Shown here: positions 1 through 52,182 of the stretch, piece after piece | How the letters are laid out: the number at the start of each line of letters is the position of its first letter | How positions within the stretch are numbered: the first letter of the stretch is position 1 | Assembly (NCBI GenBank): GCA_011192125.1 | Contig: DUEL01000012.1 | Location: forward strand, 23,622-75,803 | Length of the DNA stretch: 52,182 nt | Direction: 5' to 3' | DNA from: Thermoflexia bacterium | GTDB lineage: Bacteria > Chloroflexota > Anaerolineae > B4-G1 > DUEL01 | The notes under the pieces: model-generated | Told to the model about the DNA's origin: nothing | Database searches by the model: none | The model's input: the letters and a program-made list of their open reading frames with translations, nothing else | Made by a program: the position numbers and the translations under genes

Positions 1-78
1 CACCGAAGACGCGGAGGGCACAGAGGGATTGCCGAGGAAGGCAAGGGAGGACTCTGTGTCCTCTGCGCCTTTGTGGTG
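1..78. repeat. REP-like imperfect palindrome, family A (CACAGAG.../...CTCTGTG), copy 1
   Basis: Arms caccgaagacgcggagggcacagag and ctctgtgtcctctgcgcctttgtggtg are imperfectly complementary; similar elements occur at five other positions. Confidence 0.8.
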
Positions 79-98
79 AAAACGGGCGTTCAAAGCGC

Positions 99-126
99 TT
101 GCGTATCGGAGCGAGGCGGGTATACT
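99..126 (+). promoter_or_regulatory. sigma70-type promoter, probably giving a leaderless or near-leaderless transcript
   Basis: TTGCGT-N16-TATACT, with ATG at 136 only 9 nt after the -10 and no SD sequence. Confidence 0.5.
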
Positions 127-135
127 TCAATAGCG

Positions 136-834
136 ATGAGGGACTTCGCTGCGTTGATCTGTGGCCTCCTGGCCGATGAGGAGGCTCTTCATAACCTCCC
201 GTTCGATCGGCAGGAGTTCGAGGACGGCGAGACGATCTTCGAGCGAGGTGACCCCGGGGAGGATCTCTACGTCGTCGAGTCGGGCCAGGTACGTATCTTC
301 ACCGTCGACGAGGGGGGGCGTGAACTGACGTTGAACACGCTGGGCCCGGGGGAGGTGTTCGGCGAATTGGCTCTGCTGGACAGTCGTCCCCGCTCGGCCA
401 GCGCTGCCGCCGTCGGCCCCACCGTTCTCCGCCGTATCGACAGAAGCCACCTGCTCTCCCTGATCCAGTCCTCGCCGGAACTGGCTGCGAGCCTCTACGA
501 CCTCCTGGCTCAGCGCACGCGTCATATGACCGACTACATCGAGCGGTTGGGGCATTGGGCGCGGCTGGTCGCCGAAGGACGGTACGACGAGGCGATGAGG
601 AGCCTTCAGGCCGAGGGCCAGGTCTCCGACCGGGCCCTCGCGGCCGTGGCCGACGCGGTGCGGACGATGGTGCAAGCCGTGCGAGAGCGAGAGGAGCGAC
701 TGAGGCGAGAGGTCGCCCAACTGCGCATCGAGATCGACGAGGTAAAACGAAGGAAGAGCGTGGCGGAGATCACCGATACGGAGTACTTCCGCGACCTGGC
801 CCGTCGGGCACGTGAGTTGCGGAAGCGGATGTAG
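136..834 (+). CDS. cyclic-nucleotide-binding domain protein with HAMP-like segment and C-terminal coiled coil (no HTH)
   Basis: cNMP motifs IFERGDPGEDLYVVESGQV and FGELALLDSRPRSASA; HAMP-like IERLGHWARLVAEGRY...LAAVADAVRTM; tail LRIEIDEVKRRKSVAEITDTEYFRDL. Start placed at ATG 136. Confidence 0.85.
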   Translation: MRDFAALICGLLADEEALHNLPFDRQEFEDGETIFERGDPGEDLYVVESGQVRIFTVDEGGRELTLNTLGPGEVFGELALLDSRPRSASAAAVGPTVLRRIDRSHLLSLIQSSPELAASLYDLLAQRTRHMTDYIERLGHWARLVAEGRYDEAMRSLQAEGQVSDRALAAVADAVRTMVQAVREREERLRREVAQLRIEIDEVKRRKSVAEITDTEYFRDLARRARELRKRM

Positions 835-837
835 CAT

Positions 838-871
838 CCTGCGCTTGCTCCCTTGCGACCTGCTCCCCTGC
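838..871 (+). repeat. degenerate ~8-bp tandem repeat (CYTGCTCC)
   Basis: cctgcg cttgctcc cttgcga cctgctcc cctgc immediately after the stop codon. Confidence 0.5.
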
Positions 872-953
872 GGATGGCCTCTTCCACCAACGACAGCAGG
901 CGGTCGCTCCGCCCAAGTCCTGCAGGTTGTCCACTTGAGATAAGGAGGTGCAA

Positions 954-1727
954 ATGGCTCGGGTCGTCTCCATCCATTCCTTCCGCGGCGGGACCGGCAA
1001 GTCGAACATCACGGCCAACCTGGCTGCCCTTCTCGCGCTCAGAGGAGAACGGGTCGGTGTCATCGACACCGACATCCAGTCCCCCGGCATCCACATCCTC
1101 TTCGGGATGGAGGAGGAGCACATCAGCAAGACGCTCAACGATTACCTCTGGGGGCAGTGCTCCATTGAGGACACCGCCTACGACGTCGGGGAGAGGCTGG
1201 GGCACAGCGCGCTGGAGGCAGCCGGGGGAGCGATCTACCTCATCCCTTCCAGCCTTCGCGCCGGAGAGATCACCCGGATCCTGCGCGAGGGGTACGATGT
1301 GGGCACGCTGAACGAAGGGTTCCGTGACCTCATCCGCGAGTTGAACCTCGACTACCTTCTGATCGATACCCATCCCGGCCTGAACGAGGAGACGCTCCTT
1401 TCCATCGCCATCTCCGACTGCCTGGTGATCGTCCTCCGGCCCGACCAGCAGGACTTTCAGGGCACGGCTGTGACGGTGGATGTGGCCCGGCGGCTGGACG
1501 TCCCGCAGATCATTCTCGTGGTGAACAAGGCTCTCTCTTCCTACGATCTGGATGCCCTCCGCGACCAGGTGGAGTCGACCTACGAATGTCCGGTCGCGGC
1601 GGTGCTCCCCCTCTCCGAGGAGGTAGCCGCGCTCCAGTCGGCCGACCTGGCTGTCATCCGGTTGCCGGACCACTCCTTCTCCAAAGGGATGGAGGCCGTC
1701 GTCCAGGCGATCGAGGCTGGAAAGTAG
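954..1727 (+). CDS. MinD/ParA family ATPase
   Basis: Deviant Walker A SFRGGTGKS, VIDTDIQSPG and LLIDTHPG motifs; SD TAAGGAGG at 941-948. Confidence 0.9.
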   Translation: MARVVSIHSFRGGTGKSNITANLAALLALRGERVGVIDTDIQSPGIHILFGMEEEHISKTLNDYLWGQCSIEDTAYDVGERLGHSALEAAGGAIYLIPSSLRAGEITRILREGYDVGTLNEGFRDLIRELNLDYLLIDTHPGLNEETLLSIAISDCLVIVLRPDQQDFQGTAVTVDVARRLDVPQIILVVNKALSSYDLDALRDQVESTYECPVAAVLPLSEEVAALQSADLAVIRLPDHSFSKGMEAVVQAIEAGK

Positions 1728-1737
1728 GAGCGGAGCG

Positions 1738-1953
1738 ATGGTCTGCCACAAGTGCGGGGAGCCAGCGATCGGCATCTGTCGGTTCTGTGGGCGGGCCGTC
1801 TGCAAGGAGCACCACGTCACCACCTTGCCGACGATCCTGGCGATGTACCTGGGAGACCAGCAGACGCCGAAGGCGATCGTGGTCTCCAACGTTCTCTGGT
1901 GCGGGGAGTGCCAGCCGCAGCCGGAGCCCGTTGAGGTGCCGGAGTTCTACTAG
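1738..1953 (+). CDS. small zinc-finger protein
   Basis: CHKC..CRFC..CKEH..CGEC in 71 aa; SD AGGAG; tight operon spacing. Confidence 0.75.
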   Translation: MVCHKCGEPAIGICRFCGRAVCKEHHVTTLPTILAMYLGDQQTPKAIVVSNVLWCGECQPQPEPVEVPEFY

Positions 1954-1964
1954 GAGGTGGCACG

Positions 1965-2309
1965 ATGGGCATTTTCGACCGCATTCAGGCGGAGGTCGAA
2001 GAACGGGAGCGGAGGGAAGGGATCACACCGTCCGCACTGCTCGACCTCCCGCCGGAGCAGCGCCGCCTGATCAACCACATCACCCGTAGCGGTGAACAGA
2101 CGGCGGCTCAGGCGGCCAGCGCCCTGGACGTGCCGCTGGAAGAGGTGCAGGAGACGCTGGACCTGCTGGCCGAGAAGGGATACCTGGAGCGGGAGAAGCG
2201 GCCGGAGGGTTGGGTGTACCGGACCCGCTTCGGGCGCAAGCGGGCGCGCCAGATCCCCGTCGGCATCTGGTCCGCCCTCGGGGGTGAGAAGGGGGAGCAG
2301 GAGGAATAG
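1965..2309 (+). CDS. winged helix-turn-helix (MarR/TrmB-like) protein
   Basis: TAAQAASALDVPLEEVQETLDLLAEKGYL wHTH pattern; SD AGGAGG. Confidence 0.8.
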   Translation: MGIFDRIQAEVEERERREGITPSALLDLPPEQRRLINHITRSGEQTAAQAASALDVPLEEVQETLDLLAEKGYLEREKRPEGWVYRTRFGRKRARQIPVGIWSALGGEKGEQEE

Positions 2310-2314
2310 GACCG

Positions 2315-3511
2315 GTGGTTCTGGCGGCACCCATCGCCATCGGGATTCCGGCGGCGTTTCTGTTCCTGATCTACACGCTCGACCTGTACGCCTCTCGGAC
2401 CTTCCGCCTGGTCGCGCTCTGCTTCGGCTGGGGGGCGGTCGGCGCGTTCGGCCTGGCGTATGTGATCAACAGTTACGTAGGCTCCCCCCTGCTGGCGCGG
2501 TGGTTCGCCGATCCCTACCTGGGGCTCACGGTCGGCTTCGCGCCGGTGGTGGAGGAGATCACCAAAGCGCTCATCCTCATCTATATCGCGCGCCAGCCGG
2601 AGTTCACCTATTTCGTCGACGGAGCGATCTACGGCTTCGCGTCCGGCATCGGCTTCTCGATCGCGGAGAACTTTCTTTACCTCTCCGCCAACCCCGGTGG
2701 GGGGATCGCGCTGGCGTTGGCGCGGGCCTTTTCGACCTGCCTGATGCACGGCGCGGCCGCTGGGACGGTGGGGGCGGCGGTGGGCCGCTTCCGGTTCCAC
2801 CGGGGGTCCGGCCGGGTGGTAGCTCAGGTGGGCGGTTGGGGAGCCGCCGTCCTCCTCCATGCCCTCTTCAACGGCACGGTCTACACGGGCTCGCTGGGCG
2901 GCGCGGGCGCTCTTCTGATCCCCGTCGCCATCGGGGTGGCGGGGGTCGGCATACTAGTCGTGTTTGTCTTCCTCGGCCTGCAGGAGGAGCGACGCTGGCT
3001 GGCGGAGACCCTCGACCGGAAGGTGGGGGTGACGGCGGCGGAGGTGCGGGCCGCCCAGGCCCTGGGCGACCTGGAGGAGCTCCTCCAGCCCATCGCTGCC
3101 CAGTTCCCGCGGAAGGCGCGGGAGGTCGAACAACTGGTGCTGCTCCAGGCCCAGATCGGCATCAAGCGGAAGGTCCTGCAGCGGACGGAGGATCCGAGGC
3201 TGCGGGAACGACTGGAGCGGAGCATCGATGAGATGCGCGAGGAGATGGAGCGGCTGCGGAAGGGGGTCGGCCTCTACGTGATGAGTTACCTCCGCGCTGT
3301 CTTCCCGGAGGGGGCGATGGACATCTGGAGCCGGATGGAGCAGTTGATCCCGGCGGCCGTCTCTGCGGATGCGGGGGGGTGGGTGAGGACCTTCGCCTCT
3401 CCCGTGGGCGGCACCCCCAGCGGGAGGGACATCTTCGCCAGCATTCAGAAACAGGAGCGTGCAGAAAACCATAGAGACACAGAGAGCACAGAGGAATCTC
3501 CAAGAAGATGA
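2315..3511 (+). CDS. PrsW family intramembrane metalloprotease with cytoplasmic C-terminal helical domain
   Basis: Multiple TM segments with PrsW motifs APVVEEITK, GFSIAENFLY, CLMHG and LLHALFN. Confidence 0.9.
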   Translation: MVLAAPIAIGIPAAFLFLIYTLDLYASRTFRLVALCFGWGAVGAFGLAYVINSYVGSPLLARWFADPYLGLTVGFAPVVEEITKALILIYIARQPEFTYFVDGAIYGFASGIGFSIAENFLYLSANPGGGIALALARAFSTCLMHGAAAGTVGAAVGRFRFHRGSGRVVAQVGGWGAAVLLHALFNGTVYTGSLGGAGALLIPVAIGVAGVGILVVFVFLGLQEERRWLAETLDRKVGVTAAEVRAAQALGDLEELLQPIAAQFPRKAREVEQLVLLQAQIGIKRKVLQRTEDPRLRERLERSIDEMREEMERLRKGVGLYVMSYLRAVFPEGAMDIWSRMEQLIPAAVSADAGGWVRTFASPVGGTPSGRDIFASIQKQERAENHRDTESTEESPRR

Positions 3512-3542
3512 GAAACTCTGTGCCCGCCGTGTCTCCGTGGTG
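3468..3542. repeat. REP-like palindrome family A, copy 2 (overlaps PrsW 3' end)
   Basis: accatagagacacagagagcacagag ... ctctgtgcccgccgtgtctccgtggt; left arm translated as HRDTESTEE. Confidence 0.8.
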
Positions 3543-3562
3543 AAAACCGATGCGGAGGGTGA

Positions 3563-5626
3563 GTGATGAGATCGCGGGGTGTTGGTCTGGCATTGGCTTT
3601 GGCGTTGGGTGTGGCACTGGCCCTCCTGTGGGCGATCGGGATCCAGCAGGAGGTCGCCACCGCCGCCCCCGCTCCCGCCGTCGAGGGGGCGGGAGCATCA
3701 TCGGTGGCCCCTGCTGCCACCACTTACTACGTTGCCCCTGGGGGGGACTGCGGGGTGATGACGCCATGCTTCGCCACCGTCCAGGGGGCCGTGGACGCCG
3801 CGGCTCCTGGCGACATCATCCTGGTTGCCTCGGGGTTCTACACCGGCGTCCAGCAGCGAAACGGCATCACCCAGGTGGTCTACATCTCCAAAGACATCAC
3901 CATCCGCGGCGGGTACACCGTCACCAACTGGAGCACTTCCGATCCCCTGCTCAATGTGACATCGCTAGATAGCGTCGGGTTCGGACGGGTGATGGTGATC
4001 AGTGGCCCCATCACCGTCCACGTCGAAGGTCTTTACATCGCCAACGGCAATGCCTCCGGTCTGGGCGGTGGCCCCGGCGGTCTCGACGGCGCCGGCGGGG
4101 GGGTCTATGTGGTGGGTGCGAACGTCACCATCAGCAACTGCACCTTCAGCGGCAACGTGGCCAGCAGCAACGGGATCGGCAGCGGCGGTGGGATCTATCT
4201 GTGGAACGCGAACGCGAGTCTCGTCAACAACGAGTTTCTGTCCAACATTGCCAGCGGGAACATTCTCTACGCTGGCTATGGTGGGGGGATCGCTATATCG
4301 GGCGGGAGCGTGACCCTGGAGAGGAACTATATCCACTCCAACAGTGCCAACCTGTACAACAGTTCAGGCAGTGGTGGTGGAATCTACATCGATAGCGGGA
4401 GTCCCATCCTGATCAACAATGTCCTCATCGATAACTCCGCCCCTTCCCAGGGGTCCGCCATCTACATCGGCAGCGCCTCCCCTCACTTGCTCCACACCAC
4501 CATCGTCAGCAACACCGGCGGCGACGGGAGTGGCATTTACGCTGCTGGAAGCACGGTGGTTCTCACCAACTCCATCATCGTCAGCCAGATGGTGGGCGTC
4601 ACCACCGAGATCAACACGAACGTCACCCTCAACGGCGTTCTCTGGTACGGCAACGAGCGGAACACAGGGGGGGGAGGGATAGTCACCGTTCAGAACGAGG
4701 TCACTGGCACCCCCGACTTCGACATCGATGGCTACCATATCCTATCCTCCTCGGCTGCGTTGAACGCAGGGGTGAACGCGGGGGTGAGCGGCGACATCGA
4801 CGGTCAGGACCGGCCCTACGGCGCTGCCCCCGATCTGGGGGCGGACGAGTGGTGGCCAACGCCGATCACCGGCGTGCTGATTCTAGGATCGGACATCGGC
4901 TTCGTCGACTTCCCGAACTTCTTTAACGCCCTGGCCCTGCCGTGGGACGCCGCCCTGCCCATCACCTACACCTGGTCGCCAGTGCCGGACGGCGGGCAGG
5001 GAACGGCCTGGGTCACCTACACCTGGTCGACCACCGGCACCTACGTGATCACCCTCACCGCCCAGAACGTCAGCGGCAGCGCGATTACCACGACGACCAT
5101 CACCATCCGCACCGACCTCACAACGACCCTCTACCCCACGGCGGACATCACCCTGATCTATACTGACCCCTGGGGGTTGACGACCACCGTCTACGCCCCG
5201 GCTGGTGCGGTGACCCAGTCGCTGGTCCTGCGATATGTGCCGCAACCCACGTACACCTACAACCTTTCTCCCGACTGGGGTTTCGCCGACCACGCCTTCG
5301 ACCTGGAGGTCCTTTCGAACGAACTTCCCCTCCAGGGCTTTGTGTTCAGCCAGCCGCTGACCATCACGGTCAACTACACCGATAGCGACGTCGCGGGGCT
5401 GGACGAGAACACCCTCCGGCTCTATTTCTGGGACGGCAGCCAGTGGGTGGACGGAGCGACCACCTGTGTTCCCACTTCCACCTACCACCTTTACACGCAG
5501 GAGAACCGGCTTGAACTCGCCATCTGCCACCTGAGCCGGTGGGGGATGATGGGGTTCCGCGCCGGAGATGCGGGGGAGAAGAAGGTGTATCTCTATCTCC
5601 CCATCGTTCTGCGGAACTATCCGTAG
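3563..5626 (+). CDS. secreted right-handed parallel beta-helix protein with PKD-like domain and C-terminal YLPIVLR tail
   Basis: N-terminal signal peptide; TVQGAVDAA, repeated GGG(I/V)Y and N-A motifs, DIDGQDRP..APDLGADE, WSTTGTYVITLTAQN, terminal YLYLPIVLRNYP. Confidence 0.85.
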   Translation: MMRSRGVGLALALALGVALALLWAIGIQQEVATAAPAPAVEGAGASSVAPAATTYYVAPGGDCGVMTPCFATVQGAVDAAAPGDIILVASGFYTGVQQRNGITQVVYISKDITIRGGYTVTNWSTSDPLLNVTSLDSVGFGRVMVISGPITVHVEGLYIANGNASGLGGGPGGLDGAGGGVYVVGANVTISNCTFSGNVASSNGIGSGGGIYLWNANASLVNNEFLSNIASGNILYAGYGGGIAISGGSVTLERNYIHSNSANLYNSSGSGGGIYIDSGSPILINNVLIDNSAPSQGSAIYIGSASPHLLHTTIVSNTGGDGSGIYAAGSTVVLTNSIIVSQMVGVTTEINTNVTLNGVLWYGNERNTGGGGIVTVQNEVTGTPDFDIDGYHILSSSAALNAGVNAGVSGDIDGQDRPYGAAPDLGADEWWPTPITGVLILGSDIGFVDFPNFFNALALPWDAALPITYTWSPVPDGGQGTAWVTYTWSTTGTYVITLTAQNVSGSAITTTTITIRTDLTTTLYPTADITLIYTDPWGLTTTVYAPAGAVTQSLVLRYVPQPTYTYNLSPDWGFADHAFDLEVLSNELPLQGFVFSQPLTITVNYTDSDVAGLDENTLRLYFWDGSQWVDGATTCVPTSTYHLYTQENRLELAICHLSRWGMMGFRAGDAGEKKVYLYLPIVLRNYP

Positions 5627-5667
5627 GGGCAGGCAACCATCCGCCCTACGGCCGTCCGCCCCTACGG
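5621..5667. repeat. GTAG-type REP-like inverted repeat between convergent genes
   Basis: ccgtaggggc (5621-5630) and gcccctacgg (5658-5667) form a perfect 10-bp IR, with an extra gccctacgg at 5643-5651. Confidence 0.7.
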
Positions 5668-8600
5668 GCGGGCTGCCCATTCGCGGATCGCCCGGTGCAC
5701 CGGCACGTCCTCCAGGAAGGTGCGCCGGGCGTCCTCGTCGCTGATGCGGCCTGCCTGCTCCATCAGCAGGGCGTGGGCGGCGGAGACGACCTCCCGGGCC
5801 TTCCCCTGCCGGCCGGCAGCGGTGAAGATCTCCGCGGCGGAGAGATAGACGTGGAGGGGATACTCGATGGAGGCTGGGCCGTGCTCCTCCATCCAGGCCA
5901 GGGCCTCTTCGGCGAGGGACACGGCCTCCTCGATCCGTCCTTGCTTCGCCTCCACCCGGGCCAGCCCGACCCGGTTGTACATCGCGGGTCCTTCCTGGCC
6001 GATCTCAGCGCGGATGCGCGCGGCCTCTCTGTGGGCCTCGGCGGCACCCCCCCATTCCTCTAGGCCCTCCAGCGCCAACCCCAGGTAGGTCAGCGCGTAG
6101 GCTTCCCCCTGCCGGTCGCCGATCTCCCGCTCGAGGGCGAGGGCCTGTTCACAGTAGCGGCGGGCCGCGGCGTCGTCGCCCAGGTCGTGCAGCACCAGGC
6201 CGAGGTTCTCCGCCGTCAGCGCGATCCCTCGCCGGTCGTCGATCTCCCGGAACAGGTCCATCGCCTGCTGGTAGAGGTCGCGGGCCGTCTCGAGGTGGCC
6301 CAGGGAGTGGTGGACGCTGCCCAGGTTACTCAGCGCCTGGACCTCGTTCCGCCGATCGCCGAGGGTCCGATAGACGGAGAGCACCTGCTCACCCAGAGCT
6401 TTGCAGCGGGAGAAGTCCCCTAGGGCGTGATAGACGCCCGCGAGATTCCCAAGGGTGATCGCCTCCCCGCGCCGGTCGCCCAACTCCCGGCGGATCGTCA
6501 GCGCCGCCTCCAACTGCTCGCGGGCCCCGTCGAAATCGCTCAAGAAGTAGAGGATGGTCCCGATGTTGTGGAGACAGGTCGCCTCGCCCGCCCGGTCCCC
6601 GTGCTCCCGGGCCAGCGCCAGCGCTGCCTCCAGTCGCTCGCGCGCCTCTTCGAAGGCCCCCTGCCGCCAGAGCGCCCGGCCCCACGCGATCAGCCCCTCG
6701 GTCTTGCGGCGAACGTCCCCCGCCTGCTCCGCCAGACCGACCGTTTCCTGAGCCGCGGAGACGGCGGCGGGGAACTCGCTGATCGCCTCGTAGTAGGCTG
6801 CCCAGCGCAGCGCGACCTCTGCCTGTCGATCCAGATCGCCCATCTCTCGGGCCAGCGAGGTCAGCGCCTCCAGGTCGGCGGCCTGGGCTTCGCGCTGTCC
6901 GGTCAGCCGGTACACCCCCTCCCGGCCCAGCAGGAGGTGATACCGCTGCTCCTGTAGCCACGTCGGGTCCGCCTCCACCCGGGGCAGCAGGTCCAGCGCG
7001 TGGCTGAAGTAGGCGATGGCGTCGGCGTTGGCGAACTGGCCTGCAGCCTGCTCTCCCGCTTTTCGAAGGTAGATGACGGCCTTCTTCAGGACGTTCCCCT
7101 GCTCGTAGTGGTGGGCGATGAGGGAGAAGAAGGAAGGGATGCTGCCCGCACGCTGTTCCAGCCACTCGGCCACCCGGGCGTGGACGGGCCGACGGACCCG
7201 TCTGGGCAGGCTTTCGTAGGCCACGTCCCGGGCCAGGCTGTGGTGGAAGTGCCACTCCTCCTCATCGGCGATGGTGGATTCTCCCGGCCGGTATACCCAT
7301 CCGCCGCTTTCAAGCCGGCCGAGAGCCTCCACGACCGCTGACGTTTCTGTGCCCTCTTCGATCTTGCTCAGGACGCCGCGCCAGAAGGTCCGGCCGACGA
7401 TGGCCGCCCGTTGCAGGACGTACTTGTCGAGGGAGGGCAGCCGGTCGAGGCGGGCGGCGATGACGCCCTGGACCGTGCCCGGCACCTGGATCTGGGTCAC
7501 GGCGCGGGTGACCTGCCACCGGCCGGTCGCCGGATCGCGGTTCAGTACCCCCTCCTCGATCAGCGAACGGAGGATCTCTTCCAGAAAGAATGGGTTACCC
7601 TGAGCGCGGTCCAGCAGCAGGTCCAGCAGGTCCTCGGGGAGGTCGGATTCGTCGAGCAGCCGGGCGACCAGGGTGCCCGAGGCCTCAGCGTCGAGGGGAC
7701 GGAGTAGGAGCCGTTGGCCCGGAGGTTGGGACAGGCAGGTAAGGAGCCTCCCGTAGGCCGAATCCTCTTCCTCCGGTCGGCTGAGGGCGAGCAGGAAGCA
7801 GCCGCCACCGGTGGGCCAGATTCGCCCCGCCCGGTTGACCAGCCACTCTAGGAAGGAGAGGGAAAGGGCATCGGCCCAGTGGAGGTCCTCCACCACCAGC
7901 AGCAGAGGGTTCTCCCTCGCCGCGGCGTGAAGGATCCGCTCGAGCGAGAGGAACGTCCGATCGCGTCGCTGTTCGGGGTCGAGGCCGGCCATCGGGTCCG
8001 GGTCCAACGGGATCCCCAGCACGCCGGAGACCGAGCCGAGCCAGTAGCGGAGTTCCTCCCCCTCGACGTCCGGTGCCAGCCTCTGCAGTTCCGCCGCCAG
8101 CCGCTCCGTCTGCCCCTCCCGGTCGGCCCCCAGGTCGAAGAGGCCGCCGAGGAGGTCGGCAAGGAGCGCGTAGGGGGTGTTCTGGGTGTGGGCGAAGCAG
8201 CGACCGAGGAGCGTCCTCGCCATCGGATAGGTCCGCGCCACCCAGGCGATGAACTCCCGCCGCAGCCGCGTCTTGCCAACCCCCGCCTCGCCCACCACCG
8301 TCACCGTCTGCCAGCGCTCTCCGGTGAGCAGTTGATGGAAAGCCGTCTGGAGGGTCCTCAGTTCCTCCTCCCGGCCCACCATCGGTGCCTGGAGGCCGGG
8401 AACCCCGCGGGTGGGGCCGCGCCGCGCCTTCTCACCGACGACCACGTAGACGGTGATCGGTTCCGCCTTGCCCTTCACGCGGATCTGTCGGGGCGGCTCA
8501 AAGTCGAACAGGGCGTGGAGGGGGCGGGCCGTCTCCGCGCTGATCATCACGCGGCCCGGCGGGCATGCCGACTCCAGCCGTGAGGCCAGGTTGACCGTGT

Positions 8601-9135
8601 CGCCCACGATAGCGAAGTCCCGATCAGCCCGGCCCTCCAGGGCCCCGTACATCACCAACCCCGTGTTGACCCCGATGCGCATCGTCAGGCGGAAGCCCCG
8701 CTCCCGCTCCAACTCCTCGTTGAACGATTCGAGGGCCTCCTGCATCGCCAGCGCGGCCCGCACGGCCATCTCCTCGTGGTTCTCCAGCGCTTTGGGCGCG
8801 CCGAAGATGGCGAGGATAGCGTCGCCGATGTACTTCTCAATGGTCCCGCCGTACCGGAGGATGGCCGGGTTCATCCGCTGGAAGTAGGCGTCCATCACGG
8901 CGGTGACGTCCTCGGGGTCCATCTTCTCCGACATCGCGGTGAAGCCAGCGAGGTCGGAGAAGAGGACGGTGACGCGTTTCCGTTCCTCGGAGGGAGGGGC
9001 GGCGCGGGTCAGGGCGAGGAGCCGTTCGCGCAGCGGGGCGAGGGCCGCCTCGACGACGGCGTCCCCCAGGGTGGCCCGTTGGGCCTCCAGGGCAGCGATC
9101 GCGGTGCGAAGTTGTTCGATCTCCTCGGCAGACAT
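5662..9135 (-). CDS. class III adenylate/guanylate cyclase - STAND/AAA ATPase - TPR multidomain protein
   Basis: VLFSDLAGFT, KYIGDA and DFAIVGDTVNLASRLE cyclase motifs; Walker A GEAGVGKT; Walker B LLVVEDLHWAD; GNPFFLEE; many C-terminal TPR-like repeats. Confidence 0.92.
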   Translation of the reverse strand: MSAEEIEQLRTAIAALEAQRATLGDAVVEAALAPLRERLLALTRAAPPSEERKRVTVLFSDLAGFTAMSEKMDPEDVTAVMDAYFQRMNPAILRYGGTIEKYIGDAILAIFGAPKALENHEEMAVRAALAMQEALESFNEELERERGFRLTMRIGVNTGLVMYGALEGRADRDFAIVGDTVNLASRLESACPPGRVMISAETARPLHALFDFEPPRQIRVKGKAEPITVYVVVGEKARRGPTRGVPGLQAPMVGREEELRTLQTAFHQLLTGERWQTVTVVGEAGVGKTRLRREFIAWVARTYPMARTLLGRCFAHTQNTPYALLADLLGGLFDLGADREGQTERLAAELQRLAPDVEGEELRYWLGSVSGVLGIPLDPDPMAGLDPEQRRDRTFLSLERILHAAARENPLLLVVEDLHWADALSLSFLEWLVNRAGRIWPTGGGCFLLALSRPEEEDSAYGRLLTCLSQPPGQRLLLRPLDAEASGTLVARLLDESDLPEDLLDLLLDRAQGNPFFLEEILRSLIEEGVLNRDPATGRWQVTRAVTQIQVPGTVQGVIAARLDRLPSLDKYVLQRAAIVGRTFWRGVLSKIEEGTETSAVVEALGRLESGGWVYRPGESTIADEEEWHFHHSLARDVAYESLPRRVRRPVHARVAEWLEQRAGSIPSFFSLIAHHYEQGNVLKKAVIYLRKAGEQAAGQFANADAIAYFSHALDLLPRVEADPTWLQEQRYHLLLGREGVYRLTGQREAQAADLEALTSLAREMGDLDRQAEVALRWAAYYEAISEFPAAVSAAQETVGLAEQAGDVRRKTEGLIAWGRALWRQGAFEEARERLEAALALAREHGDRAGEATCLHNIGTILYFLSDFDGAREQLEAALTIRRELGDRRGEAITLGNLAGVYHALGDFSRCKALGEQVLSVYRTLGDRRNEVQALSNLGSVHHSLGHLETARDLYQQAMDLFREIDDRRGIALTAENLGLVLHDLGDDAAARRYCEQALALEREIGDRQGEAYALTYLGLALEGLEEWGGAAEAHREAARIRAEIGQEGPAMYNRVGLARVEAKQGRIEEAVSLAEEALAWMEEHGPASIEYPLHVYLSAAEIFTAAGRQGKAREVVSAAHALLMEQAGRISDEDARRTFLEDVPVHRAIREWAARP

Positions 9136-9182
9136 CGGTCTCCCGGCGTGCGTTGGCCTCTTTGATCGGCGTTGTCACATTT

Positions 9183-9204
9183 ATTGTAGCATAATTGTAG
9201 CATA
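9183..9204 (-). promoter_or_regulatory. tandem 11-bp direct repeat giving two extended -10 elements upstream of the cyclase gene
   Basis: + strand attgtagcata twice; the minus strand reads TGCTACAAT twice. Confidence 0.5.
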
Positions 9205-9260
9205 AAAAGTCCGTGGGGCGAAGGATGGGCGGACCGGTGGCATAAGTCGGACAGTGCCGA

Positions 9261-9342
9261 GTGTCTGTAACAAGTCGGAGATGAGCCTCCGATTCGTTCA
9301 GGACTCGCTGGCCTATCTCTCCTACCAAACTGTTACAGACAC
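9261..9342. mobile_element. MITE-like element with 12-bp terminal inverted repeats
   Basis: gtgtctgtaaca (9261-9272) and tgttacagacac (9331-9342) are perfect IRs around a non-coding 58-bp core. Confidence 0.45.
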
Positions 9343-9359
9343 ATAGTACCGATTTCCTA

Positions 9360-9388
9360 TTGACGTTGTGCCTTATCTTCAGTATAGT
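9360..9388 (+). promoter_or_regulatory. sigma70-type promoter with no downstream + strand gene
   Basis: TTGACG-N17-TATAGT. Confidence 0.7.
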
Positions 9389-9393
9389 TGAAA

Positions 9394-9504
9394 GCGATGC
9401 TGGACAGGTCCCCCGCCCCCTGTTCCGCATCAGAGGCCGTTTGTGGTAACCCTCCTTTCGCAGACCACGGCCCCCTCGCCCAAAGGGGGCCGTGGTCTGT
9501 TTAT
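9394..9504 (+). ncRNA. candidate small RNA (~110 nt)
   Basis: Bounded by a near-consensus promoter and a 16-bp hairpin; 5' stem gatgc.ggacagg/cctgttcc.gcatc; linker carries CCCTCCTTT. Confidence 0.5.
9461..9504 (+). terminator. GC-rich hairpin terminator (possibly bidirectional)
   Basis: Perfect 16-bp stem cagaccacggccccct/agggggccgtggtctg followed by tttat. Confidence 0.7.
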
Positions 9505-9522
9505 GCCCTCGCGCAGCGGTAA

Positions 9523-10224
9523 TTACTCGACGACCAGCAGGATACGTTCGCAGTTTCCGCAGAAGACCAGATCGGTGCCCCGAGCGGCTTGAAGCCGGGC
9601 GGAAGGGACCTCCATCCCACAGCCCACGCAGGCCCCGTTGATCACCTGGGCCACCGCCAGCCCTCCCTTGGTCTGGCGCAGCGATCGGTAGGCCTCTAGG
9701 TCCCCGGGCGGGATAGAGGGGAGCAGCGCGTTCCGCACCTCGGCGATCTCCTGCAGATGGCTCTCTAGGCGTTCTTTCTCCTCTCGCAGCGCTGCCTGCT
9801 CAGCCGACCACTCCCGCTCCACCGCTTCCAGGTGCTCCTGGGCCCGTCGCGCTGCCTCCTCCGCCTCCTCCAGGCCGATCATCGCTTCCAGCAGTTCCTC
9901 CTCCCGCCGCTCCAGCCGCCGCTTCAGCGAGCCGACCTCCGCCTGGAGGTCGCTCAGCTCCTTCGGGTTGCGGACGTTGCCGCTGTACAGCCGCCGCTCG
10001 GAGTCGGCGATCTTCTTCTTGAGGGCTCCGACCTGGAGTTCCAGATCCTGCTGTCGAACGGTCCATCGTCTAACCGCTTCAACCGCCTGTTGCGCGGCTT
10101 CCCGGGCCGATCGGAGGCGTGCGCTCTCCCCCAGCGCTCCCTCCACCTCGGCCAGCCGACGGCGCGTCTTCTCCTCGTCCTGGTCCAGTTCCTGAAGTCG
10201 GTACAGTCGCTTGGCCCGTTCCAT
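9523..10224 (-). CDS. coiled-coil protein with C4-type zinc ribbon (DUF164/CT398-like)
   Basis: LYRLQELD N-terminus, long coiled coil, C-terminal CVGC...CGNCERIL. Confidence 0.88.
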   Translation of the reverse strand: MERAKRLYRLQELDQDEEKTRRRLAEVEGALGESARLRSAREAAQQAVEAVRRWTVRQQDLELQVGALKKKIADSERRLYSGNVRNPKELSDLQAEVGSLKRRLERREEELLEAMIGLEEAEEAARRAQEHLEAVEREWSAEQAALREEKERLESHLQEIAEVRNALLPSIPPGDLEAYRSLRQTKGGLAVAQVINGACVGCGMEVPSARLQAARGTDLVFCGNCERILLVVE

Positions 10225-10240
10225 CTCTTCCCCACCTCAC

Positions 10241-10275
10241 AACGAAAAGGGCCCAATGCCACAGGCATTGGGCCC
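10241..10275 (-). terminator. intrinsic terminator downstream of lgt
   Basis: 12-bp perfect stem gggcccaatgcc/ggcattgggccc followed on the minus strand by ttttcgtt. Confidence 0.7.
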
Positions 10276-10350
10276 GCCAACTCCGGCAGGTCGCGCGACG
10301 GTCTTCCCCGTCGATGCACCGTCCTCGCGCATCCTCACGCTCCCCCCTGC

Positions 10351-11238
10351 CTACTCCTCCGCGCCCTCTTCCGCCGCCTCCTCCGGCCGGGCTGTTTCCT
10401 CTGTCTTCCCCCTGGCCCATCGGTGGCGGACCACCAGGTAGGTTCCGCTGAGGGCGATCAGGAGGAGCGCTACCCATTGGGCTGTGGCCAGCGGGCCGAT
10501 CTTCCAGGCGTCGGGGCGGAAGAACTCGATCCAGAAGCGGCCCAGGGGGTAGCCGATGAGGTAACCGGCGAAGATGTCCCCCGGGCGCAGTCGGCGCTCC
10601 AATTTTCGCGCCAACACCACCAGAGTGATGAACAGCGCGAGGCACCACAACGACTCGTAGAGGAACGTGGGGTGGAAGAGGGTGTCCGGCGGGAGGTCTT
10701 TGTAGATGGGCAGCCGGTGCTCGGCGTCGATCCGCAGGCCGAACCAGGAGGAGCCTGTGGGCGGCCCGTATAGTTCCTGGTTGATGAAGTTGCCCCACCG
10801 GCCGATGGCCTGCCCCAGCGCCAGCCCCGGCGCGCCCAGGTCGAGCAGCCTCGGGATCGGGAGCTTGTAGACGCGAGCGTAGATGACGACGCCGAGGACG
10901 CCCCCGATGATGGCCCCGTAGATCCCCAGCCCTCCGAGCCAGATCTTCGGGATGTCCTCAGGGTGCTCCCGGTACCACGGCCAGCCGCAGGCGTAGCCCG
11001 TATCGGGGGTGCATCCGGCTGGGGTGGAGAAGACGTGGTAGAGGCGGGCGCCGATGATGCCCAGAAGGACCGCCACGGTCAGCCCGTTCCAGATGTGGTC
11101 GGACGCGATTCCGTAGCGAGGGGCCTGTCGGGAGGCGTAAACCGCCCCCAGCAGCACGCCGGTAAGGATGAGGATGCCGTACCAGTGGACGGCGATGGGG
11201 CCGATCTGTACGAGTGTGGGATCGACGGGTGGAGTCAT
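10351..11238 (-). CDS. lgt: prolipoprotein diacylglyceryl transferase
   Basis: VHWYG, IIGARLYHV, GGLGIYG, QAIGRWGNFINQELYG, HPTFLYES and GRFWIEFFR motifs. Confidence 0.96.
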   Translation of the reverse strand: MTPPVDPTLVQIGPIAVHWYGILILTGVLLGAVYASRQAPRYGIASDHIWNGLTVAVLLGIIGARLYHVFSTPAGCTPDTGYACGWPWYREHPEDIPKIWLGGLGIYGAIIGGVLGVVIYARVYKLPIPRLLDLGAPGLALGQAIGRWGNFINQELYGPPTGSSWFGLRIDAEHRLPIYKDLPPDTLFHPTFLYESLWCLALFITLVVLARKLERRLRPGDIFAGYLIGYPLGRFWIEFFRPDAWKIGPLATAQWVALLLIALSGTYLVVRHRWARGKTEETARPEEAAEEGAEE

Positions 11239-11259
11239 ATGTCTCCCTCTGTCTGAAAT

Positions 11260-11322
11260 ACCACAGAGGCACGGAGGTAAAGGGTTTAGAGAAAACTCTG
11301 TGACCTCTGTGTCTCTGTGGTG
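11260..11322. repeat. REP-like palindrome family A, copy 3 (in lgt 5' region)
   Basis: accacagaggcacggagg ... cctctgtgtctctgtggt. Confidence 0.8.
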
Positions 11323-11340
11323 AGAACAACCTTCATCCCG

Positions 11341-11349
11341 ATTATACCA
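11341..11349 (-). promoter_or_regulatory. extended -10 promoter for lgt
   Basis: Minus strand TGGTATAAT. Confidence 0.55.
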
Positions 11350-11374
11350 CGTCGCGGTTGGGAGGCCAGCGGGG

Positions 11375-11752
11375 TCACCGTTTACCGAAGATCCGCATCA
11401 GCGCCCGGGCGATCCAGAAGACCGACCAACCGACTAAGAGGATGCCCGCCAGGGTGATCTTCCCCTCGTCCACCAGCGGCTCGACACGTATGCCCTCCGG
11501 CGCGACCTCGACCATCGCTATGGGGCGTGTGCGCACGCCTCCGCCTCCGCCTCCCCCGACGCCTCCCGCAGCCTCCGCGGTCTCCTCTTCACCCGCTGAG
11601 CCGAAACCCAGACCGAACCCGTAGGACACCTCCGCTACCGGGATCACGGTCCGGCCTTCGGTAGCGACCGGCCTGCCGAAGGCCACGTTGACGTTCGCCT
11701 TCCGGCCCAGCGTCTCCACCGAATCGAACAGCCGTTGCAGGTCGCTCTCCAT
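11375..11752 (-). CDS. YtfJ/GerW family protein
   Basis: VAFGRPV..EGRTVIPVAEVSYGFGLGFG..GGGGGGG..RPIA pattern and a C-terminal TM helix. Confidence 0.85.
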   Translation of the reverse strand: MESDLQRLFDSVETLGRKANVNVAFGRPVATEGRTVIPVAEVSYGFGLGFGSAGEEETAEAAGGVGGGGGGGVRTRPIAMVEVAPEGIRVEPLVDEGKITLAGILLVGWSVFWIARALMRIFGKR

Positions 11753-11753
11753 C

Positions 11754-12068
11754 TCAACCCTCCTTGGATGCCCTGCCTGCCATCCACCCGACCAGCAGTG
11801 AGAGGAACATCACCAGGGCTCCCGCCGCTAGGTATCGGCGCAGGATCCGGCGGGTCTCGTCGGGGATGGGAGTGAACTGTTCCTCCTCGCCCGCTTCGAC
11901 CACGATGCCGATGGGGTGGAGTCGGACGAACCCGCCACCCCACGCGCTGACCCCCCGACCGATGGTGGCCCGCCGCCACACACCGACCGTCCGCCGGACG
12001 ACCGGCACCAACCGCCGCCCCTCCGCCCGAATCGGCCGTCCCCTCACCACTTCGGTCTCGATCTCCAT
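11754..12068 (-). CDS. divergent YtfJ/GerW-like membrane protein
   Basis: VVRGRPIRAEGRRLVPV..GGG..LHPIGIVV resembles the neighbouring YtfJ; C-terminal TM helix. Start placed at ATG 12068. Confidence 0.65.
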   Translation of the reverse strand: MEIETEVVRGRPIRAEGRRLVPVVRRTVGVWRRATIGRGVSAWGGGFVRLHPIGIVVEAGEEEQFTPIPDETRRILRRYLAAGALVMFLSLLVGWMAGRASKEG

Positions 12069-12101
12069 GTCTCGCTCCGGGCTACCCGACAACCTGCCAG
12101 G

Positions 12102-12130
12102 CTCCCGCCGGTTACGGGAACCGGCGGGAG
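12102..12130. repeat. GC-rich hairpin downstream of dprA
   Basis: ctcccgccggtt-acggg-aaccggcgggag, a perfect 12-bp stem with no U-tract. Confidence 0.6.
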
Positions 12131-12148
12131 GCTCCTCCCCACAGGCGG

Positions 12149-13285
12149 TCACTCCAGCCGGTATTCCGCCGGGGACTCTCGTGCAGCGACGTACTTCATC
12201 CCACCCACCTGTCGGACCAGCCCCTTGAGTTCCATCAGGGTCAGGGCGCTGGTGACCTCGGCGATGGGCAGGCCGACCATCCGGCCCAGGTCGTCCACGT
12301 GGACCGGCTCCGCGCCCAGGTGGGCCAGGATGGCGGCCTCCGTCTCCGTCTCGGGCAACACCTCCCGCGCCTGGGCCTGCTCGGCGGCCATCGTCAGGTT
12401 CAACTCGCGCAGAATGTCCGCCGTCTCCATCACCAACTTGGCCCCCTCCTGGATGAGCCGGTTGGTCCCGCCGGACCCGGCGGCCAGGATGGAGCCGGGC
12501 ACGGCGAAGACGTCCCGCCCCTGCTCGGCGGCATAGTCGGCGGTGATCAGCGCTCCGCTCCCCCGCCCGGCCTCGGTGATCAGCACGCCCAGGCTCAGGC
12601 CGCTGATGATCCGGTTGCGCGGGGGGAAGTTCCGGGCCTCCGGCGGTGTACCCAGGGGATACTCGCTGACCAGTGCACCCCGCTCGACGATCCGGCGGGC
12701 CAGCGGTCGGTGCTCCGGCGGATAGACCCGGTCCACCCCGCAGCCGAGGACGGCGATGGTGCGCCCTCCGGCCTCCAATGCTGCCTGGTGGGCGACGCCG
12801 TCGATCCCCCGCGCCAGGCCGCTGACGATGGTGATGCCGCTGCGGGCCAGGTCGGTCACCAACCGGCGGGTGACCTCTTTCCCGTAGACGCTGGCCCGGC
12901 GCGTGCCGACCACCGCCACCGCCCAGGAGTCCTCCGGCTCCAGCGTGCCGCGGACGTAGAGGAGCGGCGGTGGGTCGGGGATCTCCCGCAGGAGGACGGG
13001 GTAATCGGGGTCCTCCCAGGTGATGGCCCGAACGTCCGCCTGGATTACCCGTTTCACCTCCCGGTCGAGGTCCAGCCGCGCCCGTGCCTCCAGCAGGTTG
13101 TGCAGCGATCGGCGGTCCAGCCCTGCCCGGCGGAGCGCGTCGGCGGGGGCGTGCCAGGCCGCCTCGACGTCGCCGAAGGCGTCCAGCAGCATCCGCAACC
13201 GGGCTGGCCCGATCCCCTGGACCCGGTTGAAGCCGATGTAGTAGCGCAGTGCGTGTGAGGCCTGCACCGACATAGAGGAGATCAC
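12149..13285 (-). CDS. dprA: DNA-processing protein DprA
   Basis: AVVGTRRAS, IVSGLARGIDGVAH, FPPRNRIISGLS and GRDVFAVPG motifs; C-terminal wHTH. Confidence 0.96.
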   Translation of the reverse strand: MISSMSVQASHALRYYIGFNRVQGIGPARLRMLLDAFGDVEAAWHAPADALRRAGLDRRSLHNLLEARARLDLDREVKRVIQADVRAITWEDPDYPVLLREIPDPPPLLYVRGTLEPEDSWAVAVVGTRRASVYGKEVTRRLVTDLARSGITIVSGLARGIDGVAHQAALEAGGRTIAVLGCGVDRVYPPEHRPLARRIVERGALVSEYPLGTPPEARNFPPRNRIISGLSLGVLITEAGRGSGALITADYAAEQGRDVFAVPGSILAAGSGGTNRLIQEGAKLVMETADILRELNLTMAAEQAQAREVLPETETEAAILAHLGAEPVHVDDLGRMVGLPIAEVTSALTLMELKGLVRQVGGMKYVAARESPAEYRLE

Positions 13286-13854
13286 TCTTCTAGGAGCCCC
13301 GGCAGGATCTCAACGACCATCCGCCGGGCCTCGAGGTCCAGTTCTCGCACCACCTCCTCGATGGCGGGGATGAGCACCTCGCCCCGGGGGCCGTGGACCA
13401 CGTAGACGTCGTTGGCGCCAGTCTCGATGACATCCGCCACCCTGCCCAGGGATTCACCTTCGGTGGTGACCACCTCCACGCCGACGACCTGGAAGTGGTA
13501 GTATTCCCCTTCCTCGAGAGGGACTGCGGCCTCGATGGGGATCTGGACCCACTGGCCGCGCAGTTCCTCGGCGGCGTTCCGGTCGTCGCAGCCGACCAGC
13601 TTGATCAGCGCCGCCCCTCGATGGAAGCGGATCCCTTCCACCTGGTACGGGGTGGGTTCGGGGCCGATGTAGAGGGTGCGATGGGAGGGCAGTCGCTCAG
13701 GGTAATCGGTCAGGATCTCGACGCGCAGTTCCCCCCGCACGCCGTGGGGACGGAGCACACGGCCGACGACTACAAAACGAGGCTCAGACGACCAAGGCGG
13801 TGGCGCTGAGCCCCTTTTCGTATGCGGTTTGCCAGGCCGGCGGGTACCCCCCAT
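13282..13854 (-). CDS. rimM: 16S rRNA processing protein RimM
   Basis: GRVLRPHGVRGEL, EGEYY, TGANDVYVV, LIPAI motifs; synteny with rpsP. Confidence 0.95.
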   Translation of the reverse strand: MGGTRRPGKPHTKRGSAPPPWSSEPRFVVVGRVLRPHGVRGELRVEILTDYPERLPSHRTLYIGPEPTPYQVEGIRFHRGAALIKLVGCDDRNAAEELRGQWVQIPIEAAVPLEEGEYYHFQVVGVEVVTTEGESLGRVADVIETGANDVYVVHGPRGEVLIPAIEEVVRELDLEARRMVVEILPGLLEE

Positions 13855-13860
13855 CCAATG

Positions 13861-14097
13861 CTAGACGATCTCGAGGGTAACCCGCTTTCCCTGCTTGGCG
13901 GCCAGCACCCGGACCAAGGTGCGCATCGCGTTGGCGGTCCGTCCGCCCTTACCGATGATGCGCCCCATATCCTCCGGGCCGACCCGCAGTTCGAGGATCA
14001 GTGAAGTCTCCCCCTCGATCTCGGAGACGTGCACCTGCGATGGATCATCCGCAAGCGCTTTGGCGATGTATTCGACCAGGTCTTTCATTGCAGACAT
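13861..14097 (-). CDS. khpA: KH domain RNA-binding protein KhpA
   Basis: [19 protein letters not shown]; lies between rpsP and rimM. Confidence 0.92.
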
Positions 14098-14188
14098 CGT
14101 TCGCTCCTCCCTAACTTGTGGTAGGTGAACCGGTTTCGGACGGGGTCGGTGGTGTGGGAGCGGGGTCCTGCCGCCGGGAAAGGCGGGA

Positions 14189-14623
14189 CTACACCTCAGC
14201 CTCCTCCTCCCCCTGGTCCGAGGCGTCAGCCGACACCACCTCCTCGGCCGACGCTTCTTCTCTTGGCGCCTCCGCCTCTTCTTGCGCCCGCGCGGGTTGC
14301 TCGGAGGGCTGGGCCGAAGCGGCCGCCTCCGCCTCCGCCAGCAGCGCCTCCAGCGGTTCCCCAGCCTTCAGCCGCGCGAAACGATCCAGCGTCCCCAGTT
14401 TTCTCAACAACCGTTCGACCGCCTCTGTTGGCTGGGCCCCCACGCTCAGCCAGTAGAGGGCCCGGTCTTCCTTGATCTGAACCGTCTCCGGCTCGGTACG
14501 CGGATTATAGAAACCGATGATCTCGATGAAGCGCCCATCCCGCGGCGCGCGGGAATCGGCGACCACGATTCGATAACTGGGTTGCTTCTTCTTCCCGACT
14601 CGACGCAGCCTGATCTTGACCAT
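14189..14623 (-). CDS. rpsP: 30S ribosomal protein S16 with acidic C-terminal extension
   Basis: [34 protein letters not shown]...GAQPTE. Confidence 0.97.
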
Positions 14624-14651
14624 ATGCCTCCTGACGTCGTTGAAGTTTGGA

Positions 14652-15980
14652 TTATCCCAACAGGCTCAGGAGCCCACGCCCCCGGCCCATCTGACGGCTC
14701 AGCCGCTTCATCATCCGCTGCACCTGGTGGAAGTCCCGCAGCAACGCGTTGACCTCCTGGACCGTCGTCCCGCTGCCCCGGGCGATCCGCCGCTTCCGGC
14801 TGGCGTTCAGGATGCGGGGATTTCGCCGCTCCTCCGGGGTCATCGACAGGATGATCGCCTCTGTCCGCCGCAACCGTCGCTCCAGTTCCTCTGGCGAGGC
14901 TGCAGCGATCGCTCGCCCCATCCCCGGCATCATCTCCAGGACCTCCCCCAGGGAGCCCATCCGGCGGACCTGCCGCAACTGTTCCAGGAAGTCCTCCAGA
15001 TCGAACTCCGCCCGCCGGAGCTTCTCCTCCATCCGACGGGCCTGTTCCTCGTCGAAGACGGCCTCCGCCCGCTCGATGAGGGAGAGCACATCCCCCATCC
15101 CCAGGATACGGGAGGCCATCCGGTCGGGATGGAAGACCTCCAGCGCGTCCGCCTTCTCGCCGGTGCCCAGGAACTTGATGGGCACGCCGGTCACCGCCCG
15201 CATGCTGATGGCGGCTCCGCCGCGGGCGTCCCCGTCGACCTTGGTCAGGATCAGGCCGGTGAGGCCCAACCGTTGGTGGAACCCCTCGGCGACGTGGACC
15301 GCCTCCTGCCCGGTCATCGCGTCGGCGACGAGGAGGGTCTCCACGGGGCGGACCCGCCGGGCGATGGCCTCCAGTTCGGCCATCATCTCCTCGTCCACCT
15401 GGAGCCGACCGGCGGTGTCCAGCACCACCACGTCGTAGCCGCGGCGGCGAGCCTCCTGCACCCCCCGCTCGCAGATCTCCGGCGGCGGGGCTTCGACCCC
15501 CTCGCTGTAGACGGGGAGTTCCAACTGCCGCCCCAATACCTCCAGCTGGGTCACCGCCGCCGGCCGGTAGGTGTCTGCAGCGACCATCAGGGGAAGGCGC
15601 CCGTTCTCTTTGAGGTGCCGCGCCAGTTTGGCGACCGTGGTCGTCTTCCCCGAGCCCTGCAGGCCGACGACCATCAGGACGTAGGGGGGCGGCCCCTTCA
15701 GTTCCAGCCGACCCGGCTCCCCCAGCGTGGTGACCAGTTCCTCGTAGACGATCTTGATCACCTGCTGGGCGGGGCTGAGGGCTCGGCTGACCTCCGCTCC
15801 GACCGCCCTCTCGCGGACGCGGGCGATGAAGTCTTTGACGACTTTGTAATGTACGTCTGCTTCCAGCAGGGCCAGTCGGATCTCCCGCAGGACCTCGTCC
15901 ACGTCTGCCTCGCGGAGGACACCCCGCTTGCGCAGCCGACGGAACACGTCCTGCAGGCGGTTGGTCAGGTTCTCGAACAT
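14652..15980 (-). CDS. ffh: signal recognition particle protein Ffh
   Basis: [24 protein letters not shown] and M-domain [11 protein letters not shown] motifs. Confidence 0.98.
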
Positions 15981-16017
15981 CGGCCCCTGCCGGAATCAGG
16001 TCCCATTTGGTGAATCG

Positions 16018-16046
16018 ATTATAAAGCAGGGGCGGGGTTTCGTCAA
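16018..16046 (-). promoter_or_regulatory. sigma70 promoter for the ffh operon
   Basis: Minus strand TTGACG-N17-TATAAT. Confidence 0.75.
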
Positions 16047-16062
16047 GTTTGATTTCGGCTCG

Positions 16063-16090
16063 TTGAAAACTTTGGCAGCCGTGCTATAAT
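16063..16090 (+). promoter_or_regulatory. divergent sigma70 promoter for the TPR-ttuB-ttuA unit
   Basis: TTGAAA-N16-TATAAT with extended -10 TG. Confidence 0.7.
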
Positions 16091-16145
16091 GTAGGAACCT
16101 TTCAGCGAGCAGTCATCTGGATCCATTGTCTTTTAGGAGAGGATC

Positions 16146-16817
16146 ATGGCGGCGAAAGAATCGGCGAAGGCCCGCCGGGCCAAGGCGGAGGCGCTGAACC
16201 GGGAGGGGTTGAAGGCCTATGAGGAATGGGATATCGAGGCGGCGGTGAAGAGGTTCCGTGCCGCGATCCGGGTCGCGCCGGACGTGCCGGACTATCATCT
16301 GAATCTGGCGCGGGCCCTTTCCCGCAGCGGCGATTTCGATCAGGCGTTGCGCGCGCTGGCCGAGTTCCTCCGCCTGGAGCCGGATTCCAAAGTCGCCGAG
16401 CGGTTCGAGCGGCTCTTCGCCAGCGGGTTGGATCCGGTGGAGACGATCCTCACGGAGAAGATGACCGAGGCTCGCATCCCCATTGAGGAGATCGGGGCGG
16501 CACTCCAGATGTGGTTGGAGTACCGGATCGCCGTCGGCAGGAAGCCCCTGCCGATGCGCAAACCGGAGGCCTGGGCCGCCGCGCTGGATTACACCGTGCG
16601 GAAGGTCAACCTGCGCCCGGTCACGCAGCGGGAGGTCGCCCGGACCTACGGCGTGAGCGAGCGGACGTTGCGGGAGCGGTTCAACGAGTTGGTGGCGACG
16701 CTGGATGTGATGCCCTGCGACTATCGGTATTTCGTGGGTGAGCAGAACCCGTTGGACAAACTGGTGGAGGCGGCGGAACTGTTGGAGCAACTGGAGGCGC
16801 GCTTCCGCGAGCCGTGA
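16146..16817 (+). CDS. TPR protein with C-terminal TFIIB/TFB-like helical HTH domain
   Basis: N-terminal TPR pair; C-terminal RKPEAWAAALDY..VTQREVARTYGVSERTLRERFNEL. Confidence 0.75.
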   Translation: MAAKESAKARRAKAEALNREGLKAYEEWDIEAAVKRFRAAIRVAPDVPDYHLNLARALSRSGDFDQALRALAEFLRLEPDSKVAERFERLFASGLDPVETILTEKMTEARIPIEEIGAALQMWLEYRIAVGRKPLPMRKPEAWAAALDYTVRKVNLRPVTQREVARTYGVSERTLRERFNELVATLDVMPCDYRYFVGEQNPLDKLVEAAELLEQLEARFREP

Positions 16818-16843
16818 GCGAGCCGTCCACAGCGGAGGTTGGG

Positions 16844-17032
16844 ATGCGGATCATTCATCGGGACAAGGAGTGGGAGCTGGAGGGGCGGATGACCGTCCGC
16901 CAGGCGATAGAGAAGGTAGGGCTGATCCCGGAGACTGTGTTGGCTGTGCGGGACGGCAAATTGTTGACCGAGGATACGGTGCTGGAGCCGGACGACGAGG
17001 TAAAGTTGATCTCGGTGGTCTCCGGCGGATAG
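16844..17032 (+). CDS. ttuB: ubiquitin-like sulfur carrier protein TtuB (ThiS/MoaD family)
   Basis: 62 aa ending VVSGG, directly upstream of ttuA; SD GGAGG. Confidence 0.85.
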   Translation: MRIIHRDKEWELEGRMTVRQAIEKVGLIPETVLAVRDGKLLTEDTVLEPDDEVKLISVVSGG

Positions 17033-17051
17033 GGGGGCTTGAGGTCGATCG

Positions 17052-17987
17052 GTGCGCTGTCGAAAGTGCGGAAAACGGGCCGCATTCAATATGCGGCATC
17101 ATAAACTGGCCCTCTGCGAGGACCACTACCTGGAGTGGTTCGTCGCGCAGACGGAGCGGACGATCCGTAAGTACCGGATGTTCCGCCGCGACGACCGGGT
17201 GCTGGTCGCCGTCTCCGGCGGGAAGGACAGCCTGAGCCTCTGGGATGTGCTCCTGCGTCTGGGCTACCAGGCGGACGGCCTGTATATCAACCTGGGGATC
17301 GATGGGGGGTTCGGTTACTCCCGTCTCTCCCTCGAAAAGATCGAGGCCTTCCTCGCCGACCGCCCGGAGGCGAAGTTGCACGTGGTGGACGTCCCGACCC
17401 TGTACGGAGAGACGATCCCCCAGGTGGCGCGCCGCAAACTGCGGGGGCGGGGCAAGCCCTGTTCCGTCTGCGGCCTGATCAAGCGGCACGAGATGAACCG
17501 GATCGCCTGGGAGCACGGCTACAACGTACTCGCCACCGGCCATAATCTGGACGACGAGGTGGCCGTCCTTCTGAGCAACGTCCTCCACTGGCAGGTGGGC
17601 TACCTGGCCCGGCAGGCTCCCGTGTTGGAGGAACGGGAGGGGTTGGCCCGCAAGGTCAAGCCCTTCTGTCGGTTCTACGAGCGGGAGGTGGCTGCCTACG
17701 CCCTCCTCCGTGGGATCGATTACATCTACGAAGAGTGCCCCTACGCGGAAGGAAGCACCACCATCTTCTACAAGGACCTGCTCAGTCGGCTGGAGGCCCA
17801 GTCGCCGGGTAGCAAGTTGCAGTTTTACCTCAGCTTCCTCCGCGCCCGGAAGGATGGACTGTTCAAAGAGCAGGCGGAGCAGGTCGAGCTCCACCCCTGC
17901 CCCGTCTGCAGCCAGCCGACCAGCGTCCCCGGCCCCTGTGCTTTCTGCCGCCTGTGGAACCACCAGCCAGCGACCAGCAATCGGTAA
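17052..17987 (+). CDS. ttuA: tRNA 2-thiouridine(54) sulfurtransferase TtuA
   Basis: N-terminal CxxC..CxxH, PP-loop SGGKDS, CSVC, GHNLDD, ECPY, C-terminal CxxC..CxxC. Confidence 0.88.
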   Translation: MRCRKCGKRAAFNMRHHKLALCEDHYLEWFVAQTERTIRKYRMFRRDDRVLVAVSGGKDSLSLWDVLLRLGYQADGLYINLGIDGGFGYSRLSLEKIEAFLADRPEAKLHVVDVPTLYGETIPQVARRKLRGRGKPCSVCGLIKRHEMNRIAWEHGYNVLATGHNLDDEVAVLLSNVLHWQVGYLARQAPVLEEREGLARKVKPFCRFYEREVAAYALLRGIDYIYEECPYAEGSTTIFYKDLLSRLEAQSPGSKLQFYLSFLRARKDGLFKEQAEQVELHPCPVCSQPTSVPGPCAFCRLWNHQPATSNR

Positions 17988-18006
17988 CTACCGACCGGAG
18001 GCAGCA

Positions 18007-18621
18007 ATGAGCATTGCCGGCGTCCTTGTCGTTTCCGCCTACATCGCCACCCAGATGCTCTCCGACGTCCTGAGCCTGAAGATCGCTCGGGTCGGCGGGT
18101 TCAGCATCGACGTGGGGACCTTCACCTACCCGTTCACCTTCACCCTCCGCGACCTGGTGCACAAGACGCTGGGGCGGCAGGCAGCGCGGGTGGTGATCGT
18201 CGCGGCCGGGGTGATCAACTTGGTGATGGCCGGACTGTTCGCCTTCGCCGCCTGGCTTCCACCCGACCCCACCTGGCCGCTCCAGCGGGAGTTCGCCGCC
18301 GTCCTCACCCCGGTCTGGCGAATCGTCATCGCCTCCATCGTCGCCGAGGTGGTCGCCGAGTTCACCGACACCGAGATCTACCACCTGTGGGTGACCCGTG
18401 TCACCCGCCGGTTCCAGTGGGCGCGGGTCCTCACCAGCAACGCCGTCAGCGTCCCGCTGGACAGCCTCATCTTCTCCTGGGGGGCCTTCGGGGGCGTCCT
18501 TCCCGCCACCACCGTCTGGTCCATCTTCTGGGCTAACGTCCTACTGAAAGGAGCGGTGACCCTGGTGAGCCTGCCCGGGATCTATGTGGTAAAGGAGCCG
18601 TCCCCAGCCACTGGTGAATAG
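18007..18621 (+). CDS. queuosine precursor transporter (YhhQ/Vut_1 family)
   Basis: Hydrophobic protein with YPFTFTLRDLV, WRIVIAS and SNAVSVPLDSLIF motifs. Confidence 0.85.
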   Translation: MSIAGVLVVSAYIATQMLSDVLSLKIARVGGFSIDVGTFTYPFTFTLRDLVHKTLGRQAARVVIVAAGVINLVMAGLFAFAAWLPPDPTWPLQREFAAVLTPVWRIVIASIVAEVVAEFTDTEIYHLWVTRVTRRFQWARVLTSNAVSVPLDSLIFSWGAFGGVLPATTVWSIFWANVLLKGAVTLVSLPGIYVVKEPSPATGE

Positions 18622-18660
18622 ATATAGAGGGGACTTTACGAGTCGTTGAGGGGAGAAGCG

Positions 18661-19764
18661 GTGAGACGTGTTTGGAGGACCTTTTGCCGATCGGCAGCGA
18701 TTCCCGTCCTGCTGGCGCTCTTCGTGCTTGGAGTAGGGTGTGCCAGCCGGATCTCCACGCCTCATCCGACTCCGGAACCGTCCCCTTCCCCCGTCGCTTC
18801 TCCCACGCCGCAGGAGGTTCTGCCCTCCCCCACCACCGCCCCTCCGTCGCCGAGTCCCATCCCCTCTCTGGCCCCTTCCCCCACACCGCCTTCCGCTTTC
18901 GCTTTCGCCGTGACCGCCGATATGCGGCAGTACGCGGGACCGGGGCTCTACGACTCGTCCCACTACTTCCGCGGGGCGTGCGAGGCCATCGCCGCCCTCG
19001 GCGACGTGGCTTTTATGGTGAGCCCCGGCGACATCGATCCGCCGCTGGGGGTGCAGTGGACCATCTCCCAGACCCTTGGGGCTGACTTCCCGTGGTACCC
19101 CGGCGTCGGCAACCACGAGGCGGAGACCCCCGACGATGTGGCCTGGCTCCAGGCCTACGACTACGGCCCGGTGAACCCGGGTCCATCCGGCTGCCCGACG
19201 ACGACCTATTCGTTCGACTACGGTGTAGCCCATCTGGTGATGCTCAACGTGTACTGCAATGCTGGCGGGCCGACGATCACCGACGGGAAGATCCCCGACC
19301 ATCTCTATGAGTGGCTGGCGGCGGACCTGCAGGCGACCGACCGGCCCTACATCTTCGTCTTCGGCCACGAACCGGCCTTCCCGCAGCCGGACGCGGAGAC
19401 GGGTCGAGAGCGGCACGTCGGCGACAGCCTCGATGCCTATCCAGCGAACAGGGATCGGTTTTGGGACCTCCTGGCGAGCCACGGCGTGGTGGCTTACATC
19501 TGCGGCCACACCCACAACTACAGCGCGGTGCGCATCGACGGGGTCTGGCAACTGGACGCCGGGCACGCCCGTGGGAAGGGGGATCGAGGGGCCCCCAGCA
19601 CCTTCCTCGTTATCCGGGTTGAGAACGACTTGGTCGTGCTGGAGACGTATCGAGACGACATGGCGGGTGGGCCGTACACCCTTGTGGAGCGGATCCCCCT
19701 CGCCGGAGGTGCTGCGCTGTACCTGCCGCTCGTCACCCGTCTCGCTTTGACGCCTGACGCCTGA
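18661..19764 (+). CDS. lipoprotein metallophosphoesterase (calcineurin-like) with Pro/Ser/Thr linker and C-terminal YLPLV tail
   Basis: Lipobox-like LGVGC; PGDID, GNHE, GHEP and GHTH motifs; ends ALYLPLVTR. Start uncertain (TTG 18646 or GTG 18661). Confidence 0.8.
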   Translation: MRRVWRTFCRSAAIPVLLALFVLGVGCASRISTPHPTPEPSPSPVASPTPQEVLPSPTTAPPSPSPIPSLAPSPTPPSAFAFAVTADMRQYAGPGLYDSSHYFRGACEAIAALGDVAFMVSPGDIDPPLGVQWTISQTLGADFPWYPGVGNHEAETPDDVAWLQAYDYGPVNPGPSGCPTTTYSFDYGVAHLVMLNVYCNAGGPTITDGKIPDHLYEWLAADLQATDRPYIFVFGHEPAFPQPDAETGRERHVGDSLDAYPANRDRFWDLLASHGVVAYICGHTHNYSAVRIDGVWQLDAGHARGKGDRGAPSTFLVIRVENDLVVLETYRDDMAGGPYTLVERIPLAGGAALYLPLVTRLALTPDA

Positions 19765-19796
19765 CGTATGACGCTTGACGCTTGACGCTTGACCCA
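19748..19796 (+). repeat. 7-bp tandem repeat (TGACGCT consensus), 7 units
   Basis: tgacgcc tgacgcc tgacgta tgacgct tgacgct tgacgct tgaccca. Confidence 0.9.
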
Positions 19797-19820
19797 ATTA
19801 CCCACAAGTAACCGAGTGCT

Positions 19821-20759
19821 ATGACAACCGAAAACGACTTTTACGACCTAGAGGCTGTCCCCCCTGGCCACAAATCCGGCTTTGTCGCCGTCATCGGCCG
19901 GCCCAACGTGGGGAAGTCCACCCTGATGAACCAGTTCCTGGGGCACAAGGTGGCCATCGTCTCCCCCAAGCCCCAGACGACCCGCACCCGCATCCGGGGG
20001 ATCCTGACGCGGGAGGACTACCAGATCATCTTCATCGACACGCCGGGGCTGCACAAGCCCTTCCACAAGTTGGGCGAGGTGATGGTCGCCACCGCGGCCC
20101 GCGCCATCCCCGGGTCGGACGTGATCCTCTTCGTGGTCGACGTTTCGGTGCTGCCCTGGGAGGAGGACCGGATGATCGCGCAGATGATCCGGGAGCGGAC
20201 CCAGAACCCGGTCATTTTGGTGCTCAACAAGATGGACCTCCTGCCGCCGGATCGGGTGAAATCCCACACCGAGGCGTACTGGGAGTTGGTCCCCGATCAC
20301 GCCGGGTGGATGATGACCATCGCCACCGAGGCGGTGAACCTGGACAAACTGCTGGAGATGATCGTTGAGCACCTGCCGGAGGGGCCGCGCTACTACCCAA
20401 GCGATCAGATCACCGACCAGACGGAGCGGGAGATCGCCGCCGAGTTGATCCGCGAGCAGATCCTTCGCCTCACCCGGGACGAGGTGCCCCACTCCGTCGC
20501 CGTGCTGGTGGAAGAGTTTCAGGAGCGGGAAAACGGGGTGGTCTACATCGCCGCCAACATCTACGTGGAGCGGGAGTCCCAAAAGGGGATCCTGATCGGC
20601 AAGGGGGGACGGATGCTCCGACGGATCGGCACCGCCGCCCGCCAGGAGATCGAACGGATGGTCGGCGGGCGGGTCTATCTGGACCTATGGGTGAAGGTGA
20701 GCAAGAACTGGCGGAAGGACCTGGCACGGGTTCGTTGGATGGGCTACAGGCCGGATTGA
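19821..20759 (+). CDS. era: GTPase Era
   Basis: GRPNVGKST, PQTTR, DTPG, NKMD and C-terminal KH domain motif SQKGILIGKGG. Confidence 0.97.
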   Translation: MTTENDFYDLEAVPPGHKSGFVAVIGRPNVGKSTLMNQFLGHKVAIVSPKPQTTRTRIRGILTREDYQIIFIDTPGLHKPFHKLGEVMVATAARAIPGSDVILFVVDVSVLPWEEDRMIAQMIRERTQNPVILVLNKMDLLPPDRVKSHTEAYWELVPDHAGWMMTIATEAVNLDKLLEMIVEHLPEGPRYYPSDQITDQTEREIAAELIREQILRLTRDEVPHSVAVLVEEFQERENGVVYIAANIYVERESQKGILIGKGGRMLRRIGTAARQEIERMVGGRVYLDLWVKVSKNWRKDLARVRWMGYRPD

Positions 20760-20767
20760 GAGGTTCA

Positions 20768-20829
20768 CACCGTAAAGACACAGGGGGCACGAGATAGAGG
20801 GGTCTCTGTGCCCTCTGTGCCTCTGTGGT
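20768..20829. repeat. REP-like palindrome family A, copy 4
   Basis: accgtaaagacacagggggcac ... gtgccctctgtgcctctgtggt, just after era. Confidence 0.75.
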
Positions 20830-20857
20830 TTTCTATCACGGACGGAGGAAAGAGTCG

Positions 20858-21793
20858 ATGACCTCGACGGGGGATGTGCGGACGACCAGGATCCGCCGCG
20901 CTGCGCGGATGGCCCGGATCATCGACCGGCTGGAGCGGTTGGACGACGGGACGCTGGAGGAACTGGATCGGTTGACCCGGCAGGCGGTGTCGGGATCGGT
21001 GATGATGCCCGGAGAGGCCTCCCGGCGACGGTTCCTCAAAGCGGCGGTAGCCGGAGGGGCCATCATGGCTGTGACGGGTGGGTTGGCGGTCTGGCAGATG
21101 GGCTACGGCCGCCTGTCGGCGGAGGCGAACCGGCTGCGTGAGATCATCGCCCTGTACGAAGCGATGGAGGGGGTCGAACTGGACGGGCGGCTGGAAGAGG
21201 CCCTGGGGAGGCTGAGTGGGCTGGTCGGTGGGCTGCGGGAGAGCGCGGAGACCCTCCGTTCCGGTCTGGAGGCCGGCCGGGCCGCCCTCCTCGACTTCCA
21301 ATCCCGCTTCCCCTCCCTCCAGTCCGCCTTCCAATGGCTCCAGCAGACCCTCGCCAGCCTCTCCCAGCGGATGCTGGCGCTGGAGAACAGCGTCAACGAC
21401 CTGCTGGAGATCACCGGGCCGCTGGCGGAGACGATGGGGAGTTTCCTGCGCTGGATCTTGGACCACCTGCCAGGCTCCGCTGCCGATCGGGTGCGAGGTG
21501 GGTTGGAGCGGCTCGGCGAGGTCGTGACGATGTTGCCGGACCTGGTCGAAGGGCTCCACCAGCGGATCCTGGAGCCAATGGACGGATGGTTCAGTTCCCG
21601 TGCGGACACCAGCCTGGGGGTCGTTCTCGTTCAGCCTCTTCTCACCACCGTCTTCGATCCGGTCGAGTCGCTCCTCGACCGGATCGTCGAACTGGCGACA
21701 GCGTGGGATGAGGCACACCGGTCTCTTCAACAGGCCTTGGAGCAGAGGAGAATGATCCGCGCCCAGATCCTGGATGTCTTGAGCGACCTTTGA
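20858..21793 (+). CDS. hypothetical membrane-anchored all-helical/coiled-coil protein with internal twin-arginine motif
   Basis: SRRRFLK followed by a hydrophobic helix, then long amphipathic helices; SD GGAGG before ATG 20858. Confidence 0.7.
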   Translation: MTSTGDVRTTRIRRAARMARIIDRLERLDDGTLEELDRLTRQAVSGSVMMPGEASRRRFLKAAVAGGAIMAVTGGLAVWQMGYGRLSAEANRLREIIALYEAMEGVELDGRLEEALGRLSGLVGGLRESAETLRSGLEAGRAALLDFQSRFPSLQSAFQWLQQTLASLSQRMLALENSVNDLLEITGPLAETMGSFLRWILDHLPGSAADRVRGGLERLGEVVTMLPDLVEGLHQRILEPMDGWFSSRADTSLGVVLVQPLLTTVFDPVESLLDRIVELATAWDEAHRSLQQALEQRRMIRAQILDVLSDL

Positions 21794-21813
21794 TCCTCAT
21801 CGTGGGCGAAAAT

Positions 21814-21842
21814 TTGACACAACATCGGTGCTGTGGTAATAT
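21814..21842 (+). promoter_or_regulatory. sigma70 promoter upstream of the first response regulator
   Basis: TTGACA-N17-TAATAT with extended -10 TG, in an AT-rich intergenic region. Confidence 0.75.
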
Positions 21843-22037
21843 TTAACTCGGAATTTAATAGAAGAATAAGAGTAATGTAGTTCTGTTGTTTCCACTACCG
21901 ATACATCGGGGCCAGGGTTTCCGACTTGATGCTTCTCCGCGACTTCCCCGAGTTTTCTGGAGCCCTGGGCTGTTTTGTACAACGTGAGTGGGCAACTGCT
22001 AGGGTGTTCGGACTTACAGGGGTAGAGAGGGGGAGAG

Positions 22038-22742
22038 GTGCGTCGGCGGTTCCGCGTCCTCGCGATCGATGACCAACCCGATGTATTGAGGATGCTTGAA
22101 GTGATCCTGGGGTCGGAGGGCTTCGAGGTCGTCACGGCCCAGGACGCGCTTTCCGGCCTCCGCATGGCCTACCAGATGCATCCGGATGTGGTCCTTCTCG
22201 ACGTGGTGATGCCGGATGTGGATGGGTTCGAGGTCTGCCGGCGGCTGCGGGAGATGACCGACGTACCCATCATCTTCGTCACCGCCCGGGGGACGATCGA
22301 GGACGTGGTGCGTGGGTTCTCCCTGGGAGCGGACGACTACGTCGTCAAGCCGTTCGACCGTTCGGAACTGGTCAGTCGCCTCTTTGCCTGCCTGCGCCGG
22401 GCCAGCGAGCGGGAGGACCGGCAGCAGGAGGTCCTGTTCCCGGCCGCCTCGGTGATGCTGGATTGTGGCCGTCACGAACTGGTGATCGGCCATCGGACGG
22501 TGTATCTGACCCCCAAGGAGTTCGAAGTCCTCCGTCTCCTCATCCAGCACGCCGGTCGGGTCCTGAGCCCCGATGCCATCCTGACCCGGGTGTGGGGTCC
22601 GGAGCGGATCGGCGAACCGGACCTGGTGAAGCAATACATCTATCGGTTGCGGCGCAAGATCGAGCCGGATCCCAAGTCGCCCCGCTACATCCGCACCGTC
22701 CGCGGCAGCGGTTACTACTTTGAGGCCGAGGACCTTCTGTAG
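22038..22742 (+). CDS. OmpR/PhoB family response regulator
   Basis: Receiver IDD..LLDVVMP..DYVVKPF; wHTH LTPKEFEVL..YIRTVRGSGY. Confidence 0.93.
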   Translation: MRRRFRVLAIDDQPDVLRMLEVILGSEGFEVVTAQDALSGLRMAYQMHPDVVLLDVVMPDVDGFEVCRRLREMTDVPIIFVTARGTIEDVVRGFSLGADDYVVKPFDRSELVSRLFACLRRASEREDRQQEVLFPAASVMLDCGRHELVIGHRTVYLTPKEFEVLRLLIQHAGRVLSPDAILTRVWGPERIGEPDLVKQYIYRLRRKIEPDPKSPRYIRTVRGSGYYFEAEDLL

Positions 22743-22764
22743 GCTCCCGATGTGCTGAGGTTCC

Positions 22765-22803
22765 AACCCCCTCCCAAGAGGAGGGGGTTTTTTGTTGTTT
22801 TTT
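22765..22803 (+). terminator. intrinsic terminator between the two response regulators
   Basis: aaccccctcc-caaga-ggagggggtt stem followed by a long T-rich tract. Confidence 0.85.
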
Positions 22804-22879
22804 GACCTTTCTTTCACCTAACCCATACGACGTTCTGGTATTTTAAGAATTACGAAACGCCTGATGTGGGAGGAGGCTG

Positions 22880-23614
22880 ATGAGGGAGACGGTGTTGGTG
22901 ATCGACGACGACCCGCAACTGTTGGGGTTGTTGCGGCTGACCCTGGAGCGAGAGGGATTCCGCGTCGTCACCGCCGAAAGTGGGGAGGAGGGGCTTCGCC
23001 GCGCGTATGAAGCGCGCCCCGATGCCATCGTCCTCGACATCATGATGCCGGAGATGGACGGATGGGCGGTCTGCCGGCGGCTCCGGGATGTGTGTGACGT
23101 TCCCATCCTGATCCTCTCCGCTCGGACGGAGACGGAATCGGTCATCAGGGGGTTCTCCCTGGGGGCCGACGACTACCTCAGCAAGCCCTGCAGTCTGGAG
23201 GAGCTGGTGTTCCGCATCCGGGCCATCCTTCGCCGGGCGCGGACCGACACCAAGGAGACGTGGCAAGAGGTGTACGACGACGGCACCCTGTACATCGATC
23301 TGGCAAACGGGAGGATCGAGCGGGAGGGAACCCCGATTCATCTCACCCCCACCGAACAGCGCCTCCTGACATACCTGGTCCGGCAGGAGGGGCGGGTCGT
23401 CCCTCACAGGGAGTTGCTTACCAACGTGTGGGGACCGGAATATGCGGAGGAGGTTGGATACCTGAGTGTCTATATCCGTTATCTGCGACGGAAGATCGAG
23501 GCGGATCCGTCGGCTCCCCGGTATATCCGTACGCGGTGGGGCATCGGTTACTACTTCGCGGGGAATCATCTTCTGGAGGAGGAGCAGTCGTTGAGGAGTG
23601 TACAGGATGAGTAA
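22880..23614 (+). CDS. OmpR/PhoB family response regulator
   Basis: IDDD..VLDIMMP..DYLSKPC; LTPTEQRLL..YIRTRWGIGY; SD GGAGG. Confidence 0.93.
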   Translation: MRETVLVIDDDPQLLGLLRLTLEREGFRVVTAESGEEGLRRAYEARPDAIVLDIMMPEMDGWAVCRRLRDVCDVPILILSARTETESVIRGFSLGADDYLSKPCSLEELVFRIRAILRRARTDTKETWQEVYDDGTLYIDLANGRIEREGTPIHLTPTEQRLLTYLVRQEGRVVPHRELLTNVWGPEYAEEVGYLSVYIRYLRRKIEADPSAPRYIRTRWGIGYYFAGNHLLEEEQSLRSVQDE

Positions 23615-25406
23615 ACGTTTCTGGTGGTATTGGGGGATCCTTCGCCGGTGGGGCTGGCTGCTGATGCTCAGCGTGCTCATCCCGGCGTTGGTTGCCGGTG
23701 TCCTCGTGTCCCGTCAGCCGGACTTCTATCGGGCAAAGGCCACGTTGATGGTTGGGACCAGCCTGCAGACCCCCAGTCCCGATCCCTGGCAGTTGACCAT
23801 CGCCAACAATCTGGCCAACGCTTACGCACGTCTGGCCCGGGAGGGGCCGGTGACGCAGGCGGTCATCGATCAGTTGGGCCTCGATCGGAGTACAAGCCAG
23901 CTGGCAGCCCAGATCACGACCCGGGTTTATCCAGAGGCGCAGTTGTTGGAGATCCAGGTGGTGGATCAGGATCCCAAACTGGCGGCGGCGATCGCCAACG
24001 CCATCGCCGAGGAACTGGTCCGGCGGAGTCCGGTTTCCCAGGAGGAGGAGCATCAGCGGCGGGAGTTCATCAAGGCTCAGTTGAGCGACCTGGAGGCGCG
24101 GATCGAACGGCTGAACGGGGAGATCGCTGACCTGCAGAACACGTTGCCGGAACTGACCTCGGCGGCGGAGTTGGAGGAGGCTCGGCGACGGTTGGAGCAG
24201 TTGGAGACGCTCAGAACTAACTATCAATCCACCTATGCCAACTTGCTCGACTCGCTTCAGGTGGAGGCACCCAACGCCCTCTCCATATTTGAGCCCGCCG
24301 CGGAGCCGACAACCCCTCTACCCCGTCGGACCGGGATGACGGTCGGCGCAGCGACGATCGCGGGGTTGGTGCTGGCGATCACCGGGGTGCTGGTCGTCGA
24401 GCGGCTGGACGACTCGGTCCGGTGGGAAGAAGTAGAGGAAGGGACGTTCCTTGATCGACCGGTGCTGGGGGCGATCCCTCGCATCAGGGTGGGCCGCGAT
24501 CGGTTGCTCTCCACCGTGCCGCTCCAGCCGGACGACCTGGAGGCACTGCGACATCTGCGGACCGCGCTGATGATGGAGTTAGGGGAGCGTTGGCCGGTTG
24601 TCGTGTTGGTCGCTGGGGCGGACGTCAAGGTTGGCAGGACCTTTATCACGGCCGGTCTGGGGAAGGCTTTGGCAGAGGCGGGATTGCGCACCCTCTTGGT
24701 CGATGGGAACCTCCGTTCCCCTGCGCTCCACGAGTGGTTTGATCAGCCCAACCTGGAGGGCCTGACCGAACTGTTGCAGGGCCAGAGGGATTTGACCGGT
24801 GCGTGGGACCTTGTTGAGGGGGTTCCCACCGGTGTGGACCGCCTTCACCTGCTGCCTGCGGGTCGGCCTGCGTCCGATCCGACGGTCCTGTTCGTCGGCG
24901 ACCGGTGGGCCGCGCTGTTGGAGGAACTGAAGAAGGGGGCCGACGTCGTCCTCATCGACACCCCTGCCGGTCTTACATCTCCCGAGGTCCTTCTCCTCGC
25001 CCGTCGGTGCGAGGGCGTCCTGGTGGTCTGCGGGCACCGGCGGACACGGTCTGCGTCCCTCTCGCAGATGCTCAAGTCGCTCGAGGAGCACGCCCCGAGG
25101 GTCCCGGCCTGGCTGGCGTTCAACCGGGTGCCTCGGCGGCAGCTCCGCCTTCACCCGACGCCCCAATGGGCGGCCGAACGAGCCCCGCTCGCTGAGCGGC
25201 CGACGCTGTCCGTCGGCGAGGCTGCGAAGGTCCTGGGGGTCCGTCCCGCTGTGGTCCGCCGCTGGTGCCGCACGGGACGACTGCAGGCGGAGCGTGTCCG
25301 ATGGCGCTGGATCATTCGACGGGAGGACCTGGAACGGCTCATGCCACCTGCGGAGGTCGCAGAGATCGAGAAGGCCCCTCAAACAGAGCCTGCTCCGTTA
25401 AGTTAA
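23607..25406 (+). CDS. Wzc/CpsCD-like polysaccharide co-polymerase with degenerate BY-kinase domain and C-terminal excisionase-type HTH
   Basis: TM-Wzz-coiled coil-TM, VLGAIP, EALRHLRT; Walker A GADVKVGRT; DGNLRSP; IDTPA; tail LSVGEAAKVLGVRPAVVRRWCRTGRLQA. Confidence 0.85.
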   Translation: MSKRFWWYWGILRRWGWLLMLSVLIPALVAGVLVSRQPDFYRAKATLMVGTSLQTPSPDPWQLTIANNLANAYARLAREGPVTQAVIDQLGLDRSTSQLAAQITTRVYPEAQLLEIQVVDQDPKLAAAIANAIAEELVRRSPVSQEEEHQRREFIKAQLSDLEARIERLNGEIADLQNTLPELTSAAELEEARRRLEQLETLRTNYQSTYANLLDSLQVEAPNALSIFEPAAEPTTPLPRRTGMTVGAATIAGLVLAITGVLVVERLDDSVRWEEVEEGTFLDRPVLGAIPRIRVGRDRLLSTVPLQPDDLEALRHLRTALMMELGERWPVVVLVAGADVKVGRTFITAGLGKALAEAGLRTLLVDGNLRSPALHEWFDQPNLEGLTELLQGQRDLTGAWDLVEGVPTGVDRLHLLPAGRPASDPTVLFVGDRWAALLEELKKGADVVLIDTPAGLTSPEVLLLARRCEGVLVVCGHRRTRSASLSQMLKSLEEHAPRVPAWLAFNRVPRRQLRLHPTPQWAAERAPLAERPTLSVGEAAKVLGVRPAVVRRWCRTGRLQAERVRWRWIIRREDLERLMPPAEVAEIEKAPQTEPAPLS

Positions 25407-25506
25407 GAACCAACCGCCCGGATTTTGGCGGACGTTGGCAACGATGACGCGTGCTTGTCGGATGTCAAGCCAGTCTTCCCCGGGCGGTTTATGATGGGAG
25501 GTAGGA

Positions 25507-26289
25507 GTGGTCGCATACGTTCGCGAGTTGGTTGCATACAGAGAACTTCTCTGGAGTTGGGTCGGCCGAGAGGTAAAGGTCCGTTACAAGCAGTCGTTGC
25601 TGGGGGCGGCCTGGGCCATCCTCCAGCCGCTTTCGGCTACCATCATTATGGCGGTGGTCTTCTCCTACTTCGTCCGTCTTCCGACCGGCGGGATCCCCTA
25701 TCCGATCTTCTACTACTCCGCCCTCCTGCCCTGGACCTTCACCGTCACTTCGATCACCCTGGGGACGGAAAGCCTGGTGCGCAATATGCATCTGGTGAGC
25801 AAGATCTACTTCCCTCGGGAGATTCTCCCCCTGGCCTCGGTGCTCGCCGGCCTGGTGGACCTCTCTATCGCCTCCGTGGTCTTCGTCCTGATGATGCTCT
25901 TCTACCGCTTTCCCCTGGGCCCGACCTTCGCCCTCGTCCCCCTGCTGCTTCTGATCCAGGTGCTGCTCACGAGCGGCGTGGTCCTCTTCGCCTCCGCGCT
26001 GAACGTCTTCTATCGGGACATCCGGTTCATCGTCCCGCTGGGGGTGCAGTTGTGGATGTACCTGACCCCCATTATCTACCCTGTGGATATGGTCCCGGAG
26101 CGGTTCCGAGCCCTCTATATGCTCAATCCGATGGCAGTGCTCATCGACGGGTACCGGCGGGTGATCCTCTACAGGGAGTGGATGGATCCCACGCAGTTGT
26201 TGGTGGCGGCGTCGATCTCCCTTGTGGTCTTCGTGCTGGCCTACGCCTACTTCAAGCGGGCGGAGGCGGTCTTTGCGGACGTCATATAG
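25507..26289 (+). CDS. wzm: polysaccharide ABC transporter permease Wzm
   Basis: KVRYKQSLLGAAWAILQPL, KIYFPRE, YRDI, YLTPIIYP and LNPM motifs. Confidence 0.92.
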   Translation: MVAYVRELVAYRELLWSWVGREVKVRYKQSLLGAAWAILQPLSATIIMAVVFSYFVRLPTGGIPYPIFYYSALLPWTFTVTSITLGTESLVRNMHLVSKIYFPREILPLASVLAGLVDLSIASVVFVLMMLFYRFPLGPTFALVPLLLLIQVLLTSGVVLFASALNVFYRDIRFIVPLGVQLWMYLTPIIYPVDMVPERFRALYMLNPMAVLIDGYRRVILYREWMDPTQLLVAASISLVVFVLAYAYFKRAEAVFADVI

Positions 26290-26306
26290 GGGAGGAGGGG
26301 CGCTGA

Positions 26307-27551
26307 ATGGCCGCGATCGAGTTTGAGAACGTGCGGAAGGCCTATCGCCGTCGGTTCGGACGGGGGAGCCTGCGGGACGCGCTGCCGAACCTGCTGGGCA
26401 GGGTGGTCGGGCGGGATGGGAAGGACCGAGGGGACTTGCTCTGGGCGCTGGACGGGGTGAGTTTTGAGGTCGAGAAGGGGGAGGTGCTGGGCATCATCGG
26501 CCCCAACGGGGCGGGGAAGACAACCGTCCTGAAACTCCTCTCCCGGGTCACCCGCCCCACCAGCGGGCGGATCACGGTGCGTGGCAGGGTATCGGCCCTC
26601 ATCGAGCTGGGCGCTGGCTTCCATCCCGACCTGAGCGGGCGGGAGAACATCTACCTCAACGGCGCTATCCTGGGGCTGAAGCGGCGGGAGATCGACGAGA
26701 AGTTCGACAGTATCGTCGCCTTCTCCGAACTGGAGGAGTTCATCGATATGCCGGTCAAGCGGTACTCCTCCGGCATGTTCGTCCGGCTGGGCTTCGCCGT
26801 GGCGGTCCACGTGGATCCGGACGTGCTCCTTATCGACGAGGTGCTGGCGGTGGGCGACTATATGTTCCGCGATAAATGCGTCCAGCGGATCCAGGAGTTC
26901 CGGGATGCCGGCAAGACGATGGTAGTGGTCTCCCACAACAAGGAAATGATCCAGAAGTTGTGCGATCGGACCCTGTTCCTCTACAAGGGCAAGGTGATGT
27001 TCCTGGGGGAGACCCAGAAGGCGCTGGACCTGTACCACACCGGCTTCGCTGGCGAGGCGCTGCGGCGGGAGGTGGAGGGGCGGGGGGACGGCGGTCGGGA
27101 GATAGAGATCACGCGGGTGGAACTGCTCGACGGGGAGGGGAAGCCCCGCAACTCCTTCCTGACGGCGGAGCCGATGCGGCTGCGCATCTATTTTCGCACC
27201 AACGCGTCGGTGGACGATCCCGTTTTCTACTCCCGCATCCGTCAGGGATATCGCGTCCTCCACGGCACTACGACGGCCCGATTCGACATCCGGGGCCACT
27301 TCGAGCCGGGGGACGAGGGGGTCGCCGAGGTCCTTTACGAGAGCCTGAACCTCCTCAACGGGGAGTACAACATCAACGTGGGGATCAAACGGGACCATTT
27401 CTCCCCGTTGACCTATGATCAGATCGACGGGGCCGTTCACTTCGTGGTGGGCTCCCGGTTCGATCAGGGAGGAGCGTTGGTCTACCTGCCGCATCGATGG
27501 AGTGTGCGGGGAGCAAGAGAGCAAGGGGGCAAGGGGGCGGAGGCTGTATGA
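26307..27551 (+). CDS. wzt: polysaccharide ABC transporter ATPase Wzt with C-terminal carbohydrate-binding domain
   Basis: GPNGAGKTT, YSSGM, IDEVLAVGD, plus a ~150-aa C-terminal beta-rich Wzt_C-like region. Confidence 0.93.
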   Translation: MAAIEFENVRKAYRRRFGRGSLRDALPNLLGRVVGRDGKDRGDLLWALDGVSFEVEKGEVLGIIGPNGAGKTTVLKLLSRVTRPTSGRITVRGRVSALIELGAGFHPDLSGRENIYLNGAILGLKRREIDEKFDSIVAFSELEEFIDMPVKRYSSGMFVRLGFAVAVHVDPDVLLIDEVLAVGDYMFRDKCVQRIQEFRDAGKTMVVVSHNKEMIQKLCDRTLFLYKGKVMFLGETQKALDLYHTGFAGEALRREVEGRGDGGREIEITRVELLDGEGKPRNSFLTAEPMRLRIYFRTNASVDDPVFYSRIRQGYRVLHGTTTARFDIRGHFEPGDEGVAEVLYESLNLLNGEYNINVGIKRDHFSPLTYDQIDGAVHFVVGSRFDQGGALVYLPHRWSVRGAREQGGKGAEAV

Positions 27552-29188
27552 GGAAGACGTTGGTGTTGAGCATCGATAGCGGTTGTTGGGAGTATCTGGA
27601 CCCCCTGTTGGCGGCGGGGCGGATGCCGAACGTCGCCCGTCTGCTCGATAGGGGTGCGCGGGGTATCCTGGAATCGACGATGCCCCCCATCACGCCGGTG
27701 GCCTTTTCCTCCTTCATCACCGGGGTCAATCCGGGCAAGCACGGCGTCTTCGACTGGTCGCTCCACCACGGGGACGGCACGAGAGGGATGGTCAACGCTG
27801 CGGCCTTGAGGGCCGTTCCCTTCTGGACCTATCTGAACCATAAGGGGATCCGGGTGGGGCTGTTCAACGTTCCTCTCACCTACCCCCCGCGCCCGCTCGA
27901 CGGGTTCGTCGTGCCGGGGATCCCGGTCCCCCACACCGCTCGCCGCCTTACCTACCCCCCAGAGGTGCTGAATCAGTTGGAGGACCGGTTCGGCCCCTAT
28001 CGAGTGGACGTGGACCGCGGCCTCCTGAACGAGGGCATCGATGCCTACCTCCAGGCGTGGATCAAGTACGAGGCGGTCCAGACCGAGGCCGCGTTGATGC
28101 TGATGGAGATGTATGCGGTCGACCTGCTGGTCCTCAACTACGCTTCGCTGGACCGAGTGAACCACTTCGCGCCGGAGATGGAGTCCATAGAGCAGGTGCT
28201 GAGCAACATCGATGCGCAGATCGGCCGCTTCTTGGAGCGGTACCCCGACGCCAACTACATCCTGATGTCCGACCACGGCTCCCGGCGCGTACGGACCGCT
28301 TTTCTGCTGGGGCCGTGGCTGGTTCAGCACGGCTACGCTGCCTATGGCGAGTATTCGCTGGACATCCCTCCCTATGAGGTCAACTTCGCCCTGGCCCGCT
28401 ACTTGCGGGGGAGGGGGATGCAGGGCACAGAGGAGCGGTTCGTGCGGGGGGTGCTCCGCTTGCTGCTCAGGATGGCACCCGCTCCGCTGCGGCGTCGCTT
28501 CTGGGAGTCGGCCTATCGGTCCGTACCGGGGGCGCTGGCCTACCGGTTCACCGAGCGGCTGGATTGGGCCCGGACGAAGGTCTTCGCAACGTCCAACAGC
28601 GGTCCCCTTTTGATCAACACGGGGATGGGGAACGGCAGGGGGGCGGTCTCCCCCGGGGAGTACGAGAGGGTGCGCGAATCGTTGATCCGCGACCTCCTCG
28701 CCGTCCGCGATCCCCAGGGTCGTCCCGTCTTCTCCCGAGTGTACCGGCGGGAGGAGATCTACCACGGGCCTGCCCTCGCCAGCGGGCCCGACGTGATCGC
28801 CGATCACTACGAGTCCGACTGTGACGTCGTGGTGGACAACAAGCCGGGCCAGTTCTGTTTCCTCGACCGGCTCGGCCGGTTCGGCGACCACACCCGCAGG
28901 GGGATCCTGGTGGTGAGCGGACCGGATTTCGTGCAGCGCCCCCCGGTCAACCCGGCGCACGCCTCCATCCTCGATCTGCCCGCCACGCTGCTCCATCTCT
29001 ACGGCGTGCCGGTGCCGCAGGAGTGGGACGGGCAGGTCCTGCGGGGGCTGCTAGCGCCGCCCCTCGCCGAGCGGGGGGTCGTTCGGGTGAAGACGGCTGC
29101 GCTGGACGGGGGGACGGGGGAGAAGGGGTACAGCGCGGACGAAGAGGCGCAGGTGATGGAGCATCTGCGGGACCTGGGGTATCTGTGA
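27548..29188 (+). CDS. alkaline phosphatase superfamily (nucleotide pyrophosphatase/phosphodiesterase-like) protein
   Basis: LSID, STMPPIT, TGVNPGKHGVFD, MSDHG, DH and C-terminal HLRDLGYL. Confidence 0.85.
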   Translation: MRKTLVLSIDSGCWEYLDPLLAAGRMPNVARLLDRGARGILESTMPPITPVAFSSFITGVNPGKHGVFDWSLHHGDGTRGMVNAAALRAVPFWTYLNHKGIRVGLFNVPLTYPPRPLDGFVVPGIPVPHTARRLTYPPEVLNQLEDRFGPYRVDVDRGLLNEGIDAYLQAWIKYEAVQTEAALMLMEMYAVDLLVLNYASLDRVNHFAPEMESIEQVLSNIDAQIGRFLERYPDANYILMSDHGSRRVRTAFLLGPWLVQHGYAAYGEYSLDIPPYEVNFALARYLRGRGMQGTEERFVRGVLRLLLRMAPAPLRRRFWESAYRSVPGALAYRFTERLDWARTKVFATSNSGPLLINTGMGNGRGAVSPGEYERVRESLIRDLLAVRDPQGRPVFSRVYRREEIYHGPALASGPDVIADHYESDCDVVVDNKPGQFCFLDRLGRFGDHTRRGILVVSGPDFVQRPPVNPAHASILDLPATLLHLYGVPVPQEWDGQVLRGLLAPPLAERGVVRVKTAALDGGTGEKGYSADEEAQVMEHLRDLGYL

Positions 29189-29202
29189 GCCGAGAGGACG
29201 TG

Positions 29203-30480
29203 ATGGACCACCTGTTGATTACCCACACTTTTCCCCCCCGTGTCGGCGGCCGGGAGTCCTATCTGTTTCATCTGTTCTCCCGGCTCGATCCGTCCCGCGT
29301 GACGGTGGTGACGCCGGATCGTGAGGGGGAGTGGGAGACGTTTGACCGCAGTGCGCCGTTTCGGATGGTGCGGGTGCCGCCGGAGGGGTTGTACTGGTTC
29401 TTCCGAGGGGGGCGTAAACTCCGGCTGCGATGGGTCCTTTCCCTGGCAGGCCTCTGCCTGCGGCACCGGGTTGGCCTGGTCCATTGCGCCGTCGCCCTGC
29501 CGGACGGGATGACCGGCCTGCTCCTGAAGCGGACGCTGGGCCTGCCCTACGTCCAGTACGTCTTCGGCCTGGAGATCGCCCGCCCGGCGCTGGAGCCCTG
29601 GACGCGGGAGCGGATCGGGTGGGTGTTGCGGGAGGCCGACCGCGTTGTGGCGATCAGCCGGGCCACGGCGGATCTGGCGGTGCGGCTGGGAGCGCACCCC
29701 GACCGTATCGCTCTTGTCCCTCCTGGCGTCGACGTGGTCGCATACCATCCCGATCCGGCAGCCGGGGCCGCGGTCCGAAGGCAGTACGGCTTGGACGGCC
29801 GCAGGGTCATCCTCACCCTCGGGCGGCTGGTCGCCCGCAAGGGGCAGGACATGGTGATCCGCGCGCTGCCGGGGGTGCTGGAATCGGTGCCGGAGGCGGT
29901 CTACCTCATCGCCGGGAGCGGTCCCGACCGGGAACGGCTGGAGCGGCTGGCGTGGGAGGTCGGCGTGGCGGACCGGGTGATCTTCGCCGGGCGGGTGCCG
30001 GACGAGGAGGTGGTGGCCTACTACAACGGTGCCGACGTGGTAGCGATGCCCAGCCGGGAGGAGCCGGAGACGGGGGACGTGGAGGGGTTCGGCATGGTCT
30101 TTCTGGAGGCCAACGCCTGCGGCAAGCCGGTCGTCGGAGGGCGGTCGGGTGGGGTGGTGGACGCCGTCGCCGATGGGGTGACCGGCTTCCTGGTGGACCC
30201 CCACGATCCGGCTGATCTGGCTGCTCGGCTGGTCACGCTGCTACGGGACCCCGACCTGGCCCGCCGGATGGGGGAGGCGGGGCGGGAGCGGGCACAGCGG
30301 GAGTTCACGTGGGACCGGTCGGCGCAGCGGCTGCGGGCTGTGGTGGGAGATCTGGACACGGCAGCGACGGGCGGGGTGGGTCGAGTGCTGCGGTCCCTCC
30401 CCCAGGCGTGGTCGGTTCTCGTCGCCCCGGGTGATCGGAGGGTGTGGGGAAGGAAGCAAGGAGGAGAGTGTGGAGCATAA
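29203..30480 (+). CDS. GT4 glycosyltransferase (PimB-like)
   Basis: FPPRVGG, GRLVARKGQD, EGFGMVFLEANACG. Confidence 0.9.
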   Translation: MDHLLITHTFPPRVGGRESYLFHLFSRLDPSRVTVVTPDREGEWETFDRSAPFRMVRVPPEGLYWFFRGGRKLRLRWVLSLAGLCLRHRVGLVHCAVALPDGMTGLLLKRTLGLPYVQYVFGLEIARPALEPWTRERIGWVLREADRVVAISRATADLAVRLGAHPDRIALVPPGVDVVAYHPDPAAGAAVRRQYGLDGRRVILTLGRLVARKGQDMVIRALPGVLESVPEAVYLIAGSGPDRERLERLAWEVGVADRVIFAGRVPDEEVVAYYNGADVVAMPSREEPETGDVEGFGMVFLEANACGKPVVGGRSGGVVDAVADGVTGFLVDPHDPADLAARLVTLLRDPDLARRMGEAGRERAQREFTWDRSAQRLRAVVGDLDTAATGGVGRVLRSLPQAWSVLVAPGDRRVWGRKQGGECGA

Positions 30481-31153
30481 ACCCGACGGTCTGAAAGGTA
30501 CGGTGGTGAGGTCGAGGCTACAGCGTGCCCTCGCGCATCCTTTTGGCTTCCGCCGTCTCCTGGTGCGAGAGCTCCGCCTCAATGAGGATCTCCCCTCCAT
30601 CGAGCCGCGGGTGCCGGCCACGCTCTGCCGCCTCGGGCCGGAGGACTGGAGCGACCTGATCGCGCTGCGGCCTTTTCTGACCGAAGAGGTGATCCGGCTG
30701 CGGCTGAGCAACGGCCATCGATTCTACGGGGCCAGAGTGGACGGCCGGACCGTGCACGTGCAGGCTATGGCGGTGGGGAAGGCGTTCAACAGTTTCTTGG
30801 ACATCGTTTTTCCGCTCTCGCCAGTCGAGATCTACTTCTACGAAGCGTACACCCTGCCCGAGTATCGGGGGCAGCACATCAGCCCGGCCGTCACCGTATG
30901 GGCGGCTGCCGAGATGCGGAAGGCCGGATATGAGCGTGCCCTGGTCTTCATCTACCCGCACAACCGCCCCGCGCTCCAAGCGAACGCCCGTCAGGGGTTC
31001 CGGCAGGTGGGCCACTTTGGCTATGTGGACCTTCTGGGCGTGCGGCGATACTTCTATTGGAGCCGCGGCGGCGGCTTCGAGCGGGTGCCCAACCGGCTCC
31101 TTGTTCGCAAGCAAAGCCTGGTGCCGATGGATATCCAGGGGACGATTTGGTGA
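30470..31153 (+). CDS. GNAT family N-acetyltransferase
   Basis: YTLPEYRGQHI and NRPALQANARQGF GNAT motifs; SD GAGGAG before GTG 30470. Confidence 0.75.
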   Translation: MEHKPDGLKGTVVRSRLQRALAHPFGFRRLLVRELRLNEDLPSIEPRVPATLCRLGPEDWSDLIALRPFLTEEVIRLRLSNGHRFYGARVDGRTVHVQAMAVGKAFNSFLDIVFPLSPVEIYFYEAYTLPEYRGQHISPAVTVWAAAEMRKAGYERALVFIYPHNRPALQANARQGFRQVGHFGYVDLLGVRRYFYWSRGGGFERVPNRLLVRKQSLVPMDIQGTIW

Positions 31154-31161
31154 GATCAGGA

Positions 31162-33018
31162 ATGCCAGGGCTGGTCGGATTCGTCGGTGAAGTACCTCCA
31201 GCGGAGGCGGAGCAGCGCCTCCGGGAGATGGCGCGGCGGCTGATGGCGCGGGAGACGGATCGGATAGACCTGTACCTTGAGAGGGGGATCGGATTGGGGC
31301 GTGTTGCCCTGGGGACCGTCGCCCGGGAACCCCAGCCGATCTGGAACGAGGACCGTTCCCTCTGCGTCGTGATGGAGGGGGAGGTCTACGACTACGCCGA
31401 TGAGAAGCGTCGTCTGGTCGAAAAAGGCCATCGTTTCCGCACCGAGAGCGATGCCGAGTACCTGCTTCACCTGTACGAGGAGTACGGCGAGGATTTCGCG
31501 CTGCGGCTCAACGGCCCCTTCGTGGCGGCGATCTGGTCGCCCGGGGAGCGCCGTCTGCTGGTGGTCAACGACCGGTGGGGACTGCAGCCCCTCTTCTACG
31601 CTCAGGTCGACGGACGGTTGCTCATCGCCAGCGGGGCGCGGGCCATTCTGGCCGATCCGGCCTACGCCCCTCGGGTGGACCTCAACGGGTTGGCGGAGTT
31701 CCTCACCTTTGAGCATGTGCTGGAGGATCGAACCCTTTTCGAGGGCATTCGGCTTCTGCCGCCCGCCTCGGTGCTGGCCTTCGGGGAGGGCCGACTGGCG
31801 ATCCGGCCCTACTGGGAGTTCCAGTTCGTTGAGGAATACGAGGACCGCTCTGAGGGGTGGTACGTCGAGGGGTTGATCCATCACCTCCGGCAGGCTGTCC
31901 GGCGGTGCCGCCGAGGCGACGGGCCGGAGGGAGTGTTGCTGAGCGGGGGGATGGACTCGCGGGCGGTCCTGGCGGCGATGGACGGGGCGCGGGGGAACGT
32001 GCACACCTTCACCTTTGGCACCCCCGGTTGTGACGACGTCCGGTTGGCGCGGGAGGTGGCGGCCAGGGTAGGGACCCACCACCATTTCGTCCCCCTCCGG
32101 CCGGAGGATCTGCCTCGGATGGTGGAGGAAGGGGTGTGGTTGAGCGATGGGCTGAAGAGCGCGGTCCATATGCACGTCCTCGCTGCCCTGCCTGAGGCCG
32201 CCCGCTGGGTGCGGGTGGTCTACACCGGCTCGCTGGGGGATTCCATCATGGGACAGCACCTCTGCCGCATGCTGATGGACATCCATCCCGAGGATGTGTT
32301 ACTCCGGATGTTGTTCCGGCATTACGCCACGGCTTTCTCGGAGGAGGAAGCGGCGCGATTGCTGGCTCCTGCGGTCTACCGGCAGGTTCGGGGGGTGCCC
32401 TTTGAAACCTTCCGGTGTGCGTTGCAGGCGTCCCACGCGACGCTTTCGGCCAACCGGCGGGAGCAGTACTCCATCCGGCAGAACGAGCGTCGCTGGATCC
32501 TGGAGGGGCAACGGCTGCTGCGGAGCCAGTTGGTCGTGCGCACCCCTTTCTACGACGTCGATCTGGTGGACTTCATGGTCCGCGTGCCCCCTGGCCTGCG
32601 GTTGGAGGGGTATCTGTACCGGCAGGCTTTCGCCGTCGCCTTCCCCGACCTGGCGAAGGTCCCTCTGGAAAAGACAGGAGAGCCCCTGGTGCCCTGTATG
32701 CGTGGGGTGCTGATTCGTCTTCGGCAGCAACTCCGCTGGTGGCTGCATACAACCGGGCTGCGCTTCATCTCGCCGCCGCGCCGCTGCCATTACGCCGACT
32801 ACAACGGCTGGATGCGCACGGTGCTCCGTCCCTGGGTCGAGGAGGTCCTTCTGAGCGATCGGTCGCTGGATCGGGGGCTCTTTAACCCGGAGGCCGTTCG
32901 CGATTTGGTGGAGGAGCATATGTCCGGTGTGGACCACGCTCGAAAGCTGGGCGTGCTACTGACGTTCGAGTTGTGGTGTCGGCAGTTCTTGGATGGAGAT
33001 GGAGAGGTGGGACGATGA
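31162..33018 (+). CDS. asparagine synthetase B-like amidoligase lacking the N-terminal catalytic Cys
   Basis: Starts MPGLVG; QPIWNED, GEVYD, SDAE, DRWGLQPLFY, LSGGMDSR and RTPFYD motifs. Confidence 0.87.
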   Translation: MPGLVGFVGEVPPAEAEQRLREMARRLMARETDRIDLYLERGIGLGRVALGTVAREPQPIWNEDRSLCVVMEGEVYDYADEKRRLVEKGHRFRTESDAEYLLHLYEEYGEDFALRLNGPFVAAIWSPGERRLLVVNDRWGLQPLFYAQVDGRLLIASGARAILADPAYAPRVDLNGLAEFLTFEHVLEDRTLFEGIRLLPPASVLAFGEGRLAIRPYWEFQFVEEYEDRSEGWYVEGLIHHLRQAVRRCRRGDGPEGVLLSGGMDSRAVLAAMDGARGNVHTFTFGTPGCDDVRLAREVAARVGTHHHFVPLRPEDLPRMVEEGVWLSDGLKSAVHMHVLAALPEAARWVRVVYTGSLGDSIMGQHLCRMLMDIHPEDVLLRMLFRHYATAFSEEEAARLLAPAVYRQVRGVPFETFRCALQASHATLSANRREQYSIRQNERRWILEGQRLLRSQLVVRTPFYDVDLVDFMVRVPPGLRLEGYLYRQAFAVAFPDLAKVPLEKTGEPLVPCMRGVLIRLRQQLRWWLHTTGLRFISPPRRCHYADYNGWMRTVLRPWVEEVLLSDRSLDRGLFNPEAVRDLVEEHMSGVDHARKLGVLLTFELWCRQFLDGDGEVGR

Positions 33019-34013
33019 TCATCTCGCGCACTCCCTTGCGGATCAGTTTCGTCGGCGGGGGTTCGGACCTGCCCGCCTTCTACGAGCGGGAACCCGGCGC
33101 GGTCGTCAGCACGGCGATCAACAAGTACATCTACATCACCGTTAACCGAAAGTTCGACAACAAGATCCGTGCCAGTTACTCCCGCACCGAGATCGTGGAC
33201 AGCGTGGAGGAACTGCGGCACGAGTTGATCCGTGAGGCCCTGAGGATGACGGGTATCGATCGGGCGATCGAGATCACCTCGATCTCCGACATCCCCTCGA
33301 GAGGTACGGGGTTGGGTTCCTCCAGCACCTACACCGTGGGTCTGTTGAACGCGCTCTATGCCCATCGAGGGCGGATGGTGGGTGCGGAGCGGTTGGCGAA
33401 GGAGGCATGTGAGATCGAGATCGAGCGGTGCAGGAAGCCCATCGGCAAACAGGACCAGTACATCGCGGCCTATGGGGGGCTGAAGTATATCCGCTTCTAC
33501 CCCGGCGGCGAGGTCGAAGTGACCCCCATCCTCTGCGCGCCCCAGACCCGGCGGGAGTTGCAGCGGCGGCTCCTGATGCTCTACACCGGCCTCACCCGCC
33601 GCGCCGACGACATTCTGGCCGAGCAGTCCCGCAACTGTGTGATGGACGAGACGAAACGGAACAGCCTCCGCAGGATGGTCCACCTCGCCGAACAGATGGT
33701 GGAGGCGTTGAGCCGGAACGAACTGGATGGCTTCGGAGAGGTGCTGCACGCCAACTGGCTGGAGAAGCAGCGGCTGGCCAGTGGGATCACCAACCCGGAC
33801 ATCGATCGGTGGTACGAGGCGGCGCGGGCACACGGGGCCATCGGGGGGAAGATTCTGGGCGCGGGCGGCGGCGGGTTCCTCCTGCTCTACGCTCCCCCGG
33901 AGCGGCACGAGGAGATCTGCCGCGCCCTGCCCGAACTGCGGGCGATCCCCTTCCGCTTTGAGCCGCAGGGGAGCCGGATCATCTACGTCGAGGAGAACGG
34001 GTATGTCCCCTGA
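33015..34013 (+). CDS. hddA: GHMP kinase, D-glycero-alpha-D-manno-heptose-7-phosphate kinase-like
   Basis: MIISRTPLRISFVGGGSD, GTGLGSSS, GKQDQY, GGKILGAGGGG. Confidence 0.85.
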   Translation: MIISRTPLRISFVGGGSDLPAFYEREPGAVVSTAINKYIYITVNRKFDNKIRASYSRTEIVDSVEELRHELIREALRMTGIDRAIEITSISDIPSRGTGLGSSSTYTVGLLNALYAHRGRMVGAERLAKEACEIEIERCRKPIGKQDQYIAAYGGLKYIRFYPGGEVEVTPILCAPQTRRELQRRLLMLYTGLTRRADDILAEQSRNCVMDETKRNSLRRMVHLAEQMVEALSRNELDGFGEVLHANWLEKQRLASGITNPDIDRWYEAARAHGAIGGKILGAGGGGFLLLYAPPERHEEICRALPELRAIPFRFEPQGSRIIYVEENGYVP

Positions 34014-35289
34014 GAGATATCGCCTCCTCTACTTCTCGGGGTACGCGTGGGGGAATCTGGGCCGCCGGAAGACCCGCCTGGCCTGGGAGTTCGCTCAACG
34101 GCCCGAGGTCGCCGGCGTCCTGTACGTGGAGCCGCCGGTGGCGACCAGCGTCCTCGACCTGGCGCGGGGTCGCTTCGGTCCGGGCCACCTCCCGCCCACC
34201 CGCCGCGCTCACCTGAACGCCATCCTGGGCCGCCCCCGTCCGGCCGACGGAAAGGTGCGGGTCTTCATCGGCTCCGAGAAAGCGCTCCCCCTGACCCGGC
34301 TGGACGCGATCCGACGGTGGGATACCCTCCGGCGGATCAACCGGCGGATCTACGCCTCCCGCATCCGCGCGGCGCTGCGGCGGCTGGGGCCAGAGCCAGT
34401 GATCCTCTGGCTTTCCCACCCCCTCCAGGCCTGGGCGATGGACGCCTTCCCGGAGCGGGTGTTGTGTTGCTACGATTGGACTGACGACTGGACCGCTTTT
34501 GAGATCCTGCCGGTGGCGGATCGAAGGGAACTGGAGCGGCTCAACGACCGGCTGTTGCGGGAGACGGACGTGGTCTTCGCCGTCTCCGAAAGCCTTCATC
34601 GGCGCGCCCTCCAGGCCAATCCCAACACTTATCGGGCTCCCAACGCGACTGACCTGGCGGTGGTGGGGAAGGCGGCTGAACCCGGCCCTGTCGCACCGGA
34701 GGTGCGCGACCTCTCCCACCCCGTCATCGGTTACGTCGGCCAGATCGCCGACAAACTCGACTACGACCTCCTGGCGGCGGTGGTGGATGCTCGTCCAGGC
34801 TGGTCGTTCGTCTTCGTCGGCGACATCTGGGACAACCATCGACATCAGGTAGCGGCGCTGGACGCTCGACCCAACGTCCATTTCCTGGGGCGGCGGAACT
34901 TTCCCGATCTCCCTGCCTACTTCCAGGGCTTCGATGTCTGCATCCTCCCGCACGCTGTCACTCCGCTCACCCGGAGCATGGACCCCATCAAGTTGTACGA
35001 CTACCTGGCGACAGGGAAGCCGATCGTCAGCACGCCGGTAGCGGGGGTCGAGCGGTTCGCCGACGTGGTCTACATAGGCGAGGGACCAGAGGGGTTCCTT
35101 GGTGCGCTGGAGCGAGCACTGCGGGAGCCGCCGAGCGTGCGGGAGCGGCGGCTGCGGTACGCCCGGGAGAACACCTGGGCGCAGCGAGCGGAGGAGATGT
35201 GGTCGGTCCTCCACTCTCGTCTGAGACGGATGGAGAACGCCACTGGGACGCAGGGAACGCAGAGGAAGCAACCGGGAGGGAAGAAGTGA
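34003..35289 (+). CDS. GT4/GT-B glycosyltransferase (TuaH-like)
   Basis: YDWTDDW, IGYVGQI, PIKLYDYLATGKPIVST. Confidence 0.87.
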   Translation: MSPERYRLLYFSGYAWGNLGRRKTRLAWEFAQRPEVAGVLYVEPPVATSVLDLARGRFGPGHLPPTRRAHLNAILGRPRPADGKVRVFIGSEKALPLTRLDAIRRWDTLRRINRRIYASRIRAALRRLGPEPVILWLSHPLQAWAMDAFPERVLCCYDWTDDWTAFEILPVADRRELERLNDRLLRETDVVFAVSESLHRRALQANPNTYRAPNATDLAVVGKAAEPGPVAPEVRDLSHPVIGYVGQIADKLDYDLLAAVVDARPGWSFVFVGDIWDNHRHQVAALDARPNVHFLGRRNFPDLPAYFQGFDVCILPHAVTPLTRSMDPIKLYDYLATGKPIVSTPVAGVERFADVVYIGEGPEGFLGALERALREPPSVRERRLRYARENTWAQRAEEMWSVLHSRLRRMENATGTQGTQRKQPGGKK

Positions 35290-35322
35290 TGAGGCTTCTG
35301 CAATTTCTGTGTCTCTGCGGTG
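35238..35322. repeat. REP-like palindrome family A, copy 5 (degenerate; overlaps GT 3' end)
   Basis: cgccactgggacgcagggaacgcagag ... ttctgcaatttctgtgtctctgcggtg. Confidence 0.6.
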
Positions 35323-35364
35323 GGAACGGCCAAAAGTGTGTAAGTGCTGCCAAGGAGCAGGTCA

Positions 35365-36465
35365 GTGCCTAGAGTCAGCGTTGTTATTCCCACCTACAAC
35401 CGGGCCGCGATGGTCTGCGAGGCCATCGACAGCGTGTTGGTCCAGACCTACCCCGACTTTGAGGTCATAGTGGTGGACGACGGGTCCACCGACGGGACCG
35501 AGCAGGTGTTGCGGGAGCGGTATGGGGACGACCGGGTCCGCTATTTCTACCAGGAGAACCAGGGCCGGGCGGTGGCCCGCAACCGAGGGGTACGGATGTC
35601 GAAGGGGGAGTACCTGCTCTTCTTGGACTCCGACGACTGGCTCCTTCCCCACGCCCTGGAGGTCCAGGTCGGCTTTCTGGATCGCCGCCCGGAGGTGGAT
35701 GTGGTCTACGGGGACGGATACTACTGCGATGCGGAGGGGCGGCGGCTGCAGCGGATCTCGGAGGAGCGGCCCGCGATCCCGGAGGAAGGGCTGCTGGCGG
35801 TGATGATCCTGCACAACGTGGTCGTAGCGCCCCACTCGGCTATGGTGCGACGGCGGGCGCTGGGTCTTCTGGGCGATCCCTGGTTCGACGAGCGGTTGCG
35901 GGGCACGGAGGACGCCGATCTCTGGTTGCGGTTGGCTGCGGCGGGAGCTCGCTTCGCCTCGCACGGCGAGCCCGTCTGTTTGTACCGCCTTCACGGAGAG
36001 AACGCCTCCTCCCGCTCCCACCCCCAGTGGGCGCGCCGCTGGCGGTCGGTGCAGCGGTTCAAACGGAAGACCCTCGCGGCCGATTTCTTCCCCACGCTGC
36101 CGCTTTGGTCCCGGCGGGAGTTCCTTCGTCAGATGCTCCTCATCTTTTTCGACGGGGAGCCGGAAGCCCAGGCGGAGATCGTGGCGTCGGATCGCTTCCG
36201 GGCGCTGCCGCGGGAGGATCAGGCGATGCTCCTGTATCGGCTGGGCGTGGAGACGGTGACGCGCCACCGCGACCTGAAGCGGGGACGGGTGTGGTTGGCT
36301 CAGGCTCTTGCCCTGTCACCTCGTCGGAAGTATCGCCTGGCCCTTGCGCTCGCCCGTTGGCGGGGGCTTCCCCTGCGGTTGCTGGTCGGCCTGCGGCGGC
36401 GGCTCGCCCCGCGCCGTATGGACAAGAGCCTGGCCCCCCATTGGCAGGACGTGGCGGGAGGATGA
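35365..36465 (+). CDS. GT2 glycosyltransferase
   Basis: VSVVIPTYNR, VVDDGSTD, ARNRG, FLDSDD, EDADLWLR. Confidence 0.9.
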   Translation: MPRVSVVIPTYNRAAMVCEAIDSVLVQTYPDFEVIVVDDGSTDGTEQVLRERYGDDRVRYFYQENQGRAVARNRGVRMSKGEYLLFLDSDDWLLPHALEVQVGFLDRRPEVDVVYGDGYYCDAEGRRLQRISEERPAIPEEGLLAVMILHNVVVAPHSAMVRRRALGLLGDPWFDERLRGTEDADLWLRLAAAGARFASHGEPVCLYRLHGENASSRSHPQWARRWRSVQRFKRKTLAADFFPTLPLWSRREFLRQMLLIFFDGEPEAQAEIVASDRFRALPREDQAMLLYRLGVETVTRHRDLKRGRVWLAQALALSPRRKYRLALALARWRGLPLRLLVGLRRRLAPRRMDKSLAPHWQDVAGG

Positions 36466-37658
36466 CGGTGCGCATCGCGGTCTATCACAACCTCCATTCC
36501 GGCGGCGCGCTTCGCACCCTCACCGAGCAGGTGCGGCGTCTCTCCGTGCGGCACGATCTCGCTCTCTTTACTCTCACCACGGCGACGCCGGTGGAGGTGG
36601 ACGGGGTGCTGGTCCGAGCCTTCCCGTTTCGCCCGGGCCCGGAACTGCGCCGTCCCCTCGGCCGGATCAACCGGGCCGTGCGGGCGGCCGACCTGGTCCG
36701 GCTGGCGCGGGTCAACCGACGGGTGGCCCAGGCGATCGACGCCGGGGGCTTCGACGTGGTGCTGGTCCACCCCTGTCGGTTCACCCAGGCTCCGTCGCTG
36801 TTACGACACCTGCGCACCCCTGCGGTCTATTACTGCCACGAGCCGCTTCGTCGCCTGTACGAGCCGCCGGTCCCCCGGCCCTACCTGCGCCGCTCTCCTC
36901 TGCGGGGTGCGCTGGATAAGGTGGATCCGGCCCTTCGTCTCTACCGGGCCCTCCTGCGGCGGAGCGATCGGGCAGCGACTCAGGCTGCCACGTGCGTCTT
37001 GGTTAACTCCGCCTTCACCCGGGACAACGTCCGTCGCATCTACGGGATAGAGGCCCACGTCTGCCGCCACGGGATCGACGCCGACCGGTTCCGCCCGTTG
37101 GGGGTGGCGCGGGACGGATTCGTCCTCTCCGTGGGTGCGTTGACCCCCTACAAGGGGTTCGATCTCCTGGTCGAGGGGTTGGCCCGCTTGCCCGCGGATG
37201 CTCGTCCTTCCCTTCGCCTCATCTGCAACTACGTCGAACCGCAGGAGCGGGCGTACCTGGAGGGGCTGGCGGCGGGCCGGAGGGTGGACCTGGGGATCCG
37301 GGTCGGCGTGGACGACGAGGATCTGGTGGCGGCCTACAACCGCGCCGCCCTGGTCGCCTACACCCCGCACCGGGAGCCGCTGGGGCTGGTGCCGCTGGAG
37401 GCGATGGCCTGCGCGACGCCGGTGGTGGGAGTGGACGAGGGGGGCGTGCGGGAGACGGTCCTGCACGGCCGGACCGGCCTGCGGGTCCCCCGCGATCCCC
37501 GTGCCCTGGCCGAGGCGATCGGCGATCTGCTGGAGTGTCCGGAACGGGCCCGGATGATGGGCCAGGCGGGCCGTCGCTGGGTCGTCGAGGCGTGGGATTG
37601 GGAGGGAGCGGTGCAGGATCTGCTCCGTCACCTGGGAGCAGCAGCATCTGACGCATAA
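36462..37658 (+). CDS. GT4 glycosyltransferase
   Basis: YCHEP, KGFDLL, EPLGLVPLEAMACATPVV. Confidence 0.9.
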   Translation: MTVRIAVYHNLHSGGALRTLTEQVRRLSVRHDLALFTLTTATPVEVDGVLVRAFPFRPGPELRRPLGRINRAVRAADLVRLARVNRRVAQAIDAGGFDVVLVHPCRFTQAPSLLRHLRTPAVYYCHEPLRRLYEPPVPRPYLRRSPLRGALDKVDPALRLYRALLRRSDRAATQAATCVLVNSAFTRDNVRRIYGIEAHVCRHGIDADRFRPLGVARDGFVLSVGALTPYKGFDLLVEGLARLPADARPSLRLICNYVEPQERAYLEGLAAGRRVDLGIRVGVDDEDLVAAYNRAALVAYTPHREPLGLVPLEAMACATPVVGVDEGGVRETVLHGRTGLRVPRDPRALAEAIGDLLECPERARMMGQAGRRWVVEAWDWEGAVQDLLRHLGAAASDA

Positions 37659-37711
37659 CGCTTGACGCTTGACGTATGACGTATGGCGTGTGACATATGA
37701 CGCATCACGTA
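37649..37711 (+). repeat. 7-bp tandem repeat (TGACGYW consensus), 9 units
   Basis: tgacgca taacgct tgacgct tgacgta tgacgta tggcgtg tgacata tgacgca tcacgta. Confidence 0.88.
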
Positions 37712-37729
37712 GCAGGGAGGTAGTCTCTT

Positions 37730-38359
37730 ATGGATCAAACAGTGACTCTGGAAGCAGAACGGCCCGTGGAGCCGGACGTGCTGCCCTACACGCACTTCTT
37801 GCGGAAGTTCTGGTACAACATGCCCCCCCGCGACAAAGTGATCGCCGCACTAGGGGTCCTGCGGTGGATGTTGCGCTTCTATAAATTCGATTCCCGAGAG
37901 CCGTTCATCATCGAGCGCAAGGTTCAGATCCTCAAGTGGAGGGGCGGGCGCATCGAGATCGGACGGGGGGCCCGGCTGGCTATGGGGAGCAAGATCGTCT
38001 GCGGGGGGCACCTGGTCATCGGCCCGCGCACGATCATTGGGGCCAATAACGTGATTATGTGCGCCACCGAGGTCAAGATCGGCGCCCGCTGTATGATCAG
38101 TTGGAACTGCAGCATCTTCGACTCCATCGGTCATAAGATGTGGCTGGAGCGTACCGGTGAGGCGGAGATCGAAGCGCCGATCACCATTGGCGACGACGTC
38201 TGGATCGGACCTTATTCCATCATTATGAAGGGCGTGACCATCGGCGAAAACACCATCATTGGCGCGGGTTCGGTGGTGCGGCGGGACGTCCCGCCCAACT
38301 CGCTGGTCTACGGCAACCCGGCCCGAAGGGCGGGGACGGTCGTGCGGTGGGAGCGGTAG
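37730..38359 (+). CDS. left-handed beta-helix (hexapeptide) O-acyltransferase
   Basis: ITIGDDVWIG..GVTIGENTIIGAGSVV..GNPAR. Confidence 0.9.
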   Translation: MDQTVTLEAERPVEPDVLPYTHFLRKFWYNMPPRDKVIAALGVLRWMLRFYKFDSREPFIIERKVQILKWRGGRIEIGRGARLAMGSKIVCGGHLVIGPRTIIGANNVIMCATEVKIGARCMISWNCSIFDSIGHKMWLERTGEAEIEAPITIGDDVWIGPYSIIMKGVTIGENTIIGAGSVVRRDVPPNSLVYGNPARRAGTVVRWER

Positions 38360-38360
38360 A

Positions 38361-39575
38361 GTGAGGAAGGTCGGCATTGCCTTCGGCGCGGTGGTACTGG
38401 TCGGGTTGCTCCTCTTGGTCGGCCTGGAGGTCGCCGCCCGCACCCTCCATTGGTGGCCCGACCCGCTCTTCCAGCCCGACGAGCGGTTCGGCGTCTTCCA
38501 CATCCCCAACGCTGAAGGATGGTGGGTCAACATCGACGTGCCCGACGAGTTTCAGACCTATGTCCGCATCAACTCGAAGGGGCTGCGAGATCGAGAGTAC
38601 CCCTACGAGAAGCCGCCGGGGACCTTTCGTATCCTGGTGCTGGGTGATTCCTACGCCGACGCGCTGGAGGTGCCGCTGGAGGACTCTTTCCAGGAGGTGC
38701 TGGAGGTCCGGTTGAACGAACGGTTGGATCAGCCGGTCGAGGTGATCAACGGCGGGGTGTGGGGGTACGGCAACGATCAGGAACTGCTCTTCTACCGGCT
38801 GGAGGGGCGGAAGTACCAGCCCGACCTGGTCCTCCTGGCCTTCCAGCCCAACAGCGACGTGCTGGAGAACCACCGAGAGATGGAGACCCGCTATATGGGG
38901 CGGGAGTACAAGCCCTTCTTCGTGCTCGGGGAGGAGGGGGAACTGGAACTGGTGAACTTCCCCTTCCGTCCCGAACCGGAGCCGCCGCCGCGGAACGGGC
39001 TGGAGCGGGTCAAGCGGTTCCTCGCCGCTAACTCCCGCGCCTATCCGGTTGTCTCCCGCTTCATCAAAGCACGACTGCGGGGGGTCGCTACGTGGCTGCG
39101 GGAGATCGGAGTGATGGACCCGCCCCAGGGCGAGACCGTCGCCGGAGGGATCCCGATGGGGATGTACCTCTACGCCGCCGACTACCCGCCCGAGTGGGAA
39201 GAGGCGTGGGCCGTCACGAAGGCGATCATCACCCAGTTGAGGCAGGAGGTGGAGGCGGACGGGGCCCGGCTGGTCGTGGTCATCCTTCCCGACCGTCATT
39301 TGGTGGAGGGCGACTACCTGGCCTGGGCGCTGCGCACCTACCCGGCGATGCAGGGGAAGGAGTGGGACCTGGATAAGCCGAATCGGATGATGCGGGAGTT
39401 CCTGGAAGAGCAGGGGATCCCATACCTGGAGATGGTCGAAGAGTTTCGCCAGCGTGCTGAGGAGACCGGCCGGCCTCTGTACTACCCCAGGGATGGCCAC
39501 TGGAACGTGGAAGGGCACCGTTTGGCCGGGGATCTGATCGCCGACTGGCTCGTGGAGCGGTCGTTGGTGCGGTGA
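38361..39575 (+). CDS. membrane-anchored SGNH/GDSL hydrolase-like protein (possible polysaccharide O-acetyltransferase/esterase)
   Basis: N-terminal TM, NSKGLRD, LGDSY, GVWGYG, DGHWNVEGH. Confidence 0.85.
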   Translation: MRKVGIAFGAVVLVGLLLLVGLEVAARTLHWWPDPLFQPDERFGVFHIPNAEGWWVNIDVPDEFQTYVRINSKGLRDREYPYEKPPGTFRILVLGDSYADALEVPLEDSFQEVLEVRLNERLDQPVEVINGGVWGYGNDQELLFYRLEGRKYQPDLVLLAFQPNSDVLENHREMETRYMGREYKPFFVLGEEGELELVNFPFRPEPEPPPRNGLERVKRFLAANSRAYPVVSRFIKARLRGVATWLREIGVMDPPQGETVAGGIPMGMYLYAADYPPEWEEAWAVTKAIITQLRQEVEADGARLVVVILPDRHLVEGDYLAWALRTYPAMQGKEWDLDKPNRMMREFLEEQGIPYLEMVEEFRQRAEETGRPLYYPRDGHWNVEGHRLAGDLIADWLVERSLVR

Positions 39576-39613
39576 ATGGGTGGCTGGGTGGCAGGGTGAC
39601 TAAAGGAGTTAGG

Positions 39614-42600
39614 ATGAGGACGCAGGGGAAGGGGCTGGGTTTGGTGCTGGCGCTGGCAGGAGGCGTTGCGGCGCTGGGCATCCTGTTCATCGTGCTGGGT
39701 GCGTCGCCGATCGTCCAGGCCTCACCTCCCGTGGAGGGGAACCCCCTCTCGTTCGGGGGAAGCACGCCCCTCTTCGCGCCGGATGGGGACGTGGAGGGGC
39801 TCGCCGTGGCCGACCTGGACGGCGACGGCGACCTGGACATGGCTTTCGCCCCCGGCGCGACGGTCCGGATCGCCGCGGGTAGGGGGTTCTCCACCTCGAT
39901 GGAGATCGGAACCTGCGCTGGCACGGTCCACGCCCTGGCCGTGGCCGACTTCGACCGAGACACCCGGCCCGACCTGGTGGCCTTCTGCGACGGCGAGGTC
40001 CGTCTCTGGCGCAATCCCGGTGCCCCCTTCTCCACCCCGTGGGCGGAGACCGGCGCGGTGACCACCTCCCTTGTGCTGACTTACCCGGCAGGGACGGTGG
40101 CCGACCTGGACCAGGACGGCGCGCCCGACCTGATCGGTGCGGGGAGCGACGGGGCGGTGTTCCTGTGGCGTAACCCGATGGCTCCCGGTGGTCCCTTCGT
40201 CGCCGAATGGGGGACAGCGACCCAGTGGGCCGTCGGCGGGCCGATCCACGCTCTGGCTGCGGCCGACATGAACCGCGATGGGCAGGTCGATTTGGTGGTC
40301 GGCGCGGGTGGGGACCTGCAACTGTGGCAGAATCCCGGCGCACCCTTCTCCGGATCCTGGACGGCCTCCCAGACCTGGGTGGGGGCCGGGGATGAAATTC
40401 TCTCGCTCGTCGTGGCCGACCTCGATCTGGACGGTGTGCCCGACGCGGCGGCCGGCGATGCGGCGGGGCGGATCCTTGGATGGGCGAGCCCCTTCACCCT
40501 CGGGACTCCCTTCGGCGGCACGCCTCCCGCGCCGAGGGTGCTGGGCGATCTGGGGGGACCCGTGTACGGGTTGACCGTCGCCGATTTCGACCACGACGGC
40601 TGGTCGGACCTCGCCGGTGCCGGGGGAGGGTCGTCGCCGAGCCTGCGCGCCTGGCGCAACGGCCGCTCCCTCCTCGTTCCCTGGGACTGGATCACGGTGG
40701 GGGGGTGGGGAGACGCGCTTCTCGTTCTGATCACCGCCGACGTGGATGGCGATGGGGACGCGGACCTGCTGGTTGGCGCTGGGGCGGGCGCTACCGCAGA
40801 GGTGGTCGAATGGCCCAACACGCTCCTCCACCGCCGTGCCCCCTTCGCGGAGACCGGGGTGCCGGTAGCCTCGCGCCCCGCCGACGTGCGGGCCTTGGCC
40901 ACGGGCGACCTGGACCAGGACGGATGGCCCGAACTGGTCGGCGGAGACAGCCTGGGGGAGGTGTTGATCTGGGAGAGCGGGGGCGCGCCCCTGGAGGGTT
41001 CCTGGACGGCTCACGCCGTCGGCGAAGCCGGGCCGGTGCTCGCCCTGGCCCTGGCCGACCTGGATGGCGACGGCGACCTGGAGATCGTCAGCGGCCACAG
41101 TTCGCCGCCGTACCTGCTGGTCTGGCGGAACGGGGGAACGGGGCTGGACGGCCCGTGGACGCGTACCACCGTCGGGGACCCCGGCGCGCCGATCGGGGAC
41201 ATCGCGGTGGCCGATCTGGACCGGGATGGCAGGCTTGACCTGGTCACGGGCTCCGGCGAGCACCTGGACGACCCCAGCCCCAACCACAAGGTCACCCTCT
41301 GGCGGAACGATGGCACGCCCTTCGATGGCCCTTGGCCCTTCGTCGATGCCGCGGTCCTCACCTACAGCGTCAACGCCGTGGCGGTGGGCGACCTGGACGG
41401 CGACGGGTGGGCCGACGTGGTCGCCGGAACCGACCACGCTCCCGCTGTAGGCACGGCCGATGAACCGGTCGCCCGCTCGGAGTGGCCCAACGTCTACGAA
41501 CTGCTCGCCCTCCGCAGCCCCACCGACCCCTTCGCAGGCTCTTGGGCCGTCACGATCGTGGGGCGGGACCCGGCGACGGTGACGCTGGGGCCGGAGGAGA
41601 GCCCCAGCCACTACCACGGCTACTGGGGCGCGACCGTCCACGATGTGGCCCTGGCCGATCTGGACCGGGACGGCGACCTGGACATCGTGTCCGCCGATCG
41701 CATCGAGGCCGACTACCAGGTGAAGGTCTGGGAGAACGACGGCACCCCCTTCGACGAGCAGCCAGCCACGTTCCACTGGACCTGGCAGCCGACGGCGGTC
41801 TGGTACGGGACGCCCCCCTCGCCGCCGTGGATGGGCGGTTCGGCAGTATCCCTGGTCGTGGAGGACCTCAACCGTGACGGCTGGATCGACGTGATGCCTG
41901 GGGTTACCCGCTGGCGGCGGATGTGGTTCGAGAACTCCGGTCTGCCCTTCGGTGACTTCCTGACCGACACTCACTGGATCGACCATATCATCGCACCCAG
42001 CCAGATGGTCGTGCGGGCTGTGGTCGCGGGCGATTTCGACCGGGACGGCGACGTCGATGTGGTGGAGGGGAGCGATTACTGGGACGGGGTCGAGGTCGAC
42101 CTCTGGCGCAACGTCTCTGGCGGAGTCACGGAGATGGTGATGCCGACCGATCCACCGCCCATCCAACACGGTCAGATGGACGACGTGCTCGCCATCGCGT
42201 TCACCCACAACGGCCTGCCCGGTGAGGAAGGGGTTCGCCCGATGTGGTGGCGCATCCAGTTTACGGCCCCCGATGGGACGCCGTTGACCTCCGCGCAGGC
42301 GAACGACATCATCGAGACGGTGTGGGTCTACCGGGACGGGGGGAACCGTCGATGGTCGGTCGCCGACACGCCCGTCATCACCGCGACCGATCTGACGTTG
42401 GACGCTGAGGGGTATCAGACCCTCCACGCCGACCCCGGAGATGCTCGTCTGGTAGTGGTCCCCGGGGAGACGGTGTATTTCTTCGTAGTGGTCCAGGTGG
42501 CGAACGGCGCGATGTACGCCACGCCCAACGAGTTCGCGGTGTGGATCGACGCCGACGCCGATTCTCTGGTGGAGGGGATCGTCACCGGAGCCAGCATCGC

Positions 42601-43906
42601 CATCGGCGATACCGATCCGGTGGGGTCGGGCCTGATACACGCCGTCGGGCCGCCTGCTTCCGTGGCCGTGGAGGACCAGGCGGATGGGAGTGGAGGTGAG
42701 GTGGACACGCTGGAGGTGGCCTCAGGTTATTATGCGGACTTCTACGCCGTGGCCCGTGACGAGGTGGGCCACTTTGTCCAGACGGTGCCTGTCTCCTGGA
42801 CCCTGGTCCCGGTGAGCGGAGGGGTCGTGTCGGGGGACCTGACCCCCGACCCCGATGCAACCTGGGCGCGGCTGCACGGCCATATCACGGGCACCGCCCG
42901 CGTCGGCATCACCCATACGACGCTGGGGACCGACACGACGGGGCTCATCCGGGTGACGCCGCCGCCAGCCGAGATGGTCCTGGAGGCCGATCCCCCCGCT
43001 ATCGTAGCCGACGGGGTCTCCAGCGCGACCCTGCGGGCCCGGCTGTGGGACGGTCAGGGCGACCCGGTCGCCGATCGGGTCCCGGTGACGTTCACGGTGG
43101 TGAGCGGTGGGGGTTCAGCTCATATGCCGACCGATCCGTACGTCGCTTTGACATCGGGCGGGGCCGCTACCGCTCCGCTCTTAGCCGATACGACGACGGG
43201 GGCTACAGTGGTGAGGGCAGAGACCGGTGGAGTCTCAGGCTGGGTGACGGTGACGCTTATGCCGGGTCCTCTGGACGCTTTTGAGATCGAGAGATGCCCG
43301 ACTGTCATCTATGCGGGATACCACTTCTATCCGTTTGGCCCTCAGGTGACGGCATACGACCGGTTTGGGAACGTCAAGACCGACTACCAGGGCAGCGTCT
43401 ATTTCCTCACCTCCGATCCGCAGGCCACCCTTTCCTACACGGTGGACTCCCCCTACACGTTTACCCTGGCGGACGGAGGGACCTATACGTTCACGGGAAC
43501 GGCGTTCATGATGGGGACGGCAGGTACGCAGACCCTCACCGTCACCGATGGGACGATCTCCGCTGCGTGCGAGCCGTTCGAGGTGCGGCCTGGAGCCAAG
43601 GTGGGGTACATCGAGCTCCACCTCAGCAGTTACGAGGTCGGTCGCGGAGAGGTGGTGACGGCCACGGTGGAGGCCTTCGATCTGTACGGTAACAGCAAGG
43701 GAGACTGGACCTCCTGGTGCAGGTATACCATCGACGATGGAGCGGGTGGAGTGTGGAACGGGAATGTGTACACCCCGGAGCGGTTCGGAACGTGGACGGT
43801 CGTCGCGTCCACCCGTTCGAACCCTCCTAGCAGCGATTGGGCGACGCTGCGGGTGGTGCCTGTCGGGCAGGTGTTCCTGCCGTTGGTGCTGCAACGTGGG
43901 CCTTGA
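39614..43906 (+). CDS. large secreted FG-GAP/VCBS repeat protein with Ig-like (invasin-type) domains and C-terminal FLPLVLQR tail
   Basis: Signal peptide; about 14 (A/G)DxDxDGxxD repeats; IVADGVSSATLRARLWDGQGDPV Big_1-like motif; TAYDRFGN; ends VFLPLVLQRGP. Confidence 0.88.
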   Translation: MRTQGKGLGLVLALAGGVAALGILFIVLGASPIVQASPPVEGNPLSFGGSTPLFAPDGDVEGLAVADLDGDGDLDMAFAPGATVRIAAGRGFSTSMEIGTCAGTVHALAVADFDRDTRPDLVAFCDGEVRLWRNPGAPFSTPWAETGAVTTSLVLTYPAGTVADLDQDGAPDLIGAGSDGAVFLWRNPMAPGGPFVAEWGTATQWAVGGPIHALAAADMNRDGQVDLVVGAGGDLQLWQNPGAPFSGSWTASQTWVGAGDEILSLVVADLDLDGVPDAAAGDAAGRILGWASPFTLGTPFGGTPPAPRVLGDLGGPVYGLTVADFDHDGWSDLAGAGGGSSPSLRAWRNGRSLLVPWDWITVGGWGDALLVLITADVDGDGDADLLVGAGAGATAEVVEWPNTLLHRRAPFAETGVPVASRPADVRALATGDLDQDGWPELVGGDSLGEVLIWESGGAPLEGSWTAHAVGEAGPVLALALADLDGDGDLEIVSGHSSPPYLLVWRNGGTGLDGPWTRTTVGDPGAPIGDIAVADLDRDGRLDLVTGSGEHLDDPSPNHKVTLWRNDGTPFDGPWPFVDAAVLTYSVNAVAVGDLDGDGWADVVAGTDHAPAVGTADEPVARSEWPNVYELLALRSPTDPFAGSWAVTIVGRDPATVTLGPEESPSHYHGYWGATVHDVALADLDRDGDLDIVSADRIEADYQVKVWENDGTPFDEQPATFHWTWQPTAVWYGTPPSPPWMGGSAVSLVVEDLNRDGWIDVMPGVTRWRRMWFENSGLPFGDFLTDTHWIDHIIAPSQMVVRAVVAGDFDRDGDVDVVEGSDYWDGVEVDLWRNVSGGVTEMVMPTDPPPIQHGQMDDVLAIAFTHNGLPGEEGVRPMWWRIQFTAPDGTPLTSAQANDIIETVWVYRDGGNRRWSVADTPVITATDLTLDAEGYQTLHADPGDARLVVVPGETVYFFVVVQVANGAMYATPNEFAVWIDADADSLVEGIVTGASIAIGDTDPVGSGLIHAVGPPASVAVEDQADGSGGEVDTLEVASGYYADFYAVARDEVGHFVQTVPVSWTLVPVSGGVVSGDLTPDPDATWARLHGHITGTARVGITHTTLGTDTTGLIRVTPPPAEMVLEADPPAIVADGVSSATLRARLWDGQGDPVADRVPVTFTVVSGGGSAHMPTDPYVALTSGGAATAPLLADTTTGATVVRAETGGVSGWVTVTLMPGPLDAFEIERCPTVIYAGYHFYPFGPQVTAYDRFGNVKTDYQGSVYFLTSDPQATLSYTVDSPYTFTLADGGTYTFTGTAFMMGTAGTQTLTVTDGTISAACEPFEVRPGAKVGYIELHLSSYEVGRGEVVTATVEAFDLYGNSKGDWTSWCRYTIDDGAGGVWNGNVYTPERFGTWTVVASTRSNPPSSDWATLRVVPVGQVFLPLVLQRGP

Positions 43907-43919
43907 GGAGGTTCTTCGA

Positions 43920-44885
43920 GTGGGGGATGAGCACGTGACCGCACCTCGCGTCGTGGCCGTCGTCCTGAACTGGAACGGCCTGGAGGACACCACCGCCTGT
44001 CTGACTTCGTTGGCGGAGGTGGATTACCCGTCCTTGGAGGTCGTGGTGGTGGACAACGGCTCCACCGACGGGTCGCCAGCCATCCTCCGACGGCGGTTCC
44101 CCGAGGTGATCCTTCTGGAAACGAGGGAGAACCTCGGCTACGCAGGCGGCAACAACGTGGGGATCCGGTACGCGCTGGAGCGGGGGGCCGAGTATGTCCT
44201 GCTCCTCAACAACGACACGGAGGTCGCCCCCGACTTTCTCCGCCGGATGGTGGAGGTCGCCGAGGCGGACCCACAGGTGGGGGGAGTCGGTCCGATGATC
44301 TACTATTACGACCGGCCGGACGTGATCTGGTCGGCGGGGGGGGCGATCGACTGGCGGCGAGGCCGGACGCGGATGGTGGGGTTGAACGAGCCGGAGCAGG
44401 GGCAGTTCGGGGCGGAACCGCGCGAGGTGGACTTCGTCACTGGGTGCGCAATGCTGATCCGGCGGGAGGTGCTGGAGCGGGTGGGGCTTCTGGATGAGCG
44501 ATTTTTCCTCTACTACGAGGAGGTGGAATGGTGTGTGCGCGTCCGGCGAGCGGGATATCGCATCCTCCACGTGCCCCGGGCCCGGATCTGGCACAAGATC
44601 TCGCCTTGCTCCCAGGCCGATTCGCCACTGGTGCATTACTATATGACCCGCAACCGGTTGCTTTTCCTGCGACTGGTGGGAGCGGGAGCGACGGCGTGGT
44701 TCCACACGCTCGCGGAGGACCTGCGGATCTTGCTGGCGTGGCATCTGCGGCCCCGATGGAGATACAAGCGGGTTCAGCGGCGGGCGATGGTACGGGCCCT
44801 GCTGGATGCGTGGCGTGGGAGGTGGGGGATGAGAGCAGGTCTCGGTGCACTGTCTGTGAAGAAAGTGGAGGAGGGGATACGATGA
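43920..44885 (+). CDS. GT2 glycosyltransferase
   Basis: VVLNWNG, VDNGSTD, NLGYAGGNN, LLNND, FFLYYEEVEW. Confidence 0.9.
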   Translation: MGDEHVTAPRVVAVVLNWNGLEDTTACLTSLAEVDYPSLEVVVVDNGSTDGSPAILRRRFPEVILLETRENLGYAGGNNVGIRYALERGAEYVLLLNNDTEVAPDFLRRMVEVAEADPQVGGVGPMIYYYDRPDVIWSAGGAIDWRRGRTRMVGLNEPEQGQFGAEPREVDFVTGCAMLIRREVLERVGLLDERFFLYYEEVEWCVRVRRAGYRILHVPRARIWHKISPCSQADSPLVHYYMTRNRLLFLRLVGAGATAWFHTLAEDLRILLAWHLRPRWRYKRVQRRAMVRALLDAWRGRWGMRAGLGALSVKKVEEGIR

Positions 44886-45538
44886 TGGCGAAGCCCCGTT
44901 ATGGCTTCTCGTTTCTGGTGTCTGCCTTTATGCGCTTGCCGCTGAGGCAGCGCTTGAACAAGGTTGTGCGGTTTCTGCGGGGCCTCTGGGTGGCTCGGAA
45001 GTTCGACACAAAGGGGCTGATAGACGCTGGTCGGCGGATCAAGATTGTCAAACGAAACGGCGAGATCCACCTGAATAAGTACTGCCGTCTGGGCAACGAT
45101 GTTCACATCGCTGTGGTTGGCAAGTCGCCCGACCAGAAGGCTGTCCTGCGCATCGGCGTGGACTCCGGCATCTCTGATCGGACCAAAATCAATGTCACCC
45201 AGATGGTGGTCATCGGCGACCACTGCAGCATAGGGTGGGATTGTGATATTTGGGATACGAGTTGGCACCGGGTGCGGTTCGTCGACAGAGAGCCGGGACC
45301 GATCTCCCGGCCGGTGGTGATCGAGGACCACGTGTGGATCGGGTCCCATACCATCGTCCAGCGGGGCGTGACGATTGGGGCTAACTCGGTCATCGCCGCT
45401 GGCTCGGTGGTGATCAAGGATATCCCCCCCAACTCCTTCGCGGGAGGCAATCCCGCCAAGGTGCTCAAGGAGATCGAGGGGTGGGATCGGAATCCTCACA
45501 GGGAGGAGAGGCGGGATGAGGGTTCTGGCGATCTCTAA
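44882..45538 (+). CDS. left-handed beta-helix O-acyltransferase
   Basis: VVIEDHVWIG..GVTIGANSVIAAGSVV..GNPAK. Confidence 0.88.
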   Translation: MMAKPRYGFSFLVSAFMRLPLRQRLNKVVRFLRGLWVARKFDTKGLIDAGRRIKIVKRNGEIHLNKYCRLGNDVHIAVVGKSPDQKAVLRIGVDSGISDRTKINVTQMVVIGDHCSIGWDCDIWDTSWHRVRFVDREPGPISRPVVIEDHVWIGSHTIVQRGVTIGANSVIAAGSVVIKDIPPNSFAGGNPAKVLKEIEGWDRNPHREERRDEGSGDL

Positions 45539-46736
45539 TTGGTTTCCCTGGCCCCCGGACTGTGGGGCGCGGATGCGGATACACTACCTGTTGCGAGAGA
45601 TAGCGAGGTCCAACGAGGTCACGCTGCTCTCCTTCGCGCGGGAGCATCCATCCGACACGGACATCGCGGCGGTGAAGGCCTACTGCCAGGAGGTCGCCAT
45701 CGTCCCGTTCCGCCCTTACGATCCCCGTCGGTGGGATGCCCTGCTAGGGTTCTTCCTCCCCGAGCCCCGCTTCGTCCACGCCACCTACAGCACCGAGATG
45801 GAGAGGTTGGTCCAGGAGTGGATGAGCAGGGACGAGTTCGACGTGGTGGTCGCCTTCGCCATCGGCCCGAGCGGTGGAACGGCCCCCTATGTTCGGGGGG
45901 TCCAGGGGGTGCCTCGCCTGCTGGAGGATCCGGAGCTCTCGATCATCAAAGACCGGATCAGCCTGCAGTCGCGCTGGTATCAACGGACACGGCTGCGATT
46001 GACGTGGTGGAAACTGCGCCGCTATATGGCCGGGTTGTTGAGGGATATGAATGCCTGCACGGTGAGTTCCGCCAAGGAACGGGACCTTCTCACCAGCATC
46101 CAACCGGATGGCCTGCCCGTGCAGGTGATTCCCAACGGCGTGGACCCCACCCTCTACGACGATGATTTCGGCCCTCTTGAACCGGATACACTTGTCTTCC
46201 CTGGCGCGATGACCTATCGGGCCAACTTCGCGGCGATGGCCTTTTTCCTGAGGGAGGTTTTCCCCCTCATCCTCCGGCAGCGACCGGGAGCGAAGTTGTA
46301 CATCACGGGGAAGACGGATGGGGTGCCGGTGCACCGTTTGCCGTTGCGCGAGGGTGTGGTGCTCACGGGGTATCTCCAGGACGTCCGCCCCCGCATCGCC
46401 CGCAGCCAGGTCTGCGTGGTGCCGATGACGATGGGCGGGGGCACCCGTCTCAAAATTCTGGAGGCGATGGCCCTGGGGACGCCGGTGGTGTCCACCAGCA
46501 AGGGCGCAGAGGGGTTGGATGTGAGGTCGGGGGAGGAGATTCTGATCGCCGACGATCCGGAGACGTTCGCGGCTCAGGTGGTCCGGCTGCTGGAGGACCC
46601 CGCGCTGCGCGAGCGGCTGGCGCAGAACGGCCGTCGGCTGGTGCGGGAGCGGTACGACTGGCGGGAGATTGGGCGGCGGTTCGAGGCTTTTCTGGAGCAG
46701 GTCGTGGCGGAGTGGAACGATGTTGACATCAATTGA
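45516..46736 (+). CDS. GT4 glycosyltransferase
   Basis: FPWPPDCGAR, IPNGVD, GGGTRLKILEAMALGTPVVST. Confidence 0.9.
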   Translation: MRVLAISNWFPWPPDCGARMRIHYLLREIARSNEVTLLSFAREHPSDTDIAAVKAYCQEVAIVPFRPYDPRRWDALLGFFLPEPRFVHATYSTEMERLVQEWMSRDEFDVVVAFAIGPSGGTAPYVRGVQGVPRLLEDPELSIIKDRISLQSRWYQRTRLRLTWWKLRRYMAGLLRDMNACTVSSAKERDLLTSIQPDGLPVQVIPNGVDPTLYDDDFGPLEPDTLVFPGAMTYRANFAAMAFFLREVFPLILRQRPGAKLYITGKTDGVPVHRLPLREGVVLTGYLQDVRPRIARSQVCVVPMTMGGGTRLKILEAMALGTPVVSTSKGAEGLDVRSGEEILIADDPETFAAQVVRLLEDPALRERLAQNGRRLVRERYDWREIGRRFEAFLEQVVAEWNDVDIN

Positions 46737-48123
46737 GCGGCGCTTCCCTGTTCTCTGGCTCTGGTTGCTGCGGGCGGGGATGGCCGTCGGCGTGTTGGCG
46801 TTTGGGGTGGTGGTGGGTTGGATGACCGGGCGGATGGCCCGTCCCTGGTTGTTGCTGCCGCTTGTGTTTCTTCCTCTGATGGGGGTGCTGGGCCTCGGAC
46901 GGGCGCGCATCGAGCATGGGATCGTCGGTATCATCGCCGCCGCCGCCGTTATCCGCTACACGCTTCCCACCGGCACCCGAAGCCGGATCCCCATCAGCCT
47001 GGTCCTGGCGGGGGGCGTCGTCGCCTGGTGGGTGGCAGGCCAGTGGCTGACCGATCGGAAGGTCCGGCTCAAGCCCTCGCCGGTCAACGTACCCCTTCTG
47101 GGCTTCGTCGCCGCATCCATCATCTCGCTTCCCTGGAGCATCGCCTTCCGCGACGTCCTGGTGCAGCCCTGGCCTACCTGGCCCTTCGTCCAGTTGGGGG
47201 GGCTGGCTGTGATGGTCCTGTTGCCGGGCGTGTTCCTCGTGGCGGCTCAACAGGAGGATACCCGGTGGATCCGTGTCCTGGTCGGCCTGCTGCTGGTTGT
47301 CGGGACGGCGGCCATCCTGAGGTACTACCTGCGCTTGCCCTACTTGGACTTCCTTCAGGTCCGGCCCCTCTTCCCGACCTGGTTCATCTGCCTCGCCCTC
47401 GCCCTGGGGTTTTTCCACCGTCGGCTGCCGCTGCTGATCCGCCTGGCGTTGGTGGTCCTGGCCGGAGCGTGGTTCTACCAGGTCTTCGTTCACCAATTCC
47501 GCTGGCTTTCCTCCTGGGTGCCGGCGATGGCCGGGCTGGCGGCGATCGGGGTGTTGCGCTCGCGCAAAGTGCTGATCCTCCTGATTGTGGCGGTGACCCT
47601 GTACGTCGCCTTCAACCTCCCTGCGGTGGAGGCCAAACTGCAACAGGAGATGGTCGTCAGCGGCGTGACGCGGGTCGATGCCTGGCTTCACAACTGGCGG
47701 GTGACCGGGAAGCACTGGCTCTTCGGCGTTGGACCGGCAGGCTACGCCGTCTATTACATGAACTACTTCCCACTGGAGGCGATGGCCTCCCACAGCACCT
47801 ACATCGACGTCCTCTCCCAGACGGGCGTGGTGGGCCTTTTCTTCTTCCTGTGGTTCTGGGCGGCGACGGGTGTGGTCCTCTGGCGGCTGTACCGGCGGGT
47901 GAGGGGGCGGCAGGACTTCGCCGAGGCGTTCGCCCTGGCTGCGGTCGGTGGGTATGTGGGTGCGTTGGTGGCGATGGCGCTGGGGGATTGGATCGTTCCC
48001 TTCGTCTATACCCAGACCATCGCCGGGTTCGACTACGCCGTCTACACCTGGGCCCTCCTGGGCGCGGCCCAGGCGATGGAGCAGGTTAGCAAGGGAACAG
48101 GGAAGCAGGGAAGCGGGGAATGA
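46720..48123 (+). CDS. O-antigen ligase/Wzy-like polytopic membrane protein
   Basis: Many TM helices; R..W...HWLFGVGPAGY..SHSTYIDVLSQTGVVG motif typical of Wzy_C/WaaL. Confidence 0.82.
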   Translation: MLTSIERRFPVLWLWLLRAGMAVGVLAFGVVVGWMTGRMARPWLLLPLVFLPLMGVLGLGRARIEHGIVGIIAAAAVIRYTLPTGTRSRIPISLVLAGGVVAWWVAGQWLTDRKVRLKPSPVNVPLLGFVAASIISLPWSIAFRDVLVQPWPTWPFVQLGGLAVMVLLPGVFLVAAQQEDTRWIRVLVGLLLVVGTAAILRYYLRLPYLDFLQVRPLFPTWFICLALALGFFHRRLPLLIRLALVVLAGAWFYQVFVHQFRWLSSWVPAMAGLAAIGVLRSRKVLILLIVAVTLYVAFNLPAVEAKLQQEMVVSGVTRVDAWLHNWRVTGKHWLFGVGPAGYAVYYMNYFPLEAMASHSTYIDVLSQTGVVGLFFFLWFWAATGVVLWRLYRRVRGRQDFAEAFALAAVGGYVGALVAMALGDWIVPFVYTQTIAGFDYAVYTWALLGAAQAMEQVSKGTGKQGSGE

Positions 48124-49052
48124 GGGTGGACGTCTCGGTCATCGTGGTCAGTTGGAATACGCGGGAGTTGCTGGCCCAGTGCCTGCGGTCGATTTACGAG
48201 ACGGCGGGGGATCTGACGGTGGAGGTCATCGTGGTGGACAACGGCTCCACCGACGGGAGCGTGGAGATGGTGCGGGAGCGGTTCCCCGGGGTCCGGCTGA
48301 TCGTCAACCGGGAGAACGTGGGGTTCGCCCGGGCCAACAACCAGGCCATGGCGGTGGCCCGCGGACGGTACTTCCTGCTCCTGAACAGCGACGCCGTCCT
48401 GCGGCCGGGCGCGTTGGGAGCCCTGGTGGACCTGATGGAGACCCACCCGCGAGCGGGGATGGCGGGGGGACGGTTGGTGAACCCGGATGGGAGTTTTCAG
48501 GCATCGTTCATGGACTTCCCCACCCTTTGGGGAGAGGTCCTGTTGATGCTCAAGTTGCATCCCCTTTTCCGCTCCCCCTACTTCCCCAGTCACCCTCCCG
48601 CCGAAAGCGGGGAGGTGCGGGAGGCGGATTGGATCCCCGGCGCGTGCATGCTGGTGCGGCGGGAGGTGTGGGAGGAGGTCGGTGGGCTGGACGAGACGTA
48701 CTTTATGTACTCCGAAGAGGTGGATTGGTGCTGGCGGGTGAAGCGGGCCGGATGGCGGATTTATTACACGCCGCAGGCGGAGATCGTCCACTGGGGCGGG
48801 CAGAGCATCGGCCAGGTGCCGCTGGAGAAGCGGGCGCGGGTGTATCGGGGGAAGTGGCTCTTCTTCCGCAGGTGGAGGGGGCGGCGGACCGCCGGGCTGT
48901 TCCGGCTGGTGCTGGTGGCGACGACAGCGCTGAAAATGGGGCTGTGGGTCCCGTTGCTGGTCGCGCCGACCCGCGCGATGCGCGGCCGGGCCCGGCGGAA
49001 CCTCCGGTCCTACCGGAGGTTGTTGGGCGTGGTGGGAGGGGGAGCAGGATGA
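48120..49052 (+). CDS. GT2 glycosyltransferase (WbbL-like)
   Basis: VIVVSWNT, VDNGSTD, GFARANNQ, LLNSD, YFMYSEEVDWC. Confidence 0.9.
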   Translation: MRVDVSVIVVSWNTRELLAQCLRSIYETAGDLTVEVIVVDNGSTDGSVEMVRERFPGVRLIVNRENVGFARANNQAMAVARGRYFLLLNSDAVLRPGALGALVDLMETHPRAGMAGGRLVNPDGSFQASFMDFPTLWGEVLLMLKLHPLFRSPYFPSHPPAESGEVREADWIPGACMLVRREVWEEVGGLDETYFMYSEEVDWCWRVKRAGWRIYYTPQAEIVHWGGQSIGQVPLEKRARVYRGKWLFFRRWRGRRTAGLFRLVLVATTALKMGLWVPLLVAPTRAMRGRARRNLRSYRRLLGVVGGGAG

Positions 49053-50326
49053 GACCGCTCCGCGTCCTGTTCATCGCCCAGGTCTTCCCCTACCCGTTGG
49101 ACAGCGGCCCTAAGATCCGGGCTTACTACGTCCTCCGCTACCTCGCCGCCCGCCATCGGGTGACGCTGGTAGCCTTCCTCACCCATCCCCGGGAGCGGCG
49201 GTACGTGGACCATCTGGCCTCTTTCTGCGAGGCGGTCCATCCGGTGGAGCGGCCCCGCTCCTTGTGGCGGGAGGGGCTGGCCCTGGCCCGCAGCCTCCTC
49301 ACCGGCCGCCCCTTTATGATCGAACGGCACTTCGACCGGGGGATGGCCCGTCTGGTGGAGGATCTGGTGGCGGAGGAGCGATTCGACCTGATCCACGTGG
49401 ACCAGGTGAAGGTGGCCCAGTACGGCCTGCGGATCGAGGGGGTCCCCCGCGTGATCGACAAGCACAACGCCTACGCGCTGGTGTTGAAGGGGGTGGCGGA
49501 GAGCGACCCCTCCCCGCTGCGGCGGCTGGTGGCCCGGATGGACTGGCGACGGATGGCCCGGTACGAGGGGACGGTCTGCCGCGCCTTCGACGGGGTGGTC
49601 GCCGTCACCGCGGCGGATCGGGATACGCTGCGCCGGTTCTCCGGCGACGGGCGGTCCATCCCCGTCATCCCCATCGCCACCGACTGCGAGGCCGTCCGGC
49701 CGGTCCGCCGCCGGGCCGACGCGCGGGACGTCCTGATCCTGGGGTCCCTCTTCTACCCGCCCAACGTCGACGGGGCGGTCTGGTTCGCCCGCGAGATCTT
49801 CCCCCGGATTCGGGCGGAGGTGCCGGACGCGCGGCTGCTCCTGGTCGGCGGGCGGCCTGCGCCGGAGGTGGTCGCCCTGGGCCGGGAGGACGGGGTGGAG
49901 GTGACCGGCTACGTGAAGGACCTGCGACCCTACCTGGAGCGGACGGCGGTGATGGCGGTGCCGCTCCGGTTCGGCAGCGGGATGCGGGTGAAGATCCTGG
50001 ACGGCCTGGCCTGGGGCCTGCCGATGGTCTCCACCTCCGTCGGGTGCGAGGGGATCGACGTGACGCCGGAGCGGGACATTCTGCTGGCCGACGCGCCGGA
50101 AACCTTCGCCGCCCAGGTGGTGCGGGTGCTGCGGGACCGGCGGCTGGCCGACAGCCTCTCCACCAACGGACGCCGCCTGGCGGAGCAGCGGTACGACTGG
50201 CGGGTCCTCTACCCTCGCTGGGATCAGGTCTACGCCAGCGTGTTGGGATACAGCGGTTTAACACAACACCCCAGAGACGCGGAGGAGGCAGTGGAAAACT
50301 CCGTCCCCTCTGCGTCTCCGTGGTGA
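49049..50326 (+). CDS. GT4 glycosyltransferase
   Basis: FPYPLDSGPKIR, PNVDG, GSGMRVKILD. Confidence 0.9.
   Translation: MRPLRVLFIAQVFPYPLDSGPKIRAYYVLRYLAARHRVTLVAFLTHPRERRYVDHLASFCEAVHPVERPRSLWREGLALARSLLTGRPFMIERHFDRGMARLVEDLVAEERFDLIHVDQVKVAQYGLRIEGVPRVIDKHNAYALVLKGVAESDPSPLRRLVARMDWRRMARYEGTVCRAFDGVVAVTAADRDTLRRFSGDGRSIPVIPIATDCEAVRPVRRRADARDVLILGSLFYPPNVDGAVWFAREIFPRIRAEVPDARLLLVGGRPAPEVVALGREDGVEVTGYVKDLRPYLERTAVMAVPLRFGSGMRVKILDGLAWGLPMVSTSVGCEGIDVTPERDILLADAPETFAAQVVRVLRDRRLADSLSTNGRRLAEQRYDWRVLYPRWDQVYASVLGYSGLTQHPRDAEEAVENSVPSASPW
50267..50325. repeat. REP-like palindrome family A, copy 6 (encodes GT4 C-terminus)
   Basis: caccccagagacgcggagg ... cctctgcgtctccgtggtg. Confidence 0.75.
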
Positions 50327-50342
50327 AGGAATCTGGAGGAGT

Positions 50343-52016
50343 ATGGTAGGAGAAAACGGACGTTGCTTGGTCATCGGGCTGGACGGCGGATCGCCGGACC
50401 TGATCCGGCGGTGGGCCGACGAGGGGAAGTTGCCCAATCTGGCCCGCCTCATCGAGGAAGGGACCTTCGGTCACCTTCGCTCGACCTATCCGCCTATCTC
50501 TGCCGCCGCCTGGGTGACCTTCTTGACTGGTCAGGAGCCGGGGCAGCACGGCATCTTCGACTTCCGCAACTACGACCCCACCCGGTACACCTGCACCGAC
50601 GAAGCCATCGTCAACTCGACCGCCTTTGCCGGGCGAACGATGCTGGACGTGGCAGGGTCCTATGGACGGCGGGTGGGGGCGGTGACGGTGCCCATCACCT
50701 ACCCGACCTGGCCCGTCAACGGGGCGATGGTCGCTGGCTACCCCACCCCCGACGCGAAGCGGGCCTTCACCTACCCGCCGGAACTGGGGGATCGGCTGGG
50801 CTCTCTGACCGAGGACTCCGCCTTCTTCCGCTCCCGCGCTCCGGACGAGGTGGCCCGCGAACTGATCCGGCTGGTGCGGGACCGGGCGGAGGCGGCGCGG
50901 TGGATGCTGGAGAACGACGCTTACGACCTCTTTGTGGTCGTCTTCGGGGCCACCGATCGGGCGCAGCACGACTTCTGGCGGCACTTCGACCCCGGTTTCC
51001 CCACCCACGACCCGGCGGAGGCGGACCGGTTCGGTTCGGTGATCCTGGAGGTGTACCAGGAGGCGGATCGGGCCGTCGGTCGGCTGTTGGAGGCGGTGCC
51101 TGAGGAGACGACGGTGCTGGTGATGTCCGACCACGGTGCGGGGCCCCGCGCCACCCGTTACTTCCACCTCAACGCCTGGCTGACCCAGGAGGGGTTGCTG
51201 CAGATGCGGGGGGGAGGCGGTTCCCCGCTCCGGTGGACCCGCCCCCTCTACCGGGCGTTCAAAGCGCGCTTCCCCTATCAGGAGCAGGTGTACCGTCGCC
51301 TGCCTGCCGTCCTGAAGCGGTGGGCCTCCCGCGTCGACTCCGACGCCGAACTGGGGATCGGCGACGTGGACTGGGGCCGGACGGTCGCCTACCGGTTCCC
51401 GATGTACCCGCCGGTGGAGGGGATCGTCGTCAACCTGCGCGGGCGGCAGCCGGAAGGGATCGTCGAGCCGGGGGCCGGGTATGAACGGCTGCGGGATGAG
51501 ATCATCGACCGGCTGCAGGGGTTGACCGATCCGGAGACCGGTGAGCCGGTCGTGGAGGCCGCATTCCGGAGGGAGGATCTCTATCGGGGCGACCACTTGG
51601 AGCGGGTGCCGGACATCGTGGTGGTGATGTCGGAGGGGTATGAGGGCGGATCGGCCCTCTCCGGCCCCTTCGTCACCTCGATCCCGGAGGACGACCTGCG
51701 CCGCCTCAGCGGGGCCCACCGGATGGACGGGGTCCTCATCGCCCACGGACCGGCGATTCGCCGGGGCGAGGGGGACGGCGGGGCGCGGATCGTCGATCTA
51801 GCGCCAACGATCCTCTACGCGCTCGGCGTGCCGGTCCCGAGCCGGATGGACGGCCGCGTGCTGGTGGACCTCTTTGAGCCAGGGTACGTCGCTGACCATC
51901 CGGTGGAGCGGGTGGCATGGCGGGGTGAGGGGGTCGAGGTGGAGGAAAGTGGGCTCTCTGAAGAGGAGGAGAGCGTGATCCGGGAGAAACTGCGTCGGTT
52001 AGGGTACATCGAATGA
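50343..52016 (+). CDS. alkaline phosphatase superfamily (nucleotide pyrophosphatase/phosphodiesterase-like) protein
   Basis: IGLDG, STYPPIS, TGQEPGQHGIFD, DRAQH, MSDHG, GAH and C-terminal KLRRLGYIE. Confidence 0.87.
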   Translation: MVGENGRCLVIGLDGGSPDLIRRWADEGKLPNLARLIEEGTFGHLRSTYPPISAAAWVTFLTGQEPGQHGIFDFRNYDPTRYTCTDEAIVNSTAFAGRTMLDVAGSYGRRVGAVTVPITYPTWPVNGAMVAGYPTPDAKRAFTYPPELGDRLGSLTEDSAFFRSRAPDEVARELIRLVRDRAEAARWMLENDAYDLFVVVFGATDRAQHDFWRHFDPGFPTHDPAEADRFGSVILEVYQEADRAVGRLLEAVPEETTVLVMSDHGAGPRATRYFHLNAWLTQEGLLQMRGGGGSPLRWTRPLYRAFKARFPYQEQVYRRLPAVLKRWASRVDSDAELGIGDVDWGRTVAYRFPMYPPVEGIVVNLRGRQPEGIVEPGAGYERLRDEIIDRLQGLTDPETGEPVVEAAFRREDLYRGDHLERVPDIVVVMSEGYEGGSALSGPFVTSIPEDDLRRLSGAHRMDGVLIAHGPAIRRGEGDGGARIVDLAPTILYALGVPVPSRMDGRVLVDLFEPGYVADHPVERVAWRGEGVEVEESGLSEEEESVIREKLRRLGYIE

Positions 52017-52182
52017 GCGGAGTGAGGGGGATGAGACGGGCGGGGGTGCTCTTTCTGGTCCTGCTGGTCTGCTACGCCTACTTCCTTCCCCGCTGGGCGG
52101 AGTGGAACCAGAACTCGCGGATGGACCTGACGATGGCCATCGTCGAACAAGGGACCTTCGTCATCGACGACTACTATGGGAA
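52013..52182 (+). CDS. membrane protein, possibly a GT-C fold glycosyltransferase (truncated at window edge)
   Basis: Open to the end of the window: MSGVRGMRRAGVLFLVLLVCYAYFLPRWAEWNQNSRMDLTMAIVEQGTFVIDDYYG; start overlaps the upstream stop (ATGA). Confidence 0.55.
   Translation, partial: MSGVRGMRRAGVLFLVLLVCYAYFLPRWAEWNQNSRMDLTMAIVEQGTFVIDDYYG

What the first reader, a model, noticed from the sequence alone, without database searches (positions are those of the whole stretch)
136..3511. Uncharacterised five-gene signalling module: cNMP-HAMP sensor, Arg-Walker MinD ATPase, Zn finger, wHTH, PrsW protease
Seen: five co-oriented genes behind one promoter; the last four are separated by only 5-11 bp. 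They combine a cyclic-nucleotide sensor with no DNA-binding domain, a MinD/ParA ATPase with no minC/minE/parB partner in the window, a 71-aa Cys-rich protein, a wHTH protein and a PrsW protease with a long cytoplasmic tail. Established: PrsW proteases normally cleave anti-sigma factors, but no ECF sigma or anti-sigma gene is present here. Inference: a self-contained cNMP -> ATPase switch -> regulated intramembrane proteolysis circuit that I cannot match to any characterised pathway. This is the best candidate for a new system in the window.
Basis: partly seen in the sequence, partly recalled or inferred. Interest (0 to 1): 0.85.

Follow-up and report, generated by a model that had tools for sequence, protein, structure and literature searches.

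The report
Sensor-tail, MinD-like ATPase, PrsW module
Five neighbouring genes that stay together in several gene orders in Chloroflexota appear to connect a cyclic-nucleotide sensor, through an unusual MinD-like ATPase, to a membrane protease and a nearby sigma/anti-sigma pair. The sensor-ATPase pair belongs to a much wider family shared with cyanobacteria that I could not find described.

Summary
The five genes are real, at the stated coordinates, and form a conserved module. All five families co-occur in 10 of 121 sampled genomes of the class, and they occur in four different gene orders.

The last ~55 residues of the cNMP protein are a conserved tail with no Pfam family. It is also found at the C-terminus of HAMP, Cache, GAF and CHASE2 receptors (2527 clusters at E<=0.001).

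The tail is co-inherited almost perfectly with the Arg-Walker (SFRGGTGKS) MinD-like ATPase. In the 121 genomes, 25 have both, 1 has only the ATPase and 95 have neither. A small wHTH protein follows the same pattern and is sometimes fused to the ATPase.

The Cys-rich protein and the long-tailed PrsW are additions found only in the Chloroflexota loci.

The module is not self-contained. An ECF sigma, a two-TM anti-sigma-like protein and a PD40 protein lie just upstream of the window. In other genomes the same pair directly precedes PrsW. One genome has a natural PrsW::cNMP-binding fusion.

Best reading, computational only: cyclic nucleotide -> HAMP-tail sensor -> ATPase switch -> PrsW cleavage of the anti-sigma. 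A structure-based binding test gave only weak support.

The parts
99..126 (+). Possible sigma-70-type promoter: TTGCGT (99-104), 16-nt spacer, TATACT (121-126). It ends 9 nt before ATG 136, so the transcript would be nearly leaderless.
   Evidence: Read by eye. It was NOT reported by the consensus scan. Weak.
136..834 (+). Soluble sensor of 232 aa, made of a cNMP-binding domain, a HAMP-like linker and a conserved C-terminal tail.
   Evidence: ORF. Pfam cNMP_binding at aa 26-112, 96 bits. No hydrophobic segment.
211..471 (+). Cyclic-nucleotide-binding domain (aa 26-112). The phosphate-binding cassette GELALLDSRPRSA is intact.
   Evidence: The cassette motif is kept in the window protein and in 16 of 19 relatives checked.
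520..678 (+). HAMP-like segment (aa ~129-181).
   Evidence: hhalign of A10 against A11: probability 99.7%, E 2.7e-25. The match covers the Pfam HAMP region of L016. Pfam itself is negative on the window protein at E<=1.
661..834 (+). Conserved C-terminal tail (aa ~176-232). Consensus: L+IEIDExK+x+QVAEITETDYFxxLxxKAxxLRxR. Proposed contact site for the ATPase.
   Evidence: Alignments. 2527 representative clusters at E<=0.001. No Pfam family and no PDB match. Co-inherited with the ATPase.
954..1727 (+). Arg-Walker MinD-like ATPase, 257 aa from ATG 954 (the ORF opens at GTG 948). Carries SFRGGTGKS, DTD and DTHPG motifs.
   Evidence: The nearest solved structure is archaeal MinD 1HYQ, E 1.7e-19.
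1738..1953 (+). 71-aa Cys-rich protein, a probable double zinc site. Invariant residues are C3, C6, C14, C17, C22, H25, C55 and C58, followed by a PQPEP tail.
   Evidence: Alignment A5. AF2 pLDDT 74.6. No significant fold match. Always lies next to the ATPase.
1965..2309 (+). 114-aa winged-helix protein with a basic C-terminal 'IWxxL' motif. Proposed adaptor or effector of the ATPase.
   Evidence: Pfam MarR_2 33.4 bits. Alignment A7. Fused to ATPase paralogues in 5 of 5 long forms. Found only in genomes that have the ATPase, 22 of 22.
2315..3511 (+). PrsW-family intramembrane protease, 398 aa, with all four catalytic motifs and a ~180-aa non-membrane C-terminal region.
   Evidence: Pfam 102 bits. 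E80, E81, K84, E118, H145, H182 and N186 are invariant in 16 of 16 sequences. Motif definitions come from passages of PMC12943098. The last hydrophobic segment is aa 200-218.
2978..3337 (+). Conserved all-helical C-terminal domain of PrsW (aa 222-341). Proposed receiver of the cytoplasmic signal.
   Evidence: Alignment A8. AF2 pLDDT 72.2, pTM 0.61. No Pfam family and no fold match. Present in 11 of 121 class genomes.
5662..9135 (-). Cyclase protein (class III catalytic domain, AAA_16, TPR), 1157 aa, convergent with the module. Probable source of the cyclic nucleotide.
   Evidence: Pfam Guanylate_cyc 111 bits, AAA_16 87 bits and TPR repeats. Cyclase genes lie beside the ATPase in 24 of 80 related loci.

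Best explanation
The five genes are the cytoplasmic control unit of a regulated-proteolysis switch. The switch is built around a signalling pair for which I found no description in print.

**Proposed sequence of events.**
1. The neighbouring cyclase makes a cyclic nucleotide.
2. The CNB domain of gene 1 binds it.
3. The change passes through the HAMP-like segment to the conserved 55-residue C-terminal tail.
4. The tail contacts the dimeric Arg-Walker MinD-like ATPase and shifts its ATP-bound-dimer/hydrolysis cycle.
5. The ATPase, together with the zinc-finger protein and the wHTH adaptor, acts on the helical cytoplasmic domain of the PrsW protease.
6. PrsW cuts the two-TM anti-sigma-like protein encoded just upstream and frees the ECF sigma factor.

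**Shown here.**
- The genes, their domains and their catalytic motifs.
- Conservation of the set in four gene orders.
- Near-perfect co-inheritance of tail, ATPase and wHTH.
- Fusions of ATPase with wHTH and of PrsW with a cNMP-binding domain.
- Linkage to the sigma/anti-sigma pair.

**Inferred.** Every physical contact, the direction of signal flow, and the identity of the PrsW substrate.
For: **Module conservation.**
- Among the 80 best loci of 563 confirmed in one-genome-per-species contigs, a tail ORF is present in 53 and adjacent to the ATPase in 33.
- wHTH is present in 31 loci, and is adjacent or fused in 30.
- Cys is present in 16 loci and PrsW in 15. All of these are among the 39 Chloroflexota-labelled loci.
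- All four partners are present in 11 loci.

**Four gene orders keep the same set.**
- A: sensor-ATPase-Cys-wHTH-PrsW
- B: sigma-antisigma-PrsW-sensor-ATPase-Cys-wHTH
- C: PrsW-ATPase-Cys-wHTH-sensor
- D: ATPase-Cys-wHTH-cyclase-sigma-antisigma-PrsW::cNMP

**Phyletic profile in 121 genomes of the class (tables).** Each row gives the number of genomes with both, only the first, only the second, and neither.

| Pair | Both | First only | Second only | Neither |
|---|---|---|---|---|
| Tail / ATPase | 25 | 0 | 1 | 95 |
| wHTH / ATPase | 22 | 0 | 4 | 95 |
| Cys / ATPase | 19 | 4 | 7 | 91 |
| PrsW C-domain / ATPase | 10 | 1 | 16 | 94 |
| Anti-sigma family / PrsW C-domain | 4 | 0 | 7 | 110 |

**Tail-ATPase proximity.**
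- In five whole genomes, 8 of 14 tail matches lie within 10 kb of an Arg-Walker ATPase.
- In the window's own genome the single tail gene is adjacent to the single such ATPase.

**The tail as a receptor output.**
- HAMP precedes it in 27 of 49 locus proteins and in 68 of 86 database proteins.
- Those proteins also carry Cache, GAF, CHASE2, cNMP and receiver domains.

**Fusions.**
- ATPase paralogue fused to wHTH in 5 of 5 long forms.
- PrsW fused to cNMP_binding in L096.

**Sigma link.**
- The best own-genome homologue of the type-B sigma (E 1.5e-41) lies at G000:C24:20307-20864.
- It is followed by a 148-aa protein with two hydrophobic segments that matches the anti-sigma family, and then by a PD40 protein.
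- The same eight-gene synteny is present in G128.

**Catalytic competence.**
- PrsW has all four motifs in 16 of 16 sequences.
- The ATPase has GKS, DTD and DTHPG motifs.
- The cNMP-binding cassette is intact.

**Binding test: weak support.**
- Score 0.59, against 0.00 for the best of 3 controls.
- Calibration: the mark was reached by 58 of 80 solved complexes and by 2 of 110 mismatched pairs. At 0.60 or under, it was reached by only 7 of those 80 solved complexes and by both mismatches that passed.
- The runs agree in at least 83% of contacts, and the partner pLDDT is at least 69.
Against: **No experimental data.**
- There is no experiment and no expression evidence.
- The binding test is only a weak pass.

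**The sigma/anti-sigma link is incomplete.**
- In 4 of 5 type-A genomes the orthologous sigma/anti-sigma pair lies on a different contig from the module. In the fifth genome no orthologue was found at E<=1e-25.
- The anti-sigma family was detected in only 4 of the 11 genomes that have the PrsW C-domain. That search scored at most 30 candidates per genome and missed G038.
- The anti-sigma-like protein has no Pfam anti-sigma domain.

**Proteolysis cannot be the general output.** Most ATPase-tail pairs (cyanobacteria and many Chloroflexota) have no PrsW or Cys gene.

**Other open points.**
- The wHTH could simply be a DNA-binding regulator.
- Related genomes are not independent, so the Fisher values overstate significance.
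- Many loci are cut by contig ends.
Confidence: 0.45

Rival explanations
1. Cargo positioning rather than signalling. The ATPase would be a ParA/MinD-type spatial organiser that clusters or distributes the tail-bearing receptors (and PrsW) along the membrane or nucleoid. The tail would be its ATPase-activating adaptor peptide, and the wHTH would tether the system to DNA.
For: - The ATPase belongs to the ParA/MinD superfamily.
- Members of that superfamily that position chemoreceptor arrays through a receptor terminus are known (PpfA/TlpT, ParC/ParP). This is recalled, not read here.
- Most tail proteins are membrane receptors.
- Genomes carry several receptors per ATPase.
- The weak predicted contact fits this reading equally well.
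Against: - The partner in this window is a small soluble cNMP sensor without hydrophobic segments.
- The tail sits exactly where HAMP receptors carry their output domain.
- Some paralogues have lost the Walker lysine, which fits a switch or scaffold better than a patterning motor.
- The protease, cyclase and sigma context points to signal flow.
Confidence: 0.2
2. Transcription-factor control. The wHTH would be a DNA-binding regulator that the ATPase dimer sequesters or releases under control of the sensor tail. PrsW, the Cys protein and the sigma pair would be co-regulated neighbours or targets, and would not be parts of the relay.
For: - The wHTH matches the MarR_2, TrmB and HTH_20 families.
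- It is the partner most tightly tied to the ATPase across phyla: 30 of 31 occurrences are adjacent or fused, and 22 of 22 genomes with it have the ATPase.
- It is fused to ATPase paralogues.
- The pair occurs without PrsW in cyanobacteria.
Against: - The same wHTH domain is embedded in ~965-990-aa permease-like membrane proteins, an odd place for a DNA-binding regulator.
- It carries a conserved basic/hydrophobic C-terminal motif, unlike MarR dimerisation helices.
- PrsW, Cys and the ATPase keep together through four rearrangements.
Confidence: 0.2
3. Metal-delivery unit. A MinD/Mrp-type ATPase plus a zinc-finger partner (as in archaeal HypB-HypA; recalled) would load or remove a metal on PrsW or another client. 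The sensor would only gate this step.
For: - The Cys protein has 7 invariant Cys and 1 invariant His.
- It is always adjacent to the ATPase.
- The PDB search lists Mrp/HypB-type ATPases among distant matches (3vx3).
Against: - The ATPase-tail-wHTH trio exists widely without the Cys protein: 7 of the 26 ATPase genomes in the class sample lack it, and none of the 36 cyanobacterial loci has it.
- No fold match of the Cys protein to HypA was found.
- NCBIfam names PrsW a glutamic-type protease.
Confidence: 0.04
4. Unrelated genes that merely share an operon by chance.
For: None beyond the lack of experimental data.
Against: - The set is kept in four gene orders.
- The families are co-inherited across 121 genomes.
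- Fusions occur between members of the set.
Confidence: 0.02

Closest known systems
MinD-MinE and other ParA/MinD ATPases with short activating partner peptides (MinE, ParB N-terminus, PomX, McdB; FlhG with FliM/FliY N-termini, recalled)
   Same: - A deviant-Walker-A P-loop ATPase of about 257 aa that should dimerise around ATP.
- A short, conserved, partly basic helical peptide on a partner protein encoded next door.
- Archaeal MinD is the nearest solved structure (1HYQ, E 1.7e-19).
   Different: - The signature Lys is an invariant Arg.
- The protein scores far below both MinD models: 51.4 against a cut-off of 212.9, and 95.9 against 201.75.
- minC and minE flank a different, canonical MinD on contig C35.
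- The partner peptide is the C-terminal output of HAMP-type sensors, not a dedicated small protein.
Bacillus subtilis sigmaW-RsiW-PrsW regulated intramembrane proteolysis
   Same: - A PrsW-family protease with the EExxK, FxxxE, H and HxxxN motifs.
- An ECF sigma and a membrane anti-sigma-like protein encoded beside it in several genomes and just upstream here.
   Different: - The window protein is not the PrsW equivalog (47.3 bits against a cut-off of 225).
- It carries an extra conserved ~120-aa helical cytoplasmic domain.
- The anti-sigma-like protein has two hydrophobic segments, a short loop and no Pfam anti-sigma domain.
- A cytoplasmic cNMP/ATPase layer has no counterpart in the Bacillus pathway.
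Leptospira interrogans LIC_20173, a predicted PrsW::PilZ fusion (PMC12943098, passages read)
   Same: A PrsW protease coupled to a cytoplasmic second-messenger-binding domain. Here the analogue is the PrsW::cNMP_binding fusion in L096.
   Different: - The messenger is c-di-GMP, not cNMP.
- The coupling is a direct fusion, with no ATPase, wHTH or zinc-finger partners.
- That case is also computational only.
ParA-like ATPases of chemoreceptor arrays (PpfA-TlpT in Rhodobacter, ParC-ParP in Vibrio; recalled, not read here)
   Same: A ParA/MinD-type ATPase is encoded with receptor proteins and recognises a receptor terminus.
   Different: - Those systems position MCP arrays that signal through CheA/CheW.
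- Here the receptors have no MCP signalling domain, and the tail replaces it.
NCBIfam NF047398, KGGVGR-motif variant AAA ATPase
   Same: A variant Walker A ATPase of the same superfamily. It is the second-best NCBIfam hit (79.3 bits).
   Different: - The score is below the cut-off of 90.
- The substitution differs: here the first Lys is Arg and the catalytic GK[ST] is kept.

Membership tests
MinD proper (septum-site ATPase) | Score over the curated MinD models (TIGR01968 bacterial, TIGR01969 archaeal) | tested here: not met
   51.4 bits against a cut-off of 212.9, and 95.9 against 201.75.
MinD proper (septum-site ATPase) | Signature lysine of the deviant Walker A (xKGGxGK[ST]) | tested here: not met
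   The motif is SFRGGTGKS. Arg is invariant in 20 of 20 homologues. [FY]RGGTGKSN is present in 88 of 98 ATPase hits across the 80 loci.
MinD proper (septum-site ATPase) | MinC and MinE partners encoded alongside | tested here: not met
   minC and minE lie on G000 contig C35 beside a KGGVGKT MinD. Neither is near the window gene.
MinD proper (septum-site ATPase) | C-terminal amphipathic membrane-targeting helix | not tested
   No amphipathicity analysis was run. The C-terminus (…VVQAIEAGK) shows no hydrophobic segment.
ParA/MinD superfamily P-loop ATPase | P-loop GK[ST] plus the switch I and switch II aspartates | tested here: met
   G17-K18-S19, D40/D42 (DTD) and D140 (IDTHPG) are invariant. 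Pfam ParA, AAA_31 and CbiA all score over their cut-offs.
PrsW-family intramembrane protease | Pfam PF13367 over its cut-off, plus the four motifs EExxK, FxxxE, H and HxxxD/N | tested here: met
   102.2 bits against a cut-off of 23.5. E80, E81, K84, F114/E118, H145 and H182/N186 are invariant in 16 of 16 sequences. Motif definitions come from PMC12943098 passages.
PrsW equivalog (B. subtilis YpdC orthologue) | NCBIfam NF033739 equivalog cut-off | tested here: not met
   47.3 bits against a cut-off of 225. The protein also has an extra ~180-aa C-terminal region.
Cyclic-nucleotide-binding (CNB) domain protein | Pfam PF00027 plus an intact phosphate-binding cassette (GE…R[ST]A; the motif is recalled) | tested here: met
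   96 bits against a cut-off of 27.5. The cassette reads GELALLDSRPRSA. Which nucleotide it binds is not testable with these tools.
CRP/FNR transcription factors | C-terminal HTH DNA-binding domain after the CNB domain | tested here: not met
   Only the CNB part aligns to the CRP models, at 53 bits against a cut-off of 266. The C-terminal half is HAMP-like plus the tail.
HAMP domain | Match to Pfam PF00672 | tested here: not met
   There is no HAMP hit on residues 101-232, even at E<=1.
HAMP domain | Homology to the HAMP segment of relatives | tested here: met
   hhalign gives probability 99.7% and E 2.7e-25. Window residues 129-232 align to L016 residues 229-336, which include its Pfam HAMP region at 226-281.
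ECF sigma / anti-sigma regulated proteolysis | ECF sigma (regions 2 and 4) with a co-transcribed membrane anti-sigma | tested here: inconclusive
   The sigma has Sigma70_r2, r4_2 and ECF hits. The next ORF overlaps it by ATGA and has two hydrophobic segments. That ORF belongs to a family that follows this sigma in 11 loci, but it has no Pfam anti-sigma domain.
ECF sigma / anti-sigma regulated proteolysis | Cleavage of the anti-sigma by the protease | not testable with these tools
   This needs a cleavage assay.
MarR-type winged helix | wHTH domain match | tested here: met
   MarR_2 scores 33.4 bits against a cut-off of 27. DNA binding and MarR-like dimerisation were not tested.
KGGVGR-motif variant AAA ATPase (NF047398) | Curated cut-off and the KGGVGR motif | tested here: not met
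   79.3 bits against a cut-off of 90. The motif here is RGGTGKS.

The most novel reading that the evidence does not exclude
The ~55-residue tail is a previously unnamed output domain of HAMP-type receptors. The Arg-Walker MinD-like ATPase is its dedicated cytoplasmic transducer, and the small wHTH domain is the docking module on effectors. That wHTH occurs free, fused to the ATPase, or built into permease-like membrane proteins.

Together they would form a general receptor-to-effector relay in Chloroflexota and Cyanobacteria, distinct from two-component, chemotaxis, ECF and second-messenger pathways. Receptors carrying the tail fall into more than 1600 clusters. The PrsW/ECF branch seen in this window would be one of its outputs.
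Probability: 0.4. Interest if true: 0.9.

Novelty: new variant of a known kind. Interest (0 to 1): 0.78.

Why it matters
**Receptors without a known output.** Many HAMP, Cache, GAF and CHASE2 receptors of cyanobacteria and Chloroflexota end without any recognised output domain. This analysis gives them a candidate output, the tail, and a candidate partner, the Arg-Walker ATPase. How they signal becomes directly testable with peptides and purified proteins.

**A new role for MinD/ParA ATPases.** These ATPases are known as spatial organisers. Here they would act in signal transduction.

**A new control route for an ECF sigma factor.** It would be switched from the cytoplasm by a cyclic nucleotide, acting through the cytoplasmic domain of a PrsW protease.

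**Annotation.** The tail and the PrsW C-domain are both absent from Pfam and could be defined as families.

Tried and rejected
**Closed or empty tools.**
- The look-up of sequencing runs listed no RNA holder. This says nothing about expression.

**Domain and structure searches that gave nothing.**
- Pfam gave no HAMP call on the window protein and no family for the PrsW tail.
- The PDB sequence search with the tail profile found only GCN4 and myosin coiled coils at E~0.2.
- The Cys protein has no fused longer forms.
- Foldseek against PDB gave 0 hits at E<=0.001 for the Cys protein, only loose zinc-finger look-alikes.
- Foldseek against PDB gave 0 hits at E<=0.001 for the PrsW C-domain.

**Leads that turned out to be artefacts.** Long 'open_frame_aa' values suggested PrsW-ATPase and ATPase-Cys fusions in G079, G120 and G033. 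On inspection these were out-of-frame open frames in GC-rich DNA, not fusions.

**Analyses that did not help.**
- Single-linkage clustering of neighbour ORFs merged the ATPase, sensors and cyclases into one cluster. It was useful only for spotting the sigma, anti-sigma, DUF7005 and tandem-cNMP neighbours.
- A sigmaW-like promoter pattern ([TG]GAA[AC][CT]-N14-18-CGT[ACT]) matched upstream of neither the sigma genes nor the cNMP gene, 0 of 15 regions.
- The promoter/terminator scan found nothing relevant before gene 1 or after PrsW.

**Literature.** Six searches found no description of the motif strings, of this ATPase subfamily or of the gene set.
- Of PMC12943098, PMC12826062 and PMC6946799 I saw only the 'find' passages.
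- All other papers were seen only as search listings.
- Supplementary files were not opened and might hold relevant gene-context tables, for example in ECF classification papers.
- The FlhG-EIDAL contact, PpfA/TlpT, ParC/ParP and HypB/HypA are recalled and were not read here.

**Rows dropped before counts.**
- A2 used 48 of the 58 tail-hit ORFs, plus the window protein. The 10 omitted were near-duplicates.
- A4 used 86 of the 150 listed representatives, those of 241 residues or more.
- Taxon labels for the 80 loci were hand-coded from the record titles.

Full report
**1. What is in the window**

Five co-oriented ORFs lie at 136-834, 948/954-1727, 1738-1953, 1965-2309 and 2315-3511. The gaps between them are 113 (or 119), 10, 11 and 5 bp.

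Domain calls:
- Gene 1: a cNMP_binding domain and nothing else recognised.
- Gene 2: a ParA/MinD-superfamily ATPase.
- Gene 3: a 71-aa Cys-rich protein with only a borderline C5HCH hit.
- Gene 4: a MarR_2-type winged helix.
- Gene 5: a PrsW-family protease.

The ATPase most likely starts at ATG 954. AAGGAGG lies 6 nt upstream, and homologues start MAKIVS.

Only PrsW has hydrophobic segments, and the last is at aa 200-218. This leaves about 180 non-membrane residues at its C-terminus.

Downstream lie a secreted beta-helix/PKD protein (3563-5626) and, convergent, a cyclase-AAA_16-TPR protein (5662-9135).

No promoter or terminator was called around the module. By eye, TTGCGT-16-TATACT ends 9 nt before ATG 136.

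**2. The ATPase is a distinct subfamily**

- Its Walker A reads SFRGGTGKS, and the Arg replacing the signature Lys is invariant.
- 88 of 98 ATPase hits in 80 related loci carry [FY]RGGTGKSN. The other 10 have more degenerate loops, and several lack the catalytic Lys.
- It scores far below both curated MinD models and below the KGGVGR-variant model.
- The nearest solved structures are archaeal MinDs, with E 1.7e-19 at best.
- The genome has a canonical minC-minD-minE set on contig C35 and a ParB on C133. The window ATPase is therefore an additional paralogue, not a MinD that has lost its partners.

**3. Relatives and their neighbourhoods**

I kept the best 80 loci, at 59-70% identity. By record title they are:
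- 39 Chloroflexota
- 36 Cyanobacteriota
- 1 Actinomycetota
- 1 Sericytochromatia
- 3 unlabelled

HMM and phmmer mapping of all ORFs in these loci:

| Feature | Loci (of 80) | Note |
|---|---|---|
| Tail ORF | 53 | Adjacent to the ATPase on the same strand in 33 |
| wHTH | 31 | Adjacent or fused in 30 |
| Cys protein | 16 | Chloroflexota only |
| PrsW | 15 | Chloroflexota only |
| Cyclase domain | 24 | |
| All four partners | 11 | |

Many loci are cut by contig ends, so these counts are lower bounds.

**4. The key generalisation: a shared C-terminal tail**

In most loci only the last ~50 residues of the window's cNMP protein find a match beside the ATPase. The consensus of this tail is L+IEIDExK+x+QVAEITETDYFxxLxxKAxxLRxR.

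The tail ends proteins with very different sensor parts.
- Of 49 locus proteins: HAMP 27, cNMP_binding 12, dCache_1 10, GAF 7, CHASE2 6, sCache 6, and one each of receiver and protein kinase.
- A tail profile searched against 1.84 billion representatives found 2527 proteins at E<=0.001 and 1622 at E<=1e-10. The tail is almost always at the C-terminus.
- Of the 86 listed proteins of 241 residues or more, HAMP is present in 68, dCache_1 in 25, receiver in 9 and HisKA in 6.

No Pfam family covers the tail and no PDB sequence matches it.

Profile-profile alignment shows that window residues 129-232 are homologous to the HAMP+tail region of transmembrane relatives (99.7%, E 2.7e-25), although Pfam's HAMP model misses the window protein. 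The gene-1 protein is therefore cNMP, then HAMP-like, then tail.

**5. Co-inheritance**

The window's own genome has exactly one tail gene and one Arg-Walker ATPase, and they are adjacent.

In five other whole genomes, 8 of 14 tail matches lie within 10 kb of one of the 10 ATPase matches.

I searched an evenly drawn sample of 121 genomes of the class, including G000 (tables).

| Feature | Genomes (of 121) |
|---|---|
| ATPase | 26 |
| Tail | 25 |
| wHTH | 22 |
| Cys | 23 |
| PrsW C-domain | 11 |
| Anti-sigma family | 4 |

Overlaps:
- Tail and ATPase: 25 have both, 0 have the tail only, 1 has the ATPase only (a 650-contig genome) and 95 have neither.
- All 22 wHTH genomes have the ATPase.
- 19 of 23 Cys genomes have the ATPase.
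- 10 of 11 PrsW-C genomes have the ATPase, and 10 of 11 have Cys.
- All five families are found together in 10 genomes.

Related genomes are not independent, so the Fisher values are only indicative.

**6. Gene orders and fusions**

The same set appears in four orders.
- **Type A**, the order in this window: sensor-ATPase-Cys-wHTH-PrsW(-cyclase). Seen in L010, L011, L014, L016, L017 and L018.
- **Type B**: sigma-antisigma-PrsW-cNMPtail-ATPase-Cys-wHTH. Seen in L040, L065 and L084, partly in L060, L067, L085 and L088, and in G128.
- **Type C**: PrsW-ATPase-Cys-wHTH-cNMPtail. Seen in L093, L094, L097 and L098.
- **Type D**: ATPase-Cys-wHTH-cyclase-sigma-antisigma-PrsW::cNMP-cNMP. Seen in L096.

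Natural fusions:
- ATPase paralogue fused to wHTH in 5 of 5 long forms.
- PrsW fused to cNMP_binding: a 608-aa protein with PrsW at 34-212 and cNMP at 414-499.

Two apparent further fusions were ORF artefacts.

**7. The module is not self-contained**

The ECF sigma that heads the type-B operons has its best own-genome homologue (E 1.5e-41) at G000:C24:20307-20864, which is 2.8-3.3 kb before the window. It has sigma-70 regions 2 and 4.

It is followed, with an ATGA overlap, by a 148-aa protein with two hydrophobic segments. That protein aligns with the family that follows this sigma in 11 loci. It has no Pfam anti-sigma domain.

Next comes a PD40 beta-propeller protein, then a dispersed repeat, and then gene 1.

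G128 shows the same eight-gene synteny, including the PD40 gene at 38% identity.

Against a strict link:
- In 4 of 5 type-A genomes the orthologous sigma/anti-sigma pair is on another contig. In the fifth none was found at E<=1e-25.

**8. The other parts**

- **PrsW.** It keeps all four catalytic motifs of B. subtilis YpdC in 16 of 16 sequences (motifs from passages of PMC12943098). It also has a conserved helical C-domain with no Pfam family, AF2 pLDDT 72.2 and no fold match.
- **Cys protein.** It has invariant C3, C6, C14, C17, C22, H25, C55 and C58 and a PQPEP tail. The model is of moderate confidence with no significant fold match. No longer fused forms were found.
- **wHTH.** It has a conserved basic/'IWxxL' C-terminus. 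The same domain also occurs inside ~965-990-aa permease-like membrane proteins.
- **cNMP-binding cassette.** It is intact in the window protein and in 16 of 19 relatives.

**9. Binding test**

I folded an ATPase dimer with ATP together with tail residues 176-232. The result was weak support.
- Score 0.59, against 0.00 for the best of 3 controls.
- Calibration: the mark was reached by 58 of 80 solved complexes and by 2 of 110 mismatched pairs. At 0.60 or under, it was reached by only 7 of those 80 and by both mismatches that passed.
- The runs agree in at least 83% of contacts, and the partner pLDDT is at least 69.

Taken with the strong genomic prior, I read this as modest support for a direct contact.

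**10. Mechanism and rivals**

My best reading (0.45) is this chain: cyclase-made cNMP, to the CNB-HAMP-tail sensor, to the Arg-Walker ATPase switch, to the PrsW C-domain (with the zinc-finger protein and wHTH as adaptors), to cleavage of the upstream anti-sigma-like protein, to release of the ECF sigma.

The genomic associations are shown. All contacts, the direction of flow and the PrsW substrate are inferred.

Rivals:
- The ATPase positions receptors as cargo (0.2).
- The wHTH is the transcriptional output, and PrsW is only a neighbour (0.2).
- The unit delivers a metal (0.04).
- The genes are neighbours by chance (0.02).

**11. Novelty**

Each component family is known. Two assemblies are not known from what I could search:
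- A HAMP-type receptor output tail co-inherited with a dedicated MinD-like ATPase and wHTH.
- That assembly grafted onto a PrsW/ECF pathway under cyclic-nucleotide control.

Neither matched anything in the papers searched or in Pfam, NCBIfam or PDB.

The nearest precedent for a messenger-coupled PrsW is a predicted PrsW::PilZ fusion in Leptospira.

Limits:
- All evidence is computational.
- The window comes from a fragmented assembly with ambiguous bases upstream.
- No RNA data were available.

Noticed in passing
window 7-84: A dispersed ~75-nt repeat lies between the upstream PD40 gene and gene 1. The genome holds 40 further matches at E<=0.001, 72-96% identical, on both strands.
   Followed up: no
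L099:5667-8561 (+), L100:2396-5299 (-): The wHTH domain of this family is embedded at about residue 600 in ~965-990-aa membrane proteins with an amino-acid-permease-like N-terminal half. Similar long frames occur in 5 genomes of the class sample. These may be a further class of effectors for the ATPase.
   Followed up: partly
L025:631-1728, L083:1090-2196, L044:4787-5851, L022:1841-3058, L029:4067-5212: ATPase paralogues are fused to a C-terminal wHTH. Their Walker A loops are degenerate (for example CRAGTGQS and CRHGLGCS) and several lack the catalytic lysine. They are probably pseudo-ATPases.
   Followed up: partly
L019:6807-8045 and ten other cyanobacterial loci; L026:8145-9224 and seven others: In Nostocales-type loci the ATPase is followed by a DUF7005 protein (11 loci) and by a 360-aa protein with two cNMP-binding domains (8 loci).
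   Followed up: no
L040, L060, L065, L067, L084, L085, L088, L095 (type-B loci): A second Arg-Walker ATPase (with its own wHTH in G128) is transcribed divergently from the ECF sigma operon. Conserved TATAAT-like boxes face both ways in the intergenic region.
   Followed up: partly
G000:C24:21482-23800 (L009:7861-10179), just upstream of the window: A PD40 beta-propeller protein has a Pro/Thr-rich linker and a probable C-terminal anchor. The assembly carries many ambiguous bases (N) here, so the true stop is uncertain. A homologue occupies the same place in G128.
   Followed up: partly
window 3563-5626: A secreted 687-aa protein with Gly/Asn-rich beta-helix-like repeats and a PKD domain starts 51 nt after PrsW. 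It is not conserved beside the module in related loci, with only one weak hit in L068.
   Followed up: no
L093:3932-4660, L097:3126-3857, L098:7601-8737: Type-C modules have a different, longer sigma-70-family gene (242 aa, regions 2 and 4) next to the cNMP-tail gene. It is co-directional in L097 and convergent in L093.
   Followed up: no

Follow-up and report, generated by a model that had tools for sequence, protein, structure and literature searches.

Partners of the MinE and ParB type carry a basic peptide at the N-terminus and position cargo on the membrane or on DNA, according to the accessible part of PMC10241942, and MinE is described as acting through the membrane-targeting helix of MinD together with residues K11, N45 and D152 (PMC6803595, in part). 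In the pairs MinD-MinE, ParA-ParB and McdA-McdB, as far as the available text of these two sources goes, the gene of a MinD-fold deviant Walker A ATPase lies beside that of a partner with a short charged helix-forming segment, and the same arrangement is found at the locus described here. BcsR-BcsQ of E. coli cellulose secretion is alike in other respects: BcsQ, a SIMIBI ATPase that is soluble, has Arg where the trans-lysine would stand, and its partner has a small helical domain and works with a membrane enzyme system (excerpts of PMC7840130). In CapA-CapB, and in the fused Wzc, a P-loop enzyme related to MinD is activated by the C-terminal tail of an upstream protein, about 30 residues long and containing a Phe that is essential, split and fused forms both being natural (accessible portion of PMC2422856). 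Conservons, the actinobacterial G protein systems, follow a similar logic, in that a single operon supplies a sensor, the dedicated NTPase switch to which it is wired and small accessory proteins (PMC13343842 and PMC13621833, each in part).

The locus lies at the start of the window, by which is meant the whole stretch of 52,182 nucleotides that was analysed. It pairs a cyclic-nucleotide-binding protein (P0001), which ends in a short output tail, with a MinD-like ATPase (P0002), and it departs from each of these known systems in a defining property. The MinE, ParB and McdB peptides are N-terminal, basic and disordered in the text available from PMC10241942, whereas the tail is C-terminal and was helical in both AF2 models; unlike those partners, it stands behind HAMP and sensor domains and is common to many sensors. 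What it does have in common with them is the linkage of the partner gene to the gene of an A/D ATPase. BcsQ is reported, in the excerpts of PMC7840130, to be without the catalytic Asp and the cis Lys, whereas P0002 keeps both; the same excerpts give BcsR no sensor domains, and no bcs genes are present at the P0002 locus. The fold that is completed by the CapA tail is circularly permuted (PMC2422856, in part), whereas the P0002-family ATPase has the full MinD fold, and neither the tyrosine cluster nor the polysaccharide co-polymerase of the BY-kinases occurs at the C-terminus of P0002 or among its neighbours. F218 of the tail might be the analogue of CapA F221. The histidine-kinase-like sensor, roadblock protein and Ras-like GTPase that conservons use in the accessible parts of PMC13343842 and PMC13621833 are all missing from the P0001 operon. 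New here would be the redeployment of the ATPase-plus-partner-segment arrangement as a sensor output.

The sensor protein P0001

P0001 is a cNMP-HAMP-tail protein of 232 amino acids encoded at 136..834 (+ strand), its probable start codon having been assigned from relatives of 232 residues. Residues 26-112 (211..471, +) form a cyclic-nucleotide-binding domain of CRP-like fold (Pfam PF00027 cNMP_binding, E 1.3e-27), for which the best Foldseek matches were CRP and GlxR. An intact phosphate-binding cassette had been described in an earlier note as preceding the HAMP-like helix pair; it is indeed intact and lies upstream of the region 535-834 quoted there, at 361..402 (+), where it comprises residues G76-S89 (GE...PRSAS; GELALLDSRPRSAS). 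Cassette residues G76, E77, A79, D82 and R86 were invariant in all 29 of the 29 aligned cNMP-tail proteins.

The domain is followed by a divergent cytoplasmic HAMP-like helix pair (residues 131-182; 526..681, +), assigned from hhalign and the AF2 helices, and by a coiled-coil signalling helix, M178-R197 (667..726, +), with a conserved R185-E186-x-x-L189, assigned from alignments and AF2. This part of the earlier description is in line with profile comparison and predicted structure; by Pfam scan the linker was below HAMP detection. The profile of the P0001-family linker matched that of 14 Pfam-HAMP-positive segments from tail proteins at 93.7% (hhalign, E 2e-7), and P0001 taken alone among the 29 matched the HAMP-segment profile with an E value of 0.001.

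The output tail, L196-M232 (LRIEID ... VAEIT.T.YF..L...A..LR; 721..831, +), contains the invariant F218 and is predicted to be an ATPase docking module; its letters had been quoted exactly. The AF2 monomer model of P0001 has helices at 114-146, 150-161, 166-213 and 216-231, which make an all-helical rod after the cNMP domain, and in this model the tail prolongs one long helix, the tail-equivalent stretch having a pLDDT of 66-75. As had been stated before, the protein has no kinase, cyclase or HTH output by Pfam or NCBIfam: cNMP_binding was the sole Pfam family above threshold, and matches to the NCBIfam CRP/FNR models ended at about residue 146, far under the cut-offs. P0001 resembles the CRP/FNR transcription factors in its cNMP domain, cassette and C-helix, whereas in place of their C-terminal HTH it has the HAMP-like linker, the coiled coil and the tail.

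The output tail as a protein family

With P0001 residues 175-232 as query, 247 of 313 candidates, all of lengths 127-406, were matched at E<=1e-3, and judged from these sequence matches the conservation of the tail is far above chance. Among the 120 matches listed, 95 carried a receiver domain, nine HAMP, eight cNMP and seven GAF, while one was without a family. A 76-row tail profile searched against 1.84 billion representatives yielded 2,494 clusters (50% identity) at E<=1e-3 and 1,545 at E<=1e-10, so that the tail is conserved, as the earlier proposal needed it to be. Among the 150 best representatives, 135 have no more than 25 residues between the end of the tail and the C-terminus. Its portability was likewise borne out, since it was found behind REC, GAF, Cache, CHASE2, PAS and cNMP sensors.

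Thirty-nine of the 124 distinct tail proteins from the collected loci were scanned for families, and HAMP, dCache, GAF, REC, cNMP, CHASE2, 4HB and PrsW-cNMP were recovered. HisKA was present in two of the 39, and none of the 39 had a kinase catalytic (HATPase), GGDEF, cyclase or HTH domain at E<=1e-5. The most conserved tail positions over the 76 rows, in P0001 numbering, were F218 (100%), D201, V209 and I212 (97% each), L221 (96%), R229 (95%) and I200 (92%). Residues 196-232 have a net charge of +4.

Scans of the 76 tails against Pfam, NCBIfam and the PDB returned no family, only scattered coiled-coil matches with at most 3 of the 76 members per family. The ESM Atlas, with the tail, gave unnamed clusters at 0.90-0.94; below 0.9 there were leads only, including STAS proteins. 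When the fusion model described below was submitted to Foldseek and VIA-align, the ATPase was essentially alone in being aligned, no listed chain spanning the tail or showing a CapA-like extension; this missing match does not make the fold of the tail new. Up to seven tail genes occur per genome. One or more further copies of the last tail helix follow, behind flexible linkers, in cyanobacterial loci (the loci with such repeats being L096, L098, L100, L124, L135, L137 and L141) and in several unnamed representatives (P0126, P0127, P0137); binding motifs are often duplicated.

The tail is a real and widespread output module that has so far lacked annotation, and it is linked with a MinD-like ATPase of its own. 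Literature titles and abstract openings contained no description of tail-ATPase signalling, subscription papers and supplementary comparative-genomics tables being mostly outside this scope, and the signalling route through tail and ATPase appears to be undescribed.

The MinD-like ATPase P0002

The gene of P0002 (257 amino acids; 954..1727, +) starts 120 bp downstream of the P0001 gene, behind a Shine-Dalgarno-like AAGGAGG at 942..948 (+). Its Walker A motif, HSFRGGTGKS, contains the SFRGGTGKS by which the adjacent MinD-like gene had been recognised, and D38 and D40 are kept; K16, D38 and D40 were invariant in 76 of 76 ATPase rows. The closest named relatives are titled Chloroflexi or Anaerolineales. 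The ATPase of a relative superimposed on P. furiosus MinD with a Z score of 27.8 and an rmsd of 2.3 over 235 residues.

Based on alignment with the canonical MinD of the same genome, K11 is replaced by R11, N45 by G45 and D152 by G170, while the cis lysine and D40 are retained in the P0002 family. P0002 has no membrane-targeting helix and ends about 26 residues before canonical MinD, the family length being 247-263, and it scored 95.9 and 51.4 bits in NCBIfam against cut-offs of 201.75 and 212.9. From the arginine at position 11, the glycines at the N45 and D152 positions and the missing membrane helix, it follows that P0002 is not the cell-division MinD, and a literal MinE mechanism for the tail on P0002 is unlikely. 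No MinC, MinE or ParB family was found by Pfam or NCBIfam among the genes beside P0002 at the locus. Across the ATPase family the mean net charge is -10, with values from -18 to -3, which would argue against nucleoid binding; with the missing membrane helix, this strong acidity makes a soluble switch likelier than a positioning oscillator.

It could still be supposed that a ParA/MinD-type ATPase places or clusters the sensors, that the tail is a cargo tag stimulating hydrolysis in the manner of MinE, ParB or McdB, and that the signal exits by another way. The MinD fold with its D40 and cis lysine would suit such a role, A/D ATPases normally meet a partner peptide (PMC10241942, accessible part), the charges of tail (+4) and ATPase are opposite, 94% of the 72 free tails compared retain R229, and the winged-helix protein encoded nearby could provide a link to DNA. 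However, an ATPase without a membrane helix and with an acidic surface has no evident matrix to work on, and the equivalents of N45 and D152 are glycines. The sensors are without other output, and a HAMP and coiled coil that run into the tail have the layout of a signal transmitter; the covalent sensor-ATPase fusions described below suit a switch better than a cargo cycle. Positioning is therefore regarded as improbable, even though it is the strongest of the competing explanations. The earlier suggestion of a docking or activating motif like those of MinE and ParB is consistent with the linkage, the fusions and the predicted packing as far as docking goes, but the likeness to MinE and ParB is weakened by the C-terminal place of the tail behind HAMP and by an ATPase that has neither K11, N45, D152 nor the membrane helix.

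Second ATPase copies lie near the first at L066:13588-14694, L106:14452-15084, L144:9278-10153, L053 and L054. Some of these second copies have an altered Walker A (RGGTGRS, RRGTGKT, MRGTGKS), suggesting, from their sequences, heterodimers of active and inactive subunits.

Co-occurrence and neighbourhood of tail and ATPase

Among 151 genomes of the same phylum, 27 had the tail, 26 the ATPase and 26 both; the corresponding numbers were 16, 15 and 15 for 101 genomes around a Nostoc genome, and 6, 6 and 6 for 251 genomes around a Solirubrobacterales genome. With the three centre genomes left out, as they were picked for having the system, 500 genomes from three phyla gave 44 with both, two with the tail only, none with the ATPase only and 454 with neither; kin are not independent in these and the locus counts, so that significance is overstated, but the pattern nonetheless recurs in three phyla. 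One of the tail-only cases lies about 630 bp from a contig end. A mirror-tree correlation (r 0.43 against a permutation maximum of 0.21) was discarded, being explained by shared ancestry.

Linkage was gauged from the ATPase side and by whole-genome searches. In 79 loci chosen by the ATPase alone, a tail was found within 5 kb in 61 and not in the other 18; in 41 it was within 300 bp, 40 of these tails being upstream on the same strand. Of loci with full flanks, 35 of 44 have a tail. The earlier statement that similar tails occur on HAMP proteins whose genes adjoin this MinD subfamily proved correct in these ATPase-selected loci. Seen from the tail, linkage was looser: 29 of 54 tails in the own-phylum sample were within 5 kb of an ATPase and 25 were not, and some tails in a one-contig genome are about 1 Mb or more away, so that there are many orphan tails, which would act in trans. 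In the genome of the window the single tail adjoins P0002 and none of the other MinD/ParA matches. The neighbourhood listing runs to L132, while L133-L140 were included in the counts of tail proximity, winged-helix genes, effectors and cNMP loci.

Three of four plasmid loci checked, among 14 matches, carry tails. A Streptomyces plasmid relative (L142, 39% identity) has no tail within 7 kb and stands within a SpoIIE/STAS cluster. The ATPase subfamily lies beside SpoIIE phosphatase/STAS partner-switching genes in L142, in L144 (a Deinococcus plasmid) and in L051, L052 and L107, and glycogen genes are also present in L142 and L144.

Natural fusions and structure prediction

Among ATPase proteins of 451-2000 amino acids, the tail was N-terminal to the ATPase in 90 of 110 by a script rule, P0383 among these 90 looking like a mis-called frame; the remaining 20 included several degenerate PAS fusions under the threshold and two PrsW fusions. 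Four sensor architectures were represented (cNMP, HisKA-REC, dCache and PAS). A quick tree built from 138 rows, with REC and PAS fusions subsampled, kept the four apart, and the branches leading to the dCache and PAS groups each had full support; this suggests that tail and ATPase were joined at least four times, an estimate rather than a tested count. The junction of the cNMP-type fusions retains a ribosome-binding site and a Met before the ATPase, so that these fusions may be simple stop-codon losses, and fused and free ATPase may both be made from such loci. At L022:6784-9075, L023:616-3659 and L024:562-2805, one or two tandem cNMP-HAMP-tail paralogues are followed by one fused in frame to the ATPase.

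R229, kept in most free tails, is found in only 37% of 57 fused REC, Cache and PAS tails, whereas F218 is invariant in the fused tails too. This difference favours docking over an arginine finger, a role made less plausible for R229 by the fact that most fused tails have lost it.

The tail-linker-ATPase part of the L022 protein was modelled by AF2 with a pTM of 0.89 and a mean pLDDT of 91, tail residues 21-50 reaching 92-96; the model is of a relative's tethered monomer, without ATP, second subunit or unrelated control, and the rise in pLDDT over the P0001 model is uncontrolled for alignment depth (138 rows against 29). In it the long helix breaks at residues 18-24, equivalent to LRIEID, and is followed by helices 25-36 and 39-62. 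A pTM of about 0.73-0.80 would be expected of an unplaced tail, and since the value obtained exceeds this the model places the tail on the ATPase. Together with the co-occurrence, the neighbourhood and the fusions, this prediction makes it likely that the tail docks on the ATPase.

A predicted helix-turn-helix on a SIMIBI ATPase also recalls BcsR, whose C-terminal V-shaped helical domain stitches the BcsQ dimer, BcsQ having Arg at the signature lysine (PMC7840130, in part). Membrane partners (PrsW, permease-like, TLC/MFS) recur near the ATPase, and the tail might accordingly be pictured as a constitutive BcsR-like stabiliser, or as an anchor of the ATP-bound ATPase with a membrane enzyme or transporter, the ATPase regulating the sensor or assembling a complex. 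We consider this somewhat less probable than positioning. A mere stabiliser needs neither interchangeable REC, GAF, Cache, PAS and cNMP inputs nor up to seven tail genes in a genome, and the tail matches neither BcsR nor any PDB chain in sequence.

Neighbouring genes

Downstream of P0002, on the same strand, follow a zinc-finger-like small Cys/His protein (P0003; 1738..1953, +), which is an operon member in 38 of 61 Chloroflexota-titled loci, a winged-helix protein (P0004; 1965..2309, +), a candidate partner on the effector side, and a PrsW-family intramembrane protease with a conserved cytoplasmic C-terminal domain (P0005; 2315..3511, +), a candidate output. A convergent gene at 5662..9135 (- strand) encodes a class III nucleotide cyclase-AAA-TPR protein, the likely source of cyclic nucleotide. 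By its motifs, this cyclase keeps both metal-binding aspartates and the adenine-specifying lysine, which makes cAMP the likely ligand, and it likely supplies the input of P0001. Candidates for the output side are the winged-helix and PrsW genes. A scan of window positions 1-3600 for sigma-70 promoters and terminators yielded none that passed.

The 28 distinct cNMP-tail loci contained the ATPase in 27, the winged-helix gene in 26, a class III cyclase in 24, PrsW in 23 and an ECF sigma factor in nine, and the 76 other ATPase loci contained winged-helix in 41, cyclase in 26, PrsW in eight and ECF sigma in two, the loci in this comparison being relatives and not independent. The 61 Chloroflexota-titled loci had winged-helix in 52, zinc finger in 38, cyclase in 38, PrsW in 24, TLC/MFS in 22 and permease-like proteins in eight, and few of these effector candidates were found in non-Chloroflexota loci. 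The partners of the ATPase in other lineages include a permease-like protein, TLC/MFS transporters, and DUF7005 or SpoIIE genes. A single universal effector was ruled out, none being common to all lineages.

Elsewhere the winged-helix domain turns up within the cytoplasmic insert of a permease-like protein that has 12 TM segments and matches no NCBIfam model, as the N-terminal part of a cNMP protein, and fused behind the ATPase (L042:4364-7234, L089:10303-11670, L114:2586-4334, P0348). PrsW is fused to the ATPase in P0301 and P0339 and to a cNMP-tail protein in L058.

These neighbours bear on the possibility that tail and ATPase make no contact, the tail being an oligomerisation end-cap or a ligand of the winged-helix protein or the cyclase, and the ATPase merely co-inherited in the pathway. 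In 47 of 79 loci no more than 1.5 kb separates the winged-helix gene from the ATPase gene, the tail simply prolongs a helix in the prediction for P0001 alone, and the 25 of 54 tails away from any ATPase would fit. Yet no winged-helix gene was found in the fetched stretches of clearly cyanobacterial loci, while tail and ATPase are paired in three phyla; moreover, the fusions join the tail directly to the ATPase, and the pTM of the L022 model requires a tail placed on it. We therefore hold it to be the least probable of the explanations, and very unlikely.

Several other features were observed around the locus. Upstream of the window, on the same strand, L001:12308-15801 encodes an ECF sigma factor, a 148-aa two-helix membrane protein and a TolB/PD40-like propeller; the membrane protein has no NCBIfam match and in our view resembles an anti-sigma factor, a possible substrate of PrsW. 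On the opposite strand (L001:10993-12168, -) lies a receiver domain fused to an ATPase that we take to be CpaE/TadZ-like and that is unrelated to the tail system. An intergenic repeat at window positions 1-85 and 3475-3547, presumably REP-like, has 99 BLAST matches in the genome, and one of its copies extends into the 3' end of the PrsW gene. The gene that separates PrsW from the cyclase (3563-5626, +) encodes a secreted-looking PKD-domain protein of 687 amino acids, which did not recur as an operon member in the neighbourhoods listed. A TLC/MFS transporter and radical-SAM genes, often with D-Ala-D-Ala-ligase-like genes, stand either before or after the tail-ATPase pair in L066, L071, L075, L076, L078, L079, L081, L090, L093 and L131, the radical-SAM proteins being presumably KamA-like; GNAT replaces the TLC/MFS-linked genes in other loci.

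Proposed mechanism

The preferred reading, to which a probability of about 0.62 is given, is that the tail is a conserved C-terminal module of many sensors which docks on the ATPase and, once the sensor has been triggered, would shift that ATPase to another nucleotide or dimer state. P0001 would dimerise like CRP, and a cyclic nucleotide, likely cAMP of the neighbouring cyclase, would bind the cassette and shift the C-helix. The HAMP and coiled coil would relay the change to the tail, exposing or hiding it. On binding, the long helix is predicted to open at LRIEID and its remainder to form a helix-turn-helix against the ATPase, where I200, D201, V209, I212, F218 and L221 are the likely contact or core residues. 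Binding of the tail would alter the nucleotide or dimer state of the soluble ATPase switch, which may then control effectors that differ between lineages: the winged-helix/zinc-finger pair and PrsW at this locus, a permease-like protein or TLC/MFS transporter in others.

Whether the tail stimulates hydrolysis or stabilises or inhibits the ATPase stands at about even odds; by analogy, an action like that of BcsR and BcsE on BcsQ would fit equally well as stimulation. We also propose, more tentatively and at somewhat less than an even chance, a general class of signal transduction in which interchangeable sensors share one transmitter tail that gates a SIMIBI ATPase much as CheA is gated by the tips of chemoreceptors. 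In such a class the tail would switch between a coiled-coil and an ATPase-bound state, and at this locus cAMP would cause the ECF sigma factor encoded upstream to be released through PrsW.

Significance

The system is tractable, consisting of a peptide of 37 residues and a soluble protein of 257 residues, and the pair is present in the cultured Nostoc punctiforme (NPUN_RS35445-35450). If the docking is confirmed, a defined output could be assigned to about 2,500 clusters whose present annotation goes no further than 'response regulator', 'HAMP domain protein' or 'cNMP-binding protein', and a partner to a ParA/MinD subfamily that is so far an orphan in Chloroflexota, cyanobacteria, Actinomycetota and others. 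The MinD-fold ATPase would then be a dedicated output switch of modular sensors and not a positioning motor.

What the first reader, a model, noticed from the sequence alone, without database searches (positions are those of the whole stretch)
23607..25406. Wzc-like pseudokinase whose tyrosine cluster is replaced by an excisionase-type HTH
Seen: full TM-Wzz-TM-kinase architecture, but Walker A is GADVKVGRT (GKS/T Lys -> Arg), Walker A' is DGNLR (DxD -> DxN), no Tyr occurs in the cytoplasmic C-terminal region, and the protein ends in a MerR-like/HTH_17 domain (about 25204-25340). Established: BY-kinases need the Walker Lys and a C-terminal Tyr cluster for autophosphorylation. Inference: a catalytically dead co-polymerase repurposed as a membrane-tethered nucleic-acid-binding protein, coupling glycan export to transcription or to chromosome position. 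I know of no characterised example of this fusion.
Basis: partly seen in the sequence, partly recalled or inferred. Interest (0 to 1): 0.78.

Follow-up and report, generated by a model that had tools for sequence, protein, structure and literature searches.

The report
Degenerate Wzc-like co-polymerase with DNA-binding tail
This gene encodes a membrane polysaccharide co-polymerase whose tyrosine-kinase part has lost its key lysine and all target tyrosines but keeps a small DNA-binding domain at its end, and it belongs to a widespread, so far undescribed Chloroflexota family in which most members still have a normal-looking kinase and tyrosine cluster in front of that same domain.

Summary
ORF 23607-25406 (599 aa) has the architecture TM, Wzz-like domain, TM, BY-kinase-like domain, flexible linker, HTH_17/excisionase-type winged helix. 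Walker A is GADVKVGRT and Walker A' is DGNLR. None of the 333 cytoplasmic residues is a tyrosine.

It is not an artefact. Of 255 complete homologues, 92 carry the same C-terminal HTH. Contigs from 4 runs show no indel. dN/dS against the closest DNA relative is 0.19.

The HTH does not replace the tyrosine cluster. In 63 of 92 HTH-bearing homologues a Tyr cluster sits between the kinase domain and the HTH, and 87 of 92 keep the Walker lysine. Loss of the lysine is no more frequent with the HTH (5 of 92) than without it (12 of 163).

On the tree the window's lineage lies inside the HTH clade. Under the chosen rooting it lost the Tyr cluster first, then changed Lys to Arg.

The HTH folds like BldC, RacA and Xis, which are DNA-binding domains. 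A sister lineage adds an RNA-polymerase alpha-CTD after it. The gene is usually paired with an OmpR-type response regulator.

Verdict: a new variant of a known kind, namely a fused BY pseudokinase/PCP-2 with a DNA-binding tail. DNA binding and its target are inferred, not shown.

The parts
23607..25406 (+). Whole gene: PCP-2a-like co-polymerase + degenerate BY-kinase domain + HTH_17 (599 aa, P0001). An alternative GTG start lies at 23598. The start overlaps the stop of the upstream response-regulator gene.
23652..23711 (+). TM helix 1 (about residues 16-35)
   Evidence: Hydrophobic stretch; it lies within AF2 helix 3-35.
23712..24332 (+). Extracytoplasmic Wzz/PCP-like domain with a long helical hairpin (residues 36-242). 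It is the most conserved part of the family.
   Evidence: TIGR01006 E 1.9e-12; TIGR03007; 41-90% identity across the family; dN/dS 0.11.
24333..24404 (+). TM helix 2 (residues 243-266)
   Evidence: AF2 helix 242-267
24507..25091 (+). BY-kinase-like P-loop domain (residues 301-495), degenerate
   Evidence: BY-kinase models, all below cut-off; Wzc, BceF, CapAB, Etk, VpsO by sequence; 3la6 TMt 0.78; 3bfv 0.84.
24540..24560 (+). EALRHLR (E312-x2-R315-x2-R318), matching the EX2RX2R motif. The motif's name and its role in the ring interface are recalled, not tested.
   Evidence: The motif is conserved in most listed relatives; in A1 R318 is not invariant but the consensus is AExxRxLR.
24615..24641 (+). 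Walker A, GADVKVGRT: Arg344 in place of the P-loop Lys
   Evidence: Only P0001-P0005 among the 92 HTH-bearing homologues have Arg.
24702..24716 (+). Walker A', DGNLR (Asn368 in place of the second Asp)
   Evidence: Asn is found here in 8 of 92 HTH-bearing and 25 of 163 other homologues, so it is not specific to the degenerate clade.
24945..24965 (+). Walker B, VVLIDTP (Asp451 retained; invariant in A1)
25092..25205 (+). Linker (residues 496-533). This is where relatives carry the Tyr cluster and a basic stretch. Here it has no Tyr and is Arg/Pro-rich.
   Evidence: AF2 pLDDT is below 50 at residues 516-525.
25206..25343 (+). HTH_17 / excisionase-type winged helix-turn-helix (residues 534-579)
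   Evidence: E 4e-10; TIGR01764 above cut-off; Pukovnik Xis 4j2n E 0.004; BldC 6amk E 0.0097; Foldseek: BldC-DNA 6ama/6amk, RacA-DNA 5i44, Xis 4j2n; TMt 0.6-0.83, rmsd 1.1-2.7.
22880..23614 (+). OmpR-type response regulator RR2, with an intact receiver. A relative lies upstream of the fusion gene in 20 of the 72 loci, directly adjacent in most of these.
22038..22742 (+). OmpR-type response regulator RR1, often conserved upstream of RR2
22765..22799 (+). Terminator-like hairpin and T-run after RR1, so RR2 and the fusion gene look like a separate transcription unit
22802..22819 (+). Conserved direct-repeat box (TTGACC / TTCACC, 11-bp period) upstream of RR2. It is a candidate regulator-binding site; which protein binds it is unknown.
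   Evidence: also seen in L016, L020, L022, L023, L028, L046; 7 of the 17 upstream regions read; 1 site in the window, 0.03 expected.
25507..27551 (+). Wzm (ABC-2 permease, 25507-26289) and Wzt (ABC ATPase with Wzt_C, 26307-27551) directly downstream. The gene sits at the head of a large glycan-synthesis cluster.

Best explanation
The gene encodes a monotopic-ring-type polysaccharide co-polymerase (PCP-2a/Wzc architecture). It belongs to a Chloroflexota-wide family in which the BY-kinase domain is followed by a Tyr cluster, a basic linker and an Xis/BldC/RacA-like winged HTH.

In the window's small lineage (P0001-P0005, at least 77% identical) the phosphorylation machinery was dismantled in two steps. 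First the Tyr cluster was lost; its sisters P0006-P0011 share that loss but keep GKT. Then the P-loop Lys became Arg. The window protein additionally has DxN in Walker A'. The order assumes the rooting chosen.

The protein is therefore most likely a fused BY pseudokinase. It keeps the PCP domain, the kinase fold, Walker B and the EX2RX2R-type oligomerisation motif. It would act as a phosphorylation-independent scaffold for glycan polymerisation and export, as proposed for EcpK and HfsB.

The HTH hangs on a roughly 40-residue flexible linker under the ring and binds DNA. In the canonical relatives, autophosphorylation of the Tyr cluster next to the basic linker and HTH would change ring assembly and local charge, and so gate DNA binding. 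In the window's lineage that gate is gone and the tether would be constitutive, or controlled by other inputs such as the co-transcribed OmpR-type regulator.

Shown: the architecture, the motif states, the family distribution, the nesting on the tree, purifying selection, the fold similarities and the synteny. Inferred: loss of kinase activity, oligomerisation, DNA binding and its gating, and the biological output (transcriptional control of the cluster, or anchoring of DNA at the export site).
For: Architecture and motifs.

Family: 77 of 120 and 18 of 150 listed homologues carry the HTH. All 57 members of A1 hit HTH_17 at E<=1e-4.

Motif census of 255 complete homologues:
- With HTH (92): 63 have Lys and a Tyr cluster, 24 have Lys and fewer than 3 Tyr, 5 have Arg and no cluster.
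- Without HTH (163): 151 have Lys, 12 do not (8 of them Arg).
- 16 of the 17 proteins without the Lys also lack a Tyr cluster.

Tree on residues 1-495, with the HTH columns left out. P0001-P0005 form a clade (support 99). It lies inside P0001-P0006 (100), inside a 9-row clade with P0007, P0008 and P0011 (98), inside an 11-row clade that adds P0009 and P0010 (100). All of these have at most 1 Tyr in the linker.

Purifying selection against L016: dN/dS is 0.19 overall, 0.27 for the kinase-like domain and 0.25 for the HTH.

HTH fold: BldC-DNA, RacA-DNA and Xis are the top Foldseek hits, and Xis and BldC are the top sequence hits in the PDB. A second DNA- or transcription-related module, RNA_pol_A_CTD at 30.5 bits (cut-off 23.8), follows the HTH in P0013. 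P0014 has the same tail and the same precomputed Pfam label.

Synteny: an RR2 relative lies upstream in 20 of 72 loci: L016-L029, L037, L046, L060, L062 and L068. It is directly adjacent in most, and 2.7 kb or more away in L025, L026 and L029.

BY pseudokinases acting as scaffolds are described in PMC12004946 (abstract and passages read).

The genome still has a canonical split CapA/CapB-type BY-kinase and an LMW-PTP. Tyrosine signalling as such is therefore not lost.
Against: No biochemical data exist. Arg in place of the P-loop Lys may still allow nucleotide binding (general knowledge of P-loop mutants, recalled), so 'dead' is inferred from motifs only. The Asn in Walker A' also occurs in relatives with an intact Lys, so on its own it is weak evidence of inactivity.

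No DNA target was found. The only conserved non-coding box nearby looks like a response-regulator site and cannot be assigned to the HTH.

Foldseek E-values for the 74-residue HTH model are modest (best 3.8e-3, none at or below 1e-3), and its mean pLDDT is 73.6.

The tree is a FastTree run with local supports and several long branches. The outgroup was chosen by me, so gain or loss is read from nesting and was not tested with an AU test.

The Tyr-cluster criterion (at least 3 Tyr in 12 residues) is my own threshold.
Confidence: 0.65

Rival explanations
1. The HTH_17 domain is a protein-docking module rather than a DNA binder. It might recruit the neighbouring OmpR-type regulator, RNA polymerase or a glycosyltransferase to the co-polymerase ring. 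The family would then couple export to regulation by sequestering a protein, not by touching DNA.
For: The pairing with RR2 is conserved and apparently translationally coupled. RR2 and RR1 are more conserved than the fusion protein itself: in L017, RR1 is 82% and RR2 71% identical against 52% for the fusion protein. In P0013 and P0014 an alpha-CTD-like domain follows the HTH; that domain is also known as a protein-contact module (recalled).
Against: All the nearest solved folds are DNA-bound wHTH domains. The recognition-helix region is strongly conserved and basic: consensus T-A-R-R-W-C, with W553 invariant and C554, G557 and A561 nearly invariant. In most relatives a poly-basic stretch precedes the HTH.
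Confidence: 0.18
2. The protein is still an active P-loop enzyme. With Arg in Walker A it binds and slowly hydrolyses ATP, and either phosphorylates other proteins on tyrosine or uses the nucleotide state, ParA/MinD-like, to control oligomerisation and DNA association.
For: Walker B Asp451 and the first Walker A' Asp366 are retained. The other four members of the GRT clade keep DGDLR. Lys to Arg recurs independently in Chloroflexota homologues: 13 of the 17 proteins without the Lys have Arg, which suggests Arg is a tolerated or selected state rather than random decay. The kinase-like domain is under purifying selection (dN/dS 0.27). NCBIfam holds a 'KGGVGR-motif variant AAA ATPase' model, to which the domain is weakly similar (41.5 bits against a cut-off of 90).
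Against: The P-loop Lys is the residue mutated to make inactive Wzc and CapB (the K540M and K55M entries). In 16 of the 17 homologues without the Lys, its loss goes with loss of the Tyr cluster, as expected if kinase function was given up. The Ser/Pro start of the Walker A loop (S-P-x) is also changed, to G-A. The match is below the cut-off of every BY-kinase model.
Confidence: 0.12
3. One reading: the HTH was acquired in place of the Tyr cluster, as part of converting a dead kinase into a DNA-binding protein, so degeneration and HTH go together.
For: In the window protein itself the HTH lies where a C-terminal tail would be, and there is no Tyr cluster.
Against: 63 of 92 HTH-bearing homologues have both a Tyr cluster and the HTH, and 87 of 92 keep the Lys. 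Degeneration is not enriched among them: 5 of 92 against 12 of 163. The degenerate clade is nested inside HTH-bearing clades with intact motifs.
Confidence: 0.04
4. Assembly or frameshift artefact joining a PCP/kinase gene to a separate small excisionase-like gene.
For: None found.
Against: The same architecture occurs in 92 independent protein clusters and in loci from many MAGs. Contigs of 4 runs show no indels or joints, and one contig bridges the junction. The frame is continuous and under purifying selection across the linker.
Confidence: 0.01

Closest known systems
Wzc / Etk / BceF-type PCP-2a BY-kinases (E. coli Wzc structures 7nhr, 9r62, 3la6)
   Same: The TM, PCP domain, TM, P-loop kinase domain architecture and fold are shared. 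Walker B and an EX2RX2R-type motif are present. The gene sits in a glycan-synthesis cluster.
   Different: Walker A has Arg in place of Lys, and Walker A' is DxN. There is no Tyr cluster and no cytoplasmic Tyr at all. The extracytoplasmic domain is much shorter, about 200 aa. A winged HTH is added at the C-terminus. The gene is next to Wzm/Wzt ABC-transporter genes rather than Wza/Wzb. The score is below all BY-kinase model cut-offs.
BY pseudokinases EcpK (Myxococcus xanthus) and HfsB (Caulobacter), and the fused PCP-2 + pseudokinase variants cited from Cuthbertson et al. 2009 (PMC12004946, abstract and passages read)
   Same: The BYK fold is present without the catalytic lysine and without phosphorylatable C-terminal tyrosines. 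The proposed role is a phosphorylation-independent scaffold for a PCP-2. EcpK also ends in a basic, Tyr-free C-terminus.
   Different: EcpK lacks all three Walker motifs and is a stand-alone protein; here only Walker A and A' are altered and the domain is fused to its PCP. None of those proteins is reported with a DNA-binding domain: a term search of that paper gave 0 hits for 'helix-turn-helix' and 'DNA-binding'. Cuthbertson et al. itself was not read.
BldC (Streptomyces), RacA (Bacillus subtilis) and phage/ICE excisionases (Xis): small MerR-like winged HTH proteins
   Same: These are the best sequence and fold matches of the C-terminal domain. HTH_17 and TIGR01764 score above their cut-offs.
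   Different: Those are small soluble proteins, or in RacA a soluble protein with a coiled coil. Here the domain is the C-terminal appendage of an integral-membrane co-polymerase. Head-to-tail multimerisation on DNA repeats (BldC, Xis) and chromosome anchoring (RacA) are recalled properties and were not tested here.
CpsD-ParB link in Streptococcus pneumoniae (PMC4574921, abstract and passages read)
   Same: A BY-kinase of a capsule machine is connected to a DNA-bound protein, with the kinase's phosphorylation state modulating the link. This is a precedent for coupling glycan export to the chromosome.
   Different: CpsD itself did not bind DNA in that study, and the link is through a separate protein, ParB. 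Here a DNA-binding-type domain is part of the same polypeptide.
Membrane-anchored one-component regulators of the ToxR/CadC type (recalled, no call)
   Same: A DNA-binding domain is tethered to the cytoplasmic face of a bitopic or polytopic membrane protein.
   Different: Those carry an N-terminal OmpR-type wHTH and a periplasmic sensor. Here a C-terminal Xis-type wHTH follows a co-polymerase/kinase module.

Membership tests
BY-kinase (TIGR01007 eps_fam / Wzc NF008568) | Model score above the curated cut-off | tested here: not met
   TIGR01007 80.3 bits against 108.05; NF008568 81.3 against 1068; TIGR03018 87.8 against 230.65.
BY-kinase | Walker A GxxxxGK[ST] with the P-loop lysine | tested here: not met
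   the motif is GADVKVGRT, with Arg344.
BY-kinase | Walker A' hhhhDxDxR | tested here: not met
   LLVDGNLR, so the second Asp is Asn. The same Asn occurs in 33 of 255 homologues, including some with an intact Lys.
BY-kinase | Walker B hhhhDxxP | tested here: met
   VVLIDTP. Asp451 is invariant in A1.
BY-kinase | C-terminal tyrosine cluster (autophosphorylation sites) | tested here: not met
   0 Tyr in residues 267-599.
BY-kinase | P-loop kinase fold with an EX2RX2R oligomerisation motif | tested here: met
   3la6 TMt 0.78, CapAB 0.81-0.89. EALRHLR at residues 312-318. The motif definition is recalled.
BY-kinase | Tyrosine autophosphorylation activity | not testable with these tools
   This needs an in vitro kinase assay.
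BY pseudokinase / phosphorylation-independent PCP-2 (as defined in PMC12004946) | [quoted passage not shown] | tested here: met
   The definition is taken from the abstract of PMC12004946.
BY pseudokinase / phosphorylation-independent PCP-2 | Functions with, and binds, a PCP-2 transmembrane/periplasmic part | tested here: met
   It is fused in one polypeptide to the TM, PCP, TM part. Functional dependence was not tested.
PCP (Wzz, PF02706 / TIGR01006) | Two TM helices flanking a helical extracytoplasmic domain; model match | tested here: inconclusive
   The fold and topology are met. Pfam Wzz scores 15 bits against 25.5, and TIGR01006 47.2 against 296.
HTH_17 / excisionase-family DNA-binding domain (PF12728, TIGR01764) | Model score above the curated cut-off | tested here: met
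   40.2 bits against 27; 32.6 against 28.8.
HTH_17 / excisionase-family DNA-binding domain | Winged-helix fold of Xis/BldC/MerR N-domain type | tested here: met
   the secondary structure is strand, helix, helix, two-strand wing, helix. Best hits are BldC, RacA and Xis, with TMt 0.57-0.83. E-values are only 4e-3 to 1e-2.
HTH_17 / excisionase-family DNA-binding domain | Binds DNA | not testable with these tools
   This needs EMSA, DAP-seq or ChIP.
KGGVGR-motif variant AAA ATPase (NF047398) | Model score above cut-off, and the KGGVGR signature | tested here: not met
   41.5 bits against 90. The loop reads DVKVGRT, with no KGG.

The most novel reading that the evidence does not exclude
Chloroflexota possess a direct line from the polysaccharide export machine to DNA. 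A Wzc-type co-polymerase ring carries, right after its autophosphorylated Tyr cluster and a basic linker, up to eight Xis/BldC/RacA-like winged HTH domains.

The phosphotyrosine and oligomeric state of the machine would then gate DNA binding, either for transcription of the glycan cluster or for anchoring of a chromosomal locus at the export site, without any diffusible messenger.

The window's lineage would be a natural 'locked' version in which the kinase switch (Tyr cluster, then P-loop Lys) was removed while the DNA tether was kept.
Probability: 0.3. Interest if true: 0.8.

Novelty: new variant of a known kind. Interest (0 to 1): 0.58.

Why it matters
BY-kinases are thought to regulate glycan polymerisation through cycles of ring assembly driven by Tyr-cluster phosphorylation. 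They are thought to reach gene expression or the chromosome only indirectly, by phosphorylating regulators or, for CpsD, through ParB.

A whole family in which the kinase's Tyr cluster is immediately followed by a DNA-binding-type domain would be a compact system for testing whether bacterial phosphotyrosine can gate DNA binding in cis. Within that family there are natural variants that lost first the Tyr cluster and then the catalytic Lys. They offer a ready-made series (active; Tyr-less; Tyr-less and Lys-less) for asking what a BY pseudokinase still does.

The family also flags a mis-annotation. Sources name these proteins either 'helix-turn-helix domain-containing protein' or 'tyrosine autokinase', and for the window's clade neither name describes the protein.

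Tried and rejected
- **Complex prediction.** The cytoplasmic part (267-599, alignment A1) was folded with the neighbouring regulator RR2 (A2). The score was 0.00 and the verdict 'no answer', so it counts neither for nor against binding.
- **Wrong frame.** This PDB sequence search used 25183 instead of 25182 as its start. The output is meaningless and was repeated correctly.
- **First motif and HTH classifiers.** My regular-expression HTH label missed true HTH bearers such as P0009, P0010 and P0027. The regular-expression Walker A finder misfired on several rows. Both were replaced by an HMM built from A1 and alignment columns. The HTH 'changes' count printed should be ignored; only the topology around P0001 is used.
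- **Phylum-wide genome search with the whole protein (68 of 301 genomes hit).** Matches end near residue 490-516 because the linker is variable. It therefore does not report HTH presence and gives no census of the fusion.
- **Operator hunt.** The only conserved non-coding box cannot be assigned to the HTH.
- **RNA evidence.** No RNA holder was listed.
- **Earlier findings of this scan.** Nothing relevant.
- **'KGGVGR' literature search.** One irrelevant hit.
- **Assembly artefact.** Rejected (and the family evidence).
- **Membership in the KGGVGR variant ATPase family.** Rejected.


Full report
**1. Observation**

The ORF at 23607-25406 (+) reads through without a stop to 599 residues. A GTG at 23598 is an alternative start, and the ORF overlaps the stop of the upstream gene.

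Pfam finds HTH_17 at residues 534-579 (E 4e-10, 40.2 bits, cut-off 27) and a weak Wzz match at 9-90. NCBIfam finds BY-kinase models over residues 301-495, all below their cut-offs (TIGR01007 80.3 against 108.05). It also finds the excisionase-family DNA-binding domain TIGR01764 above its cut-off (32.6 against 28.8).

- Walker A is GADVKVGRT (337-345).
- Walker A' is DGNLR (366-370).
- Walker B is VVLIDTP (447-453).

All six tyrosines of the protein lie at or before residue 210. The cytoplasmic part, residues 267-599, has 0 Tyr in 333 residues.

An AF2 model of the whole protein was built on an alignment of 57 family members (mean pLDDT 84.3). It shows two long TM helices, a helical extracytoplasmic domain, a Rossmann-like P-loop domain, a disordered stretch (516-525, pLDDT below 50) and a small strand-helix-helix-wing-helix domain. 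Foldseek matches it to full-length Wzc (9r62 E 2e-29; 7nhr E 1e-24). The kinase domain matches 3la6, CapAB, Etk and BceF, and sequence search of the PDB agrees.

**2. Not an artefact**

Contigs of four public runs from three studies lie on 23500-25500 with no inserted or deleted letters and no joints. Two of the runs may be the source of this DNA. A contig from a run not flagged as a source bridges 24732-25265, from the end of the kinase domain into the HTH.

Against the closest relative for which DNA was fetched (L016, 77% identical), dN/dS is 0.19 overall. By part it is 0.11 for the extracytoplasmic domain, 0.27 for the kinase-like domain, 0.10 for the linker and 0.25 for the HTH. The gene is maintained by selection in all its parts.

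**3. What family it belongs to**

A search of 5.8 billion clustered proteins listed 120 homologues. A word-index-free search of 1.84 billion 50%-identity representatives listed 150. I built an HMM from the HTH columns of alignment A1. With it, 77 of the 120 and 18 of the 150 carry the C-terminal HTH, 92 proteins in all. The 77 agree with the precomputed Pfam labels. All 57 members of A1 match Pfam HTH_17 at E<=1e-4.

Where sources give names, these are Chloroflexi, Anaerolineae or Anaerolineales MAG proteins called either 'helix-turn-helix domain-containing protein' or 'polysaccharide biosynthesis tyrosine autokinase'.

A scan of one genome per species returned 72 loci. Nearly all are from Chloroflexota: Anaerolineae, Caldilineae, Thermoflexales and Chloroflexia. 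Records labelled Caldilinea aerophila are among them. That scan used a peptide pattern from the extracytoplasmic domain, so it is not a census of the fusion.

**4. The key test: does kinase degeneration go with the HTH?**

I aligned all 264 homologues and read the motif columns. Nine truncated rows were set aside.

| Group | Walker A Lys, Tyr cluster | Walker A Lys, fewer than 3 Tyr | No Lys |
|---|---|---|---|
| With HTH (92) | 63 | 24 | 5 (all Arg, no cluster) |
| Without HTH (163) | 124 | 27 | 12 (8 Arg) |

A Tyr cluster here means at least 3 Tyr within 12 residues between the kinase domain and the HTH. That threshold is my own.

Loss of the lysine is thus 5 of 92 with the HTH against 12 of 163 without it, so there is no enrichment.

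In the canonical HTH-bearing members the order along the chain is fixed. The last kinase strand (…FNRV…) comes first. Then comes the Tyr cluster (for example S-S-Y-G-Y-L-Y-G-Y-G-Y-Y or G-Y-Y-Y-Y-G-Y-G), then a run of Arg/Lys, then the HTH. The HTH is therefore an addition after the Tyr cluster and does not replace it.

In 16 of the 17 homologues without the Lys the Tyr cluster is also missing. That is the pattern expected if kinase function was abandoned as a whole.

**5. Order of events**

A FastTree on residues 1-495, with the HTH columns left out, puts the window protein in a 5-row clade (P0001-P0005, support 99) in which all members have G-R-T. That clade lies inside a 6-row clade with P0006 (100). 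This lies inside a 9-row clade with P0007, P0008 and P0011 (98), and that inside an 11-row clade that adds P0009 and P0010 (100).

All eleven have at most 1 Tyr in the linker, yet P0006-P0011 keep G-K-T. The next clades out have both the cluster and the Lys.

Read with the chosen outgroup, the order is: HTH present, then Tyr cluster lost, then Lys changed to Arg. The window protein alone within its clade also has Asn in Walker A'; the other four have D-G-D-L-R. That Asn is common elsewhere (33 of 255 homologues) and is not diagnostic.

Caveats: this is a quick tree with long branches, the root was my choice, and no AU test was run. The HTH labels printed came from a faulty regular expression and should be ignored.

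**6. What is retained**

- Walker B Asp451 is invariant in A1.
- An E-x2-R-x2-R motif (EALRHLR, 312-318) is conserved through most of the family. Its role in the BY-kinase ring interface is recalled, not tested.
- The extracytoplasmic domain is the best-conserved part (41-90% identity across the family).

The picture is a co-polymerase that keeps its PCP function and probably its oligomeric scaffold but has given up autophosphorylation.

This matches the concept of BY pseudokinases: EcpK of Myxococcus, HfsB of Caulobacter, and fused PCP-2 variants cited from Cuthbertson et al. They are proposed to act as phosphorylation-independent scaffolds (PMC12004946; abstract and passages read). That paper has no occurrence of 'helix-turn-helix' or 'DNA-binding'.

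The genome itself still encodes a canonical split CapA/CapB-type pair on another contig. The kinase there has G-E-G-K-S-T, D-A-D-L-R and a short Y-Y tail. An LMW-PTP is also present.

**7. The HTH**

By sequence, the best solved relatives are mycobacteriophage Pukovnik Xis (4j2n, E 0.004) and Streptomyces BldC (6amk, E 0.0097).

A separate AF2 model of residues 526-599 (pLDDT 86-91 over the core, mean 73.6) was searched with Foldseek. The best matches are:
- BldC bound to DNA (6ama, 6amk);
- the RacA DNA-binding domain bound to DNA (5i44);
- Xis (4j2n, 1y6u);
- MerR-family N-domains.

TM scores normalised to the target are 0.57-0.83 and rmsd is 1.1-2.7 Å. E-values are only 4e-3 or worse, as expected for about 50 aligned residues.

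The recognition-helix region is strongly conserved and basic across the family (consensus …T-A-R-R-W-C-x-x-G-R-L-P-A…). W553 is invariant and C554, G557, A561 and W568 are nearly invariant.

Independent support for a nucleic-acid or transcription role comes from a sister lineage. P0013 (689 aa) carries an RNA-polymerase alpha C-terminal-domain-like module after the HTH (PF03118, 30.5 bits against 23.8). P0014 has the same tail and the same precomputed Pfam label.

DNA binding itself is inferred.

**8. Context**

The gene heads a large glycan cluster. It contains Wzm and Wzt (with Wzt_C), two type-I phosphodiesterase-family proteins, GT4 and GT2 transferases, an asparagine-synthase-like protein, a GHMP kinase, an AlgX/SGNH-like protein, a Wzy_C-type protein and a 1444-aa FG-GAP/Ig-like protein.

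Upstream lie two OmpR-type response regulators with intact receiver residues. No histidine kinase lies next to them. After RR1 there is a terminator-like hairpin (22765-22789 plus a T-run). RR2 and the fusion gene overlap, so they look like one unit.

An RR2 relative lies upstream of the fusion gene in 20 of the 72 loci (L016-L029, L037, L046, L060, L062, L068). It is directly adjacent in most, and 2.7 kb or more away in L025, L026 and L029. RR2 identity (52-87%) is often higher than that of the fusion protein (36-77%). In the Caldilineae-type loci a GHMP kinase is the conserved neighbour instead.

A direct-repeat box (TTGACC…TTCACC, 11-bp period) at 22802-22819 recurs upstream of RR2 in 7 of the 17 upstream regions read. 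It is unique in the window and nearly so in the genome. By analogy (recalled) it looks like an OmpR/PhoB-type site, and I cannot assign it to the HTH.

**9. Mechanism proposed**

Most likely, the window protein is a fused BY pseudokinase/PCP-2a that scaffolds polymerisation and export without phosphotyrosine cycling. It presents Xis/BldC/RacA-like HTH domains on flexible linkers beneath the membrane, where they bind DNA.

In canonical relatives the Tyr cluster lies between the kinase and a basic linker plus HTH. Autophosphorylation, which adds negative charge and in Wzc controls ring assembly, is then well placed to gate DNA binding. In the window's lineage this gate has been removed.

Two outputs are possible and I cannot separate them. 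One is transcriptional control of the cluster, together with or against the adjacent response regulators, as BldC does. The other is anchoring of DNA at the envelope machine, as RacA does or as in the CpsD-ParB link (PMC4574921, abstract and passages read).

My confidence is high for steps 1-6 (architecture, family, order of losses). It is moderate for DNA binding and low for the specific output.

**10. Novelty**

BY pseudokinases and fused PCP-2 pseudokinase variants are known. The Xis-type HTH is a known fold. Three full-text searches and a term search of two reviews or analyses (PMC9800525 and PMC4007543) found no description of a BY-kinase or PCP fused to a DNA-binding domain. Supplements were closed and subscription-journal papers are not covered.

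I therefore rate it a new variant of a known kind. What lifts it above a routine annotation is the family as a whole (kinase, Tyr cluster, basic linker, HTH) and the natural degeneration series within it.

Noticed in passing
window 22802-22819 (also L016, L020, L022, L023, L028, L046, upstream of their RR2 genes): A conserved direct-repeat box, TTGACC-N5-TTCACC (11-bp period), lies about 31 nt upstream of a TGnTATTTT -10-like element. It was seen in 7 of the 17 RR2 upstream regions read. There is one copy in the window and, at up to 3 mismatches, only one further site in the genome. It looks like an OmpR/PhoB-type regulator site (recalled analogy).
   Followed up: partly
P0013 and P0014 (homologues, 689 aa), residues about 621-680: After the HTH_17, P0013 carries an extra RNA polymerase alpha C-terminal-domain-like module (PF03118, above cut-off). 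P0014 has the same tail and the same precomputed label. This is a second DNA- or transcription-related domain at the same C-terminus.
   Followed up: partly
homologues P0051, P0090, P0116, P0136, P0191, P0206, P0247, P0256 (no HTH): The Walker A Lys has been replaced by Arg repeatedly in Chloroflexota BY-kinase homologues that lack the HTH. In each case the Tyr cluster is also absent. This suggests pseudokinase forms arise repeatedly, with Arg as the favoured replacement.
   Followed up: partly
own genome G000:C121 (locus L001 758-1414 and 1447-2112) and G000:C95:32854-33270: A canonical split CapA-like modulator plus CapB-like BY-kinase (intact Walker motifs, short YY tail) and a low-molecular-weight phosphotyrosine phosphatase are encoded elsewhere in the same genome.
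   Followed up: partly
window 21805-21880: An AT-rich island in a 66% GC genome lies upstream of RR1. It has a near-consensus promoter (TTGACA, 17 nt spacer, TAATAT with an upstream TG; 10 of 12 positions match).
   Followed up: no
window 32973-34013 and loci L030, L031, L039, L043-L045, L047-L049, L052: A GHMP-family kinase is very strongly conserved (66-90% identity, more than the fusion protein). In Caldilineae-type loci it sits directly upstream of the fusion gene, in the place of the response regulators.
   Followed up: no
window 39572-43906: A 1444-aa protein with nine FG-GAP-like repeats and Big_1/invasin-type Ig domains lies inside the glycan cluster. It is possibly a surface-associated protein.
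   Followed up: no
window 20825-21793: A 322-aa ORF has no clear family (a weak MbeD/MobD-like hit below cut-off). It is conserved at 74% identity upstream of RR1 in L016 only.
   Followed up: no
window 27497-29188 and 50343-52016: The same cluster holds two type-I phosphodiesterase/nucleotide-pyrophosphatase-family genes. The first is conserved next to Wzt in L016, L025 and L060.
   Followed up: no
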